From the human T2T-CHM13v2.0 reference genome, Homo sapiens, in the NCBI RefSeq assembly GCF_009914755.1, contig NC_060939.1: a stretch of 64,000 nt of DNA; one strand, written 5' to 3'. The notes beneath the pieces are model-generated. The model was given only the letters and a program-made list of their open reading frames with translations. It searched no databases and was not told the DNA's origin. Both the position numbers and the translations under genes were made by a program. Positions within the stretch are counted from its first letter, which is position 1. Each line of letters begins with the position of its first letter. Below are positions 1 through 64,000 of this stretch, one piece after another.

Positions 1-25
1 TGGCCAGGTAACTGCGTCATGTGGG

Positions 26-3007
26 CTAGTAGATTGGCCAGGGCTTCGAACTGAAGGACGATAATGGGGAGTAGCTGTCAGGCCCTGGGAGTGCCTGAGT
101 GTAAGTGGAGATGGGTTTGGGGTCACTGAGGGATGTGTGGGAGCCATCCCTGTATAGGTACAGGTAGGTCATAGGGAGATAGTCTCGTGAGGCCTGTGAG
201 TGTCTAGGGTTGTCCTGGGTGCCTGGGGCTGACTGTGGCAGAAATCTGGGGAAGGCTGGAGAGAAGCTGGGAGACCCAGGAGAGTCCCTGAAGGCAGGGG
301 GTGAAGAGGTGAAAGAAATGGGGGAGGGTTGCAGTAAGGTCCGTGAGTTTGTAGGTGATTCCTGGGTGCGGGAAGCTGACTCCAGGTGAAATCTGGAGAT
401 GGTTGGAGAGTAGCTGAGAGAGACAGAAGAGTCCCTGAGGGCTGGGGGTGAGAACATGAGGGAGACGGGGGAGTAAGTCAGTGAAATTCGTGAGTTCGGT
501 GGTGTATCGTGGGTGCCTGGAACTGACTCCAGCTGGAATCTAGAGAAGTTTTGAGAGTAGCTGAAGGAGACACAAGAGTCCCTGTGGGCTGAGGGCAAAG
601 ACCTGAGAGAGACCAGGGAGGACCTCAGTGAAGTCTGTGAGTCTGTAGGTGATTCCGGAGTGTGGGAGGCTGACTCCCGCTGAAATCTGGGCGTGGTGGG
701 AGAGTAGCTGGGACAGACAGGAGAGTCCCAGGGGGCTGGGGGTGAAGACATGAGAGAGACTGGGGAGTAACTCAGTGAAATTGCTGAGTTGGTTGGTGAT
801 ACCTGGGTGCCTGGAACTGACCCCCGCTGAAATCTGGGCATGGTTGGAGAGTAGCTGGGACACACAAGAGAGTCCCTGAGGGCTGGGGGTGAAGACATGA
901 GCGAGACCGGGGAGTAACTGAGTGAAACTGGTGAGTTTGGTGGTGACTCCGGGGTGCCTGGAACTGACACCAGCTGAAATGTGGGCGTGGTTGGAGAGTA
1001 GCTGAGACAGACAGGAGAGTCCCTGAGGACTGGTGAAGACATGAGAGAGACTGGAGGGTAATTGAGTGAAATTGGTGAGTTTGGTGGTGATTCCTGGGTG
1101 CCTGGAACTGACTCCCGCTGAAGTGTGGGCGTGGTTGGAGAGTAGCTGGGACACACAGGAGAGTCCCTGAGGGTTGGAGATAAAGACGTGCTAGAGACTG
1201 AGGAGTAACTGAGTGAAATTGGTGAGTTTGGTGGTGATTCCGGGGTGCCTGGAACGGACTCCAGCTGAAACGTGGGCGTGGTTGGAGAGTAGCTGGGACA
1301 GACGGGAGAGTCCCTGAGGGATGGTGAAGACATGAGAGAGACTGGGGAGTAACGCAGTGAAATTGGTGAGTTTGGTGGTGATTTCTGGGTGCCTGCAGCG
1401 GACTCCCGCTGAAGTGTGGGCGTGCTTGGAGAGTAGCTGGGACAGACAGGCGAGTCCCTGAGGGTTGGAGATAAAGACGTGCTAGAGACTGAGGAGTAAC
1501 TGAGTGAATTTGGTGAGTTTGGTGGTGATTCCGGGGTGCCTGGAACGGACTCCGGCTGAAATGTGGGCGTGGTTGGAGAGTAGCTGGGACAGACGGGAGA
1601 GTCCCTGAGGGATGGTGAAGACATGAGAGAGACTGGGGAGTAACGCAGTGAAATTGGTGAGTTTGGTGGTGATTTCTGGGTGCCTGCAACGGACTCCCGC
1701 TGAAGTGTGGGCGTGCTTGGAGAGTAGCTGGGACAGACAGGCGAGTCCCTGAGGGTTGGAGATAAAGACGTGCTGGAGACTGGGGAGTAACTCAGTGAAA
1801 GTGGTGGGCTTGGTGGTGATCCCAGGGTTCCTGGAACTGACCCGCGCTGAAATGTGGGCGTGGTTGGAGAGTAGCTGGGACAGACTGGAGGGTCCGTAAG
1901 GGCTGGGGGTGAAGACGTGAGAGAGACTGGCGAGGATCTCACTGAGGTCTGTGAGTTTGTAGGTGTTTCTGGGGTGTGGGGTACAGACTCCCGCTGAAAT
2001 CTGGGCGTAGTTGGAGAGTAGCTGGGACAGACAGGAGAGTCATGGGTGGCTGGGGGTGAGCTGCTGGATGATGGCAGTAAGAACATATGGTACATTATTG
2101 ATGAATGAGGTGACTGTGAAGAATCTCCAGAGGAGGACACGGGAGAACACAATGACATGAGTGACTGTCCTGCTTGGTTAGGAAAGGGAAACGTAAAGTT
2201 GTGGAATTCTGTTGATGATGGATGTGAGAGTGGTGAAGCCCTGCGGGATGATGTAGAGGACTTCCACATCCCTGGTGAGGAGCTGCCCCTTGGGTCTGAG
2301 TTTCTGGGAGGGGAGAGGGAGAAGCTGGGTGAGGCAGGCATGAATCTTGAGGAGTCAGGGCTGGGGGACCGCTCATATTCTCCCGAGACCTGTGAGTCTC
2401 TGGGGGACTCCTGGGTGCATGGGGCTGGCTCCAGCAGGAACCTGGGGATGGCTGGAGAGTAACTGGGAGCCACAGGAGGGTCCCTGAGGCCTGGGGGTGA
2501 AGAGATGCAAGACACAGTGGTGGAGCAGCGTGAGGCTCGTGAGTTTGTAGGTGATTCCTGGGTATGGGGGGCTGACTCCAGCTGAAATCTGGGGTTGTTT
2601 GGAGAGTAGCTGGGAGACACTGGAGACCCCCCGAGAGCTGGGGGTGAGCTGCTGGGTGATGGCAGTAAGAACATGTGGTATATTATTGATGAACGTGGGG
2701 ACTCTGAGGAGTCCTCAGAGGAGGACACGGCAGAGCCCAATGGCTTCATTGATTGCCCATCACGGTGAGGACAGGGAAATGGGAGCTTGTGGGATTCTGG
2801 TGATGACAGAGGTGAGTGTGGTGAAGCCCTAGGGGATGGTGAATGGTAGTTCCGGATCCCTGGTGAGGAGCTTCCCCTTAAGCCTGAGTTTCTGAGAGGG
2901 GAGAGGGAGAAGCTGGGTGAGGCTCGCATGGACCTTGGGGTGTCCGTGCTGGGGGACCGTTCATAAGAAGAGCCAGACAAGACCCTACTGTTCTTAGGTG
3001 CAGACAT
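26..3007 (-). pseudogene. Unit 1 copy of CTD-like Ser/Pro repeat ORF, frameshifted near the C-terminus (993 aa)
   Basis: A 4-bp insertion at ~163-167 (gtacaggtaggtcata vs gtacaggtcata in other units) shifts the frame after ...DYLPMT. The repeat region itself is intact. Confidence 0.6.
110..2960 (-). repeat. ACRO1-like 147/144-bp satellite block (~19-20 monomers), present in every unit
   Basis: The anchor gagagtagct (or a variant) starts at 259, 406, 553, 700, 847, 994, 1138, 1285, 1429, 1576, 1720, 1867, 2014, 2455 and 2602. Spacings are 147 x5, 144, 147, 144, 147, 144, 147, 147, 441 (3x147), 147. Block edges are approximate. Confidence 0.9.
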
Positions 3008-3068
3008 GATTAGGAAACCTGCAGCTCCCAGGGTCCCCCACTAATGTTCTAACTCACAGAAGGAAGGA

Positions 3069-3082
3069 GTGTGTGTGCGTGT

Positions 3083-3116
<34 letters not shown>

Positions 3117-3135
3117 TTGTGTGTGTGCGGTGTGA
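3069..3135. repeat. (TG)n/(CA)n microsatellite, every unit
   Basis: Direct reading. Lies in the putative 5' leader; 2 bp longer in unit 2. Confidence 0.95.
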
Positions 3136-3177
3136 GGTATGGGCCCCTTAAGGAAATGGAAATCAACCAACCAATGG

Positions 3178-3203
3178 GACAGACAGACAGACAGACAGAC
3201 AGA
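3178..3203. repeat. (GACA)n microsatellite, every unit
   Basis: gacagacagacagacagacagacaga. Confidence 0.9.
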
Positions 3204-3324
3204 GATTCACTTGCCCAAGTGTTCTGTCCTGTCCTCTGAATCCGCTTCCAAGTCGCAAGACGCTGTGAGCTCCAAGTCCACGCAGAGTCCGCCAAACGCT
3301 GCGGCCGCTGATCCGCTCCGCGAA

Positions 3325-3395
3325 GATCTGAGTACAGGCCAGCCAGGGTGGGTTTAAATAGCCTCGGGCGCAGCCTAGCAGCGGAAAGGGCGGAG
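3325..3395 (-). promoter_or_regulatory. Pol II core promoter: GC box + TATA + Inr (unit 1)
   Basis: GGGCGGAG at 3388-3395; minus-strand TATTTAAA at 3360-3353; minus-strand TCAGATC (fits YYANWYY) at 3331-3325 with +1 A at 3329, placing TATA at -31. Locally CpG-rich, with a NotI site at 3301-3308. Copies at offsets +6584, +13170, +19796, +26378, +32960, +39542, +46124, +52722, +59304. Confidence 0.65.
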
Positions 3396-3857
3396 CTTCA
3401 CTCCTCCTTTCCATCAGTCACCCCCAACTTTCCCAGGCTACACCTCGTAGGAAACTGTTCTCCTGCTTTGATTTCATGCGCCACCTTTGGGACAATCTAA
3501 GAACTTACAGGTTTTCTTGGCCAGATTTATTAGGAATTGTATGCACTGAAACACTGAAAACCAACTAGTGGTTCTGTGCTTCCCACGTTGTGGTTTTGAC
3601 ACCAGCAGCATCCTTGCCACAATCAAACCCCGGAGATCCGCAGATCTGTGTTGTAACAAGACCTCCCCCTGACCCTGAAGCATGGCAGTTGAAGATGTCT
3701 TTCCGTGTAAGCGAAAAGACTTTGAAGAAAAGGTGGAGATATGCGTTGTATAAACATTCTTTTGCTCTGGAACCACGTAGAGACTTGGGAGCCAGTTGGG
3801 TGGAGCATTCGTTGGATGAGGGTGCTCGGGTTAGGAATATCAAGGTGTTTCTCCAGA

Positions 3858-3868
3858 TAATCCAATCA
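3858..3868 (+). promoter_or_regulatory. DUX4/DUX-family double-homeodomain motif TAATCCAATCA, every unit
   Basis: Exact fit to the TAAYYYAATCA consensus, followed immediately by TAATTA. About 530 bp upstream of the predicted TSS. Confidence 0.5.
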
Positions 3869-3934
3869 TCTAATTAAGATTCCAGTTATGCTCATCTGTT
3901 TTAAAATTCCGTTTGGGTAAATTCTTTTAGTCAG

Positions 3935-4420
3935 ACTGAGAATGGCAAAGCCTCAACCCCAATTTCCAGGGAGGGTGGAGAGCCTCAGGTGGAGTTGATC
4001 ACCAATAGCCTATGGTTTAACCCATCATGCCTATAGAATGAGGTCTCCATCAAAATCCAAAAGGACTGGGTTCAGAGAGCTTCTGGATAACACTTCCTGG
4101 AAGGTAGTGCGGCCCTCCCCGCATGGCGGGCCCCACATTTATTTCTGAACTTTGTGCAATGTCCGCTAAATTACAACGGCAAATGTAAGTGTTTCCCTGC
4201 GTGCTGTGAGCTCTTCCAGCAAATGAATGCAACTAAATCTGGGAGTGGTGGCAACCTGATTTATAGCCAGTTGCTGAGAAGTACAGGTAAAACAACTTAG
4301 GGCTTCCCATAGTTATTGGTGTGGGAGGCCTGTCTGGCGGGACTCGGCCCTTTGGAATCTAATGCTATGTCCCGGTAGATAGCGTCACCATTGAATTAGA
4401 AGACACACATATGTGGAGAA
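3935..4420 (+). mobile_element. MER21-like LTR fragment, every unit
   Basis: Recalled MER21 segments: gggttcagagagcttctggata, gtaagtgtttccctg, tgatttatagccagttg..agaagtacagg, ggtagatag.gtca..attgaattaga. Boundaries are approximate. Confidence 0.7.
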
Positions 4421-4569
4421 TAATCTTTCTGGTCATTTGTTGCATGTCTTATTTACAATATGTAATCAAATTCTTTATCCTGACCTTATGGCACCTGGGT
4501 TTGAACCAAAAGTTGGTCTGTCACTTTCTGAGTTTGAAACTTTATTTTGCCTTTAGCGTTTTGCTATTG

Positions 4570-4868
4570 CTTTTTCGTTTTCTTTTGTTTCGTTTCGTTT
4601 CTAAGTTCTGGGGTATATGTGCAGGATGTGCAGATTTGTTACTAAGGTAAACGTGTGCCATGGTGGTTTGCTGCACCTGTCAACCCGTCACCTAGGTATT
4701 AAGCCCAGCATGCAGTAGCTGTTTTTCTTTACGCTCTGCCTCCCGAACGGCCCCAGTGTGTGTTGTTCCCCTTCCTGTGTCCATGGGATCTCACTTTTCA
4801 GCTCCCATTATAAGTGAGAAGGTGGCGTTTGGTTTTCTTTCCCTGGATTAGTTTGCTGACGATAATGA
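4570..4868 (-). mobile_element. L1PA (older primate, ~L1PA8-13) 3' end with degenerate polyA tail, every unit
   Basis: A T-rich tail followed by taagttctgggg..atgtgcaggatgtgcag.tttgttac..aggtaaacgtgtgccatggtggtttgctgcacc..tcaacccgtcacctaggtattaagccc, the reverse complement of a primate L1 3' UTR terminus. Confidence 0.9.
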
Positions 4869-4913
4869 CCACACATCACCACTGTTTTTGTTTTTTAGTA
4901 TAAAGAGTAGTAT

Positions 4914-4919
4914 TTTATT
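4914..4919 (-). terminator. Distal polyA signal AATAAA, followed by an A-rich tract
   Basis: Minus strand reads CAATAAAATACTACTCTTTATACTAAAAAACAAAAAC. About 1.4 kb past the ORF stop of the unit to its right. Copy at 18084-18089 etc. Confidence 0.4.
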
Positions 4920-5258
4920 GAATAAGATTTGCTCACAGAAAAATAAGCTTAAATCTACAATGAATGCCAGACCCTACAGCAGAAAGCAATTTTCTCACTT
5001 TTCCACACACAATGGTTCCTACTAAGTGAAAAAAAAGCCATAAAATTTCATTCACAAATGTACTACTCTGTCTCAAAACATCTCACGTAATCATGCACTG
5101 TACTAAAGCCATCAGATCAGTTCTTCAGTCAGGTTAAAGAAGTATCCCTCTAATAACTGACTTTTATAATGCTATCAATATCCACTCCCAATCAGTCTGC
5201 CATTGTTAGTGGTGTACAGCATTACTGAATACAACGGAATTGATGACGCCCATATCCA

Positions 5259-5330
5259 CAGACAAACCGTGACTTATGATGGTTTGATTTATGATTTTTC
5301 AACGTTATGATGGGTTTATTGGAATATTAG
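5259..5330. mobile_element. Short TcMar-Tigger (MER47/Tigger5-like) DNA transposon fragment
   Basis: gacttatgatggtttgatttatgatttttcaac.ttatgatgggttt looks like the CpG-decayed GACTTACGAT repeats of MER47-type ends (recalled). Confidence 0.45.
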
Positions 5331-5611
5331 ATTCGTTTCTGAGTTACACTGGGTTTATGAGTATGCGACCCTACACTCCAGAAACAGCTGTATAAGGAAA
5401 AACAGGTGTACCTAATAAAAATATGCTTAGTGACTTGGGATAAACCAATAGATGTTCACAAGTGATGGAGAGCCGTGAAAGAGAGATAGCGGTAAATAGT
5501 TACAATAACACAATTTTCCTGCACCTGTCGAGGATTTCCCCCAAAAAACGCAGAATGTGGGATGCACCTAAGGCATATGAAAGAGAGAGGGCAGAAGGAG
5601 TAAGAGAGAAA

Positions 5612-5720
5612 TAGGAGGAAGGAAGGAAGGAAGCAAGGAAGAAAGGAAGGAAGGAAAGAAGGAAGGTAGGACGGAAGGAAGGAAGGAAGGAAGGAAGGAA
5701 AGAAGGATGAAAGGAAGGAG
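5612..5720. repeat. (GGAA)n microsatellite, length-variable between units
   Basis: Direct reading. It is +8 bp in unit 2, +44 bp in unit 3 and +16 bp in unit 8. Confidence 0.95.
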
Positions 5721-5774
5721 AAAACACCGGTGTTACTAAAACCCCCCAAAAAATGGTTTCCCCCTGTGGGTAAG

Positions 5775-6112
5775 CCTACAATGTGGATGAATCTTGAAAA
5801 TATTGTGCTACGTGTTATGTCAGTCATAGCAGCTCACCTATTGTGCAATTCCGTTTATAGGAAATGTCCACAATATGGAAATCTATGCATATGGGTTTGA
5901 TCGCACTAGGAAGTTGCTACCTAGGGCTGAGGGTCAGGGAGAGGGTTTGAGACAGAATGAGGAGTGACTAATGTCTACAGGGTCTTTCTCTGGTCGGGGG
6001 TGATAAGACGTTTTACAATGGATTGCGAATTAAAATTGAATGTGCACAACCACAGGTATACTAAAAGCCACTCAATTCATGACCTTTAATGGGGGAATCT
6101 TACGTGGCGTAG
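5775..6112 (+). mobile_element. Old L1M (L1MB-like) 3' UTR fragment, every complete unit
   Basis: acaatgtggatgaatcttgaaaatattgtgcta...attccgtttataggaaatgtcca...gaatgaggagtgactaatg...tgcacaac...tatactaaaagccact resembles the recalled L1MB 3' end. Confidence 0.75.
6085..6090 (-). terminator. Proximal polyA signal ATTAAA
   Basis: Minus-strand ATTAAA about 230 nt after the stop at 6318, followed by U/GU-rich sequence. Copy at 19299-19304 etc. Confidence 0.35.
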
Positions 6113-6317
6113 TCTCATGGAGACCACGGCAGACATAGTGAGAGAGAAAAAGGTGAGTAAATATCTGAAACGGAGGCAGAAACAGAGAGAATGAAAAGCC
6201 CTGTTGAATGGAAGGGAGAGCGAAAAGGGAAAATGGTCCTATTTACAAATGACAGATGTGAAACTGGGGTTCACATCAACAGTGTCACTGCCAGGAAGGA
6301 GGGTCATGCTAGCCATG

Positions 6318-9300
6318 TCACCGGTAGTGTGGCCCGCAGGGACGCCGACCTGCTGGAGCATCGTGCCAGCATGGGCTGTGGCAAGCACGTGGGCCAGCAG
6401 GAGGTTCCCGCTGCACAGCTGTGGGGTGAGGATAGACTGGGTGGTGATATCGGCCATTACAGGGGCCTCTTCTGCTGGCAAGAGTGTGACAGTAGCAAGT
6501 AGATGGACAGGCCTGCGTGTGAGGACGGAATGCAGGAGGGGTTCTTGTGCGCCTGGGTGTGGGGCCCTCACGGGAACCGTGGAGAAATGGCCAGGTAACT
6601 GCGTCATGTGGGCTAGTAGATTGGCCAGGGCTTCGAACTGAAGGACGATAATGGGGAGTAGCTGTCAGGCCCTGGGAGTGCCTGAGTGTAAGTGGAGATG
6701 GGTTTGGGGTCACTGAGGGATGCGTGGGAGCCATCCCTGTATAGGTACAGGTCATAGGGAGATAGTCTCGTGAGGCCTGTGAGTGTCTAGGGTTGTCCTG
6801 GGTGCCTGGGGCTGACTGTGGCAGAAATCTGGGGAAGGCTGGAGAGAAGCTGGGAGACCCAGGAGAGTCCCTGAAGGCAGGGGGTGAAGAGGTGAAAGAA
6901 ATGGGGGAGGGTTGCAGTAAGGTCCGTGAGTTTGTAGGTGATTCCTGGGTGTGGGAAGCTGACTCCAGGTGAAATCTGGAGATGGTTGGAGAGTAGCTGA
7001 GAGAGACAGAAGAGTCCCTGAGGGCTGGGGGTGAGAACATGAGGGAGACGGGGGAGTAAGTCAGTGAAATTCGTGAGTTCGGTGGTGTATCGTGGGTGCC
7101 TGGAACTGACTCCAGCTGGAATCTAGAGAAGTTTTGAGAGTAGCTGAAGGAGACACAAGAGTCCCTGTGGGCTGAGGGCAAAGACCTGAGAGAGACCAGG
7201 GAGGACCTCAGTGAAGTCTGTGAGTCTGTAGGTGATTCCGGAGTGTGGGAGGCTGACTCCCGCTGAAATCTGGGCGTGGTGGGAGAGTAGCTGGGACAGA
7301 CAGGAGAGTCCCAGGGGGCTGGGGGTGAAGACATGAGAGAGACTGGGGAGTAACTCAGTGAAATTGCTGAGTTGGTTGGTGATACCTGGGTGCCTGGAAC
7401 TGACCCCGCTGAAATCTGGGCATGGTTGGAGAGTAGCTGGGACACACAGGAGAGTCCCTGAGGGCTGGGGGTGAAGACATGAGCGAGACCGGGTAGTAAC
7501 TGAGTGAAACTGGTGAGTTTGGTGGTGACTCCGGGGTGCCTGGAACTGACTCCAGCTGAAATGTGGGCGTGGTTGGAGAGTAGCTGGGACAGACAGGAGA
7601 GTCCCTGAGGACTGGTGAAGACATGAGAGAGACTGGAGAGTAATTGAGTGAAATTGGTGAGTTTGGTGGTGATTCCTGGGTGCCTGGAACTGACTCCCGC
7701 TGAAGTGTGGGCATGGTTGGAGAGTAGCTGGGACACACAGGAGAGTCCCTGAGGGTTGGAGATAAAGACGTGCTAGAGACTGAGGAGTAACTGAGTGAAA
7801 TTGGTGAGTTTGGTGGTGATTCCGGGGTGCCTGGAACGGACTCCAGCTGAAATGTGGGCGTGGTTGGAGAGTAGCTGGGACAGACGGGAGAGTCCCTGAG
7901 GGATGGTGAAGACATGAGAGAGACTGGGGAGTAACGCAGTGAAATTGGTGAGTTTGGTGGTGATTTCTGGGTGCCTGCAACGGACTCCCGCTGAAGTGTG
8001 GGCGTGCTTGGAGAGTAGCTGGGACAGACAGGCGAGTCCCTGAGGGTTGGAGATAAAGACGTGCTAGAGACTGAGGAGTAACTGAGTGAAATTGGTGAGT
8101 TTGGTGGTGATTCCGGGGTTCCTGGAACGGACTCCGGCTGAAATGTGGGCGTGGTTGGAGAGTAGCTGGGACAGACGGGAGAGTCCCTGAGGGATGGTGA
8201 AGACATGAGAGAGACTGGGGAGTAACGCAGTGAAATTGGTGAGTTTGGTGGTGATTTCTGGGTGCCTGCAACGGACTCCCGCTGAAGTGTGGGCGTGCTT
8301 GGAGAGTAGCTGGGACAGACAGGCGAGTCCCTGAGGGTTGGAGATAAAGACGTGCTGGAGACTGGGGAGTAACTCAGTGAAAGTGGTGGGCTTGGTGGTG
8401 ATCCCAGGGTTCCTGGAACTGACCCGCGCTGAAATGTGGGCGTGGTTGGAGAGTAGCTGGGACAGACTGGAGGGTCCGTAAGGGCTGGGGGTGAAGACGT
8501 GAGAGAGACTGGCGAGGATCTCACTGAGGTCTGTGAGTTTGTAGGTGTTTCTGGGGTGTGGGGTACAGACTCCCGCTGAAATCTGGGCGTAGTTGGAGAG
8601 TAGCTGGGACAGACAGGAGAGTCATGGGTGGCTGGGGGTGAGCTGCTGGATGATGGCAGTAAGAACATATGGTACATTATTGATGAAAGAGGTGACTGTG
8701 AAGAATCTCCAGAGGAGGACACGGGAGAACACAATGACATGAGTGACTGTCCTGCTTGGTTAGGAAAGGGAAACGTAAAGTTGTGGAATTCTGTTGATGA
8801 TGGATGTGAGAGTGGTGAAGCCCTGCGGGGTGATGTAGAGGACTTCCACATCCCTGGTGAGGAGCTGCCCCTTGGGTCTGAGTTTCTGGGAGGGGAGAGG
8901 GAGAAGCTGGGTGAGGCAGGCATGAATCTTGAGGAGTCAGGGCTGGGGGACCGCTCATATTCTCCCGAGACCTGTGAGTCTCTGGGGGACTCCTGGGTGC
9001 ATGGGGCTGACTCCCGCAGGAACCTGGGGATGGCTGGAGAGTAACTGGGAGCCACAGGAGGGTCCCTGAGGCCTGGGGGTGAAGAGATGCAAGACACAGT
9101 GGTGGAGCAGCGTGAGGCTCGTGAGTTTGTAGGTGATTCCTGGGTGTGGGGGGCTGACTCCAGCTGAAATCTGGGGTTGTTTGGAGAGTAGCTGGGAGAC
9201 ACAGGAGACCCCCCGAGAGCTGGGGGTGAGCTGCTGGGTGATGGCAGTAAGAACATGTGGTATATTATTGATGAACGTGGGGACTCTGAGGAGTCCTCAG

Positions 9301-9589
9301 AGGAGGACACGGCAGAGCCCAATGGCTTCATTGATTACCCATCACGGTGAGGACAGGGAAATGGGAGCTTGTGGGATTCTGGTGATGACAGAGGTGAGTG
9401 TGGTGAAGCCCTAGGGGATGGTGAATGGTAGTTCCGGATCCCTGGTGAGGAGCTTCCCCTTAAGCCTGAGTTTCTGAGAGGGGAGAGGGAGAAGCTGGGT
9501 GAGGCTCGCATGGACCTTGGGGTGTCCGTGCTGGGGGACCGTTCATAAGAAGAGCCAGACAAGACCCTACTGTTCTTAGGTGCAGACAT
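6318..9589 (-). pseudogene. Unit 2 copy, doubly disrupted
   Basis: Nonsense CAA>TAA at codon 85 (9335-9337) and a 1-bp deletion at ~7404-7407 (gaccccgct vs gacccccgct). The ORF is split into 84, 658 and 472 aa pieces. Confidence 0.75.
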
Positions 9590-9667
9590 GATTAGGAAAC
9601 CTGCAGCTCCCAGGGGCCCCCACTAATGTTCTAACTCGCAGAAGGAAGGAGTGTGTGTGCGTGTGTG

Positions 9668-9700
<33 letters not shown>

Positions 9701-12700
9701 TTGTGTGTGTGCGGTGTGAGGTATGGGCCCCTTAAGGAAATGGAAATCAACCAACCAATGGGACAGACAGACAGACAGACAGACAGAGATTCACTTGCCC
9801 AAGTGTTCTGTCCTGTCCTCTGAATCCGCTTCCAAGTCGCAAGACGCTGTGAGCTCCAAGTCCACGCAGAGTCCGCCAAACGCTGCGGCCGCTGATCCGC
9901 TCCGCGAAGATCTGAGTACAGGCCAGCCAGGGTGGGTTTAAATAGCCTCGGGCGCAGCGTAGCAGCGGAAAGGGCGGAGCTTCACTCCTCCTTTCCATCA
10001 GTCACCCCCAACTTTCCCAGGCTACACCTCGTAGGAAACTGTTCTCCTGCTTTGATTTCATGCGCCACCTTTGGGACAATCTAAGAACTTACAGGTTTTC
10101 TTGGCCAGATTTATTAGGAATTGTATGCACTGAAACACTGAAAACCAACTAGTGGTTCTGTGCTTCCCACGTTGTGGTTTTGACACCAGCAGCATCCTTG
10201 CCACAATCAAACCCCGGAGATCCGCAGATCTGTGTTGTAACAAGACCTCCCCCTGACCCTGAAGCATGGCAGTTGAAGAAGTCTTTCCGTGTAAGCGAAA
10301 AGACTTTGAAGAAAAGGTGGAGATATGCGTTGTATAAACATTCTTTTGCTCTGGAACCACGTAGAGACTTGGGAGCCAGTTGGGTGGAGCATTCGTTGGA
10401 TGAGGGTGCTCGGGTTAGGAATATCAAGGTGTTTCTCCAGATAATCCAATCATCTAATTAAGATTCCAGTTATGCTCATCTGTTTTAAAATTCCGTTTGG
10501 GTAAATTCTTTTAGTCAGACTGAGAATGGCAAAGCCTCAACCCCAATTTCCAGGGAGGGTGGAGAGCCTCAGGTGGAGTTGATCACCAATAGCCTATAGT
10601 TTAACCCATCATGCCTATAGAATGAGGTCTCCATCAAAATCCAAAAGGACTGGGTTCAGAGAGCTTCTGGATAACACTTCCTGGAAGGTAGTGCGGCCCT
10701 CCCCGCATGGCGGGCCCCACATTTGTTTCTGAACTTTGTGCAATGTCCGCTAAATTACAACGGCAAATGTAAGTGTTTCCCTGCGTGCTGTGAGCTCTTC
10801 CAGCAAATGAATGCAACTAAATCTGGGAGTGGTGGCAACCTGATTTATAGCCAGTTGCTGAGAAGTACAGGTAAAACAACTTAGGGCTTCCCATTGTTAT
10901 TGGTGTGGGAGGCCTGTCTGGCGGGACTCGGCCCTTTGGAATCTAATGCTATGTCCCGGTAGATAGCGTCACCATTGAATTAGAAGACACACATATGTGG
11001 AGAATAATCTTTCTGGTCATTTGCTGCATGTCTTATTTACAATATGTAATCAAATTCTTTATCCTGACCTTATGGCACCTGGGTTTGAACCAAAAGTTGG
11101 TCTGTCACTTTCTGAGTTTGAAACTTTATTTTGCCTTTAGCGTTTTGCTATTGCTTTTTCGTTTTCTTTTGTTTCGTTTCGTTTCTAAGTTCTGGGGTAT
11201 ATGTGCAGGATGTGCAGATTTGTTACTAAGGTAAACGTGTGCCATGGTGGTTTGCTGCACCTGTCAACCCGTCACCTAGGTATTAAGCCCAGCATGCAGT
11301 AGCTGTTTTTCTTAACGCTCTGCCTCCCGAACGGCCCCAGTGTGTGTTGTTCCCCTTCCTGTGTCCATGGGATCTCACTTTTCAGCTCCCATTATAAGTG
11401 AGAAGGTGGCGTTTGGTTTTCTTTCCCTGGATTAGTTTGCTGACGATAATGACCACACATCACCACTGTTTTTGTTTTTTAGTATAAAGAGTAGTATTTT
11501 ATTGAATAAGATTTGCTCACAGAAAAATAAGCTTAAATCTACAATGAATGCCAGACCCTACAGCAGAAAGCAATTTTCTCACTTTTCCACACACAATGGT
11601 TCCTACTAAGTGAAAAAAAAGCCATAAAATTTCATTCACAAATGTACTACTCTGTCTCAAAACATCTCACGTAATCATGCACTGTACTAAAGCCATCAGA
11701 TCAGTTCTTCAGTCAGGTTAAAGAAGTATCCCTCTAATAACTGACTTTTATAATGCTATCAATATCCACTCCCAATCAGTCTGCCATTGTTAGTGGTGTA
11801 CAGCATTACTGAATACAACGGAATTGATGACGCCCATATCCACAGACAAACCGTGACTTATGATGGTTTGATTTATGATTTTTCAACGTTATGATGGGTT
11901 TTTTGGAATATTAGATTCGTTTCTGAGTTACACTGGGTTTATGAGTATGCGACCCTACACTCCAGAAACAGCTGTATAAGGAAAAACAGGTGTACCTAAT
12001 AAAAATATGCTTAGTGACTTGGGATAAACCAATAGATGTTCACAAGTGATGGAGAGCCGTGAAAGAGAGATAGCGGTAAATAGTTACAATAACACAATTT
12101 TCCTGCACCTGTCGAGGATTTCCCCCAAAAAACGCAGAATGTGGGATGCACCTAAGGCATATGAAAGAGAGAGGGCAGAAGGAGTAAGAGAGAAATAGGA
12201 GGAAGGAAGGAAGGAAGCAAGGAAGAAAGGAAGGAAGGAAAGAAGGAAGGTAGGACGGAAGGAAGGAAGGAAGGAAGGAAGGAAGGAAGGAAAGAAGGAT
12301 GAAAGGAAGGAGAAAACACCGGTGTTACTAAAACCCCCCAAAAAATGGTTTCCCCCTGTGGGTAAGCCTACAATGTGGATGAATCTTGAAAATATTGTGC
12401 TACGTGTTATGTCAGTCATAGCAGCTCACCTATTGTGCAATTCCGTTTATAGGAAATGTCCACAATATGGAAATCTATGCATATGGGATTGATCGCACTA
12501 GGTAGTTGCTACCTAGGGCTGAGGGTCAGGGAGAGGGTTTGAGACAGAATGAGGAGTGACTAATGTCTACAGGGTCTTTCTCTGGTCGGGGGTGATAAGA
12601 CGTTTTACAATGGATTGCGAATTAAAATTGAATGTGCACAACCACAGGTATACTAAAAGCCACTCAATTCATGACCTTTAATGGGGGAATCTTACGTGGC

Positions 12701-12908
12701 GTAGTCTCATGGAGACCACGGCAGACATAGTGAGAGAGAAAAAGGTGAGTAAATATCTGAAACGGAGGCAGAAACAGAGAGAATGAAAAGCCCTGTGAAT
12801 GGAAGGGAGAGCGAAAAGGGAAAATGGTCCTATTTACAAATGACAGATGTGAAACTGGGGTTCACATCAACAGTGTCACTGCCAGGAAGGAGGGTCATGC
12901 TAGCCATG

Positions 12909-15900
12909 TCACCGGTAGTGTGGCCCGCAGGGACGCCGACCTGCTGGAGCATCGTGCCAGCATGGGCTGTGGCAAGCACGTGGGCCAGCAGGAGGTTCCC
13001 GCTGCACAGCTGTGGGGTGAGGATAGACTGGGTGGTGATATCGGCCATTACAGGGGCCTCTTCTGCTGGCAAGAGTGTGACAGTAGCAAGTAGATGGACA
13101 GGCCTGCGTGTGAGGACGGAATGCAGGAGGGGTTCTTGTGCGCCTGGGTGTGGGGCCCTCACGGGAACCGTGGAGAAATGGCCAGGTAACTGCGTCATGT
13201 GGGCTAGTAGATTGGCCAGGGCTTCGAACTGAAGGACGATAATGGGGAGTAGCTGTCAGGCCCTGGGAGTGCCTGAGTGTAAGTGGAGATGGGTTTGGGG
13301 TCACTGAGGGATGCGTGGGAGCCATCCCTGTATAGGTACAGGTCATAGGGAGATAGTCTCGTGAGGCCTGTGAGTGTCTAGGGTTGTCCTGGGTGCCTGG
13401 GGCTGACTGTGGCAGAAATCTGGGGAAGGCTGGAGAGAAGCTGGGAGACCCAGGAGAGTCCCTGAAGGCAGGGGGTGAAGAGGTGAAAGAAATGGGGGAG
13501 GGTTGCAGTAAGGTCCGTGAGTTTGTAGGTGATTCCTGGGTGCGGGAAGCTGACTCCAGGTGAAATCTGGAGATGGTTGGAGAGTAGCTGAGAGAGAAGA
13601 GTCCCTGAGGGCTGGGGGTGAGAACATGAGGGAGACGGGGGAGTAAGTCAGTGAAATTCGTGAGTTCGGTGGTGTATCGTGGGTGCCTGGAACTGACTCC
13701 AGCTGGAATCTAGAGAAGTTTTGAGAGTAGCTGAAGGAGACACAAGAGTCCCTGTGGGCTGAGGGCAAAGACCTGAGAGAGACCAGGGAGGACCTCAGTG
13801 AAATCTGTGAGTCTGTAGGTGATTCCGGAGAGTGGGAGGCTGACTCCCGCTGAAATCTGGGCGTGGTGGGAGAGTAGCTGGGACAGACAGGAGAGTCCCA
13901 GGGGGCTGGGGGTGAAGACATGAGAGAGACTGGGGAGTAACTCAGTGAAATTGCTGAGTTGGTTGGTGATACCTGGGTGCCTGGAACTGACCCCCGCTGA
14001 AATCTGGGCATGGTTGGAGAGTAGCTGGGACACACAGGAGAGTCCCTGAGGGCTGGGGGTGAAGACATGAGCGAGACCGGGTAGCAACTGAGTGAAACTG
14101 GTGAGTTTGGTGGTGACTCCGGGGTGCCTGGAACTGACTCCAGCTGAAATGTGGGCGTGGTTGGAGAGTAGCTGGGACAGACAGGAGAGTCCCTGAGGAC
14201 TGGTGAAGACATGAGAGAGAGTGGAGAGTAATTGAGTGAAATTGGTGAGTTTGGTGGTGATTCCTGGGTGCCTGGAACTGACTCCCGCTGAAGTGTGGGC
14301 GTGGTTGGAGAGTAGCTGGGACACACAGGAGAGTCCCTGAGGGTTGGAGATAAAGACGTGCTAGAGACTGAGGAGTAACTGAGTGAAATTGGTGAGTTTG
14401 GTGGTGATTCCGGGGTGCCTGGAACGGACTCCAGCTGAAATGTGGGCGTGGTTGGAGAGTAGCTGGGACAGACGGGAGAGTCCCTGAGGGATGGTGAAGA
14501 CATGAGAGAGACTGGGGAGTAACGCAGTGAAATTGGTGAGTTTGGTGGTGATTTCTGGGTGCCTGCAACGGACTCCCGCTGAAGTGTGGGCGTGCTTGGA
14601 GAGTAGCTGGGACAGACAGGCGAGTCCCTGAGGGTTGGAGATAAAGACGTGCTAGAGACTGAGGAGTAACTGAGTGAAATTGGTGAGTTTGGTGGTGATA
14701 CCGGGGTGCCTGGAACGGACTCCAGCTGAAATGTGGGCGTGGTTGGAGAGTAGCTGGGACAGACGGGAGAGTCCCTGAGGGATGGTGAAGACATGAGAGA
14801 GACTGGGGAGTAACGCAGTGAAATTGGTGAGTTTGGTGGTGATTTCTGGGTGCCTGCAACGGACTCCCGCTGAAGTGTGGGCGTGCTTGGAGAGTAGCTG
14901 GGACAGACAGGCGAGTCCCTGAGGGTTGGAGATAAAGACGTGCTGGAGACTGGGGAGTAACTCAGTGAAAGTGGTGGGCTTGGTGGTGATCCCAGGGTTC
15001 CTGGAACTGACCCGCGCTGAAATGTGGGCGTGGTTGGAGAGTAGCTGGGACAGACTGGAGGGTCCGTAAGGGCTGGGGGTGAAGACGTGAGAGAGACTGG
15101 CGAGGATCTCACTGAGGTCTGTGAGTTTGTAGGTGTTTCTGGGGTGTGGGGTACAGACTCCCGCTGAAATCTGGGCGTAGTTGGAGAGTAGCTGGGACAG
15201 ACAGGAGAGTCATGGGTGGCTGGGGGTGAGCTGCTGGATGATGGCAGTAAGAACATATGGTACATTATTGATGAAAGAGGTGACTGTGAAGAATCTCCAG
15301 AGGAGGACACGGGAGAACACAATGACATGAGTGACTGTCCTGCTTGGTTAGGAAAGGGAAACGTAAAGTTGTGGAATTCTGTTGATGATGGATGTGAGAG
15401 TGGTGAAGCCCTGCGGGGTGATGTAGAGGACTTCCACATCCCTGGTGAGGAGCTGCCCCTTGGGTCTGAGTTTCTGGGAGGGGAGAGGGAGAAGCTGGGT
15501 GAGGCAGGCATGAATCTTGAGGAGTCAGGGCTGGGGGACCGCTCATATTCTCCCGAGACCTGTGAGTCTCTGGGGGACTCCTGGGTGCATGGGGCTGACT
15601 CCCGCAGGAACCTGGGGATGGCTGGAGAGTAACTGGGAGCCACAGGAGGGTCCCTGAGGCCTGGGGGTGAAGAGATGCAAGACACAGTGGTGGAGCAGCG
15701 TGAGGCTCGTGAGTTTGTAGGTGATTCCTGGGTGTGGGGGGCTGACTCCAGCTGAAATCTGGGGTTGTTTGGAGAGTAGCTGGGAGACACAGGAGACCCC
15801 CCGAGAGCTGGGGGTGAGCTGCTGGGTGATGGCAGTAAGAACATGTGGTATATTATTGATGAACGTGGGGACTCTGAGGAGTCCTCAGAGGAGGACACGG

Positions 15901-16177
15901 CAGAGCCCAATGGCTTCATTGATTGCCCATCACGGTGAGGACAGGGAAATGGGAGCTTGTGGGATTCTGGTGATGACAGAGGTGAGTGTGGTGAAGCCCT
16001 AGGGGATGGTGAATGGTAGTTCCGGATCCCTGGTGAGGAGCTTCCCCTTAAGCCTGAGTTTCTGAGAGGGGAGAGGGAGAAGCTGGGTGAGGCTCGCATG
16101 GACCTTGGGGTGTCCGTGCTGGGGGACCGTTCATAAGAAGAGCCACACAAGACCCTACTGTTCTTAGGTGCAGACAT
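12909..16177 (-). pseudogene. Unit 3 copy, frameshifted (944 aa)
   Basis: A 4-bp deletion at ~13596 (agagagaaga vs agagagacagaaga) shifts the frame after ...LRDSS, giving a stop at 13343. Confidence 0.7.
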
Positions 16178-16252
16178 GATTAGGAAACCTGCAGCTCCCA
16201 GGGGCCCCCACTAATGTTCTAACTCGCAGAAGGAAGGAGTGTGTGTGCGTGT

Positions 16253-16286
<34 letters not shown>

Positions 16287-18781
16287 TTGTGTGTGTGCGG
16301 TGTGAGGTATGGGCCCCTTAAGGAAATGGAAATCAACCAACCAATGGGACAGACAGACAGACAGACAGACAGAGATTCACTTGCCCAAGTGTTCTGTCCT
16401 GTCCTCTGAATCCGCTTCCAAGTCGCAAGACGCTGTGAGCTCCAAGTCCACGCAGAGTCCGCCAAACGCTGCGGCCGCTGATCCGCTCCGCGAAGATCTG
16501 AGTACAGGCCAGCCAGGGTGGGTTTAAATAGCCTCGGGCGCAGCCTAGCAGCGGAAAGGGCGGAGCTTCACTCCTCCTTTCCATCAGTCACCCCCAACTT
16601 TCCCAGGCTACACCTCGTAGGAAACTGTTCTCCTGCTTTGATTTCATGCGCCACCTTTGGGACAATCTAAGAACTTACAGGTTTTCTTGGCCAGATTTAT
16701 TAGGAATTGTATGCACTGAAACACTGAAAACCAACTAGTGGTTCTGTGCTTCCCACGTTGTGGTTTTGACACCAGCAGCATCCTTGCCACAATCAAACCC
16801 CGGAGATCCGCAGATCTGTGTTGTAACAAGACCTCCCCCTGACCCTGAAGCATGGCAGTTGAAGAAGTCTTTCCGTGTAAGCGAAAAGACTTTGAAGAAA
16901 AGGTGGAGATATGCGTTGTATAAACATTCTTTTGCTCTGGAACCACGTAGAGACTTGGGAGCCAGTTGGGTGGAGCATTCGTTGGATGAGGGTGCTCGGG
17001 TTAGGAATATCAAGGTGTTTCTCCAGATAATCCAATCATCTAATTAAGATTCCAGTTATGCTCATCTGTTTTAAAATTCCGTTTGGGTAAATTCTTTTAG
17101 TCAGACTGAGAATGGCAAAGCCTCAACCCCAATTTCCAGGGAGGGTGGAGAGCCTCAGGTGGAGTTGATCACCAATAGCCTATAGTTTAACCCATCATGC
17201 CTATAGAATGAGGTCTCCATCAAAATCCAAAAGGACTGGGTTCAGAGAGCTTCTGGATAACACTTCCTGGAAGGTAGTGCGGCCCTCCCCGCATGGCGGG
17301 CCCCACATTTATTTCTGAACTTTGTGCAATGTCCGCTAAATTACAACGGCAAATGTAAGTGTTTCCCTGCGTGCTGTGAGCTCTTCCAGCAAATGAATGC
17401 AACTAAATCTGGGAGTGGTGGCAACCTGATTTATAGCCAGTTGCTGAGAAGTACAGGTAAAACAACTTAGGGCTTCCCATTGTTATTGGTGTGGGAGGCC
17501 TGTCTGGCGGGACTCGGCCCTTTGGAATCTAATGCTATGTCCCGGTAGATAGCGTCACCATTGAATTAGAAGACACACATATGTGGAGAATAATCTTTCT
17601 GGTCATTTGCTGCATGTCTTATTTACAATATGTAATCAAATTCTTTATCCTGACCTTATGGCACCTGGGTTTGAACCAAAAGTTGGTCTGTCACTTTCTG
17701 AGTTTGAAACTTTATTTTGCCTTTAGCGTTTTGCTATTGCTTTTTCGTTTTCTTTTGTTTCGTTTCGTTTCTAAGTTCTGGGGTATATGTGCAGGATGTG
17801 CAGATTTGTTACTAAGGTAAACGTGTGCCATGGTGGTTTGCTGCACCTGTCAACCCGTCACCTAGGTATTAAGCCCAGCATGCAGTAGCTGTTTTTCTTA
17901 ACGCTCTGCCTCCCGAACGGCCCCAGTGTGTGTTGTTCCCCTTCCTGTGTCCATGGGATCTCACTTTTCAGCTCCCATTATAAGTGAGAAGGTGGCGTTT
18001 GGTTTTCTTTCCCTGGATTAGTTTGCTGACGATAATGACCACACATCACCACTGTTTTTGTTTTTTAGTATAAAGAGTAGTATTTTATTGAATAAGATTT
18101 GCTCACAGAAAAATAAGCTTAAATCTACAATGAATGCCAGACCCTACAGCAGAAAGCAATTTTCTCACTTTTCCACACACAATGGTTCCTACTAAGTGAA
18201 AAAAAAGCCATAAAATTTCATTCACAAATGTACTACTCTGTCTCAAAACATCTCACGTAATCATGCACTGTACTAAAGCCATCAGATCAGTTCTTCAGTC
18301 AGGTTAAAGAAGTATCCCTCTAATAACTGACTTTTATAATGCTATCAATATCCACTCCCAATCAGTCTGCCATTGTTAGTGGTGTACAGCATTACTGAAT
18401 ACAACGGAATTGATGACGCCCATATCCACAGACAAACCGTGACTTATGATGGTTTGATTTATGATTTTTCAACGTTATGATGGGTTTTTTGGAATATTAG
18501 ATTCGTTTCTGAGTTACACTGGGTTTATGAGTATGCGACCCTACACTCCAGAAACAGCTGTATAAGGAAAAACAGGTGTACCTAATAAAAATATGCTTAG
18601 TGACTTGGGATAAACCAATAGATGTTCACAAGTGATGGAGAGCCGTGAAAGAGAGATAGCGGTAAATAGTTACAATAACACAATTTTCCTGCACCTGTCG
18701 AGGATTTCCCCCAAAAAACGCAGAATGTGGGATGCACCTAAGGCATATGAAAGAGAGAGGGCAGAAGGAGTAAGAGAGAAA

Positions 18782-18934
18782 TAGGAGGAAGGAAGGAAGG
18801 AAGCAAGGAAGAAAGGAAGGAAGGAAAGAAGGAAGGTAGGACGGAAGGAAGGAAGGAAGGAAGGAAGGAAAGAAGGAAGGAAGGAAGGAAGGAAGGAAGG
18901 AAGGAAGGAAGGAAAGGAGGATGAAAGGAAGGAG
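18782..18934. repeat. Expanded (GGAA)n tract of unit 3
   Basis: 44 bp longer than the modal unit, which accounts for the 6626-bp period. Confidence 0.9.
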
Positions 18935-19530
18935 AAAACACCGGTGTTACTAAAACCCCCCAAAAAATGGTTTCCCCCTGTGGGTAAGCCTACAATGTGG
19001 ATGAATCTTGAAAATATTGTGCTACGTGTTATGTCAGTCATAGCAGCTCACCTATTGTGCAATTCCGTTTATAGGAAATGTCCACAATATGGAAATCTAT
19101 GCATATGGGATTGATCGCACTAGGTAGTTGCTACCTAGGGCTGAGGGTCAGGGAGAGGGTTTGAGACAGAATGAGGAGTGACTAATGTCTACAGGGTCTT
19201 TCTCTGGTCGGGGGTGATAAGACGTTTTACAATGGATTGCGAATTAAAATTGAATGTGCACAACCACAGGTATACTAAAAGCCACTCAATTCATGACCTT
19301 TAATGGGGGAATCTTACGTGGCGTAGTCTCATGGAGACCACGGCAGACATAGTGAGAGAGAAAAAGGTGAGTAAATATCTGAAACGGAGGCAGAAACAGA
19401 GAGAATGAAAAGCCCTGTGAATGGAAGGGAGAGCGAAAAGGGAAAATGGTCCTATTTACAAATGACAGATGTGAAACTGGGGTTCACATCAACAGTGTCA
19501 CTGCCAGGAAGGAGGGTCATGCTAGCCATG

Positions 19531-22500
19531 TCACCGGTAGTGTGGCCCGCAGGGACGCCGACCTGCTGGAGCATCGTGCCAGCATGGGCTGTGGCAAGCA
19601 CGTGGGCCAGCAGGAGGTTCCCGCTGCACAGCTGTGGGGTGAGGATAGACTGGGTGGTGATATCGGCCATTACAGGGGCCTCTTCTGCTGGCAAGAGTGT
19701 GACAGTAGCAAGTAGATGGACAGGCCTGCGTGTGAGGACGGAATGCAGGAGGGGTTCTTGTGCGCCTGGGTGTGGGGCCCTCACGGGAACCGTGGAGAAA
19801 TGGCCAGGTAACTGCGTCATGTGGGCTAGTAGATTGGCCAGGGCTTCGAACTGAAGGACGATAATGGGGAGTAGCTGTCAGGCCCTGGGAGTGCCTGAGT
19901 GTAAGTGGAGATGGGTTTGGGGTCACTGAGGGATGCGTGGGAGCCATCCCTGTATAGGTACAGGTCATAGGGAGATAGTCTCGTGAGGCCTGTGAGTGTC
20001 TAGGGTTGTCCTGGGTGCCTGGGGCTGACTGTGGCAGAAATCTGGGGAAGGCTGGAGAGAAGCTGGGAGACCCAGGAGAGTCCCTGAAGGCAGGGGGTGA
20101 AGAGGTGAAAGAAATGGGGGAGGGTTGCAGTAAGGTCCGTGAGTTTGTAGGTGATTCCTGGGTGCGGGAAGCTGACTCCAGGTGAAATCTGGAGATGGTT
20201 GGAGAGTAGCTGAGAGAGACAGAAGAGTCCCTGAGGGCTGGGGGTGAGAACATGAGGGAGACGGGGGAGTAAGTCAGTGAAATTCGTGAGTTCGGTGGTG
20301 TATCGTGGGTGCCTGGAACTGACTCCAGCTGGAATCTAGAGAAGTTTTGAGAGTAGCTGAAGGAGACACAAGAGTCCCTGTGGGCTGAGGGCAAAGACCT
20401 GAGAGAGACCAGGGAGGACCTCAGTGAAGTCTGTGAGTCTGTAGGTGATTCCGGAGAGTGGGAGGCTGACTCCCGCTGAAATCTGGGCGTGGTGGGAGAG
20501 TAGCTGGGACAGACAGGAGAGTCCCAGGGGGCTGGGGGTGAAGACATGAGAGAGACTGGGGAGTAACTCAGTGAAATTGCTGAGTTGGTTGGTGATACCT
20601 GGGTGCCTGGAACTGACCCCCGCTGAAATCTGGGCATGGTTGGAGAGTAGCTGGGACACACAGGAGAGTCCCTGAGGGCTGGGGGTGAAGACATGAGCGA
20701 GACCGGGTAGTAACTGAGTGAAACTGGTGAGTTTGGTGGTGACTCCGGGGTGCCTGGAACTGACTCCAGCTGAAATGTGGGCGTGGTTGGAGAGTAGCTG
20801 GGACAGACAGGAGAGTCCCTGAGGACTGGTGAAGACATGAGAGAGAGTGGAGAGTAATTGAGTGAAATTGGTGAGTTTGGTGGTGATTCCTGGGTGCCTG
20901 GAACTGACTCCCGCTGAAGTGTGGGCGTGGTTGGAGAGTAGCTGGGACACACAGGAGAGTCCCTGAGGGTTGGAGATAAAGACGTGCTAGAGACTGAGGA
21001 GTAACTGAGTGAAATTGGTGAGTTTGGTGGTGATTCCGGGGTGCCTGGAACGGACTCCAGCTGAAATGTGGGCGTGGTTGGAGAGTAGCTGGGACAGACG
21101 GGAGAGTCCCTGAGGGATGGTGAAGACATGAGAGAGACTGGGGAGTAACGCAGTGAAATTGGTGAGTTTGGTGGTGATTTCTGGGTGCCTGCAACGGACT
21201 CCCGCTGAAGTGTGGGCGTGCTTGGAGAGTAGCTGGGACAGACAGGCGAGTCCCTGAGGGTTGGAGATAAAGACGTGCTAGAGACTGAGGAGTAACTGAG
21301 TGAAATTGGTGAGTTTGGTGGTGATACCGGGGTGCCTGGAACGGACTCCAGCTGAAATGTGGGCGTGGTTGGAGAGTAGCTGGGACAGACGGGAGAGTCC
21401 CTGAGGGATGGTGAAGACATGAGAGAGACTGGGGAGTAACGCAGTGAAATTGGTGAGTTTGGTGGTGATTTCTGGGTGCCTGCAACGGACTCCCGCTGAA
21501 GTGTGGGCGTGCTTGGAGAGTAGCTGGGACAGACAGGCGAGTCCCTGAGGGTTGGAGATAAAGACGTGCTGGAGACTGGGGAGTAACTCAGTGAAAGTGG
21601 TGGGCTTGGTGGTGATCCCAGGGTTCCTGGAACTGACCCGCGCTGAAATGTGGGCGTGGTTGGAGAGTAGCTGGGACAGACTGGAGGGTCCGTAAGGGCT
21701 GGGGGTGAAGACGTGAGAGAGACTGGCGAGGATCTCACTGAGGTCTGTGAGTTTGTAGGTGTTTCTGGGGTGTGGGGTACAGACTCCCGCTGAAATCTGG
21801 GCGTAGTTGGAGAGTAGCTGGGACAGACAGGAGAGTCATGGGTGGCTGGGGGTGAGCTGCTGGATGATGGCAGTAAGAACATATGGTACATTATTGATGA
21901 ATGAGGTGACTGTGAAGAATCTCCAGAGGAGGACACGGGAGAACACAATGACATGAGTGACTGTCCTGCTTGGTTAGGAAAGGGAAACGTAAAGTTGTGG
22001 AATTCTGTTGATGATGGATGTGAGAGTGGTGAAGCCCTGCGGGGTGATGTAGAGGACTTCCACATCCCTGGTGAGGAGCTGCCCCTTGGGTCTGAGTTTC
22101 TGGGAGGGGAGAGGGAGAAGCTGGGTGAGGCAGGCATGAATCTTGAGGAGTCAGGGCTGGGGGACCGCTCATATTCTCCCGAGACCTGTGAGTCTCTGGG
22201 GGACTCCTGGGTGCATGGGGCTGACTCCCGCAGGAACCTGGGGATGGCTGGAGAGTAACTGGGAGCCACAGGAGGGTCCCTGAGGCCTGGGGGTGAAGAG
22301 ATGCAAGACACAGTGGTGGAGCAGCGTGAGGCTCGTGAGTTTGTAGGTGATTCCTGGGTGTGGGGGGCTGACTCCAGCTGAAATCTGGGGTTGTTTGGAG
22401 AGTAGCTGGGAGACACAGGAGACCCCCCGAGAGCTGGGGGTGAGCTGCTGGGTGATGGCAGTAAGAACATGTGGTATATTATTGATGAACGTGGGGACTC

Positions 22501-22803
22501 TGAGGAGTCCTCAGAGGAGGACACGGCAGAGCCCAATGGCTTCATTGATTGCCCATCACGGTGAGGACAGGGAAATGGGAGCTTGTGGGATTCTGGTGAT
22601 GACAGAGGTGAGTGTGGTGAAGCCCTAGGGGATGGTGAATGGTAGTTCCGGATCCCTGGTGAGGAGCTTCCCCTTAAGCCTGAGTTTCTGAGAGGGGAGA
22701 GGGAGAAGCTGGGTGAGGCTCGCATGGACCTTGGGGTGTCCGTGCTGGGGGACCGTTCATAAGAAGAGCCACACAAGACCCTACTGTTCTTAGGTGCAGA
22801 CAT
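19531..22803 (-). CDS. Putative 1090-aa Ser/Pro/Thr-rich Pol II CTD-like heptad-repeat protein (unit 4, intact)
   Basis: Uninterrupted 3273-nt ORF. Its ATG is the first ATG after the TATA/Inr and has A at -3 (TAATCATGT). 49-aa repeats of 7 heptads containing YSPTTP. Translation is not demonstrated. Confidence 0.55.
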   Translation of the reverse strand: MSAPKNSRVLCGSSYERSPSTDTPRSMRASPSFSLSPLRNSGLRGSSSPGIRNYHSPSPRASPHSPLSSPESHKLPFPCPHRDGQSMKPLGSAVSSSEDSSESPRSSIIYHMFLLPSPSSSPPALGGSPVSPSYSPNNPRFQLESAPHTQESPTNSRASRCSTTVSCISSPPGLRDPPVAPSYSPAIPRFLRESAPCTQESPRDSQVSGEYERSPSPDSSRFMPASPSFSLSPPRNSDPRGSSSPGMWKSSTSPRRASPLSHPSSTEFHNFTFPFPNQAGQSLMSLCSPVSSSGDSSQSPHSSIMYHMFLLPSSSSSPPATHDSPVCPSYSPTTPRFQRESVPHTPETPTNSQTSVRSSPVSLTSSPPALTDPPVCPSYSPTTPTFQRGSVPGTLGSPPSPPLSLSYSPVSSTSLSPTLRDSPVCPSYSPSTPTLQRESVAGTQKSPPNSPISLRYSPVSLMSSPSLRDSPVCPSYSPTTPTFQLESVPGTPVSPPNSPISLSYSSVSSTSLSPTLRDSPVCPSYSPSTPTLQRESVAGTQKSPPNSPISLRYSPVSLMSSPSLRDSPVCPSYSPTTPTFQLESVPGTPESPPNSPISLSYSSVSSTSLSPTLRDSPVCPSYSPTTPTLQRESVPGTQESPPNSPISLNYSPLSLMSSPVLRDSPVCPSYSPTTPTFQLESVPGTPESPPNSPVSLSYYPVSLMSSPPALRDSPVCPSYSPTMPRFQRGSVPGTQVSPTNSAISLSYSPVSLMSSPPAPWDSPVCPSYSPTTPRFQRESASHSPESPTDSQTSLRSSLVSLRSLPSAHRDSCVSFSYSQNFSRFQLESVPGTHDTPPNSRISLTYSPVSLMFSPPALRDSSVSLSYSPTISRFHLESASRTQESPTNSRTLLQPSPISFTSSPPAFRDSPGSPSFSPAFPRFLPQSAPGTQDNPRHSQASRDYLPMTCTYTGMAPTHPSVTPNPSPLTLRHSQGLTATPHYRPSVRSPGQSTSPHDAVTWPFLHGSREGPTPRRTRTPPAFRPHTQACPSTCYCHTLASRRGPCNGRYHHPVYPHPTAVQREPPAGPRACHSPCWHDAPAGRRPCGPHYR

Positions 22804-22878
22804 GATTAGGAAACCTGCAGCTCCCAGGGGCCCCCACTAATGTTCTAACTCGCAGAAGGAAGGAGTGTGTGTGCGTGT

Positions 22879-22912
<34 letters not shown>

Positions 22913-23120
22913 TTGTGTGTGTGCGGTGTGAGGTATGGGCCCCTTAAGGAAATGGAAATCAACCAACCAATGGGACAGACAGACAGACAGACAGACAGAG
23001 ATTCACTTGCCCAAGTGTTCTGTCCTGTCCTCTGAATCCGCTTCCAAGTCGCAAGACGCTGTGAGCTCCAAGTCCACGCAGAGTCCGCCAAACGCTGCGG
23101 CCGCTGATCCGCTCCGCGAA

Positions 23121-23191
23121 GATCTGAGTACAGGCCAGCCAGGGTGGGTTTAAATAGCCTCGGGCGCAGCCTAGCAGCGGAAAGGGCGGAG
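23121..23191 (-). promoter_or_regulatory. Core promoter of unit 4 (GC box, TATA 23156-23149, Inr 23127-23121)
   Basis: Same motifs as unit 1. DUX-type motif at 23654-23664. Confidence 0.65.
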
Positions 23192-26112
23192 CTTCACTCC
23201 TCCTTTCCATCAGTCACCCCCAACTTTCCCAGGCTACACCTCGTAGGAAACTGTTCTCCTGCTTTGATTTCATGCGCCACCTTTGGGACAATCTAAGAAC
23301 TTACAGGTTTTCTTGGCCAGATTTATTAGGAATTGTATGCACTGAAACACTGAAAACCAACTAGTGGTTCTGTGCTTCCCACGTTGTGGTTTTGACACCA
23401 GCAGCATCCTTGCCACAATCAAACCCCGGAGATCCGCAGATCTGTGTTGTAACAAGACCTCCCCCTGACCCTGAAGCATGGCAGTTGAAGAAGTCTTTCC
23501 GTGTAAGCGAAAAGACTTTGAAGAAAAGGTGGAGATATGCGTTGTATAAACATTCTTTTGCTCTGGAACCACGTAGAGACTTGGGAGCCAGTTGGGTGGA
23601 GCATTCGTTGGATGAGGGTGCTCGGGTTAGGAATATCAAGGTGTTTCTCCAGATAATCCAATCATCTAATTAAGATTCCAGTTATGCTCATCTGTTTTAA
23701 AATTCCGTTTGGGTAAATTCTTTTAGTCAGACTGAGAATGGCAAAGCCTCAACCCCAATTTCCAGGGAGGGTGGAGAGCCTCAGGTGGAGTTGATCACCA
23801 ATAGCCTATAGTTTAACCCATCATGCCTATAGAATGAGGTCTCCATCAAAATCCAAAAGGACTGGGTTCAGAGAGCTTCTGGATAACACTTCCTGGAAGG
23901 TAGTGCGGCCCTCCCCGCATGGCGGGCCCCACATTTATTTCTGAACTTTGTGCAATGTCCGCTAAATTACAACGGCAAATGTAAGTGTTTCCCTGCGTGC
24001 TGTGAGCTCTTCCAGCAAATGAATGCAACTAAATCTGGGAGTGGTGGCAACCTGATTTATAGCCAGTTGCTGAGAAGTACAGGTAAAACAACTTAGGGCT
24101 TCCCATTGTTATTGGTGTGGGAGGCCTGTCTGGCGGGACTCGGCCCTTTGGAATCTAATGCTATGTCCCGGTAGATAGCGTCACCATTGAATTAGAAGAC
24201 ACACATATGTGGAGAATAATCTTTCTGGTCATTTGCTGCATGTCTTATTTACAATATGTAATCAAATTCTTTATCCTGACCTTATGGCACCTGGGTTTGA
24301 ACCAAAAGTTGGTCTGTCACTTTCTGAGTTTGAAACTTTATTTTGCCTTTAGCGTTTTGCTATTGCTTTTTCGTTTTCTTTTGTTTCGTTTCGTTTCTAA
24401 GTTCTGGGGTATATGTGCAGGATGTGCAGATTTGTTACTAAGGTAAACGTGTGCCATGGTGGTTTGCTGCACCTGTCAACCCGTCACCTAGGTATTAAGC
24501 CCAGCATGCAGTAGCTGTTTTTCTTAACGCTCTGCCTCCCGAACGGCCCCAGTGTGTGTTGTTCCCCTTCCTGTGTCCATGGGATCTCACTTTTCAGCTC
24601 CCATTATAAGTGAGAAGGTGGCGTTTGGTTTTCTTTCCCTGGATTAGTTTGCTGACGATAATGACCACACATCACCACTGTTTTTGTTTTTTAGTATAAA
24701 GAGTAGTATTTTATTGAATAAGATTTGCTCACAGAAAAATAAGCTTAAATCTACAATGAATGCCAGACCCTACAGCAGAAAGCAATTTTCTCACTTTTCC
24801 ACACACAATGGTTCCTACTAAGTGAAAAAAAAGCCATAAAATTTCATTCACAAATGTACTACTCTGTCTCAAAACATCTCACGTAATCATGCACTGTACT
24901 AAAGCCATCAGATCAGTTCTTCAGTCAGGTTAAAGAAGTATCCCTCTAATAACTGACTTTTATAATGCTATCAATATCCACTCCCAATCAGTCTGCCATT
25001 GTTAGTGGTGTACAGCATTACTGAATACAACGGAATTGATGACGCCCATATCCACAGACAAACCGTGACTTATGATGGTTTGATTTATGATTTTTCAACG
25101 TTATGATGGGTTTTTTGGAATATTAGATTCGTTTCTGAGTTACACTGGGTTTATGAGTATGCGACCCTACACTCCAGAAACAGCTGTATAAGGAAAAACA
25201 GGTGTACCTAATAAAAATATGCTTAGTGACTTGGGATAAACCAATAGATGTTCACAAGTGATGGAGAGCCGTGAAAGAGAGATAGCGGTAAATAGTTACA
25301 ATAACACAATTTTCCTGCACCTGTCGAGGATTTCCCCCAAAAAACGCAGAATGTGGGATGCACCTAAGGCATATGAAAGAGAGAGGGCAGAAGGAGTAAG
25401 AGAGAAATAGGAGGAAGGAAGGAAGGAAGCAAGGAAGAAAGGAAGGAAGGAAAGAAGGAAGGTAGGACGGAAGGAAGGAAGGAAGGAAGGAAGGAAAGAA
25501 GGATGAAAGGAAGGAGAAAACACCGGTGTTACTAAAACCCCCCAAAAAATGGTTTCCCCCTGTGGGTAAGCCTACAATGTGGATGAATCTTGAAAATATT
25601 GTGCTACGTGTTATGTCAGTCATAGCAGCTCACCTATTGTGCAATTCCGTTTATAGGAAATGTCCACAATATGGAAATCTATGCATATGGGATTGATCGC
25701 ACTAGGTAGTTGCTACCTAGGGCTGAGGGTCAGGGAGAGGGTTTGAGACAGAATGAGGAGTGACTAATGTCTACAGGGTCTTTCTCTGGTCGGGGGTGAT
25801 AAGACGTTTTACAATGGATTGCGAATTAAAATTGAATGTGCACAACCACAGGTATACTAAAAGCCACTCAATTCATGACCTTTAATGGGGGAATCTTACG
25901 TGGCGTAGTCTCATGGAGACCACGGCAGACATAGTGAGAGAGAAAAAGGTGAGTAAATATCTGAAACGGAGGCAGAAACAGAGAGAATGAAAAGCCCTGT
26001 GAATGGAAGGGAGAGCGAAAAGGGAAAATGGTCCTATTTACAAATGACAGATGTGAAACTGGGGTTCACATCAACAGTGTCACTGCCAGGAAGGAGGGTC
26101 ATGCTAGCCATG

Positions 26113-29100
26113 TCACCGGTAGTGTGGCCCGCAGGGACGCCGACCTGCTGGAGCATCGTGCCAGCATGGGCTGTGGCAAGCACGTGGGCCAGCAGGAGGT
26201 TCCCGCTGCACAGCTGTGGGGTGAGGATAGACTGGGTGGTGATATCGGCCATTACAGGGGCCTCTTCTGCTGGCAAGAGTGTGACAGTAGCAAGTAGATG
26301 GACAGGCCTGCGTGTGAGGACGGAATGCAGGAGGGGTTCTTGTGCGCCTGGGTGTGGGGCCCTCACGGGAACCGTGGAGAAATGGCCAGGTAACTGCGTC
26401 ATGTGGGCTAGTAGATTGGCCAGGGCTTCGAACTGAAGGACGATAATGGGGAGTAGCTGTCAGGCCCTGGGAGTGCCTGAGTGTAAGTGGAGATGGGTTT
26501 GGGGTCACTGAGGGATGCGTGGGAGCCATCCCTGTATAGGTACAGGTCATAGGGAGATAGTCTCGTGAGGCCTGTGAGTGTCTAGGGTTGTCCTGGGTGC
26601 CTGGGGCTGACTGTGGCAGAAATCTGGGGAAGGCTGGAGAGAAGCTGGGAGACCCAGGAGAGTCCCTGAAGGCAGGGGGTGAAGAGGTGAAAGAAATGGG
26701 GGAGGGTTGCAGTAAGGTCCGTGAGTTTGTAGGTGATTCCTGGGTGCGGGAAGCTGACTCCAGGTGAAATCTGGAGATGGTTGGAGAGTAGCTGAGAGAG
26801 ACAGAAGAGTCCCTGAGGGCTGGGGGTGAGAACATGAGGGAGACGGGGGAGTAAGTCAGTGAAATTCGTGAGTTCGGTGGTGTATCGTGGGTGCCTGGAA
26901 CTGACTCCAGCTGGAATCTAGAGAAGTTTTGAGAGTAGCTGAAGGAGACACAAGAGTCCCTGTGGGCTGAGGGCAAAGACCTGAGAGAGACCAGGGAGGA
27001 CCTCAGTGAAGTCTGTGAGTCTGTAGGTGATTCCGGAGAGTGGGAGGCTGACTCCCGCTGAAATCTGGGCGTGGTGGGAGAGTAGCTGGGACAGACAGGA
27101 GAGTCCCAGGGGGCTGGGGGTGAAGACATGAGAGAGACTGGGGAGTAACTCAGTGAAATTGCTGAGTTGGTTGGTGATACCTGGGTGCCTGGAACTGACC
27201 CCCGCTGAAATCTGGGCATGGTTGGAGAGTAGCTGGGACACACAGGAGAGTCCCTGAGGGCTGGGGGTGAAGACATGAGCGAGACCGGGTAGTAACTGAG
27301 TGAAACTGGTGAGTTTGGTGGTGACTCCGGGGTGCCTGGAACTGACTCCAGCTGAAATGTGGGCGTGGTTGGAGAGTAGCTGGGACAGACAGGAGAGTCC
27401 CTGAGGACTGGTGAAGACATGAGAGAGAGTGGAGAGTAATTGAGTGAAATTGGTGAGTTTGGTGGTGATTCCTGGGTGCCTGGAACTGACTCCCGCTGAA
27501 GTGTGGGCGTGGTTGGAGAGTAGCTGGGACACACAGGAGAGTCCCTGAGGGTTGGAGATAAAGACGTGCTAGAGACTGAGGAGTAACTGAGTGAAATTGG
27601 TGAGTTTGGTGGTGATTCCGGGGTGCCTGGAACGGACTCCAGCTGAAATGTGGGCGTGGTTGGAGAGTAGCTGGGACAGACGGGAGAGTCCCTGAGGGAT
27701 GGTGAAGACATGAGAGAGACTGGGGAGTAACGCAGTGAAATTGGTGAGTTTGGTGGTGATTTCTGGGTGCCTGCAACGGACTCCCGCTGAAGTGTGGGCG
27801 TGCTTGGAGAGTAGCTGGGACAGACAGGCGAGTCCCTGAGGGTTGGAGATAAAGACGTGCTAGAGACTGAGGAGTAACTGAGTGAAATTGGTGAGTTTGG
27901 TGGTGATACCGGGGTGCCTGGAACGGACTCCAGCTGAAATGTGGGCGTGGTTGGAGAGTAGCTGGGACAGACGGGAGAGTCCCTGAGGGATGGTGAAGAC
28001 ATGAGAGAGACTGGGGAGTAACGCAGTGAAATTGGTGAGTTTGGTGGTGATTTCTGGGTGCCTGCAACGGACTCCCGCTGAAGTGTGGGCGTGCTTGGAG
28101 AGTAGCTGGGACAGACAGGCGAGTCCCTGAGGGTTGGAGATAAAGACGTGCTGGAGACTGGGGAGTAACTCAGTGAAAGTGGTGGGCTTGGTGGTGATCC
28201 CAGGGTTCCTGGAACTGACCCGCGCTGAAATGTGGGCGTGGTTGGAGAGTAGCTGGGACAGACTGGAGGGTCCGTAAGGGCTGGGGGTGAAGACGTGAGA
28301 GAGACTGGCGAGGATCTCACTGAGGTCTGTGAGTTTGTAGGTGTTTCTGGGGTGTGGGGTACAGACTCCCGCTGAAATCTGGGCGTAGTTGGAGAGTAGC
28401 TGGGACAGACAGGAGAGTCATGGGTGGCTGGGGGTGAGCTGCTGGATGATGGCAGTAAGAACATATGGTACATTATTGATGAATGAGGTGACTGTGAAGA
28501 ATCTCCAGAGGAGGACACGGGAGAACACAATGACATGAGTGACTGTCCTGCTTGGTTAGGAAAGGGAAACGTAAAGTTGTGGAATTCTGTTGATGATGGA
28601 TGTGAGAGTGGTGAAGCCCTGCGGGGTGATGTAGAGGACTTCCACATCCCTGGTGAGGAGCTGCCCCTTGGGTCTGAGTTTCTGGGAGGGGAGAGGGAGA
28701 AGCTGGGTGAGGCAGGCATGAATCTTGAGGAGTCAGGGCTGGGGGACCGCTCATATTCTCCCGAGACCTGTGAGTCTCTGGGGGACTCCTGGGTGCATGG
28801 GGCTGACTCCCGCAGGAACCTGGGGATGGCTGGAGAGTAACTGGGAGCCACAGGAGGGTCCCTGAGGCCTGGGGGTGAAGAGATGCAAGACACAGTGGTG
28901 GAGCAGCGTGAGGCTCGTGAGTTTGTAGGTGATTCCTGGGTGTGGGGGGCTGACTCCAGCTGAAATCTGGGGTTGTTTGGAGAGTAGCTGGGAGACACAG
29001 GAGACCCCCCGAGAGCTGGGGGTGAGCTGCTGGGTGATGGCAGTAAGAACATGTGGTATATTATTGATGAACGTGGGGACTCTGAGGAGTCCTCAGAGGA

Positions 29101-29385
29101 GGACACGGCAGAGCCCAATGGCTTCATTGATTGCCCATCACGGTGAGGACAGGGAAATGGGAGCTTGTGGGATTCTGGTGATGACAGAGGTGAGTGTGGT
29201 GAAGCCCTAGGGGATGGTGAATGGTAGTTCCGGATCCCTGGTGAGGAGCTTCCCCTTAAGCCTGAGTTTCTGAGAGGGGAGAGGGAGAAGCTGGGTGAGG
29301 CTCGCATGGACCTTGGGGTGTCCGTGCTGGGGGACCGTTCATAAGAAGAGCCACACAAGACCCTACTGTTCTTAGGTGCAGACAT
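26113..29385 (-). CDS. Putative 1090-aa CTD-like repeat protein (unit 5, intact)
   Basis: Full ORF with C11/R25/H301, as in unit 4. Confidence 0.55.
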   Translation of the reverse strand: MSAPKNSRVLCGSSYERSPSTDTPRSMRASPSFSLSPLRNSGLRGSSSPGIRNYHSPSPRASPHSPLSSPESHKLPFPCPHRDGQSMKPLGSAVSSSEDSSESPRSSIIYHMFLLPSPSSSPPALGGSPVSPSYSPNNPRFQLESAPHTQESPTNSRASRCSTTVSCISSPPGLRDPPVAPSYSPAIPRFLRESAPCTQESPRDSQVSGEYERSPSPDSSRFMPASPSFSLSPPRNSDPRGSSSPGMWKSSTSPRRASPLSHPSSTEFHNFTFPFPNQAGQSLMSLCSPVSSSGDSSQSPHSSIMYHMFLLPSSSSSPPATHDSPVCPSYSPTTPRFQRESVPHTPETPTNSQTSVRSSPVSLTSSPPALTDPPVCPSYSPTTPTFQRGSVPGTLGSPPSPPLSLSYSPVSSTSLSPTLRDSPVCPSYSPSTPTLQRESVAGTQKSPPNSPISLRYSPVSLMSSPSLRDSPVCPSYSPTTPTFQLESVPGTPVSPPNSPISLSYSSVSSTSLSPTLRDSPVCPSYSPSTPTLQRESVAGTQKSPPNSPISLRYSPVSLMSSPSLRDSPVCPSYSPTTPTFQLESVPGTPESPPNSPISLSYSSVSSTSLSPTLRDSPVCPSYSPTTPTLQRESVPGTQESPPNSPISLNYSPLSLMSSPVLRDSPVCPSYSPTTPTFQLESVPGTPESPPNSPVSLSYYPVSLMSSPPALRDSPVCPSYSPTMPRFQRGSVPGTQVSPTNSAISLSYSPVSLMSSPPAPWDSPVCPSYSPTTPRFQRESASHSPESPTDSQTSLRSSLVSLRSLPSAHRDSCVSFSYSQNFSRFQLESVPGTHDTPPNSRISLTYSPVSLMFSPPALRDSSVSLSYSPTISRFHLESASRTQESPTNSRTLLQPSPISFTSSPPAFRDSPGSPSFSPAFPRFLPQSAPGTQDNPRHSQASRDYLPMTCTYTGMAPTHPSVTPNPSPLTLRHSQGLTATPHYRPSVRSPGQSTSPHDAVTWPFLHGSREGPTPRRTRTPPAFRPHTQACPSTCYCHTLASRRGPCNGRYHHPVYPHPTAVQREPPAGPRACHSPCWHDAPAGRRPCGPHYR

Positions 29386-29460
29386 GATTAGGAAACCTGC
29401 AGCTCCCAGGGGCCCCCACTAATGTTCTAACTCGCAGAAGGAAGGAGTGTGTGTGCGTGT

Positions 29461-29494
<34 letters not shown>

Positions 29495-32400
29495 TTGTGT
29501 GTGTGCGGTGTGAGGTATGGGCCCCTTAAGGAAATGGAAATCAACCAACCAATGGGACAGACAGACAGACAGACAGACAGAGATTCACTTGCCCAAGTGT
29601 TCTGTCCTGTCCTCTGAATCCGCTTCCAAGTCGCAAGACGCTGTGAGCTCCAAGTCCACGCAGAGTCCGCCAAACGCTGCGGCCGCTGATCCGCTCCGCG
29701 AAGATCTGAGTACAGGCCAGCCAGGGTGGGTTTAAATAGCCTCGGGCGCAGCCTAGCAGCGGAAAGGGCGGAGCTTCACTCCTCCTTTCCATCAGTCACC
29801 CCCAACTTTCCCAGGCTACACCTCGTAGGAAACTGTTCTCCTGCTTTGATTTCATGCGCCACCTTTGGGACAATCTAAGAACTTACAGGTTTTCTTGGCC
29901 AGATTTATTAGGAATTGTATGCACTGAAACACTGAAAACCAACTAGTGGTTCTGTGCTTCCCACGTTGTGGTTTTGACACCAGCAGCATCCTTGCCACAA
30001 TCAAACCCCGGAGATCCGCAGATCTGTGTTGTAACAAGACCTCCCCCTGACCCTGAAGCATGGCAGTTGAAGAAGTCTTTCCGTGTAAGCGAAAAGACTT
30101 TGAAGAAAAGGTGGAGATATGCGTTGTATAAACATTCTTTTGCTCTGGAACCACGTAGAGACTTGGGAGCCAGTTGGGTGGAGCATTCGTTGGATGAGGG
30201 TGCTCGGGTTAGGAATATCAAGGTGTTTCTCCAGATAATCCAATCATCTAATTAAGATTCCAGTTATGCTCATCTGTTTTAAAATTCCGTTTGGGTAAAT
30301 TCTTTTAGTCAGACTGAGAATGGCAAAGCCTCAACCCCAATTTCCAGGGAGGGTGGAGAGCCTCAGGTGGAGTTGATCACCAATAGCCTATAGTTTAACC
30401 CATCATGCCTATAGAATGAGGTCTCCATCAAAATCCAAAAGGACTGGGTTCAGAGAGCTTCTGGATAACACTTCCTGGAAGGTAGTGCGGCCCTCCCCGC
30501 ATGGCGGGCCCCACATTTATTTCTGAACTTTGTGCAATGTCCGCTAAATTACAACGGCAAATGTAAGTGTTTCCCTGCGTGCTGTGAGCTCTTCCAGCAA
30601 ATGAATGCAACTAAATCTGGGAGTGGTGGCAACCTGATTTATAGCCAGTTGCTGAGAAGTACAGGTAAAACAACTTAGGGCTTCCCATTGTTATTGGTGT
30701 GGGAGGCCTGTCTGGCGGGACTCGGCCCTTTGGAATCTAATGCTATGTCCCGGTAGATAGCGTCACCATTGAATTAGAAGACACACATATGTGGAGAATA
30801 ATCTTTCTGGTCATTTGCTGCATGTCTTATTTACAATATGTAATCAAATTCTTTATCCTGACCTTATGGCACCTGGGTTTGAACCAAAAGTTGGTCTGTC
30901 ACTTTCTGAGTTTGAAACTTTATTTTGCCTTTAGCGTTTTGCTATTGCTTTTTCGTTTTCTTTTGTTTCGTTTCGTTTCTAAGTTCTGGGGTATATGTGC
31001 AGGATGTGCAGATTTGTTACTAAGGTAAACGTGTGCCATGGTGGTTTGCTGCACCTGTCAACCCGTCACCTAGGTATTAAGCCCAGCATGCAGTAGCTGT
31101 TTTTCTTAACGCTCTGCCTCCCGAACGGCCCCAGTGTGTGTTGTTCCCCTTCCTGTGTCCATGGGATCTCACTTTTCAGCTCCCATTATAAGTGAGAAGG
31201 TGGCGTTTGGTTTTCTTTCCCTGGATTAGTTTGCTGACGATAATGACCACACATCACCACTGTTTTTGTTTTTTAGTATAAAGAGTAGTATTTTATTGAA
31301 TAAGATTTGCTCACAGAAAAATAAGCTTAAATCTACAATGAATGCCAGACCCTACAGCAGAAAGCAATTTTCTCACTTTTCCACACACAATGGTTCCTAC
31401 TAAGTGAAAAAAAAGCCATAAAATTTCATTCACAAATGTACTACTCTGTCTCAAAACATCTCACGTAATCATGCACTGTACTAAAGCCATCAGATCAGTT
31501 CTTCAGTCAGGTTAAAGAAGTATCCCTCTAATAACTGACTTTTATAATGCTATCAATATCCACTCCCAATCAGTCTGCCATTGTTAGTGGTGTACAGCAT
31601 TACTGAATACAACGGAATTGATGACGCCCATATCCACAGACAAACCGTGACTTATGATGGTTTGATTTATGATTTTTCAACGTTATGATGGGTTTTTTGG
31701 AATATTAGATTCGTTTCTGAGTTACACTGGGTTTATGAGTATGCGACCCTACACTCCAGAAACAGCTGTATAAGGAAAAACAGGTGTACCTAATAAAAAT
31801 ATGCTTAGTGACTTGGGATAAACCAATAGATGTTCACAAGTGATGGAGAGCCGTGAAAGAGAGATAGCGGTAAATAGTTACAATAACACAATTTTCCTGC
31901 ACCTGTCGAGGATTTCCCCCAAAAAACGCAGAATGTGGGATGCACCTAAGGCATATGAAAGAGAGAGGGCAGAAGGAGTAAGAGAGAAATAGGAGGAAGG
32001 AAGGAAGGAAGCAAGGAAGAAAGGAAGGAAGGAAAGAAGGAAGGTAGGACGGAAGGAAGGAAGGAAGGAAGGAAGGAAAGAAGGATGAAAGGAAGGAGAA
32101 AACACCGGTGTTACTAAAACCCCCCAAAAAATGGTTTCCCCCTGTGGGTAAGCCTACAATGTGGATGAATCTTGAAAATATTGTGCTACGTGTTATGTCA
32201 GTCATAGCAGCTCACCTATTGTGCAATTCCGTTTATAGGAAATGTCCACAATATGGAAATCTATGCATATGGGATTGATCGCACTAGGTAGTTGCTACCT
32301 AGGGCTGAGGGTCAGGGAGAGGGTTTGAGACAGAATGAGGAGTGACTAATGTCTACAGGGTCTTTCTCTGGTCGGGGGTGATAAGACGTTTTACAATGGA

Positions 32401-32694
32401 TTGCGAATTAAAATTGAATGTGCACAACCACAGGTATACTAAAAGCCACTCAATTCATGACCTTTAATGGGGGAATCTTACGTGGCGTAGTCTCATGGAG
32501 ACCACGGCAGACATAGTGAGAGAGAAAAAGGTGAGTAAATATCTGAAACGGAGGCAGAAACAGAGAGAATGAAAAGCCCTGTGAATGGAAGGGAGAGCGA
32601 AAAGGGAAAATGGTCCTATTTACAAATGACAGATGTGAAACTGGGGTTCACATCAACAGTGTCACTGCCAGGAAGGAGGGTCATGTTAGCCATG

Positions 32695-35600
32695 TCACCG
32701 GTAGTGTGGCCCGCAGGGACGCCGACCTGCTGGAGCATCGTGCCAGCATGGGCTGTGGCAAGCACGTGGGCCAGCAGGAGGTTCCCGCTGCACAGCTGTG
32801 GGGTGAGGATAGACTGGGTGGTGATATCGGCCATTACAGGGGCCTCTTCTGCTGGCAAGAGTGTGACAGTAGCAAGTAGATGGACAGGCCTGCGTGTGAG
32901 GACGGAATGCAGGAGGGGTTCTTGTGCGCCTGGGTGTGGGGCCCTCACGGGAACCGTGGAGAAATGGCCAGGTAACTGCGTCATGTGGGCTAGTAGATTG
33001 GCCAGGGCTTCGAACTGAAGGACGATAATGGGGAGTAGCTGTCAGGCCCTGGGAGTGCCTGAGTGTAAGTGGAGATGGGTTTGGGGTCACTGAGGGATGC
33101 GTGGGAGCCATCCCTGTATAGGTACAGGTCATAGGGAGATAGTCTCGTGAGGCCTGTGAGTGTCTAGGGTTGTCCTGGGTGCCTGGGGCTGACTGTGGCA
33201 GAAATCTGGGGAAGGCTGGAGAGAAGCTGGGAGACCCAGGAGAGTCCCTGAAGGCAGGGGGTGAAGAGGTGAAAGAAATGGGGGAGGGTTGCAGTAAGGT
33301 CCGTGAGTTTGTAGGTGATTCCTGGGTGCGGGAAGCTGACTCCAGGTGAAATCTGGAGATGGTTGGAGAGTAGCTGAGAGAGACAGAAGAGTCCCTGAGG
33401 GCTGGGGGTGAGAACATGAGGGAGACGGGGGAGTAAGTCAGTGAAATTCGTGAGTTCGGTGGTGTATCGTGGGTGCCTGGAACTGACTCCAGCTGGAATC
33501 TAGAGAAGTTTTGAGAGTAGCTGAAGGAGACACAAGAGTCCCTGTGGGCTGAGGGCAAAGACCTGAGAGAGACCAGGGAGGACCTCAGTGAAGTCTGTGA
33601 GTCTGTAGGTGATTCCGGAGAGTGGGAGGCTGACTCCCGCTGAAATCTGGGCGTGGTGGGAGAGTAGCTGGGACAGACAGGAGAGTCCCAGGGGGCTGGG
33701 GGTGAAGACATGAGAGAGACTGGGGAGTAACTCAGTGAAATTGCTGAGTTGGTTGGTGATACCTGGGTGCCTGGAACTGACCCCCGCTGAAATCTGGGCA
33801 TGGTTGGAGAGTAGCTGGGACACACAGGAGAGTCCCTGAGGGCTGGGGGTGAAGACATGAGCGAGACCGGGTAGTAACTGAGTGAAACTGGTGAGTTTGG
33901 TGGTGACTCCGGGGTGCCTGGAACTGACTCCAGCTGAAATGTGGGCGTGGTTGGAGAGTAGCTGGGACAGACAGGAGAGTCCCTGAGGACTGGTGAAGAC
34001 ATGAGAGAGAGTGGAGAGTAATTGAGTGAAATTGGTGAGTTTGGTGGTGATTCCTGGGTGCCTGGAACTGACTCCCGCTGAAGTGTGGGCGTGGTTGGAG
34101 AGTAGCTGGGACACACAGGAGAGTCCCTGAGGGTTGGAGATAAAGACGTGCTAGAGACTGAGGAGTAACTGAGTGAAATTGGTGAGTTTGGTGGTGATTC
34201 CGGGGTGCCTGGAACGGACTCCAGCTGAAATGTGGGCGTGGTTGGAGAGTAGCTGGGACAGACGGGAGAGTCCCTGAGGGATGGTGAAGACATGAGAGAG
34301 ACTGGGGAGTAACGCAGTGAAATTGGTGAGTTTGGTGGTGATTTCTGGGTGCCTGCAACGGACTCCCGCTGAAGTGTGGGCGTGCTTGGAGAGTAGCTGG
34401 GACAGACAGGCGAGTCCCTGAGGGTTGGAGATAAAGACGTGCTAGAGACTGAGGAGTAACTGAGTGAAATTGGTGAGTTTGGTGGTGATACCGGGGTGCC
34501 TGGAACGGACTCCAGCTGAAATGTGGGCGTGGTTGGAGAGTAGCTGGGACAGACGGGAGAGTCCCTGAGGGATGGTGAAGACATGAGAGAGACTGGGGAG
34601 TAACGCAGTGAAATTGGTGAGTTTGGTGGTGATTTCTGGGTGCCTGCAACGGACTCCCGCTGAAGTGTGGGCGTGCTTGGAGAGTAGCTGGGACAGACAG
34701 GCGAGTCCCTGAGGGTTGGAGATAAAGACGTGCTGGAGACTGGGGAGTAACTCAGTGAAAGTGGTGGGCTTGGTGGTGATCCCAGGGTTCCTGGAACTGA
34801 CCCGCGCTGAAATGTGGGCGTGGTTGGAGAGTAGCTGGGACAGACTGGAGGGTCCGTAAGGGCTGGGGGTGAAGACGTGAGAGAGACTGGCGAGGATCTC
34901 ACTGAGGTCTGTGAGTTTGTAGGTGTTTCTGGGGTGTGGGGTACAGACTCCCGCTGAAATCTGGGCGTAGTTGGAGAGTAGCTGGGACAGACAGGAGAGT
35001 CATGGGTGGCTGGGGGTGAGCTGCTGGATGATGGCAGTAAGAACATATGGTACATTATTGATGAAAGAGGTGACTGTGAAGAATCTCCAGAGGAGGACAC
35101 GGGAGAACACAATGACATGAGTGACTGTCCTGCTTGGTTAGGAAAGGGAAACGTAAAGTTGTGGAATTCTGTTGATGATGGATGTGAGAGTGGTGAAGCC
35201 CTGCGGGGTGATGTAGAGGACTTCCACATCCCTGGTGAGGAGCTGCCCCTTGGGTCTGAGTTTCTGGGAGGGGAGAGGGAGAAGCTGGGTGAGGCAGGCA
35301 TGAATCTTGAGGAGTCAGGGCTGGGGGACCGCTCATATTCTCCCGAGACCTGTGAGTCTCTGGGGGACTCCTGGGTGCATGGGGCTGACTCCCGCAGGAA
35401 CCTGGGGATGGCTGGAGAGTAACTGGGAGCCACAGGAGGGTCCCTGAGGCCTGGGGGTGAAGAGATGCAAGACACAGTGGTGGAGCAGCGTGAGGCTCGT
35501 GAGTTTGTAGGTGATTCCTGGGTGTGGGGGGCTGACTCCAGCTGAAATCTGGGGTTGTTTGGAGAGTAGCTGGGAGACACAGGAGACCCCCCGAGAGCTG

Positions 35601-35967
35601 GGGGTGAGCTGCTGGGTGATGGCAGTAAGAACATGTGGTATATTATTGATGAACGTGGGGACTCTGAGGAGTCCTCAGAGGAGGACACGGCAGAGCCCAA
35701 TGGCTTCATTGATTGCCCATCACGGTGAGGACAGGGAAATGGGAGCTTGTGGGATTCTGGTGATGACAGAGGTGAGTGTGGTGAAGCCCTAGGGGATGGT
35801 GAATGGTAGTTCCGGATCCCTGGTGAGGAGCTTCCCCTTAAGCCTGAGTTTCTGAGAGGGGAGAGGGAGAAGCTGGGTGAGGCTCGCATGGACTTTGGGG
35901 TGTCCGTGCTGGGGGACCGTTCATAAGAAGAGCCAGACAAGACCCTACTGTTCTTAGGTGCAGACAT
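32695..35967 (-). CDS. Putative 1090-aa CTD-like repeat protein (unit 6, intact)
   Basis: Full ORF, variant S11/K25/L301. Confidence 0.55.
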   Translation of the reverse strand: MSAPKNSRVLSGSSYERSPSTDTPKSMRASPSFSLSPLRNSGLRGSSSPGIRNYHSPSPRASPHSPLSSPESHKLPFPCPHRDGQSMKPLGSAVSSSEDSSESPRSSIIYHMFLLPSPSSSPPALGGSPVSPSYSPNNPRFQLESAPHTQESPTNSRASRCSTTVSCISSPPGLRDPPVAPSYSPAIPRFLRESAPCTQESPRDSQVSGEYERSPSPDSSRFMPASPSFSLSPPRNSDPRGSSSPGMWKSSTSPRRASPLSHPSSTEFHNFTFPFPNQAGQSLMSLCSPVSSSGDSSQSPLSSIMYHMFLLPSSSSSPPATHDSPVCPSYSPTTPRFQRESVPHTPETPTNSQTSVRSSPVSLTSSPPALTDPPVCPSYSPTTPTFQRGSVPGTLGSPPSPPLSLSYSPVSSTSLSPTLRDSPVCPSYSPSTPTLQRESVAGTQKSPPNSPISLRYSPVSLMSSPSLRDSPVCPSYSPTTPTFQLESVPGTPVSPPNSPISLSYSSVSSTSLSPTLRDSPVCPSYSPSTPTLQRESVAGTQKSPPNSPISLRYSPVSLMSSPSLRDSPVCPSYSPTTPTFQLESVPGTPESPPNSPISLSYSSVSSTSLSPTLRDSPVCPSYSPTTPTLQRESVPGTQESPPNSPISLNYSPLSLMSSPVLRDSPVCPSYSPTTPTFQLESVPGTPESPPNSPVSLSYYPVSLMSSPPALRDSPVCPSYSPTMPRFQRGSVPGTQVSPTNSAISLSYSPVSLMSSPPAPWDSPVCPSYSPTTPRFQRESASHSPESPTDSQTSLRSSLVSLRSLPSAHRDSCVSFSYSQNFSRFQLESVPGTHDTPPNSRISLTYSPVSLMFSPPALRDSSVSLSYSPTISRFHLESASRTQESPTNSRTLLQPSPISFTSSPPAFRDSPGSPSFSPAFPRFLPQSAPGTQDNPRHSQASRDYLPMTCTYTGMAPTHPSVTPNPSPLTLRHSQGLTATPHYRPSVRSPGQSTSPHDAVTWPFLHGSREGPTPRRTRTPPAFRPHTQACPSTCYCHTLASRRGPCNGRYHHPVYPHPTAVQREPPAGPRACHSPCWHDAPAGRRPCGPHYR

Positions 35968-36042
35968 GATTAGGAAACCTGCAGCTCCCAGGGGCCCCCA
36001 CTAATGTTCTAACTCGCAGAAGGAAGGAGTGTGTGTGCGTGT

Positions 36043-36076
<34 letters not shown>

Positions 36077-39000
36077 TTGTGTGTGTGCGGTGTGAGGTAT
36101 GGGCCCCTTAAGGAAATGGAAATCAACCAACCAATGGGACAGACAGACAGACAGACAGACAGAGATTCACTTGCCCAAGTGTTCTGTCCTGTCCTCTGAA
36201 TCCGCTTCCAAGTCGCAAGACGCTGTGAGCTCCAAGTCCACGCAGAGTCCGCCAAACGCTGCGGCCGCTGATCCGCTCCGCGAAGATCTGAGTACAGGCC
36301 AGCCAGGGTGGGTTTAAATAGCCTCGGGCGCAGCCTAGCAGCGGAAAGGGCGGAGCTTCACTCCTCCTTTCCATCAGTCACCCCCAACTTTCCCAGGCTA
36401 CACCTCGTAGGAAACTGTTCTCCTGCTTTGATTTCATGCGCCACCTTTGGGACAATCTAAGAACTTACAGGTTTTCTTGGCCAGATTTATTAGGAATTGT
36501 ATGCACTGAAACACTGAAAACCAACTAGTGGTTCTGTGCTTCCCACGTTGTGGTTTTGACACCAGCAGCATCCTTGCCACAATCAAACCCCGGAGATCCG
36601 CAGATCTGTGTTGTAACAAGACCTCCCCCTGACCCTGAAGCATGGCAGTTGAAGAAGTCTTTCCGTGTAAGCGAAAAGACTTTGAAGAAAAGGTGGAGAT
36701 ATGCGTTGTATAAACATTCTTTTGCTCTGGAACCACGTAGAGACTTGGGAGCCAGTTGGGTGGAGCATTCGTTGGATGAGGGTGCTCGGGTTAGGAATAT
36801 CAAGGTGTTTCTCCAGATAATCCAATCATCTAATTAAGATTCCAGTTATGCTCATCTGTTTTAAAATTCCGTTTGGGTAAATTCTTTTAGTCAGACTGAG
36901 AATGGCAAAGCCTCAACCCCAATTTCCAGGGAGGGTGGAGAGCCTCAGGTGGAGTTGATCACCAATAGCCTATAGTTTAACCCATCATGCCTATAGAATG
37001 AGGTCTCCATCAAAATCCAAAAGGACTGGGTTCAGAGAGCTTCTGGATAACACTTCCTGGAAGGTAGTGCGGCCCTCCCCGCATGGCGGGCCCCACATTT
37101 ATTTCTGAACTTTGTGCAATGTCCGCTAAATTACAACGGCAAATGTAAGTGTTTCCCTGCGTGCTGTGAGCTCTTCCAGCAAATGAATGCAACTAAATCT
37201 GGGAGTGGTGGCAACCTGATTTATAGCCAGTTGCTGAGAAGTACAGGTAAAACAACTTAGGGCTTCCCATTGTTATTGGTGTGGGAGGCCTGTCTGGCGG
37301 GACTCGGCCCTTTGGAATCTAATGCTATGTCCCGGTAGATAGCGTCACCATTGAATTAGAAGACACACATATGTGGAGAATAATCTTTCTGGTCATTTGC
37401 TGCATGTCTTATTTACAATATGTAATCAAATTCTTTATCCTGACCTTATGGCACCTGGGTTTGAACCAAAAGTTGGTCTGTCACTTTCTGAGTTTGAAAC
37501 TTTATTTTGCCTTTAGCGTTTTGCTATTGCTTTTTCGTTTTCTTTTGTTTCGTTTCGTTTCTAAGTTCTGGGGTATATGTGCAGGATGTGCAGATTTGTT
37601 ACTAAGGTAAACGTGTGCCATGGTGGTTTGCTGCACCTGTCAACCCGTCACCTAGGTATTAAGCCCAGCATGCAGTAGCTGTTTTTCTTAACGCTCTGCC
37701 TCCCGAACGGCCCCAGTGTGTGTTGTTCCCCTTCCTGTGTCCATGGGATCTCACTTTTCAGCTCCCATTATAAGTGAGAAGGTGGCGTTTGGTTTTCTTT
37801 CCCTGGATTAGTTTGCTGACGATAATGACCACACATCACCACTGTTTTTGTTTTTTAGTATAAAGAGTAGTATTTTATTGAATAAGATTTGCTCACAGAA
37901 AAATAAGCTTAAATCTACAATGAATGCCAGACCCTACAGCAGAAAGCAATTTTCTCACTTTTCCACACACAATGGTTCCTACTAAGTGAAAAAAAAGCCA
38001 TAAAATTTCATTCACAAATGTACTACTCTGTCTCAAAACATCTCACGTAATCATGCACTGTACTAAAGCCATCAGATCAGTTCTTCAGTCAGGTTAAAGA
38101 AGTATCCCTCTAATAACTGACTTTTATAATGCTATCAATATCCACTCCCAATCAGTCTGCCATTGTTAGTGGTGTACAGCATTACTGAATACAACGGAAT
38201 TGATGACGCCCATATCCACAGACAAACCGTGACTTATGATGGTTTGATTTATGATTTTTCAACGTTATGATGGGTTTTTTGGAATATTAGATTCGTTTCT
38301 GAGTTACACTGGGTTTATGAGTATGCGACCCTACACTCCAGAAACAGCTGTATAAGGAAAAACAGGTGTACCTAATAAAAATATGCTTAGTGACTTGGGA
38401 TAAACCAATAGATGTTCACAAGTGATGGAGAGCCGTGAAAGAGAGATAGCGGTAAATAGTTACAATAACACAATTTTCCTGCACCTGTCGAGGATTTCCC
38501 CCAAAAAACGCAGAATGTGGGATGCACCTAAGGCATATGAAAGAGAGAGGGCAGAAGGAGTAAGAGAGAAATAGGAGGAAGGAAGGAAGGAAGCAAGGAA
38601 GAAAGGAAGGAAGGAAAGAAGGAAGGTAGGACGGAAGGAAGGAAGGAAGGAAGGAAGGAAAGAAGGATGAAAGGAAGGAGAAAACACCGGTGTTACTAAA
38701 ACCCCCCAAAAAATGGTTTCCCCCTGTGGGTAAGCCTACAATGTGGATGAATCTTGAAAATATTGTGCTACGTGTTATGTCAGTCATAGCAGCTCACCTA
38801 TTGTGCAATTCCGTTTATAGGAAATGTCCACAATATGGAAATCTATGCATATGGGATTGATCGCACTAGGTAGTTGCTACCTAGGGCTGAGGGTCAGGGA
38901 GAGGGTTTGAGACAGAATGAGGAGTGACTAATGTCTACAGGGTCTTTCTCTGGTCGGGGGTGATAAGACGTTTTACAATGGATTGCGAATTAAAATTGAA

Positions 39001-39276
39001 TGTGCACAACCACAGGTATACTAAAAGCCACTCAATTCATGACCTTTAATGGGGGAATCTTACGTGGCGTAGTCTCATGGAGACCACGGCAGACATAGTG
39101 AGAGAGAAAAAGGTGAGTAAATATCTGAAACGGAGGCAGAAACAGAGAGAATGAAAAGCCCTGTGAATGGAAGGGAGAGCGAAAAGGGAAAATGGTCCTA
39201 TTTACAAATGACAGATGTGAAACTGGGGTTCACATCAACAGTGTCACTGCCAGGAAGGAGGGTCATGCTAGCCATG

Positions 39277-42200
39277 TCACCGGTAGTGTGGCCCGCAGGG
39301 ACGCCGACCTGCTGGAGCATCGTGCCAGCATGGGCTGTGGCAAGCACGTGGGCCAGCAGGAGGTTCCCGCTGCACAGCTGTGGGGTGAGGATAGACTGGG
39401 TGGTGATATCGGCCATTACAGGGGCCTCTTCTGCTGGCAAGAGTGTGACAGTAGCAAGTAGATGGACAGGCCTGCGTGTGAGGACGGAATGCAGGAGGGG
39501 TTCTTGTGCGCCTGGGTGTGGGGCCCTCACGGGAACCGTGGAGAAATGGCCAGGTAACTGCGTCATGTGGGCTAGTAGATTGGCCAGGGCTTCGAACTGA
39601 AGGACGATAATGGGGAGTAGCTGTCAGGCCCTGGGAGTGCCTGAGTGTAAGTGGAGATGGGTTTGGGGTCACTGAGGGATGCGTGGGAGCCATCCCTGTA
39701 TAGGTACAGGTCATAGGGAGATAGTCTCGTGAGGCCTGTGAGTGTCTAGGGTTGTCCTGGGTGCCTGGGGCTGACTGTGGCAGAAATCTGGGGAAGGCTG
39801 GAGAGAAGCTGGGAGACCCAGGAGAGTCCCTGAAGGCAGGGGGTGAAGAGGTGAAAGAAATGGGGGAGGGTTGCAGTAAGGTCCGTGAGTTTGTAGGTGA
39901 TTCCTGGGTGCGGGAAGCTGACTCCAGGTGAAATCTGGAGATGGTTGGAGAGTAGCTGAGAGAGACAGAAGAGTCCCTGAGGGCTGGGGGTGAGAACATG
40001 AGGGAGACGGGGGAGTAAGTCAGTGAAATTCGTGAGTTCGGTGGTGTATCGTGGGTGCCTGGAACTGACTCCAGCTGGAATCTAGAGAAGTTTTGAGAGT
40101 AGCTGAAGGAGACACAAGAGTCCCTGTGGGCTGAGGGCAAAGACCTGAGAGAGACCAGGGAGGACCTCAGTGAAGTCTGTGAGTCTGTAGGTGATTCCGG
40201 AGAGTGGGAGGCTGACTCCCGCTGAAATCTGGGCGTGGTGGGAGAGTAGCTGGGACAGACAGGAGAGTCCCAGGGGGCTGGGGGTGAAGACATGAGAGAG
40301 ACTGGGGAGTAACTCAGTGAAATTGCTGAGTTGGTTGGTGATACCTGGGTGCCTGGAACTGACCCCCGCTGAAATCTGGGCATGGTTGGAGAGTAGCTGG
40401 GACACACAGGAGAGTCCCTGAGGGCTGGGGGTGAAGACATGAGCGAGACCGGGTAGTAACTGAGTGAAACTGGTGAGTTTGGTGGTGACTCCGGGGTGCC
40501 TGGAACTGACTCCAGCTGAAATGTGGGCGTGGTTGGAGAGTAGCTGGGACAGACAGGAGAGTCCCTGAGGACTGGTGAAGACATGAGAGAGAGTGGAGAG
40601 TAATTGAGTGAAATTGGTGAGTTTGGTGGTGATTCCTGGGTGCCTGGAACTGACTCCCGCTGAAGTGTGGGCGTGGTTGGAGAGTAGCTGGGACACACAG
40701 GAGAGTCCCTGAGGGTTGGAGATAAAGACGTGCTAGAGACTGAGGAGTAACTGAGTGAAATTGGTGAGTTTGGTGGTGATTCCGGGGTGCCTGGAACGGA
40801 CTCCAGCTGAAATGTGGGCGTGGTTGGAGAGTAGCTGGGACAGACGGGAGAGTCCCTGAGGGATGGTGAAGACATGAGAGAGACTGGGGAGTAACGCAGT
40901 GAAATTGGTGAGTTTGGTGGTGATTTCTGGGTGCCTGCAACGGACTCCCGCTGAAGTGTGGGCGTGCTTGGAGAGTAGCTGGGACAGACAGGCGAGTCCC
41001 TGAGGGTTGGAGATAAAGACGTGCTAGAGACTGAGGAGTAACTGAGTGAAATTGGTGAGTTTGGTGGTGATACCGGGGTGCCTGGAACGGACTCCAGCTG
41101 AAATGTGGGCGTGGTTGGAGAGTAGCTGGGACAGACGGGAGAGTCCCTGAGGGATGGTGAAGACATGAGAGAGACTGGGGAGTAACGCAGTGAAATTGGT
41201 GAGTTTGGTGGTGATTTCTGGGTGCCTGCAACGGACTCCCGCTGAAGTGTGGGCGTGCTTGGAGAGTAGCTGGGACAGACAGGCGAGTCCCTGAGGGTTG
41301 GAGATAAAGACGTGCTGGAGACTGGGGAGTAACTCAGTGAAAGTGGTGGGCTTGGTGGTGATCCCAGGGTTCCTGGAACTGACCCGCGCTGAAATGTGGG
41401 CGTGGTTGGAGAGTAGCTGGGACAGACTGGAGGGTCCGTAAGGGCTGGGGGTGAAGACGTGAGAGAGACTGGCGAGGATCTCACTGAGGTCTGTGAGTTT
41501 GTAGGTGTTTCTGGGGTGTGGGGTACAGACTCCCGCTGAAATCTGGGCGTAGTTGGAGAGTAGCTGGGACAGACAGGAGAGTCATGGGTGGCTGGGGGTG
41601 AGCTGCTGGATGATGGCAGTAAGAACATATGGTACATTATTGATGAAAGAGGTGACTGTGAAGAATCTCCAGAGGAGGACACGGGAGAACACAATGACAT
41701 GAGTGACTGTCCTGCTTGGTTAGGAAAGGGAAACGTAAAGTTGTGGAATTCTGTTGATGATGGATGTGAGAGTGGTGAAGCCCTGCGGGGTGATGTAGAG
41801 GACTTCCACATCCCTGGTGAGGAGCTGCCCCTTGGGTCTGAGTTTCTGGGAGGGGAGAGGGAGAAGCTGGGTGAGGCAGGCATGAATCTTGAGGAGTCAG
41901 GGCTGGGGGACCGCTCATATTCTCCCGAGACCTGTGAGTCTCTGGGGGACTCCTGGGTGCATGGGGCTGACTCCCGCAGGAACCTGGGGATGGCTGGAGA
42001 GTAACTGGGAGCCACAGGAGGGTCCCTGAGGCCTGGGGGTGAAGAGATGCAAGACACAGTGGTGGAGCAGCGTGAGGCTCGTGAGTTTGTAGGTGATTCC
42101 TGGGTGTGGGGGGCTGACTCCAGCTGAAATCTGGGGTTGTTTGGAGAGTAGCTGGGAGACACAGGAGACCCCCCGAGAGCTGGGGGTGAGCTGCTGGGTG

Positions 42201-42549
42201 ATGGCAGTAAGAACATGTGGTATATTATTGATGAACGTGGGGACTCTGAGGAGTCCTCAGAGGAGGACACGGCAGAGCCCAATGGCTTCATTGATTGCCC
42301 ATCACGGTGAGGACAGGGAAATGGGAGCTTGTGGGATTCTGGTGATGACAGAGGTGAGTGTGGTGAAGCCCTAGGGGATGGTGAATGGTAGTTCCGGATC
42401 CCTGGTGAGGAGCTTCCCCTTAAGCCTGAGTTTCTGAGAGGGGAGAGGGAGAAGCTGGGTGAGGCTCGCATGGACTTTGGGGTGTCCGTGCTGGGGGACC
42501 GTTCATAAGAAGAGCCAGACAAGACCCTACTGTTCTTAGGTGCAGACAT
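39277..42549 (-). CDS. Putative 1090-aa CTD-like repeat protein (unit 7, intact)
   Basis: Full ORF, variant S11/K25/L301 as in unit 6. Confidence 0.55.
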   Translation of the reverse strand: MSAPKNSRVLSGSSYERSPSTDTPKSMRASPSFSLSPLRNSGLRGSSSPGIRNYHSPSPRASPHSPLSSPESHKLPFPCPHRDGQSMKPLGSAVSSSEDSSESPRSSIIYHMFLLPSPSSSPPALGGSPVSPSYSPNNPRFQLESAPHTQESPTNSRASRCSTTVSCISSPPGLRDPPVAPSYSPAIPRFLRESAPCTQESPRDSQVSGEYERSPSPDSSRFMPASPSFSLSPPRNSDPRGSSSPGMWKSSTSPRRASPLSHPSSTEFHNFTFPFPNQAGQSLMSLCSPVSSSGDSSQSPLSSIMYHMFLLPSSSSSPPATHDSPVCPSYSPTTPRFQRESVPHTPETPTNSQTSVRSSPVSLTSSPPALTDPPVCPSYSPTTPTFQRGSVPGTLGSPPSPPLSLSYSPVSSTSLSPTLRDSPVCPSYSPSTPTLQRESVAGTQKSPPNSPISLRYSPVSLMSSPSLRDSPVCPSYSPTTPTFQLESVPGTPVSPPNSPISLSYSSVSSTSLSPTLRDSPVCPSYSPSTPTLQRESVAGTQKSPPNSPISLRYSPVSLMSSPSLRDSPVCPSYSPTTPTFQLESVPGTPESPPNSPISLSYSSVSSTSLSPTLRDSPVCPSYSPTTPTLQRESVPGTQESPPNSPISLNYSPLSLMSSPVLRDSPVCPSYSPTTPTFQLESVPGTPESPPNSPVSLSYYPVSLMSSPPALRDSPVCPSYSPTMPRFQRGSVPGTQVSPTNSAISLSYSPVSLMSSPPAPWDSPVCPSYSPTTPRFQRESASHSPESPTDSQTSLRSSLVSLRSLPSAHRDSCVSFSYSQNFSRFQLESVPGTHDTPPNSRISLTYSPVSLMFSPPALRDSSVSLSYSPTISRFHLESASRTQESPTNSRTLLQPSPISFTSSPPAFRDSPGSPSFSPAFPRFLPQSAPGTQDNPRHSQASRDYLPMTCTYTGMAPTHPSVTPNPSPLTLRHSQGLTATPHYRPSVRSPGQSTSPHDAVTWPFLHGSREGPTPRRTRTPPAFRPHTQACPSTCYCHTLASRRGPCNGRYHHPVYPHPTAVQREPPAGPRACHSPCWHDAPAGRRPCGPHYR

Positions 42550-42624
42550 GATTAGGAAACCTGCAGCTCCCAGGGGCCCCCACTAATGTTCTAACTCGCA
42601 GAAGGAAGGAGTGTGTGTGCGTGT

Positions 42625-42658
<34 letters not shown>

Positions 42659-45600
42659 TTGTGTGTGTGCGGTGTGAGGTATGGGCCCCTTAAGGAAATG
42701 GAAATCAACCAACCAATGGGACAGACAGACAGACAGACAGACAGAGATTCACTTGCCCAAGTGTTCTGTCCTGTCCTCTGAATCCGCTTCCAAGTCGCAA
42801 GACGCTGTGAGCTCCAAGTCCACGCAGAGTCCGCCAAACGCTGCGGCCGCTGATCCGCTCCGCGAAGATCTGAGTACAGGCCAGCCAGGGTGGGTTTAAA
42901 TAGCCTCGGGCGCAGCCTAGCAGCGGAAAGGGCGGAGCTTCACTCCTCCTTTCCATCAGTCACCCCCAACTTTCCCAGGCTACACCTCGTAGGAAACTGT
43001 TCTCCTGCTTTGATTTCATGCGCCACCTTTGGGACAATCTAAGAACTTACAGGTTTTCTTGGCCAGATTTATTAGGAATTGTATGCACTGAAACACTGAA
43101 AACCAACTAGTGGTTCTGTGCTTCCCACGTTGTGGTTTTGACACCAGCAGCATCCTTGCCACAATCAAACCCCGGAGATCCGCAGATCTGTGTTGTAACA
43201 AGACCTCCCCCTGACCCTGAAGCATGGCAGTTGAAGAAGTCTTTCCGTGTAAGCGAAAAGACTTTGAAGAAAAGGTGGAGATATGCGTTGTATAAACATT
43301 CTTTTGCTCTGGAACCACGTAGAGACTTGGGAGCCAGTTGGGTGGAGCATTCGTTGGATGAGGGTGCTCGGGTTAGGAATATCAAGGTGTTTCTCCAGAT
43401 AATCCAATCATCTAATTAAGATTCCAGTTATGCTCATCTGTTTTAAAATTCCGTTTGGGTAAATTCTTTTAGTCAGACTGAGAATGGCAAAGCCTCAACC
43501 CCAATTTCCAGGGAGGGTGGAGAGCCTCAGGTGGAGTTGATCACCAATAGCCTATAGTTTAACCCATCATGCCTATAGAATGAGGTCTCCATCAAAATCC
43601 AAAAGGACTGGGTTCAGAGAGCTTCTGGATAACACTTCCTGGAAGGTAGTGCGGCCCTCCCCGCATGGCGGGCCCCACATTTATTTCTGAACTTTGTGCA
43701 ATGTCCGCTAAATTACAACGGCAAATGTAAGTGTTTCCCTGCGTGCTGTGAGCTCTTCCAGCAAATGAATGCAACTAAATCTGGGAGTGGTGGCAACCTG
43801 ATTTATAGCCAGTTGCTGAGAAGTACAGGTAAAACAACTTAGGGCTTCCCATTGTTATTGGTGTGGGAGGCCTGTCTGGCGGGACTCGGCCCTTTGGAAT
43901 CTAATGCTATGTCCCGGTAGATAGCGTCACCATTGAATTAGAAGACACACATATGTGGAGAATAATCTTTCTGGTCATTTGCTGCATGTCTTATTTACAA
44001 TATGTAATCAAATTCTTTATCCTGACCTTATGGCACCTGGGTTTGAACCAAAAGTTGGTCTGTCACTTTCTGAGTTTGAAACTTTATTTTGCCTTTAGCG
44101 TTTTGCTATTGCTTTTTCGTTTTCTTTTGTTTCGTTTCGTTTCTAAGTTCTGGGGTATATGTGCAGGATGTGCAGATTTGTTACTAAGGTAAACGTGTGC
44201 CATGGTGGTTTGCTGCACCTGTCAACCCGTCACCTAGGTATTAAGCCCAGCATGCAGTAGCTGTTTTTCTTAACGCTCTGCCTCCCGAACGGCCCCAGTG
44301 TGTGTTGTTCCCCTTCCTGTGTCCATGGGATCTCACTTTTCAGCTCCCATTATAAGTGAGAAGGTGGCGTTTGGTTTTCTTTCCCTGGATTAGTTTGCTG
44401 ACGATAATGACCACACATCACCACTGTTTTTGTTTTTTAGTATAAAGAGTAGTATTTTATTGAATAAGATTTGCTCACAGAAAAATAAGCTTAAATCTAC
44501 AATGAATGCCAGACCCTACAGCAGAAAGCAATTTTCTCACTTTTCCACACACAATGGTTCCTACTAAGTGAAAAAAAAGCCATAAAATTTCATTCACAAA
44601 TGTACTACTCTGTCTCAAAACATCTCACGTAATCATGCACTGTACTAAAGCCATCAGATCAGTTCTTCAGTCAGGTTAAAGAAGTATCCCTCTAATAACT
44701 GACTTTTATAATGCTATCAATATCCACTCCCAATCAGTCTGCCATTGTTAGTGGTGTACAGCATTACTGAATACAACGGAATTGATGACGCCCATATCCA
44801 CAGACAAACCGTGACTTATGATGGTTTGATTTATGATTTTTCAACGTTATGATGGGTTTTTTGGAATATTAGATTCGTTTCTGAGTTACACTGGGTTTAT
44901 GAGTATGCGACCCTACACTCCAGAAACAGCTGTATAAGGAAAAACAGGTGTACCTAATAAAAATATGCTTAGTGACTTGGGATAAACCAATAGATGTTCA
45001 CAAGTGATGGAGAGCCGTGAAAGAGAGATAGCGGTAAATAGTTACAATAACACAATTTTCCTGCACCTGTCGAGGATTTCCCCCAAAAAACGCAGAATGT
45101 GGGATGCACCTAAGGCATATGAAAGAGAGAGGGCAGAAGGAGTAAGAGAGAAATAGGAGGAAGGAAGGAAGGAAGCAAGGAAGAAAGGAAGGAAGGAAAG
45201 AAGGAAGGTAGGACGGAAGGAAGGAAGGAAGGAAGGAAGGAAAGAAGGATGAAAGGAAGGAGAAAACACCGGTGTTACTAAAACCCCCCAAAAAATGGTT
45301 TCCCCCTGTGGGTAAGCCTACAATGTGGATGAATCTTGAAAATATTGTGCTACGTGTTATGTCAGTCATAGCAGCTCACCTATTGTGCAATTCCGTTTAT
45401 AGGAAATGTCCACAATATGGAAATCTATGCATATGGGATTGATCGCACTAGGTAGTTGCTACCTAGGGCTGAGGGTCAGGGAGAGGGTTTGAGACAGAAT
45501 GAGGAGTGACTAATGTCTACAGGGTCTTTCTCTGGTCGGGGGTGATAAGACGTTTTACAATGGATTGCGAATTAAAATTGAATGTGCACAACCACAGGTA

Positions 45601-45858
45601 TACTAAAAGCCACTCAATTCATGACCTTTAATGGGGGAATCTTACGTGGCGTAGTCTCATGGAGACCACGGCAGACATAGTGAGAGAGAAAAAGGTGAGT
45701 AAATATCTGAAACGGAGGCAGAAACAGAGAGAATGAAAAGCCCTGTGAATGGAAGGGAGAGCGAAAAGGGAAAATGGTCCTATTTACAAATGACAGATGT
45801 GAAACTGGGGTTCACATCAACAGTGTCACTGCCAGGAAGGAGGGTCATGCTAGCCATG

Positions 45859-48800
45859 TCACCGGTAGTGTGGCCCGCAGGGACGCCGACCTGCTGGAGC
45901 ATCGTGCCAGCATGGGCTGTGGCAAGCACGTGGGCCAGCAGGAGGTTCCCGCTGCACAGCTGTGGGGTGAGGATAGACTGGGTGGTGATATCGGCCATTA
46001 CAGGGGCCTCTTCTGCTGGCAAGAGTGTGACAGTAGCAAGTAGATGGACAGGCCTGCGTGTGAGGACGGAATGCAGGAGGGGTTCTTGTGCGCCTGGGTG
46101 TGGGGCCCTCACGGGAACCGTGGAGAAATGGCCAGGTAACTGCGTCATGTGGGCTAGTAGATTGGCCAGGGCTTCGAACTGAAGGACGATAATGGGGAGT
46201 AGCTGTCAGGCCCTGGGAGTGCCTGAGTGTAAGTGGAGATGGGTTTGGGGTCACTGAGGGATGCGTGGGAGCCATCCCTGTATAGGTACAGGTCATAGGG
46301 AGATAGTCTCGTGAGGCCTGTGAGTGTCTAGGGTTGTCCTGGGTGCCTGGGGCTGACTGTGGCAGAAATCTGGGGAAGGCTGGAGAGAAGCTGGGAGACC
46401 CAGGAGAGTCCCTGAAGGCAGGGGGTGAAGAGGTGAAAGAAATGGGGGAGGGTTGCAGTAAGGTCCGTGAGTTTGTAGGTGATTCCTGGGTGCGGGAAGC
46501 TGACTCCAGGTGAAATCTGGAGATGGTTGGAGAGTAGCTGAGAGAGACAGAAGAGTCCCTGAGGGCTGGGGGTGAGAACATGAGGGAGACGGGGGAGTAA
46601 GTCAGTGAAATTCGTGAGTTCGGTGGTGTATCGTGGGTGCCTGGAACTGACTCCAGCTGGAATCTAGAGAAGTTTTGAGAGTAGCTGAAGGAGACACAAG
46701 AGTCCCTGTGGGCTGAGGGCAAAGACCTGAGAGAGACCAGGGAGGACCTCAGTGAAGTCTGTGAGTCTGTAGGTGATTCCGGAGAGTGGGAGGCTGACTC
46801 CCGCTGAAATCTGGGCGTGGTGGGAGAGTAGCTGGGACAGACAGGAGAGTCCCAGGGGGCTGGGGGTGAAGACATGAGAGAGACTGGGGAGTAACTCAGT
46901 GAAATTGCTGAGTTGGTTGGTGATACCTGGGTGCCTGGAACTGACCCCCGCTGAAATCTGGGCATGGTTGGAGAGTAGCTGGGACACACAGGAGAGTCCC
47001 TGAGGGCTGGGGGTGAAGACATGAGCGAGACCGGGTAGTAACTGAGTGAAACTGGTGAGTTTGGTGGTGACTCCGGGGTGCCTGGAACTGACTCCAGCTG
47101 AAATGTGGGCGTGGTTGGAGAGTAGCTGGGACAGACAGGAGAGTCCCTGAGGACTGGTGAAGACATGAGAGAGAGTGGAGAGTAATTGAGTGAAATTGGT
47201 GAGTTTGGTGGTGATTCCTGGGTGCCTGGAACTGACTCCCGCTGAAGTGTGGGCGTGGTTGGAGAGTAGCTGGGACACACAGGAGAGTCCCTGAGGGTTG
47301 GAGATAAAGACGTGCTAGAGACTGAGGAGTAACTGAGTGAAATTGGTGAGTTTGGTGGTGATTCCGGGGTGCCTGGAACGGACTCCAGCTGAAATGTGGG
47401 CGTGGTTGGAGAGTAGCTGGGACAGACGGGAGAGTCCCTGAGGGATGGTGAAGACATGAGAGAGACTGGGGAGTAACGCAGTGAAATTGGTGAGTTTGGT
47501 GGTGATTTCTGGGTGCCTGCAACGGACTCCCGCTGAAGTGTGGGCGTGCTTGGAGAGTAGCTGGGACAGACAGGCGAGTCCCTGAGGGTTGGAGATAAAG
47601 ACGTGCTAGAGACTGAGGAGTAACTGAGTGAAATTGGTGAGTTTGGTGGTGATACCGGGGTGCCTGGAACGGACTCCAGCTGAAATGTGGGCGTGGTTGG
47701 AGAGTAGCTGGGACAGACGGGAGAGTCCCTGAGGGATGGTGAAGACATGAGAGAGACTGGGGAGTAACGCAGTGAAATTGGTGAGTTTGGTGGTGATTTC
47801 TGGGTGCCTGCAACGGACTCCCGCTGAAGTGTGGGCGTGCTTGGAGAGTAGCTGGGACAGACAGGCGAGTCCCTGAGGGTTGGAGATAAAGACGTGCTGG
47901 AGACTGGGGAGTAACTCAGTGAAAGTGGTGGGCTTGGTGGTGATCCCAGGGTTCCTGGAACTGACCCGCGCTGAAATGTGGGCGTGGTTGGAGAGTAGCT
48001 GGGACAGACTGGAGGGTCCGTAAGGGCTGGGGGTGAAGACGTGAGAGAGACTGGCGAGGATCTCACTGAGGTCTGTGAGTTTGTAGGTGTTTCTGGGGTG
48101 TGGGGTACAGACTCCCGCTGAAATCTGGGCGTAGTTGGAGAGTAGCTGGGACAGACAGGAGAGTCATGGGTGGCTGGGGGTGAGCTGCTGGATGATGGCA
48201 GTAAGAACATATGGTACATTATTGATGAATGAGGTGACTGTGAAGAATCTCCAGAGGAGGACACGGGAGAACACAATGACATGAGTGACTGTCCTGCTTG
48301 GTTAGGAAAGGGAAACGTAAAGTTGTGGAATTCTGTTGATGATGGATGTGAGAGTGGTGAAGCCCTGCGGGGTGATGTAGAGGACTTCCACATCCCTGGT
48401 GAGGAGCTGCCCCTTGGGTCTGAGTTTCTGGGAGGGGAGAGGGAGAAGCTGGGTGAGGCAGGCATGAATCTTGAGGAGTCAGGGCTGGGGGACCGCTCAT
48501 ATTCTCCCGAGACCTGTGAGTCTCTGGGGGACTCCTGGGTGCATGGGGCTGACTCCCGCAGGAACCTGGGGATGGCTGGAGAGTAACTGGGAGCCACAGG
48601 AGGGTCCCTGAGGCCTGGGGGTGAAGAGATGCAAGACACAGTGGTGGAGCAGCGTGAGGCTCGTGAGTTTGTAGGTGATTCCTGGGTGTGGGGGGCTGAC
48701 TCCAGCTGAAATCTGGGGTTGTTTGGAGAGTAGCTGGGAGACACAGGAGACCCCCCGAGAGCTGGGGGTGAGCTGCTGGGTGATGGCAGTAAGAACATGT

Positions 48801-49131
48801 GGTATATTATTGATGAACGTGGGGACTCTGAGGAGTCCTCAGAGGAGGACACGGCAGAGCCCAATGGCTTCATTGATTGCCCATCACGGTGAGGACAGGG
48901 AAATGGGAGCTTGTGGGATTCTGGTGATGACAGAGGTGAGTGTGGTGAAGCCCTAGGGGATGGTGAATGGTAGTTCCGGATCCCTGGTGAGGAGCTTCCC
49001 CTTAAGCCTGAGTTTCTGAGAGGGGAGAGGGAGAAGCTGGGTGAGGCTCGCATGGACCTTGGGGTGTCCGTGCTGGGGGACCGTTCATAAGAAGAGCCAC
49101 ACAAGACCCTACTGTTCTTAGGTGCAGACAT
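45859..49131 (-). CDS. Putative 1090-aa CTD-like repeat protein (unit 8, intact)
   Basis: Full ORF, C11/R25/H301. Confidence 0.55.
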   Translation of the reverse strand: MSAPKNSRVLCGSSYERSPSTDTPRSMRASPSFSLSPLRNSGLRGSSSPGIRNYHSPSPRASPHSPLSSPESHKLPFPCPHRDGQSMKPLGSAVSSSEDSSESPRSSIIYHMFLLPSPSSSPPALGGSPVSPSYSPNNPRFQLESAPHTQESPTNSRASRCSTTVSCISSPPGLRDPPVAPSYSPAIPRFLRESAPCTQESPRDSQVSGEYERSPSPDSSRFMPASPSFSLSPPRNSDPRGSSSPGMWKSSTSPRRASPLSHPSSTEFHNFTFPFPNQAGQSLMSLCSPVSSSGDSSQSPHSSIMYHMFLLPSSSSSPPATHDSPVCPSYSPTTPRFQRESVPHTPETPTNSQTSVRSSPVSLTSSPPALTDPPVCPSYSPTTPTFQRGSVPGTLGSPPSPPLSLSYSPVSSTSLSPTLRDSPVCPSYSPSTPTLQRESVAGTQKSPPNSPISLRYSPVSLMSSPSLRDSPVCPSYSPTTPTFQLESVPGTPVSPPNSPISLSYSSVSSTSLSPTLRDSPVCPSYSPSTPTLQRESVAGTQKSPPNSPISLRYSPVSLMSSPSLRDSPVCPSYSPTTPTFQLESVPGTPESPPNSPISLSYSSVSSTSLSPTLRDSPVCPSYSPTTPTLQRESVPGTQESPPNSPISLNYSPLSLMSSPVLRDSPVCPSYSPTTPTFQLESVPGTPESPPNSPVSLSYYPVSLMSSPPALRDSPVCPSYSPTMPRFQRGSVPGTQVSPTNSAISLSYSPVSLMSSPPAPWDSPVCPSYSPTTPRFQRESASHSPESPTDSQTSLRSSLVSLRSLPSAHRDSCVSFSYSQNFSRFQLESVPGTHDTPPNSRISLTYSPVSLMFSPPALRDSSVSLSYSPTISRFHLESASRTQESPTNSRTLLQPSPISFTSSPPAFRDSPGSPSFSPAFPRFLPQSAPGTQDNPRHSQASRDYLPMTCTYTGMAPTHPSVTPNPSPLTLRHSQGLTATPHYRPSVRSPGQSTSPHDAVTWPFLHGSREGPTPRRTRTPPAFRPHTQACPSTCYCHTLASRRGPCNGRYHHPVYPHPTAVQREPPAGPRACHSPCWHDAPAGRRPCGPHYR

Positions 49132-49206
49132 GATTAGGAAACCTGCAGCTCCCAGGGGCCCCCACTAATGTTCTAACTCGCAGAAGGAAGGAGTGTGTGT
49201 GCGTGT

Positions 49207-49240
<34 letters not shown>

Positions 49241-51735
49241 TTGTGTGTGTGCGGTGTGAGGTATGGGCCCCTTAAGGAAATGGAAATCAACCAACCAATG
49301 GGACAGACAGACAGACAGACAGACAGAGATTCACTTGCCCAAGTGTTCTGTCCTGTCCTCTGAATCCGCTTCCAAGTCGCAAGACGCTGTGAGCTCCAAG
49401 TCCACGCAGAGTCCGCCAAACGCTGCGGCCGCTGATCCGCTCCGCGAAGATCTGAGTACAGGCCAGCCAGGGTGGGTTTAAATAGCCTCGGGCGCAGCCT
49501 AGCAGCGGAAAGGGCGGAGCTTCACTCCTCCTTTCCATCAGTCACCCCCAACTTTCCCAGGCTACACCTCGTAGGAAACTGTTCTCCTGCTTTGATTTCA
49601 TGCGCCACCTTTGGGACAATCTAAGAACTTACAGGTTTTCTTGGCCAGATTTATTAGGAATTGTATGCACTGAAACACTGAAAACCAACTAGTGGTTCTG
49701 TGCTTCCCACGTTGTGGTTTTGACACCAGCAGCATCCTTGCCACAATCAAACCCCGGAGATCCGCAGATCTGTGTTGTAACAAGACCTCCCCCTGACCCT
49801 GAAGCATGGCAGTTGAAGAAGTCTTTCCGTGTAAGCGAAAAGACTTTGAAGAAAAGGTGGAGATATGCGTTGTATAAACATTCTTTTGCTCTGGAACCAC
49901 GTAGAGACTTGGGAGCCAGTTGGGTGGAGCATTCGTTGGATGAGGGTGCTCGGGTTAGGAATATCAAGGTGTTTCTCCAGATAATCCAATCATCTAATTA
50001 AGATTCCAGTTATGCTCATCTGTTTTAAAATTCCGTTTGGGTAAATTCTTTTAGTCAGACTGAGAATGGCAAAGCCTCAACCCCAATTTCCAGGGAGGGT
50101 GGAGAGCCTCAGGTGGAGTTGATCACCAATAGCCTATAGTTTAACCCATCATGCCTATAGAATGAGGTCTCCATCAAAATCCAAAAGGACTGGGTTCAGA
50201 GAGCTTCTGGATAACACTTCCTGGAAGGTAGTGCGGCCCTCCCCGCATGGCGGGCCCCACATTTATTTCTGAACTTTGTGCAATGTCCGCTAAATTACAA
50301 CGGCAAATGTAAGTGTTTCCCTGCGTGCTGTGAGCTCTTCCAGCAAATGAATGCAACTAAATCTGGGAGTGGTGGCAACCTGATTTATAGCCAGTTGCTG
50401 AGAAGTACAGGTAAAACAACTTAGGGCTTCCCATTGTTATTGGTGTGGGAGGCCTGTCTGGCGGGACTCGGCCCTTTGGAATCTAATGCTATGTCCCGGT
50501 AGATAGCGTCACCATTGAATTAGAAGACACACATATGTGGAGAATAATCTTTCTGGTCATTTGCTGCATGTCTTATTTACAATATGTAATCAAATTCTTT
50601 ATCCTGACCTTATGGCACCTGGGTTTGAACCAAAAGTTGGTCTGTCACTTTCTGAGTTTGAAACTTTATTTTGCCTTTAGCGTTTTGCTATTGCTTTTTC
50701 GTTTTCTTTTGTTTCGTTTCGTTTCTAAGTTCTGGGGTATATGTGCAGGATGTGCAGATTTGTTACTAAGGTAAACGTGTGCCATGGTGGTTTGCTGCAC
50801 CTGTCAACCCGTCACCTAGGTATTAAGCCCAGCATGCAGTAGCTGTTTTTCTTAACGCTCTGCCTCCCGAACGGCCCCAGTGTGTGTTGTTCCCCTTCCT
50901 GTGTCCATGGGATCTCACTTTTCAGCTCCCATTATAAGTGAGAAGGTGGCGTTTGGTTTTCTTTCCCTGGATTAGTTTGCTGACGATAATGACCACACAT
51001 CACCACTGTTTTTGTTTTTTAGTATAAAGAGTAGTATTTTATTGAATAAGATTTGCTCACAGAAAAATAAGCTTAAATCTACAATGAATGCCAGACCCTA
51101 CAGCAGAAAGCAATTTTCTCACTTTTCCACACACAATGGTTCCTACTAAGTGAAAAAAAAGCCATAAAATTTCATTCACAAATGTACTACTCTGTCTCAA
51201 AACATCTCACGTAATCATGCACTGTACTAAAGCCATCAGATCAGTTCTTCAGTCAGGTTAAAGAAGTATCCCTCTAATAACTGACTTTTATAATGCTATC
51301 AATATCCACTCCCAATCAGTCTGCCATTGTTAGTGGTGTACAGCATTACTGAATACAACGGAATTGATGACGCCCATATCCACAGACAAACCGTGACTTA
51401 TGATGGTTTGATTTATGATTTTTCAACGTTATGATGGGTTTTTTGGAATATTAGATTCGTTTCTGAGTTACACTGGGTTTATGAGTATGCGACCCTACAC
51501 TCCAGAAACAGCTGTATAAGGAAAAACAGGTGTACCTAATAAAAATATGCTTAGTGACTTGGGATAAACCAATAGATGTTCACAAGTGATGGAGAGCCGT
51601 GAAAGAGAGATAGCGGTAAATAGTTACAATAACACAATTTTCCTGCACCTGTCGAGGATTTCCCCCAAAAAACGCAGAATGTGGGATGCACCTAAGGCAT
51701 ATGAAAGAGAGAGGGCGGAAGGAGTAAGAGAGAAA

Positions 51736-51860
51736 TAGGAGGAAGGGAGGAAGGAAGCAAGGAAGAAAGGAAGGAAGGAAAGAACGAAGGTAGGAAGGAA
51801 GGAAGGAAGGAAGGAAGGAAGGAAGGAAGGAAGGAAGGAAAGGAGGGTGAAAGGAAGGAG
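51736..51860. repeat. Variant (GGAA)n tract of unit 8
   Basis: +16 bp and several private substitutions, accounting for the 6598-bp period. Confidence 0.9.
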
Positions 51861-52456
51861 AAAACACCGGTGTTACTAAAACCCCCCAAAAAATGGTTTC
51901 CCCCTGTGGGTAAGCCTACAATGTGGATGAATCTTGAAAATATTGTGCTACGTGTTATGTCAGTCATAGCAGCTCACCTATTGTGCAATTCCGTTTATAG
52001 GAAATGTCCACAATATGGAAATCTATGCATATGGGATTGATCGCACTAGGTAGTTGCTACCTAGGGCTGAGGGTCAGGGAGAGGGTTTGAGACAGAATGA
52101 GGAGTGACTAATGTCTACAGGGTCTTTCTCTGGTCGGGGGTGATAAGACGTTTTACAATGGATTGCGAATTAAAATTGAATGTGCACAACCACAGGTATA
52201 CTAAAAGCCACTCAATTCATGACCTTTAATGGGGGAATCTTACGTGGCGTAGTCTCATGGAGACCACGGCAGACATAGTGAGAGAGAAAAAGGTGAGTAA
52301 ATATCTGAAACGGAGGCAGAAACAGAGAGAATGAAAAGCCCTGTGAATGGAAGGGAGAGCGAAAAGGGAAAATGGTCCTATTTACAAATGACAGATGTGA
52401 AACTGGGGTTCACATCAACAGTGTCACTGCCAGGAAGGAGGGTCATGCTAGCCATG

Positions 52457-55400
52457 TCACCGGTAGTGTGGCCCGCAGGGACGCCGACCTGCTGGAGCAT
52501 CGTGCCAGCATGGGCTGTGGCAAGCACGTGGGCCAGCAGGAGGTTCCCGCTGCACAGCTGTGGGGTGAGGATAGACTGGGTGGTGATATCGGCCATTACA
52601 GGGGCCTCTTCTGCTGGCAAGAGTGTGACAGTAGCAAGTAGATGGACAGGCCTGCGTGTGAGGACGGAATGCAGGAGGGGTTCTTGTGCGCCTGGGTGTG
52701 GGGCCCTCACGGGAACCGTGGAGAAATGGCCAGGTAACTGCGTCATGTGGGCTAGTAGATTGGCCAGGGCTTCGAACTGAAGGACGATAATGGGGAGTAG
52801 CTGTCAGGCCCTGGGAGTGCCTGAGTGTAAGTGGAGATGGGTTTGGGGTCACTGAGGGATGCGTGGGAGCCATCCCTGTATAGGTACAGGTCATAGGGAG
52901 ATAGTCTCGTGAGGCCTGTGAGTGTCTAGGGTTGTCCTGGGTGCCTGGGGCTGACTGTGGCAGAAATCTGGGGAAGGCTGGAGAGAAGCTGGGAGACCCA
53001 GGAGAGTCCCTGAAGGCAGGGGGTGAAGAGGTGAAAGAAATGGGGGAGGGTTGCAGTAAGGTCCGTGAGTTTGTAGGTGATTCCTGGGTGCGGGAAGCTG
53101 ACTCCAGGTGAAATCTGGAGATGGTTGGAGAGTAGCTGAGAGAGACAGAAGAGTCCCTGAGGGCTGGGGGTGAGAACATGAGGGAGACGGGGGAGTAAGT
53201 CAGTGAAATTCGTGAGTTCGGTGGTGTATCGTGGGTGCCTGGAACTGACTCCAGCTGGAATCTAGAGAAGTTTTGAGAGTAGCTGAAGGAGACACAAGAG
53301 TCCCTGTGGGCTGAGGGCAAAGACCTGAGAGAGACCAGGGAGGACCTCAGTGAAGTCTGTGAGTCTGTAGGTGATTCCGGAGAGTGGGAGGCTGACTCCC
53401 GCTGAAATCTGGGCGTGGTGGGAGAGTAGCTGGGACAGACAGGAGAGTCCCAGGGGGCTGGGGGTGAAGACATGAGAGAGACTGGGGAGTAACTCAGTGA
53501 AATTGCTGAGTTGGTTGGTGATACCTGGGTGCCTGGAACTGACCCCCGCTGAAATCTGGGCATGGTTGGAGAGTAGCTGGGACACACAGGAGAGTCCCTG
53601 AGGGCTGGGGGTGAAGACATGAGCGAGACCGGGTAGTAACTGAGTGAAACTGGTGAGTTTGGTGGTGACTCCGGGGTGCCTGGAACTGACTCCAGCTGAA
53701 ATGTGGGCGTGGTTGGAGAGTAGCTGGGACAGACAGGAGAGTCCCTGAGGACTGGTGAAGACATGAGAGAGAGTGGAGAGTAATTGAGTGAAATTGGTGA
53801 GTTTGGTGGTGATTCCTGGGTGCCTGGAACTGACTCCCGCTGAAGTGTGGGCGTGGTTGGAGAGTAGCTGGGACACACAGGAGAGTCCCTGAGGGTTGGA
53901 GATAAAGACGTGCTAGAGACTGAGGAGTAACTGAGTGAAATTGGTGAGTTTGGTGGTGATTCCGGGGTGCCTGGAACGGACTCCAGCTGAAATGTGGGCG
54001 TGGTTGGAGAGTAGCTGGGACAGACGGGAGAGTCCCTGAGGGATGGTGAAGACATGAGAGAGACTGGGGAGTAACGCAGTGAAATTGGTGAGTTTGGTGG
54101 TGATTTCTGGGTGCCTGCAACGGACTCCCGCTGAAGTGTGGGCGTGCTTGGAGAGTAGCTGGGACAGACAGGCGAGTCCCTGAGGGTTGGAGATAAAGAC
54201 GTGCTAGAGACTGAGGAGTAACTGAGTGAAATTGGTGAGTTTGGTGGTGATACCGGGGTGCCTGGAACGGACTCCAGCTGAAATGTGGGCGTGGTTGGAG
54301 AGTAGCTGGGACAGACGGGAGAGTCCCTGAGGGATGGTGAAGACATGAGAGAGACTGGGGAGTAACGCAGTGAAATTGGTGAGTTTGGTGGTGATTTCTG
54401 GGTGCCTGCAACGGACTCCCGCTGAAGTGTGGGCGTGCTTGGAGAGTAGCTGGGACAGACAGGCGAGTCCCTGAGGGTTGGAGATAAAGACGTGCTGGAG
54501 ACTGGGGAGTAACTCAGTGAAAGTGGTGGGCTTGGTGGTGATCCCAGGGTTCCTGGAACTGACCCGCGCTGAAATGTGGGCGTGGTTGGAGAGTAGCTGG
54601 GACAGACTGGAGGGTCCGTAAGGGCTGGGGGTGAAGACGTGAGAGAGACTGGCGAGGATCTCACTGAGGTCTGTGAGTTTGTAGGTGTTTCTGGGGTGTG
54701 GGGTACAGACTCCCGCTGAAATCTGGGCGTAGTTGGAGAGTAGCTGGGACAGACAGGAGAGTCATGGGTGGCTGGGGGTGAGCTGCTGGATGATGGCAGT
54801 AAGAACATATGGTACATTATTGATGAATGAGGTGACTGTGAAGAATCTCCAGAGGAGGACACGGGAGAACACAATGACATGAGTGACTGTCCTGCTTGGT
54901 TAGGAAAGGGAAACGTAAAGTTGTGGAATTCTGTTGATGATGGATGTGAGAGTGGTGAAGCCCTGCGGGGTGATGTAGAGGACTTCCACATCCCTGGTGA
55001 GGAGCTGCCCCTTGGGTCTGAGTTTCTGGGAGGGGAGAGGGAGAAGCTGGGTGAGGCAGGCATGAATCTTGAGGAGTCAGGGCTGGGGGACCGCTCATAT
55101 TCTCCCGAGACCTGTGAGTCTCTGGGGGACTCCTGGGTGCATGGGGCTGACTCCCGCAGGAACCTGGGGATGGCTGGAGAGTAACTGGGAGCCACAGGAG
55201 GGTCCCTGAGGCCTGGGGGTGAAGAGATGCAAGACACAGTGGTGGAGCAGCGTGAGGCTCGTGAGTTTGTAGGTGATTCCTGGGTGTGGGGGGCTGACTC
55301 CAGCTGAAATCTGGGGTTGTTTGGAGAGTAGCTGGGAGACACAGGAGACCCCCCGAGAGCTGGGGGTGAGCTGCTGGGTGATGGCAGTAAGAACATGTGG

Positions 55401-55729
55401 TATATTATTGATGAACGTGGGGACTCTGAGGAGTCCTCAGAGGAGGACACGGCAGAGCCCAATGGCTTCATTGATTGCCCATCACGGTGAGGACAGGGAA
55501 ATGGGAGCTTGTGGGATTCTGGTGATGACAGAGGTGAGTGTGGTGAAGCCCTAGGGGATGGTGAATGGTAGTTCCGGATCCCTGGTGAGGAGCTTCCCCT
55601 TAAGCCTGAGTTTCTGAGAGGGGAGAGGGAGAAGCTGGGTGAGGCTCGCATGGACCTTGGGGTGTCCGTGCTGGGGGACCGTTCATAAGAAGAGCCACAC
55701 AAGACCCTACTGTTCTTAGGTGCAGACAT
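52457..55729 (-). CDS. Putative 1090-aa CTD-like repeat protein (unit 9, intact)
   Basis: Full ORF, C11/R25/H301. Confidence 0.55.
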   Translation of the reverse strand: MSAPKNSRVLCGSSYERSPSTDTPRSMRASPSFSLSPLRNSGLRGSSSPGIRNYHSPSPRASPHSPLSSPESHKLPFPCPHRDGQSMKPLGSAVSSSEDSSESPRSSIIYHMFLLPSPSSSPPALGGSPVSPSYSPNNPRFQLESAPHTQESPTNSRASRCSTTVSCISSPPGLRDPPVAPSYSPAIPRFLRESAPCTQESPRDSQVSGEYERSPSPDSSRFMPASPSFSLSPPRNSDPRGSSSPGMWKSSTSPRRASPLSHPSSTEFHNFTFPFPNQAGQSLMSLCSPVSSSGDSSQSPHSSIMYHMFLLPSSSSSPPATHDSPVCPSYSPTTPRFQRESVPHTPETPTNSQTSVRSSPVSLTSSPPALTDPPVCPSYSPTTPTFQRGSVPGTLGSPPSPPLSLSYSPVSSTSLSPTLRDSPVCPSYSPSTPTLQRESVAGTQKSPPNSPISLRYSPVSLMSSPSLRDSPVCPSYSPTTPTFQLESVPGTPVSPPNSPISLSYSSVSSTSLSPTLRDSPVCPSYSPSTPTLQRESVAGTQKSPPNSPISLRYSPVSLMSSPSLRDSPVCPSYSPTTPTFQLESVPGTPESPPNSPISLSYSSVSSTSLSPTLRDSPVCPSYSPTTPTLQRESVPGTQESPPNSPISLNYSPLSLMSSPVLRDSPVCPSYSPTTPTFQLESVPGTPESPPNSPVSLSYYPVSLMSSPPALRDSPVCPSYSPTMPRFQRGSVPGTQVSPTNSAISLSYSPVSLMSSPPAPWDSPVCPSYSPTTPRFQRESASHSPESPTDSQTSLRSSLVSLRSLPSAHRDSCVSFSYSQNFSRFQLESVPGTHDTPPNSRISLTYSPVSLMFSPPALRDSSVSLSYSPTISRFHLESASRTQESPTNSRTLLQPSPISFTSSPPAFRDSPGSPSFSPAFPRFLPQSAPGTQDNPRHSQASRDYLPMTCTYTGMAPTHPSVTPNPSPLTLRHSQGLTATPHYRPSVRSPGQSTSPHDAVTWPFLHGSREGPTPRRTRTPPAFRPHTQACPSTCYCHTLASRRGPCNGRYHHPVYPHPTAVQREPPAGPRACHSPCWHDAPAGRRPCGPHYR

Positions 55730-55804
55730 GATTAGGAAACCTGCAGCTCCCAGGGGCCCCCACTAATGTTCTAACTCGCAGAAGGAAGGAGTGTGTGTGC
55801 GTGT

Positions 55805-55838
<34 letters not shown>

Positions 55839-58800
55839 TTGTGTGTGTGCGGTGTGAGGTATGGGCCCCTTAAGGAAATGGAAATCAACCAACCAATGGG
55901 ACAGACAGACAGACAGACAGACAGAGATTCACTTGCCCAAGTGTTCTGTCCTGTCCTCTGAATCCGCTTCCAAGTCGCAAGACGCTGTGAGCTCCAAGTC
56001 CACGCAGAGTCCGCCAAACGCTGCGGCCGCTGATCCGCTCCGCGAAGATCTGAGTACAGGCCAGCCAGGGTGGGTTTAAATAGCCTCGGGCGCAGCCTAG
56101 CAGCGGAAAGGGCGGAGCTTCACTCCTCCTTTCCATCAGTCACCCCCAACTTTCCCAGGCTACACCTCGTAGGAAACTGTTCTCCTGCTTTGATTTCATG
56201 CGCCACCTTTGGGACAATCTAAGAACTTACAGGTTTTCTTGGCCAGATTTATTAGGAATTGTATGCACTGAAACACTGAAAACCAACTAGTGGTTCTGTG
56301 CTTCCCACGTTGTGGTTTTGACACCAGCAGCATCCTTGCCACAATCAAACCCCGGAGATCCGCAGATCTGTGTTGTAACAAGACCTCCCCCTGACCCTGA
56401 AGCATGGCAGTTGAAGAAGTCTTTCCGTGTAAGCGAAAAGACTTTGAAGAAAAGGTGGAGATATGCGTTGTATAAACATTCTTTTGCTCTGGAACCACGT
56501 AGAGACTTGGGAGCCAGTTGGGTGGAGCATTCGTTGGATGAGGGTGCTCGGGTTAGGAATATCAAGGTGTTTCTCCAGATAATCCAATCATCTAATTAAG
56601 ATTCCAGTTATGCTCATCTGTTTTAAAATTCCGTTTGGGTAAATTCTTTTAGTCAGACTGAGAATGGCAAAGCCTCAACCCCAATTTCCAGGGAGGGTGG
56701 AGAGCCTCAGGTGGAGTTGATCACCAATAGCCTATAGTTTAACCCATCATGCCTATAGAATGAGGTCTCCATCAAAATCCAAAAGGACTGGGTTCAGAGA
56801 GCTTCTGGATAACACTTCCTGGAAGGTAGTGCGGCCCTCCCCGCATGGCGGGCCCCACATTTATTTCTGAACTTTGTGCAATGTCCGCTAAATTACAACG
56901 GCAAATGTAAGTGTTTCCCTGCGTGCTGTGAGCTCTTCCAGCAAATGAATGCAACTAAATCTGGGAGTGGTGGCAACCTGATTTATAGCCAGTTGCTGAG
57001 AAGTACAGGTAAAACAACTTAGGGCTTCCCATTGTTATTGGTGTGGGAGGCCTGTCTGGCGGGACTCGGCCCTTTGGAATCTAATGCTATGTCCCGGTAG
57101 ATAGCGTCACCATTGAATTAGAAGACACACATATGTGGAGAATAATCTTTCTGGTCATTTGCTGCATGTCTTATTTACAATATGTAATCAAATTCTTTAT
57201 CCTGACCTTATGGCACCTGGGTTTGAACCAAAAGTTGGTCTGTCACTTTCTGAGTTTGAAACTTTATTTTGCCTTTAGCGTTTTGCTATTGCTTTTTCGT
57301 TTTCTTTTGTTTCGTTTCGTTTCTAAGTTCTGGGGTATATGTGCAGGATGTGCAGATTTGTTACTAAGGTAAACGTGTGCCATGGTGGTTTGCTGCACCT
57401 GTCAACCCGTCACCTAGGTATTAAGCCCAGCATGCAGTAGCTGTTTTTCTTAACGCTCTGCCTCCCGAACGGCCCCAGTGTGTGTTGTTCCCCTTCCTGT
57501 GTCCATGGGATCTCACTTTTCAGCTCCCATTATAAGTGAGAAGGTGGCGTTTGGTTTTCTTTCCCTGGATTAGTTTGCTGACGATAATGACCACACATCA
57601 CCACTGTTTTTGTTTTTTAGTATAAAGAGTAGTATTTTATTGAATAAGATTTGCTCACAGAAAAATAAGCTTAAATCTACAATGAATGCCAGACCCTACA
57701 GCAGAAAGCAATTTTCTCACTTTTCCACACACAATGGTTCCTACTAAGTGAAAAAAAAGCCATAAAATTTCATTCACAAATGTACTACTCTGTCTCAAAA
57801 CATCTCACGTAATCATGCACTGTACTAAAGCCATCAGATCAGTTCTTCAGTCAGGTTAAAGAAGTATCCCTCTAATAACTGACTTTTATAATGCTATCAA
57901 TATCCACTCCCAATCAGTCTGCCATTGTTAGTGGTGTACAGCATTACTGAATACAACGGAATTGATGACGCCCATATCCACAGACAAACCGTGACTTATG
58001 ATGGTTTGATTTATGATTTTTCAACGTTATGATGGGTTTTTTGGAATATTAGATTCGTTTCTGAGTTACACTGGGTTTATGAGTATGCGACCCTACACTC
58101 CAGAAACAGCTGTATAAGGAAAAACAGGTGTACCTAATAAAAATATGCTTAGTGACTTGGGATAAACCAATAGATGTTCACAAGTGATGGAGAGCCGTGA
58201 AAGAGAGATAGCGGTAAATAGTTACAATAACACAATTTTCCTGCACCTGTCGAGGATTTCCCCCAAAAAACGCAGAATGTGGGATGCACCTAAGGCATAT
58301 GAAAGAGAGAGGGCAGAAGGAGTAAGAGAGAAATAGGAGGAAGGAAGGAAGGAAGCAAGGAAGAAAGGAAGGAAGGAAAGAAGGAAGGTAGGACGGAAGG
58401 AAGGAAGGAAGGAAGGAAGGAAAGAAGGATGAAAGGAAGGAGAAAACACCGGTGTTACTAAAACCCCCCAAAAAATGGTTTCCCCCTGTGGGTAAGCCTA
58501 CAATGTGGATGAATCTTGAAAATATTGTGCTACGTGTTATGTCAGTCATAGCAGCTCACCTATTGTGCAATTCCGTTTATAGGAAATGTCCACAATATGG
58601 AAATCTATGCATATGGGATTGATCGCACTAGGTAGTTGCTACCTAGGGCTGAGGGTCAGGGAGAGGGTTTGAGACAGAATGAGGAGTGACTAATGTCTAC
58701 AGGGTCTTTCTCTGGTCGGGGGTGATAAGACGTTTTACAATGGATTGCGAATTAAAATTGAATGTGCACAACCACAGGTATACTAAAAGCCACTCAATTC

Positions 58801-59038
58801 ATGACCTTTAATGGGGGAATCTTACGTGGCGTAGTCTCATGGAGACCACGGCAGACATAGTGAGAGAGAAAAAGGTGAGTAAATATCTGAAACGGAGGCA
58901 GAAACAGAGAGAATGAAAAGCCCTGTGAATGGAAGGGAGAGCGAAAAGGGAAAATGGTCCTATTTACAAATGACAGATGTGAAACTGGGGTTCACATCAA
59001 CAGTGTCACTGCCAGGAAGGAGGGTCATGCTAGCCATG

Positions 59039-62000
59039 TCACCGGTAGTGTGGCCCGCAGGGACGCCGACCTGCTGGAGCATCGTGCCAGCATGGGCTGT
59101 GGCAAGCACGTGGGCCAGCAGGAGGTTCCCGCTGCACAGCTGTGGGGTGAGGATAGACTGGGTGGTGATATCGGCCATTACAGGGGCCTCTTCTGCTGGC
59201 AAGAGTGTGACAGTAGCAAGTAGATGGACAGGCCTGCGTGTGAGGACGGAATGCAGGAGGGGTTCTTGTGCGCCTGGGTGTGGGGCCCTCACGGGAACCG
59301 TGGAGAAATGGCCAGGTAACTGCGTCATGTGGGCTAGTAGATTGGCCAGGGCTTCGAACTGAAGGACGATAATGGGGAGTAGCTGTCAGGCCCTGGGAGT
59401 GCCTGAGTGTAAGTGGAGATGGGTTTGGGGTCACTGAGGGATGCGTGGGAGCCATCCCTGTATAGGTACAGGTCATAGGGAGATAGTCTCGTGAGGCCTG
59501 TGAGTGTCTAGGGTTGTCCTGGGTGCCTGGGGCTGACTGTGGCAGAAATCTGGGGAAGGCTGGAGAGAAGCTGGGAGACCCAGGAGAGTCCCTGAAGGCA
59601 GGGGGTGAAGAGGTGAAAGAAATGGGGGAGGGTTGCAGTAAGGTCCGTGAGTTTGTAGGTGATTCCTGGGTGCGGGAAGCTGACTCCAGGTGAAATCTGG
59701 AGATGGTTGGAGAGTAGCTGAGAGAGACAGAAGAGTCCCTGAGGGCTGGGGGTGAGAACATGAGGGAGACGGGGGAGTAAGTCAGTGAAATTCGTGAGTT
59801 CGGTGGTGTATCGTGGGTGCCTGGAACTGACTCCAGCTGGAATCTAGAGAAGTTTTGAGAGTAGCTGAAGGAGACACAAGAGTCCCTGTGGGCTGAGCGC
59901 AAAGACCTGAGAGAGACCAGGGAGGACCTCAGTGAAGTCTGTGAGTCTGTAGGTGATTCCGGAGAGTGGGAGGCTGACTCCCGCTGAAATCTGGGCGTGG
60001 TGGGAGAGTAGCTGGGACAGACAGGAGAGTCCCAGGGGGCTGGGGGTGAAGACATGAGAGAGACTGGGGAGTAACTCAGTGAAATTGCTGAGTTGGTTGG
60101 TGATACCTGGGTGCCTGGAACTGACCCCCGCTGAAATCTGGGCATGGTTGGAGAGTAGCTGGGACACACAGGAGAGTCCCTGAGGGCTGGGGGTGAAGAC
60201 ATGAGCGAGACCGGGTAGTAACTGAGTGAAACTGGTGAGTTTGGTGGTGACTCCGGGGTGCCTGGAACTGACTCCAGCTGAAATGTGGGCGTGGTTGGAG
60301 AGTAGCTGGGACAGACAGGAGAGTCCCTGAGGACTGGTGAAGACATGAGAGAGAGTGGAGAGTAATTGAGTGAAATTGGTGAGTTTGGTGGTGATTCCTG
60401 GGTGCCTGGAACTGACTCCCGCTGAAGTGTGGGCGTGGTTGGAGAGTAGCTGGGACACACAGGAGAGTCCCTGAGGGTTGGAGATAAAGACGTGCTAGAG
60501 ACTGAGGAGTAACTGAGTGAAATTGGTGAGTTTGGTGGTGATTCCGGGGTGCCTGGAACGGACTCCAGCTGAAATGTGGGCGTGGTTGGAGAGTAGCTGG
60601 GACAGACGGGAGAGTCCCTGAGGGATGGTGAAGACATGAGAGAGACTGGGGAGTAACGCAGTGAAATTGGTGAGTTTGGTGGTGATTTCTGGGTGCCTGC
60701 AACGGACTCCCGCTGAAGTGTGGGCGTGCTTGGAGAGTAGCTGGGACAGACAGGCGAGTCCCTGAGGGTTGGAGATAAAGACGTGCTAGAGACTGAGGAG
60801 TAACTGAGTGAAATTGGTGAGTTTGGTGGTGATACCGGGGTGCCTGGAACGGACTCCAGCTGAAATGTGGGCGTGGTTGGAGAGTAGCTGGGACAGACGG
60901 GAGAGTCCCTGAGGGATGGTGAAGACATGAGAGAGACTGGGGAGTAACGCAGTGAAATTGGTGAGTTTGGTGGTGATTTCTGGGTGCCTGCAACGGACTC
61001 CCGCTGAAGTGTGGGCGTGCTTGGAGAGTAGCTGGGACAGACAGGCGAGTCCCTGAGGGTTGGAGATAAAGACGTGCTGGAGACTGGGGAGTAACTCAGT
61101 GAAAGTGGTGGGCTTGGTGGTGATCCCAGGGTTCCTGGAACTGACCCGCGCTGAAATGTGGGCGTGGTTGGAGAGTAGCTGGGACAGACTGGAGGGTCCG
61201 TAAGGGCTGGGGGTGAAGACGTGAGAGAGACTGGCGAGGATCTCACTGAGGTCTGTGAGTTTGTAGGTGTTTCTGGGGTGTGGGGTACAGACTCCCGCTG
61301 AAATCTGGGCGTAGTTGGAGAGTAGCTGGGACAGACAGGAGAGTCATGGGTGGCTGGGGGTGAGCTGCTGGATGATGGCAGTAAGAACATATGGTACATT
61401 ATTGATGAAAGAGGTGACTGTGAAGAATCTCCAGAGGAGGACACGGGAGAACACAATGACATGAGTGACTGTCCTGCTTGGTTAGGAAAGGGAAACGTAA
61501 AGTTGTGGAATTCTGTTGATGATGGATGTGAGAGTGGTGAAGCCCTGCGGGGTGATGTAGAGGACTTCCACATCCCTGGTGAGGAGCTGCCCCTTGGGTC
61601 TGAGTTTCTGGGAGGGGAGAGGGAGAAGCTGGGTGAGGCAGGCATGAATCTTGAGGAGTCAGGGCTGGGGGACCGCTCATATTCTCCCGAGACCTGTGAG
61701 TCTCTGGGGGACTCCTGGGTGCATGGGGCTGACTCCCGCAGGAACCTGGGGATGGCTGGAGAGTAACTGGGAGCCACAGGAGGGTCCCTGAGGCCTGGGG
61801 GTGAAGAGATGCAAGACACAGTGGTGGAGCAGCGTGAGGCTCGTGAGTTTGTAGGTGATTCCTGGGTGTGGGGGGCTGACTCCAGCTGAAATCTGGGGTT
61901 GTTTGGAGAGTAGCTGGGAGACACAGGAGACCCCCCGAGAGCTGGGGGTGAGCTGCTGGGTGATGGCAGTAAGAACATGTGGTATATTATTGATGAACGT

Positions 62001-62311
62001 GGGGACTCTGAGGAGTCCTCAGAGGAGGACACGGCAGAGCCCAATGGCTTCATTGATTGCCCATCACGGTGAGGACAGGGAAATGGGAGCTTGTGGGATT
62101 CTGGTGATGACAGAGGTGAGTGTGGTGAAGCCCTAGGGGATGGTGAATGGTAGTTCCGGATCCCTGGTGAGGAGCTTCCCCTTAAGCCTGAGTTTCTGAG
62201 AGGGGAGAGGGAGAAGCTGGGTGAGGCTCGCATGGACCTTGGGGTGTCCGTGCTGGGGGACCGTTCATAAGAAGAGCCACACAAGACCCTACTGTTCTTA
62301 GGTGCAGACAT
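59039..62311 (-). CDS. Putative 1090-aa CTD-like repeat protein (unit 10, intact)
   Basis: Full ORF, C11/R25/L301 plus private P805R (position 59898). Confidence 0.55.
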   Translation of the reverse strand: MSAPKNSRVLCGSSYERSPSTDTPRSMRASPSFSLSPLRNSGLRGSSSPGIRNYHSPSPRASPHSPLSSPESHKLPFPCPHRDGQSMKPLGSAVSSSEDSSESPRSSIIYHMFLLPSPSSSPPALGGSPVSPSYSPNNPRFQLESAPHTQESPTNSRASRCSTTVSCISSPPGLRDPPVAPSYSPAIPRFLRESAPCTQESPRDSQVSGEYERSPSPDSSRFMPASPSFSLSPPRNSDPRGSSSPGMWKSSTSPRRASPLSHPSSTEFHNFTFPFPNQAGQSLMSLCSPVSSSGDSSQSPLSSIMYHMFLLPSSSSSPPATHDSPVCPSYSPTTPRFQRESVPHTPETPTNSQTSVRSSPVSLTSSPPALTDPPVCPSYSPTTPTFQRGSVPGTLGSPPSPPLSLSYSPVSSTSLSPTLRDSPVCPSYSPSTPTLQRESVAGTQKSPPNSPISLRYSPVSLMSSPSLRDSPVCPSYSPTTPTFQLESVPGTPVSPPNSPISLSYSSVSSTSLSPTLRDSPVCPSYSPSTPTLQRESVAGTQKSPPNSPISLRYSPVSLMSSPSLRDSPVCPSYSPTTPTFQLESVPGTPESPPNSPISLSYSSVSSTSLSPTLRDSPVCPSYSPTTPTLQRESVPGTQESPPNSPISLNYSPLSLMSSPVLRDSPVCPSYSPTTPTFQLESVPGTPESPPNSPVSLSYYPVSLMSSPPALRDSPVCPSYSPTMPRFQRGSVPGTQVSPTNSAISLSYSPVSLMSSPPAPWDSPVCPSYSPTTPRFQRESASHSPESPTDSQTSLRSSLVSLRSLRSAHRDSCVSFSYSQNFSRFQLESVPGTHDTPPNSRISLTYSPVSLMFSPPALRDSSVSLSYSPTISRFHLESASRTQESPTNSRTLLQPSPISFTSSPPAFRDSPGSPSFSPAFPRFLPQSAPGTQDNPRHSQASRDYLPMTCTYTGMAPTHPSVTPNPSPLTLRHSQGLTATPHYRPSVRSPGQSTSPHDAVTWPFLHGSREGPTPRRTRTPPAFRPHTQACPSTCYCHTLASRRGPCNGRYHHPVYPHPTAVQREPPAGPRACHSPCWHDAPAGRRPCGPHYR

Positions 62312-62386
62312 GATTAGGAAACCTGCAGCTCCCAGGGGCCCCCACTAATGTTCTAACTCGCAGAAGGAAGGAGTGTGTGTGCGTGT

Positions 62387-62420
<34 letters not shown>

Positions 62421-64000
62421 TTGTGTGTGTGCGGTGTGAGGTATGGGCCCCTTAAGGAAATGGAAATCAACCAACCAATGGGACAGACAGACAGACAGAC
62501 AGACAGAGATTCACTTGCCCAAGTGTTCTGTCCTGTCCTCTGAATCCGCTTCCAAGTCGCAAGACGCTGTGAGCTCCAAGTCCACGCAGAGTCCGCCAAA
62601 CGCTGCGGCCGCTGATCCGCTCCGCGAAGATCTGAGTACAGGCCAGCCAGGGTGGGTTTAAATAGCCTCGGGCGCAGCCTAGCAGCGGAAAGGGCGGAGC
62701 TTCACTCCTCCTTTCCATCAGTCACCCCCAACTTTCCCAGGCTACACCTCGTAGGAAACTGTTCTCCTGCTTTGATTTCATGCGCCACCTTTGGGACAAT
62801 CTAAGAACTTACAGGTTTTCTTGGCCAGATTTATTAGGAATTGTATGCACTGAAACACTGAAAACCAACTAGTGGTTCTGTGCTTCCCACGTTGTGGTTT
62901 TGACACCAGCAGCATCCTTGCCACAATCAAACCCCGGAGATCCGCAGATCTGTGTTGTAACAAGACCTCCCCCTGACCCTGAAGCATGGCAGTTGAAGAA
63001 GTCTTTCCGTGTAAGCGAAAAGACTTTGAAGAAAAGGTGGAGATATGCGTTGTATAAACATTCTTTTGCTCTGGAACCACGTAGAGACTTGGGAGCCAGT
63101 TGGGTGGAGCATTCGTTGGATGAGGGTGCTCGGGTTAGGAATATCAAGGTGTTTCTCCAGATAATCCAATCATCTAATTAAGATTCCAGTTATGCTCATC
63201 TGTTTTAAAATTCCGTTTGGGTAAATTCTTTTAGTCAGACTGAGAATGGCAAAGCCTCAACCCCAATTTCCAGGGAGGGTGGAGAGCCTCAGGTGGAGTT
63301 GATCACCAATAGCCTATAGTTTAACCCATCATGCCTATAGAATGAGGTCTCCATCAAAATCCAAAAGGACTGGGTTCAGAGAGCTTCTGGATAACACTTC
63401 CTGGAAGGTAGTGCGGCCCTCCCCGCATGGCGGGCCCCACATTTATTTCTGAACTTTGTGCAATGTCCGCTAAATTACAACGGCAAATGTAAGTGTTTCC
63501 CTGCGTGCTGTGAGCTCTTCCAGCAAATGAATGCAACTAAATCTGGGAGTGGTGGCAACCTGATTTATAGCCAGTTGCTGAGAAGTACAGGTAAAACAAC
63601 TTAGGGCTTCCCATTGTTATTGGTGTGGGAGGCCTGTCTGGCGGGACTCGGCCCTTTGGAATCTAATGCTATGTCCCGGTAGATAGCGTCACCATTGAAT
63701 TAGAAGACACACATATGTGGAGAATAATCTTTCTGGTCATTTGCTGCATGTCTTATTTACAATATGTAATCAAATTCTTTATCCTGACCTTATGGCACCT
63801 GGGTTTGAACCAAAAGTTGGTCTGTCACTTTCTGAGTTTGAAACTTTATTTTGCCTTTAGCGTTTTGCTATTGCTTTTTCGTTTTCTTTTGTTTCGTTTC
63901 GTTTCTAAGTTCTGGGGTATATGTGCAGGATGTGCAGATTTGTTACTAAGGTAAACGTGTGCCATGGTGGTTTGCTGCACCTGTCAACCCGTCACCTAGG

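What the first reader, a model, noticed from the sequence alone, without database searches (positions are those of the whole stretch)
259..2960. All monomer-level length changes preserve frame; nested 291-bp and 588-bp higher-order structure
Monomer spacings are only 147, 144 (one codon lost) or 441, although outer monomers are strongly diverged in sequence. The centre has a young 147+144 = 291-bp dimer repeated about three times (994-1867). The 5' part is an older 588-bp (4x147, 196-aa) duplication: YERSPSTDTPRSMRASPSFSLSP vs YERSPSPDSSRFMPASPSFSLSP. Non-coding satellites normally gain indels of any size, so frame conservation without stops suggests purifying selection on coding capacity during monomer divergence. 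Caveat: this C-rich strand is stop-poor anyway, since 204- and 305-aa ORFs exist in the other frames.
Basis: partly seen in the sequence, partly recalled or inferred. Interest (0 to 1): 0.7.

Follow-up and report, generated by a model that had tools for sequence, protein, structure and literature searches.

The report
ACRO1 satellite inside a gene-derived reading frame
The 147-base repeat is the known human ACRO1 satellite, but it forms the repeated middle of a 1,101-codon reading frame that looks like an old gene copied hundreds of times, and no test here shows whether that frame still makes a protein.

Summary
Monomers are spaced 147, 144 or 441 bp. A 291-bp dimer occurs three times, and a 588-bp duplication aligns without gaps. 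This is the ACRO1 satellite inside the 6.58-kb ACRO composite unit; the window holds ten copies that are 99.5-100% identical.

Only one independent small indel (3 bp) exists among the monomers. The dN/dS-like ratio is 0.84 (not significant), and there is no third-position excess. Among human paralogues dN/dS is 0.9-1.5. Three of the ten window copies carry frameshifts.

However, the open frame is not a chance product of a stop-poor strand:
- It spans 1,101 codons, including about 1.2 kb of non-satellite sequence with 0 stops, against 8 and 11 in the other two frames.
- Each unit has a TATA box, an ATG-free leader and an ATTAAA signal.
- Small indels are rarer in the frame than in the adjoining spacer (0 versus 19).
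- Predicted proteins in marmoset, colobus and rabbit share the 49-residue module and a conserved Cys/His C-terminal block.
- The DNA aligns in frame with the POLR2A CTD exon.

Best reading: a gene-derived coding repeat whose length changes by whole modules. Individual human copies are unconstrained, and present function is open.

The parts
213..2059 (-). Main ACRO1 array of the first unit: 147-bp monomers, each 49 codons or seven 21-bp sub-units.
   Evidence: TRF period 147. nhmmer with a monomer profile places 13 successive monomers. 21-bp sub-period: mean identity of the seven 21-mers is 0.417, against 0.279 +/- 0.021 in shuffles.
875..1747 (-). Three copies of the 291-bp (144+147) dimer.
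   Evidence: Identities 99.7%, 90.0% and 90.4%. The 144-bp member carries the single 3-bp deletion.
2385..2626 (-). Short ACRO1 block: one full monomer plus two thirds of a second.
   Evidence: nhmmer hits at frame nt 415-558 and 559-656. Matches the '256 bp' block described in PMC7714431 (passages).
1796..2971 (-). The two copies of the 588-bp duplication: a non-satellite insert of about 343 bp plus 1.67 monomers.
   Evidence: Ungapped, 76% nucleotide identity, 142 differences. The insert is not recognised by the monomer profile (E > 1).
26..3040 (-). Open frame of the first unit. It ends early at 26-28 because of a 4-bp insertion near window 170.
   Evidence: the ORF listing gives 1,004 codons. 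Insertion at frame nt 2871 relative to the reference unit.
19534..22836 (-). Reference full-length open frame, 1,101 codons stop to stop. First ATG is at 22803-22801.
   Evidence: Identical length in 7 of 10 window copies.
23149..23156 (-). TATTTAAA box 320 nt upstream of the frame, with a CCGCCC box just upstream of it. There is no ATG between the box and the frame's ATG.
   Evidence: The exact box is kept in 6 of 9 paralogous spacers, and the leader is ATG-free in 5 of those 6. A promoter role is inferred, not shown.
19299..19304 (-). ATTAAA 229 nt downstream of the stop codon.
   Evidence: Present at 228-231 nt in 9 of 9 paralogous spacers. A polyadenylation role is inferred.
23654..23664 (+). 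One match to a DUX4-type site. The motif is recalled from memory, not taken from a library.
   Evidence: Single hit in the unit, 828 nt upstream of the frame. Kept in 7 of 9 paralogous spacers.
7358..9334 (-). Second unit: frame broken by a C>T nonsense change (frame nt 286) and a 1-bp deletion (nt 2216).
13346..16210 (-). Third unit: frame broken by a 4-bp deletion (frame nt 2614).

Best explanation
The stretch is an ACRO1 satellite block within the 6.58-kb ACRO composite macrosatellite. That part is known. The block is also the internally repeated middle of a long open frame that descends from a protein-coding gene.

How the frame-preserving pattern arises:
1. The 147-bp monomer is a 49-codon module built from seven 21-bp units. 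Their reading frame matches that of the heptads of the RNA polymerase II CTD.
2. Array length changes by unequal exchange of whole modules (144, 147, 291, 441 and 588 bp), which keeps the frame automatically.
3. Over the longer term, unit lineages that persisted had few frame-breaking indels.

Amino-acid sequence is free to drift among the human copies, and young frameshift and nonsense variants are common. Single copies are therefore not under constraint.

Shown here: the anatomy, the paralogue statistics and the homologues in other mammals.

Inferred: past selection for an open frame, descent from CTD-coding DNA, and the promoter and polyadenylation roles of the flanking motifs.
For: The frame extends beyond the satellite. 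The 387 non-ACRO1 codons of the frame have 0 stops, against 8 and 11 in the other two frames. None of 20,000 position-specific shuffles had zero stops.

Gene-like layout. Each unit has TATTTAAA, a GC box, an ATG-free 320-nt leader, an ATG, a stop and ATTAAA 229 nt downstream. These are largely kept in paralogues on chr2, 4, 13 and 14.

Homologues in other species:
- A marmoset predicted protein of 832 aa is 69% identical over 97% of residues 1-420.
- A rabbit predicted protein of 575 aa gives BLASTP with composition adjustment 146 bits, E 9e-41, 35% identity over 584 positions. It has its own 49-residue periodicity (lag-49 identity 0.24 against about 0.12) and 19 of 32 identical residues in a Cys/His block.
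- Seven columns of the tail are invariant in 10 of 10 aligned sequences.

Indels. In 9 units from chr2, 4, 13, 14 and 15, the frame has 0 small indels per 412 substitution events. The adjoining spacers have 19 (16 not multiples of 3) per 584 events, Fisher p = 5.7e-5. For array units only the counts are 0/281 against 14/355, p = 4.6e-4. Length differences between units are all sums of 144 and 147 bp.

Link to the CTD. There are 40 blastn matches to the POLR2A CTD exon at E <= 0.01, and 34 of them are in the same reading register. The best match scores 49.1 bits, against a maximum of 35.6 in 100 shuffles. The serine before Tyr is AGY in 16 of 16 cases here and 22 of 24 in the CTD, whereas position 2 is TCN.

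Expression, from the literature. DUX4 activates ACRO1 transcription (PMC8990217, passage). Expression peaks at the 4-cell stage (PMC6545021, passages).
Against: No constraint on amino-acid sequence among human copies:
- 335 events in the unambiguously aligned parts of 13 units give a dN/dS-like ratio of 1.10, the same as the two control frames (1.10 and 1.06). Codon-position counts are 102/116/117.
- Pairwise NG86 dN/dS is 0.90-1.48.
- The older layers give only 0.84 (p = 0.37) and 0.70-0.76 (p = 0.05-0.14).

Stops. The shortage of new stops in this frame (7 against 14.4 expected) is matched by a non-coding frame (3 against 9.7).

Young variants break the frame freely:
- 3 of 10 window copies are broken.
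- In 15 full units of chr15 and chr22, the frame has 3 frameshift indels and 1 nonsense change per 33 substitutions, while the spacer has 2 complex indels per 52.
- Pooled over all layers the indel contrast is only p = 0.038.

Limits of the indel test. It was devised after seeing the data. The spacer also differs in composition from the frame (GC 0.44 against 0.57).

Limits of the homologues. Those in other species are automatic gene models whose DNA I could not see. Several database relatives switch among the three frames.

No family or gene model. Pfam has no family for the frame. RefSeq has no gene here (annotation given with the task).

Literature. Boots et al. found no stable ACRO1 transcripts in HeLa cells, and showed that the sense RNA shuts down its own transcription (PMC7714431, passages).
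Confidence: 0.6

Rival explanations
1. Living multi-copy gene. The ACRO unit is still a functional gene family, switched on by DUX4 at the 4-cell stage. It would make a serine/proline-rich, CTD-like protein in which an open frame and composition matter but exact residues do not.
For: About 70% of the units examined are intact:
- 7 of 10 in the window.
- 7 of 13 units on chr2, 4, 13 and 14.
- 35 of the 40 best full-length matches, a biased sample.

Frameshifts appear as young, rare variants but hardly ever among older differences: young/old by frame/spacer counts of [[4,2],[1,19]] give p = 0.005.

The isolated copies on chr13 (9.35 Mb) and chr2 have decayed, with five small indels and four stops respectively.

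The flanking motifs are gene-like.

DUX4 induction and the 4-cell expression peak are reported. A 2025 preprint calls it 'a putative protein coding gene' (PMC12746033, passage).
Against: dN/dS is about 1. There is no evidence here or in the papers read for translation or for a stable mRNA. The sense RNA is reported to be self-silencing. Selection on any one of roughly 240 copies (476 pattern matches, about two per unit) must be very weak. The old-versus-young test has small counts.
Confidence: 0.25
2. Neutral satellite. The open frame is a by-product of a stop-poor C-rich strand and of repeats whose length happens to be a multiple of three, with no coding history.
For: All three frames of this strand are stop-poor: 0, 13 and 18 stops against 28 expected from composition. 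Database relatives stay open for 400-550 residues while switching frames. Even the real POLR2A CTD exon has a 425-codon open alternative frame. dN/dS is about 1. There is only one independent small indel among the monomers.
Against: It does not explain the 387 stop-free non-satellite codons, the rabbit and marmoset homologues with a conserved Cys/His block, the in-register DNA match to CTD codons, or the indel deficit relative to the spacer.
Confidence: 0.1
3. RNA-level constraint. The repeat is kept for its RNA, the reported Pol II-binding aptamer, and the regular spacing reflects that use rather than translation.
For: SELEX reads map almost only to one strand of ACRO1 (1,029 sense against 1 antisense), and the element represses a reporter in cis (PMC7714431, passages).
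Against: An RNA motif gives no reason to avoid stop codons in one frame only, to keep non-satellite flanks open, or to disfavour 1-bp indels. Which strand the paper calls 'sense' was not checked against this window.
Confidence: 0.05

Closest known systems
ACRO1 satellite / ACRE or 'ACRO' 6-kb composite repeat (Warburton 2008, PMC2588610; Boots 2020, PMC7714431; bioRxiv 10.64898/2025.12.22.696095)
   Same: 147-bp monomer, blocks of about 1.3-2.4 kb and 256 bp, and a 6-kb unit with L1 and MER21B pieces. Arrays lie on acrocentric short arms plus 3p and 4p11, with an inversion in the chr4 array. The in-silico translation resembles the CTD.
   Different: The papers read treat it as a gene-free, primate-specific satellite, or mention a 'putative' gene in passing. 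Found here: a 1,101-codon frame through non-satellite sequence, gene-like flanks, an indel deficit and a rabbit homologue.
D4Z4 macrosatellite carrying DUX4 (recalled; D4Z4 and DUX4 are named in PMC12776069)
   Same: A kb-scale tandem unit, each copy with a complete intronless frame and its own promoter-like region. Expression is embryonic, and the frame is kept across mammals despite high copy number.
   Different: DUX4 has recognised homeodomains and a proven function. This frame has no Pfam family and no evidence of translation.
C-terminal domain of RNA polymerase II subunit RPB1
   Same: Heptad period, Ser/Pro/Thr/Tyr content and the same reading register at DNA level. phmmer gives E 2.6e-9 to a yeast RPB1 chain. 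BLASTP gives E 3e-8 to the human CTD exon.
   Different: The heptads are degenerate and organised in sevens (49 residues). The frame fails the Pfam CTD repeat model. It has unrelated head, insert and Cys/His tail segments and no polymerase body.
Alpha-satellite higher-order repeats (recalled)
   Same: Nested periodicity (monomer, dimer, larger unit) produced by unequal exchange. Monomer length is kept with few indels.
   Different: Alpha satellite has no long open frame, no cross-order protein homologues and no gene-like flanks.

Membership tests
ACRO1 satellite in the ACRO composite unit | 147-bp monomer in blocks of 1.3-2.4 kb and about 256 bp | tested here: met
   TRF period 147 over 1.85 kb. 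A second block of 242 bp.
ACRO1 satellite in the ACRO composite unit | About 6-kb tandem unit on acrocentric short arms, 3p and 4p11 | tested here: met
   6,582-bp unit. Copies found on chr13, 14, 15, 21, 22, 3 and 4, and also on chr1 and chr2.
ACRO1 satellite in the ACRO composite unit | Match to the Dfam/Repbase ACRO1 consensus and to the L1PA10, MER21B and L1MB8 pieces | not testable with these tools
   No repeat library is held. The assignment rests on the published description.
RPB1 CTD heptad repeat (Pfam PF05001) | Passes the curated Pfam model | tested here: not met
   0 Pfam families at E <= 1. A genome search with PF05001 gave 17 matches; 13 lie in POLR2A on chr17, 3 on chr16 and 1 on chr1, and none lies in an ACRO unit.
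RPB1 CTD heptad repeat (Pfam PF05001) | Sequence similarity to CTD beyond composition, in the same reading register | tested here: met
Protein-coding gene under purifying selection | dN/dS below 1 and a third-position excess | tested here: not met
   1.10 among paralogues. 0.90-1.48 pairwise. 0.84 among monomers and 0.70-0.76 for the 588-bp duplication, at best p = 0.05.
Protein-coding gene under purifying selection | Deficit of frame-breaking indels and stops relative to neutral neighbours | tested here: inconclusive
   Old layer: 0 against 19 indels, p = 5.7e-5. Young layer: no deficit. Pooled: p = 0.038. The stop deficit is shared with a control frame.
Protein-coding gene under purifying selection | Open frame and conserved blocks in distant species | tested here: met
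   Marmoset, colobus and rabbit predicted proteins, with an invariant Cys/His block.
Gene-bearing macrosatellite (D4Z4/DUX4 type) | Every unit carries a complete frame with promoter-like and polyadenylation-like signals | tested here: met
   The function of the signals is inferred.
Gene-bearing macrosatellite (D4Z4/DUX4 type) | Transcript and protein shown | not testable with these tools
   Only reports of ACRO1 RNA in embryos and DUX4-expressing cells. No strand, isoform or peptide data were seen.

The most novel reading that the evidence does not exclude
The ACRO composite repeat would be a living gene family of roughly 240 copies, most of them intact, descended from a gene older than the primate-rabbit split. 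DUX4 would switch it on at the human 4-cell stage. It would make a protein of about 1,100 residues built of degenerate CTD heptads, ending in a conserved Cys/His block. Such a protein could act as a mimic or decoy of the Pol II tail, for CTD kinases, phosphatases or condensates, at embryonic genome activation. The satellite label has hidden it from gene catalogues.
Probability: 0.2. Interest if true: 0.85.

Novelty: new member of a known kind. Interest (0 to 1): 0.6.

Why it matters
ACRO is the repeat class most specific to ape acrocentric short arms (bioRxiv 10.64898/2025.12.22.696095, passage). It is hypomethylated in the male germline (PMC5832720, passage), induced by DUX4 and transcribed at the 4-cell stage.

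If its unit is a gene, or was one until recently, that changes three things:
- how acrocentric short arms are annotated;
- how the reported ACRO1 RNA in embryos, FSHD cells and tumours is read;
- the claim that the repeat is primate-specific.

It also offers a clear case of a satellite born from a coding repeat. A clean test is available: frame versus spacer within the same tandem unit.

Tried and rejected
- Pfam, NCBIfam and Rfam gave nothing for the frame, the homologues or the unit.
- A profile of the Cys/His tail found no solved structure (best E 0.33).
Only 50 kb of chr22 was added.
- A position-independent stop expectation overestimates stops in control frames too. I therefore did not rely on the stop deficit among paralogues.
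- The first choice of the 'longest open frame' in the POLR2A locus was the wrong frame and was corrected.
- The idea that the head, inserts and tail are just old ACRO1 monomers was tested with a monomer profile and not supported (E > 1).
- The idea that the frame is indel-poor for mutational reasons is contradicted by three or four young frameshifts and by five small indels in the decayed chr13 copy.
- Searches 'ACRO1' + 'open reading frame' and 'ACRO1' / 'protein-coding' / 'macrosatellite' found no paper describing the full frame or non-primate homologues. Subscription papers and closed supplements were not searched.
Full report
**What is there**

The window consists of ten tandem copies of a 6,582-bp unit, 99.5-100% identical to each other. 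Each unit holds a 1.85-kb array of 147-bp repeats.

The literature identifies this as the ACRO1 satellite inside a 6-kb composite unit:
- Boots et al. call the unit 'ACRE' (PMC7714431, passages).
- Warburton et al. describe a 6-kb unit at 4p11, which they class with arrays that 'do not contain genes' (PMC2588610, passages).
- A recent preprint calls it 'ACRO', made of ACRO1, L1PA10, MER21B and L1MB8 annotations, and says it is primate-specific (bioRxiv 10.64898/2025.12.22.696095, passages).

A 33-base pattern from the unit occurs 476 times in the assembly, usually twice per unit. That suggests about 240 units. Matches were listed on chr1, 2, 3, 4, 13 and 14 (376 matches were not listed), and copies on chr15, 21 and 22 appear.

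**The observation**

- Anchors in the minus-strand translation are spaced 49, 48 or 147 residues.
- The 291-bp dimer is present three times, at 99.7% and 90% identity.
- The 588-bp duplication is ungapped, at 76% nucleotide identity.
- The frame has no stop. It is 1,101 codons long in 7 of 10 copies.

Two qualifications:
- The alignment of 15 monomers contains exactly one indel event, a 3-bp deletion inherited by three monomers. All other length changes are whole monomers.
- The monomer is itself seven 21-bp units. Mean identity between the seven 21-mers is 0.417, against 0.279 +/- 0.021 for shuffles, and the best self-match lag is 21. Any exchange in register is therefore in frame by construction.

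Among 12 distinct monomers there are 122 minimum substitution events.
- Codon-position counts are 35/39/48, p = 0.34.
- The dN/dS-like ratio is 0.73 by simple site counting. It is 0.84 against an expectation matched for base change and CpG context, p = 0.37. The control frames give 1.33 and 1.05.
- The 588-bp duplication gives 0.58 by NG86, or 0.70-0.76 with the matched expectation, p = 0.05-0.14.

Neutral simulation from the consensus to the observed divergence:
- It leaves the frame open in 0.25% of 20,000 runs if monomers are treated as independent.
- On an event basis, 3.7 stops are expected and none is seen, P = 0.024.

On these tests alone the coding signal in the monomers is weak.

**Human paralogues**

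I fetched units from chr1, 2, 4, 13 and 14. They differ from the chr15 unit by about 2-11% (dS 0.011-0.11).

Of 13 complete units:
- 7 are fully open in the same frame;
- 3 have one or two in-frame stops;
- the chr2 unit has four in-frame stops;
- 2 have frameshifts.

All large length differences are sums of 144 and 147 bp.

In the 1,987 unambiguously aligned columns there are 335 events.
- The dN/dS-like ratio is 1.10, against control frames of 1.10 and 1.06.
- Codon-position counts are 102/116/117.
- New stops number 7 against 14.4 expected. A control frame shows 3 against 9.7, so this deficit is not specific to the frame.
- Pairwise NG86 values are 0.90-1.48.

The amino-acid sequence is therefore unconstrained among human copies.

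**Young variants**

Within the window:
- copy 1 has a 4-bp insertion;
- copy 2 has a nonsense change and a 1-bp deletion;
- copy 3 has a 4-bp deletion.

In 15 full units of chr15 and chr22:
- the frame has 33 substitution variants (24 replacement, 8 silent, 1 nonsense) and 3 frameshift indels;
- the spacer has 52 substitutions and 2 indels outside microsatellites.

Single copies are clearly free to break.

**Why the frame is nevertheless not a chance product**

First, about 1.2 kb of the frame is not ACRO1 at all (monomer profile E > 1). These 387 codons have 0 stops, while the other two frames have 8 and 11, as composition predicts. No position-specific shuffle out of 20,000 was stop-free.

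Second, each unit has a gene-like layout on the same strand:
- a GC box and TATTTAAA 320 nt upstream;
- no ATG between that box and the frame's ATG;
- ATTAAA 229 nt after the stop;
- these are mostly kept in 9 paralogous spacers.

Third, small indels are scarce in the frame compared with the spacer of the same units.
- In 9 units the counts are 0 per 412 substitution events against 19 per 584, p = 5.7e-5.
- In array units alone they are 0/281 against 14/355, p = 4.6e-4.
- The decayed isolated copy on chr13 has five small indels in the frame, and the young layer has four frameshift indels. The sequence is therefore not intrinsically indel-proof.
- Young against old layers, by frame against spacer, gives [[4,2],[1,19]], p = 0.005. 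Pooling everything gives p = 0.038.
- This test was devised after seeing the data, and the counts are small.

Fourth, there are relatives in other mammals.
- The word-indexed search returned a marmoset protein of 832 aa, named RPB1 by its source. It has the same start, inserts, modules and tail, and one internal stretch read in another frame.
- The exhaustive search returned 89 relatives at E <= 0.001, many of them short or frame-switching fragments of unnamed origin.
- One relative is a rabbit protein of 575 aa. It aligns at 35% identity over 584 positions (E 9e-41, composition adjusted), in register with the 49-residue module, through to a block ..ACPS(T/S)CYCH..A.RR..CNG..HHP with 19 of 32 residues identical.
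- Ten aligned tails share seven invariant columns.
- An unnamed 355-aa relative has the head, one insert, about one module and the tail.

These are automatic models, and I could not inspect their DNA.

**Relation to the Pol II tail**

- phmmer against solved structures hits only RPB1 chains, with high compositional bias (best E 2.6e-9).
- Pfam's CTD model is not matched.
- At DNA level the frame gives 40 matches to the human POLR2A CTD exon at E <= 0.01, and 34 are in the same register. The best scores 49.1 bits, against a maximum of 35.6 for 100 trinucleotide shuffles.
- The serine preceding Tyr uses AGY in 16 of 16 cases here and 22 of 24 in the CTD, while serine at position 2 uses TCN in both. 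The monomers are copies of one another, so this amounts to about two independent heptads.

This fits the suggestion of Boots et al. that ACRO1 derives from CTD-coding RNA (PMC7714431, passage). The rabbit homologue would place the origin before primates.

**Verdict**

The frame-preserving pattern is best explained as inheritance from a coding repeat, mechanical in-register exchange, and past selection for an open frame. There is no present constraint on residues or on single copies.

Whether the family still encodes a protein is open.
- Reported DUX4 induction and a 4-cell expression peak speak for it.
- The lack of stable transcripts in HeLa cells and the self-silencing sense RNA speak against it.
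- One preprint already calls it 'a putative protein coding gene', without analysis in the text I could read (PMC12746033, passage).

Noticed in passing
window 5616-5719, 12200-12311, 18786-18933, 51740-51859 and the same place in the other units: The (AGGA)n tract of the spacer varies from 26 to 37 copies between otherwise near-identical units, and it accounts for most length differences between units.
   Followed up: partly
window 3069-3127 and 3178-3203, repeated in every unit: A (GT)n and a (GACA)n tract lie inside the presumed 5' leader of the frame, between the TATA-like box and the ATG. Both vary in length among paralogues.
   Followed up: partly
L011 584-1858 (chr17, POLR2A CTD exon): The true CTD exon has a 425-codon open alternative frame overlapping its 399-codon coding frame. 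This shows that repeats of a multiple-of-three length keep more than one frame open.
   Followed up: no
G000 chr4:49,239,000-49,289,000 (L020-L027): The chr4 array changes orientation between about 49,259,600 and 49,263,400, as Warburton 2008 reported. Its units differ more from each other than the acrocentric ones do.
   Followed up: partly
G000 chr21:2,355,910-2,366,077: Two chr21 units have a 1,149-codon open frame, 48 codons (about one monomer) longer than the chr15 form.
   Followed up: no
proteins P0001-P0003 and many of P0005-P0092: Public protein collections hold dozens of fragments 80-99% identical to this frame, from short contigs of unnamed origin and often reading two or three frames in turn. 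This echoes the report that human repeats, ACRO1 included, contaminate bacterial assemblies and yield spurious proteins (PMC6581058, passages).
   Followed up: no
G000 chr13:9,352,000-9,355,100 (L028), chr2:132,719,000-132,725,200 (L018, L019) and chr1:127,766,500-127,772,100 (L017): Isolated or short-array copies outside the large arrays are the most diverged (dS 0.07-0.11 for the chr2 and chr13 copies) and are broken or truncated. They might mark older insertion sites or an ancestral locus.
   Followed up: partly

What the first reader, a model, noticed from the sequence alone, without database searches (positions are those of the whole stretch)
20000..21830. The 147-bp monomer is exactly seven CTD-register heptads
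147 bp = 49 codons = 7x7. A monomer parses as YSPTTPT / FQLESVP / GTPESPP / NSPISLS / YSPVSLM / SSPPALR / DSPVCPS, against the CTD consensus Y1S2P3T4S5P6S7. S/T-P at positions 2-3 recurs in 6 of 7 heptads and Ser5 in 4 of 7, and Tyr/Phe sits at position 1 in three. The two YSP motifs are 28 and 21 aa apart, both multiples of 7. Inference: the satellite descends from a 21-bp CTD-like coding repeat (possibly a POLR2A CTD-derived fragment) that was re-amplified as a 7-mer, giving over 130 degenerate heptads against 52 in human POLR2A.
Basis: partly seen in the sequence, partly recalled or inferred. Interest (0 to 1): 0.85.

Follow-up and report, generated by a model that had tools for sequence, protein, structure and literature searches.

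The report
ACRO1 satellite's polymerase-tail-like reading frame
The 147-base repeat is the known human ACRO1 satellite, whose translated likeness to the tail of RNA polymerase II is already published, but here it proves to sit inside a long open reading frame that also has relatives in whales and sheep, so it probably did not come from the polymerase gene.

Summary
The array at 20009-21855 has 12.6 copies of a 147-bp unit. Its minus strand reads as 49 codons in seven S-P heptads. The 21-bp sub-period beats all 5000 shuffles, and 22 of 49 residues match YSPTSPS in register.

It is not new. This is the ACRO1 satellite inside the ~6.6-kb ACRO/ACRE macrosatellite. Boots et al. 2020 (PMC7714431) already reported the CTD likeness (23/49) and suggested descent from Pol II CTD mRNA.

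- The array lies in a 1090-codon ATG-to-stop frame (22803 to 19534, minus strand), intact in 7 of 10 window copies and open for at least 950 codons in about 125 of 150 scored genome copies.
- Predicted proteins of marmoset, two whales and sheep share its start, its non-repeat blocks, its repeat unit and its C-terminus.
- CTD likeness is strong in human, weaker in marmoset and near shuffle level in the whale and sheep relatives.
- Third codon positions show no similarity to the POLR2A CTD exon. The only DNA-level hint is Ser7=AGY against Ser2/Ser5=TCN.

Best reading: ACRO1 is an amplified 49-codon repeat of an older S/P-rich reading frame, and the CTD likeness is resemblance, not POLR2A descent. 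Whether the frame is translated is open.

The parts
20009..21855 (-). Main ACRO1 array: 12.6 copies of 147/144 bp (49/48 codons) with a 291-bp dimer superstructure. This is the finding itself.
   Evidence: TRF; monomers cut in register; consensus and 81% mean pairwise identity.
22111..22404 (-). Short upstream array of two further 49-codon monomers in the same frame. It corresponds to the '256 bp array' of Boots et al.
   Evidence: Anchors at ORF residues 144 and 193; description in PMC7714431 section 7.
19531..22836 (-). Stop-to-stop open frame of 1101 codons. ATG at 22803-22801 (MSAPKNSR...), 1090 codons, stop at 19533-19531.
   Evidence: the ORF listing; 0 in-frame stops against 13 and 18 in the other two frames; whale proteins align from their residue 1 to 22803.
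22405..22803 (-). N-terminal non-repeat block, with the conserved motifs FPxP..GQS and YHMF. A diverged duplicate of it forms the spacer at 21856-22110.
   Evidence: Alignment of human, marmoset, two whale and two unnamed (ENA) proteins.
19534..20008 (-). C-terminal non-repeat block, with the conserved motifs SQG..PGQ and C.S.CYC..L..R.
   Evidence: Alignment; P0008 aligns to window 20973-19651; 831 genome candidates, 150 scored, at 94-100% identity.
23654..23664 (-). Match to the DUX4 consensus site TAAYBBAATCA, about 850 bp upstream of the ATG. One per unit.
   Evidence: 10 matches in the window against 0.31 expected. As the units are copies, this is effectively one observation. Motif confirmed in a passage of PMC4321439. 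A consensus match only.
23149..23156 (-). TATTTAAA (TATA-like) preceded by CCGCCC boxes, about 350 bp upstream of the ATG.
   Evidence: Read directly from the sequence. A consensus match only; not evidence of function.
19299..19304 (-). ATTAAA polyadenylation-like hexamer, about 230 bp downstream of the stop.
   Evidence: Regex scan. A consensus match only.
213..61363 (-). Ten tandem copies of the ~6.58-kb unit. Array starts are 213, 6796, 13387, 20009, 26591, 33173, 39755, 46337, 52935 and 59517. The 1101-codon frame is intact in 7, one copy has 1004 codons, and two are frameshifted.
   Evidence: TRF; minus-strand open frames.

Best explanation
The 147-bp monomer is the ACRO1 satellite. It is best read as a 49-codon repeat unit of an S/P-rich, probably disordered, reading frame that is older than primates.

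In primates the unit was amplified in register. The 147-bp unit and the 291-bp dimer are both multiples of three, so unequal crossing-over keeps the frame. The whole ~6.6-kb gene-like unit was then amplified again as the ACRO/ACRE macrosatellite on acrocentric short arms.

The seven-heptad substructure reflects regularly spaced Ser-Pro motifs kept at the protein level. The likeness to the RNA polymerase II CTD is a resemblance between two S-P heptad repeats, not descent from POLR2A.

Shown here:
- the periodicity;
- the open frame;
- the relatives in marmoset, whales and sheep;
- the lack of third-position or flank similarity to POLR2A.

Inferred:
- an origin before primates;
- past protein-level selection.

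Open: whether the frame is still translated.
For: 1. The periodicity is in codon positions 1 and 2 only (z 9.0 and 3.4; position 3 z -0.33).

2. The 1101-codon frame has 0 stops, against 13 and 18 in the other frames. Stop trinucleotides predict about 10.3 per frame.

3. Relatives outside the human lineage:
- marmoset P0004, 832 aa, 60% identity;
- Balaenoptera ricei P0005;
- Eschrichtius robustus P0007;
- Ovis aries P0013 and P0014, and unnamed records P0008 and P0009.
None of the six scanned (P0004, P0005, P0007, P0008, P0009, P0013) has any Pfam domain, RPB1 domains included.

4. The similarity is beyond composition.
- P0005 against the human frame scores 65.1 bits, against 18.2 +/- 1.9 (max 23.5) for 100 local shuffles.
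- P0008 scores 37.7 bits, against 17.9 +/- 2.0 (max 23.9).

5. Shared non-repeat blocks, namely YHMF, PAL(R)DSP..SYSP..PR and C.S.CYC, and a shared start codon.

6. The whale protein's 34 human matches were all in ACRO-family copies, the best on chr19. Chr19 holds two younger copies and two fragments at about 75% identity.

7. CTD likeness falls from human to the whale and sheep relatives:
- human 0.379;
- marmoset 0.306;
- whales 0.263;
- sheep 0.214, against a shuffle level of about 0.21-0.25.

8. Against POLR2A:
- third-position shuffles reach the observed blastn score in 84 of 300 trials;
- the in-register synonymous test gives 53 of 500;
- POLR2A flanks have no match, with best blastn E 0.2.

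9. Chr19 copy against the window copy.
- The non-repeat parts of the frame differ at 95 of 1546 sites, the parts of the unit outside the frame at 180 of 1901 (Fisher p 3.9e-4).
- Indels number 1 (3 bp) in the frame parts against 10 outside it, none of those a multiple of three (Poisson p 0.0027).
Against: 1. Ser codon families are placed as in the CTD. ACRO1 has Ser2 TCN 5 of 5, Ser5 TCN 4 of 4 and Ser7 AGY 2 of 2. The CTD has Ser7 AGY 22 of 26, Ser2 TCN 34 of 40 and Ser5 TCN 36 of 49 (whose position labels are shifted by one residue). A full synonymous shuffle reaches the observed blastn score in only 4 of 300 trials. This favours a link to the CTD-coding DNA.

2. The best non-family matches are RPB1. 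In the 5.8-billion-protein search it was P0006, at 40 bits. In the PDB search, 14 of the 15 sequences listed are RPB1 or a CTD peptide, the first 13 all RPB1, best E 2.6e-9 but with very large bias terms.

3. There are only two outgroup clades and no deeper outgroup. So it is not settled whether CTD likeness was gained in primates or lost in cetartiodactyls.

4. The non-primate relatives are predicted or hypothetical proteins, and I could not see their DNA or synteny.

5. There is no sign of present protein-level selection.
- dN/dS among acrocentric arrays is 0.35-1.7, no lower than in shifted frames.
- Chr19 against the window gives 0.81, with differences by codon position of 28/28/32.
- In the array, 38 synonymous, 74 non-synonymous and 0 stop changes compare with nulls of 32.6 synonymous and 2.97 stops (P 0.10 and 0.033).
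Confidence: 0.62

Rival explanations
1. ACRO1 descends from the POLR2A CTD-coding sequence, for example a fragment of CTD mRNA copied into the genome and re-amplified as a seven-heptad unit. This is the reading of the first reader and of Boots et al. 2020.
For: - 22 of 49 residues match in register (0 of 5000 shuffles).
- RPB1 tops the PDB search and is the best non-family protein match.
- blastn of the array against the CTD exon gives 49.1 bits, 69% over 114 nt, above 60 of 60 synonymous shuffles. At monomer level, 4 of 300 shuffles reach the observed score.
- Ser7 is AGY and Ser2/Ser5 are TCN in both sequences.
- Five of seven position-7 codons begin with A, as in the CTD.
Against: - The DNA signal vanishes once the Ser/Leu/Arg codon family is held in place (84 of 300), so it rests on one character that all monomers share.
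- The in-register synonymous test gives 53 of 500.
- There is no match to the POLR2A linker or 3'UTR within the 1.9 kb tested.
- There are no canonical heptad pairs outside POLR2A.
- The frame's non-CTD start, spacer and tail are shared with whale and sheep proteins that are barely CTD-like. This rules out a primate-only acquisition and leaves only a much older event, for which there is no evidence.
Confidence: 0.12
2. A purely non-coding satellite. On this reading a 21-bp DNA sub-repeat and a pyrimidine-rich strand give a stop-poor frame and an S/P-rich translation by accident, and the open frame has never been a gene.
For: - All three minus-strand frames are stop-poor: 5, 5 and 0 stops in about 620 codons in the array.
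- The minus strand is 40% C.
- dN/dS is about 1 among human copies.
- Marmoset P0004 and record P0003 run through out-of-frame stretches without meeting a stop.
- RefSeq annotates no coding gene here (hub annotation).
- Sense ACRO1 inserts nearly abolish reporter RNA in HeLa cells (PMC7714431, passage read).
Against: - Periodicity confined to codon positions 1 and 2 is not expected of neutrally diverged DNA sub-repeats.
- 0 stops where about 10.3 are expected per frame.
- Start, blocks and tail are conserved in two mammalian superorders.
- In the chr19 comparison the frame's flanks have fewer substitutions and no frameshifting indels compared with the rest of the same unit.
Confidence: 0.12
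3. The frame is a live, multi-copy, intronless gene. On this reading DUX4 switches it on at the 4-cell stage, and it encodes a roughly 1090-residue CTD-like disordered protein.
For: - Gene-like layout on one strand: a DUX4-consensus site, a TATA-like box, the ATG, a 1090-codon frame and ATTAAA.
- The frame is intact in 7 of 10 window copies and is at least 950 codons in about 125 of 150 scored copies (my hand count's table).
- The literature reports that DUX4 activates ACRO1 transcription (passages of PMC8990217 and PMC12776069) and that expression peaks at the 4-cell stage (PMC6545021).
- The chr19 comparison shows a deficit of indels and substitutions in the frame.
Against: - There is no amino-acid-level constraint among human copies.
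- Boots et al. could not detect stable transcripts in HeLa cells and found the sense RNA self-silencing.
- The promoter and polyA elements are consensus matches only.
- I have no strand-specific expression or peptide data.
Confidence: 0.25

Closest known systems
ACRO1 satellite within the ACRO / 'ACRE' 6-kb composite macrosatellite (Boots et al. 2020, PMC7714431; acrocentric-evolution preprint, PMC12767296)
   Same: A 147-bp unit. One long array (1.85 kb here) plus a short one (294 bp) in a ~6.6-kb tandem unit. Located on an acrocentric short arm, with copies on chromosomes 3, 13, 14, 15, 21, 22, 19, 2, 4 and 20. The translated CTD likeness is the one they printed (23 of 49; 22 of 49 against the bare consensus here).
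   Different: Nothing in the DNA differs: this is that satellite. Added here are the 1090-codon frame spanning both arrays and its flanks, and protein relatives in whales and sheep. The papers call the repeat primate-specific (passages read).
RNA polymerase II RPB1 C-terminal domain heptads (Pfam PF05001, RNA_pol_Rpb1_R)
   Same: A seven-residue period with Ser2-Pro3. Ser5 in 4 of 7 heptads and Tyr/Phe1 in 3 of 7. The same secondary lags of 3-4 residues. The same placement of Ser codon families.
   Different: No Pfam match at E<=10. No canonical heptad pair. Not attached to an RPB1 body. No third-position or flank similarity to POLR2A. The unit of repetition is 49 residues, not 7.
D4Z4 macrosatellite carrying the DUX4 open frame
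   Same: A multi-kb tandem unit, each copy carrying an intronless open frame. Families spread over acrocentric short arms and pericentromeres. Linked with cleavage-stage activation, according to the literature passages read.
   Different: No homeobox or any other Pfam domain. No demonstrated protein. The ACRO unit has no match to the DUX-type C-terminal tail.
Coding minisatellites of S/T/P-rich proteins, such as mucin-type tandem repeats (named from general knowledge, not tested here)
   Same: In-frame tandem units whose length is a multiple of three. Copy number changes by whole units: frames of 1003, 1052, 1101, 1149 and 1248 codons differ by about 49 or 97. The sequence evolves fast while composition is kept.
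   Different: Here the whole gene-like unit is itself amplified hundreds of times in heterochromatic arrays, and current coding function is unproven.

Membership tests
ACRO1 satellite / ACRO composite | 147-bp tandem monomer | tested here: met
   TRF period 147, 12.6 copies.
ACRO1 satellite / ACRO composite | A long array plus a ~256-bp array inside a ~6-kb higher-order tandem unit | tested here: met
   Arrays of 1847 bp and 294 bp; unit period 6582-6622 bp, ten copies. Description in PMC7714431 section 7.
ACRO1 satellite / ACRO composite | Location on acrocentric short arms, with further copies on chromosomes 3, 4, 19, 2 and 21 | tested here: met
   The window is chr15:1.98-2.05 Mb (hub annotation). 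Copies found on C3, C13, C14, C15, C21, C22, C19, C2, C4 and C20.
ACRO1 satellite / ACRO composite | Match to the Dfam/Repbase ACRO1 consensus, with L1PA10, MER21B and L1MB8 pieces in the unit | not testable with these tools
   No repeat library is held. The identification rests on the features above and on the printed CTD-like translation.
RPB1 CTD (PF05001) | Match to the Pfam heptad model | tested here: not met
   0 families at E<=10 for the 1101-residue frame. The genome-wide family search was uninformative: it found nothing anywhere, POLR2A and controls included.
RPB1 CTD (PF05001) | Runs of canonical YSPTSPS heptads | tested here: not met
   The degenerate 1.5-heptad pattern has 25 matches, all at C17:7417171-7418126 (POLR2A), and none in ACRO.
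RPB1 CTD (PF05001) | Seven-residue period with Ser2-Pro3 and Ser5 | tested here: met
   Lag 7/14/21 identity 0.252 against 0.116; 22 of 49 in register.
RPB1 CTD (PF05001) | Common descent shown by synonymous-site or flank similarity to POLR2A | tested here: inconclusive
   Third positions are at chance (84 of 300; 53 of 500). Flanks have no match. Ser codon-family placement does agree (4 of 300).
Protein-coding gene | ATG-to-stop frame kept in other species | tested here: met
   1090 codons. Whale proteins align from residue 1 to the ATG. Conserved blocks. The other species' entries are predictions only.
Protein-coding gene | Purifying selection on the protein (dN/dS below 1) | tested here: inconclusive
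   dN/dS is about 0.8-1, as in shifted frames. Against that, the chr19 comparison shows fewer substitutions and no frameshifting indels in the frame's flanks.
Protein-coding gene | Sense transcript, translation and protein product | not testable with these tools
   Only the literature bears on this: ACRO1 RNA at the 4-cell stage and after DUX4. No strand or peptide data were seen.

The most novel reading that the evidence does not exclude
The ACRO macrosatellite is not mere satellite DNA. It would be hundreds of copies of an old boreoeutherian intronless gene. DUX4 would switch it on at the 4-cell stage, and it would yield a roughly 1090-residue disordered protein whose S-P heptads mimic the Pol II CTD. 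Such a protein could compete for CTD kinases, phosphatases or CTD-binding factors, or join Pol II condensates, during embryonic genome activation. In whales the same frame is modelled in one gene with a DUX-type C-terminal activation tail (P0007), which hints at an old genomic partnership between this gene and the DUX locus.
Probability: 0.2. Interest if true: 0.85.

Novelty: already known. Interest (0 to 1): 0.4.

Why it matters
The finding as written repeats a published observation and a published speculation, so it adds little by itself.

What may matter is the context found here. ACRO is the repeat most strongly and universally enriched on great-ape acrocentric short arms after the rDNA. 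It is called primate-specific and treated as satellite in the passages I read (PMC12767296, PMC7714431). A conserved 1090-codon frame with whale, sheep and marmoset relatives would change three things:
- It would move the origin of ACRO back before primates.
- It would weaken the CTD-mRNA origin story.
- It would make a concrete question testable: does the RNA seen at the 4-cell stage and after DUX4 encode a CTD-like protein?

It also explains a database error. Marmoset and whale entries are named 'RPB1' yet carry no RPB1 domain.

Tried and rejected
- The genome-wide search with Pfam PF05001 found nothing anywhere, POLR2A and the 14 control genomes included, so it says nothing.
- A 42-place degenerate pattern was over the tool's size limit. 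A 32-place version worked.
- Pfam gave no family for the human frame or for six relatives.
- The first parse of the CTD into heptads slipped one residue. It was re-parsed, and one search's codon table is read with that shift.
- One blastn shuffle script timed out. It was rerun with lighter settings.
- dN/dS among human arrays has little power at 1-3% divergence.
- The whale-protein genome search ran with a stricter first look and could not cut out loci.
- I considered folding the protein and rejected it: the sequence is low-complexity and probably disordered.
- Literature searches for 'ACRO1' with 'open reading frame' (10 papers held both terms, 8 listed) and with 'DUX4' turned up no description of this frame in the listings and passages I read. 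Supplements were not opened and may bear on this.
Full report
**What is there**

The window holds ten tandem copies of a ~6.58-kb unit. Each copy carries a 147-bp array, with starts at 213, 6796, 13387, 20009 and so on up to 59517. The array of the finding runs from 20009 to 21855: 12.6 copies, 81% matches, and a better-fitting 291-bp dimer period at 85%.

That frame has no stop in 619 codons. The other two minus frames have 5 each, and the plus frames have 34, 33 and 56. Cutting at the SYSP anchors gives twelve monomers of 49 or 48 codons. Their consensus is YSPTTPT FQRESVP GTQESPP NSPISLS YSPVSLM SSPPALR DSPVCPS.

Its counts hold, with one adjustment. [ST]P at positions 2-3 is found in 5 of 7 consensus heptads, and in 6 of 7 only in the three monomers that read GTP. 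'Over 130 heptads' is not right for this array, which is about 88 heptad lengths.

**Is it more than chance?**

Yes. On the 147-bp consensus:
- Circular identity at lags 21/42/63 is 0.415 against 0.282 +/- 0.02. None of 5000 mononucleotide, dinucleotide-preserving or codon-order shuffles reached it, and 21 is the best lag of all.
- At the protein level, identity at lags 7/14/21 is 0.252 against 0.116 (0 of 5000).
- Matches to YSPTSPS in one register are 22 of 49, against a best-register null of 12.6 +/- 1.4 with a maximum of 19 (0 of 5000).
- The periodicity lies in codon position 1 (z 9.0) and position 2 (z 3.4) and is absent from position 3 (z -0.33).

Neutral decay of a duplicated 21-bp DNA unit would spread differences evenly over the three positions. 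So the heptads are alike at the amino-acid level, not as DNA.

**It is already in print**

The array is the ACRO1 satellite. Boots et al. 2020 (PMC7714431; sections 7 and 12 and further passages read) make the following points:
- They describe the 147-bp unit, its 1.3-2.4-kb and 256-bp arrays, and the 6-kb 'ACRE' higher-order repeat.
- They state that the translated consensus shares 23 of 49 residues with a CTD fragment and reflects the heptad repeat.
- They suggest that ACRO1 may derive from Pol II CTD mRNA as a recent, primate-only acquisition.
- They show that sense ACRO1 RNA binds Pol II and that sense inserts of 1.1-1.4 kb nearly abolish reporter RNA.

A 2025 preprint (PMC12767296; passages read) calls ACRO a 6-kb composite of ACRO1, L1PA10, MER21B and L1MB8. 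It describes ACRO as primate-specific and as the repeat most enriched on great-ape acrocentrics after rDNA.

**The frame is much longer than the array**

Stop to stop it spans 19531-22836 (1101 codons). From the ATG at 22803 it runs 1090 codons. It contains, in order:
- an N-terminal block;
- two further monomers (22111-22404);
- a spacer that is a diverged copy of the N-terminal block;
- the twelve monomers;
- a 176-codon C-terminal block.

Across the span the frame has 0 stops, against 13 and 18 in the other frames. Stop trinucleotides predict about 10.3 per frame. In the window it is intact in 7 of 10 copies, one copy has 1004 codons, and two are frameshifted.

Genome-wide, the C-terminal block has 831 candidates. 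The 150 scored lie on chromosomes 3, 13, 14, 15, 21 and 22 at 94-100% identity. By my count of that table, 125 of the 150 have an open frame of at least 950 codons. Frame lengths differ by about 49 or 97 codons, as expected from gain and loss of whole monomers or dimers.

**Relatives outside the human lineage**

The word-indexed protein search returned:
- three human-like fragments from unnamed records (P0001-P0003);
- a marmoset protein of 832 aa (P0004, 60% identity, named RPB1 by its source);
- a Rice's whale protein of 633 aa (P0005, also named RPB1);
- a true RPB1 (P0006, 40 bits).

Further searches added a gray whale protein (P0007), two sheep hypothetical proteins (P0013, P0014) and unnamed records P0008-P0012. 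Of these, six (P0004, P0005, P0007, P0008, P0009 and P0013) were scanned against Pfam and none has any domain.

The similarity is not just composition. P0005 against the human frame gives 65.1 bits, against 18.2 +/- 1.9 (max 23.5) for 100 local shuffles. P0008 gives 37.7 bits, against 17.9 +/- 2.0.

Both whale proteins align from their first residue to the ATG at 22803, and P0008 aligns through the C-terminal block. An alignment shows shared non-repeat motifs: FPxP..GQS, YHMF, PAL(R)DSP...SYSP..PR...E, SQG..PGQ and C.S.CYC..L..R.

Searched back against the human genome, the whale protein gave 34 matches. All were ACRO-family copies, and the best was on chr19. Chr19:47.23-47.30 Mb holds:
- two younger copies: L059, 697+290 codons with one internal stop, and L062, 828 codons;
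- two older fragments, of which the one I fetched is about 75% identical to the window unit.

Further dispersed copies lie on chromosomes 2, 4 and 20.

**Tests of the POLR2A origin**

The CTD exon was located by a degenerate 1.5-heptad pattern. There were 25 matches, all at C17:7417171-7418126, and none in ACRO.
- In register, the best DNA identity of the consensus to any seven-heptad window is 83 of 147. This is far above codon-order shuffles (57 +/- 4; 0 of 500). It is not above shuffles that keep the protein and reshuffle synonymous codons (79.1 +/- 2.7; 53 of 500).
- blastn finds an HSP of 49.1 bits (69% over 114 nt), above 60 of 60 synonymous shuffles of the array. The monomers are copies of one another, so the monomer is the proper unit for this test.
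- At monomer level, the observed 41.9 bits is reached by 4 of 300 full synonymous shuffles. It is reached by 84 of 300 shuffles that keep the Ser/Leu/Arg codon family in place and change third positions only.

The whole DNA-level signal is therefore one character. Ser at heptad position 7 uses AGY, and Ser2 and Ser5 use TCN, as in the CTD: Ser7 AGY 22 of 26, Ser2 TCN 34 of 40, Ser5 TCN 36 of 49 (labels shifted by one residue). I report this as real but weak support for a CTD link.

With the heptads masked, 1.9 kb of POLR2A flank (linker exons, introns and part of the 3'UTR) has no match in the unit. The best blastn E is 0.2 and the best tblastx E is 0.006.

CTD likeness was measured as the fraction of residues matching YSPTSPS in 49-residue windows:
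- human array 0.379;
- older chr19 fragments 0.327 and 0.328;
- marmoset 0.306;
- whales 0.263;
- P0008 0.249;
- sheep 0.214.

Shuffle levels are 0.21-0.25. With only two outgroup clades the direction of change is not proven. Even so, a primate-only capture of CTD mRNA is excluded if the whale and sheep proteins are true relatives.

**Is the frame under selection now?**

The evidence is mixed.
- Among acrocentric arrays, dN/dS in the flanks is 0.35-1.7, like the shifted-frame controls.
- Chr19 against the window gives 0.81, with differences of 28/28/32 by codon position.
- Within the array, 112 unique changes split into 38 synonymous, 74 non-synonymous and 0 stop. The nulls are 32.6 synonymous and 2.97 stops (P 0.10 and 0.033).
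- In the chr19 comparison, however, the frame's flanks differ at 95 of 1546 sites and the rest of the same unit at 180 of 1901 (Fisher p 3.9e-4). Indels number 1 (3 bp) against 10, none of which is a multiple of three (Poisson p 0.0027).
- About 3.5% of substitutions would create a stop. That means roughly 3.5 new stops at 3% divergence and 7 at 6%.

Gene conversion or local differences in mutation rate could produce the same contrast.

**Gene-like layout**

On the minus strand each unit has:
- one match to the DUX4 consensus TAAYBBAATCA at 23664-23654 (10 in the window against 0.31 expected; motif confirmed in PMC4321439);
- a TATTTAAA box at 23156-23149;
- the ATG, with A at position -3;
- an ATTAAA about 230 bp after the stop.

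These are consensus matches, not proof of function. They do fit printed statements that DUX4 activates ACRO1 transcription (passages of PMC8990217 and PMC12776069) and that ACRO1 RNA peaks at the 4-cell stage (PMC6545021). Against expression, Boots et al. found no stable transcripts in HeLa cells and found the sense RNA self-silencing.

**Verdict**

A coding-repeat history is supported; POLR2A descent is not.
- The most likely account is an old S/P-rich reading frame whose 49-codon repeat was amplified in primates, with the whole unit then amplified again as ACRO.
- The frame, its non-primate relatives and its gene-like layout were not mentioned in anything I read (searches; no supplements opened). 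They are the part worth following up.

Noticed in passing
P0007 residues 467-598; human matches such as G000:C14:5293018-5293314 (L060 1092-2018): The gray-whale relative ends in a tail (..LLDELLSDADILD..EAPLSEEEFQALLDML..). That tail matches 150 scored sites (of 438 candidates) on chr1 at 128 Mb, the acrocentric short arms, and chromosomes 3, 5, 9, 10 and Y. One fetched copy ends ...EAPLSEEEYRALLEDL. From memory this is the DUX4 C-terminal activation region of D4Z4-like repeats. So the whale gene model joins the ACRO-type frame to a DUX-type tail. The human ACRO unit has no match to that tail.
   Followed up: partly
P0004 (marmoset), P0005 (Rice's whale): Both entries are named 'DNA-directed RNA polymerase II subunit RPB1' by their sources, yet neither has any Pfam domain, RPB1 domains included. 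They are relatives of the ACRO frame. This looks like an annotation error caused by the CTD likeness.
   Followed up: yes
P0001-P0003 (unnamed ena/lgn records): Near-identical pieces of the human ACRO frame sit in protein collections derived from unnamed records. P0003 runs out of frame without meeting a stop. A paper on human contamination of bacterial assemblies lists ACRO1 among the contaminating repeats (PMC6581058, passage read).
   Followed up: partly
G000:C19:47232000-47299745 (L059, L061, L062): Chr19 carries a cluster of family members within about 65 kb. There are two younger copies in opposite orientation, each with an (AGGA)n or (TCTG)n/(CA)n microsatellite as in the acrocentric unit. 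There are also two older matches, at 47277500 and 47299224; the one I fetched (L061) is about 75% identical to the window unit. This is a candidate ancestral locus.
   Followed up: partly
window 18786-18933, 5616-5719, 12200-12311, 51740-51859 and the matching sites in other units: The (AGGA)n microsatellite downstream of the frame varies from 26 to 37 copies between otherwise near-identical units. A (GT)n/(GTGTGC)n tract and a (GACA)n tract lie in the putative 5' leader.
   Followed up: no
window 6321-9334 and 12912-16210: Two of the ten units (the second and third) have frameshifted frames: 484+659 and 266+955 codons in different frames. The seven units from 19534 onward are intact, and the first has 1004 codons.
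   Followed up: partly
G000:C3:95379252, C13:4987059, C15:1547795, C21:1966981, C22:3516573, C14:1326933: A D4Z4-like copy with a 385-codon open frame lies roughly 300-450 kb from the ACRO arrays on each of these chromosomes. This suggests that both belong to one large shared duplication.
   Followed up: no
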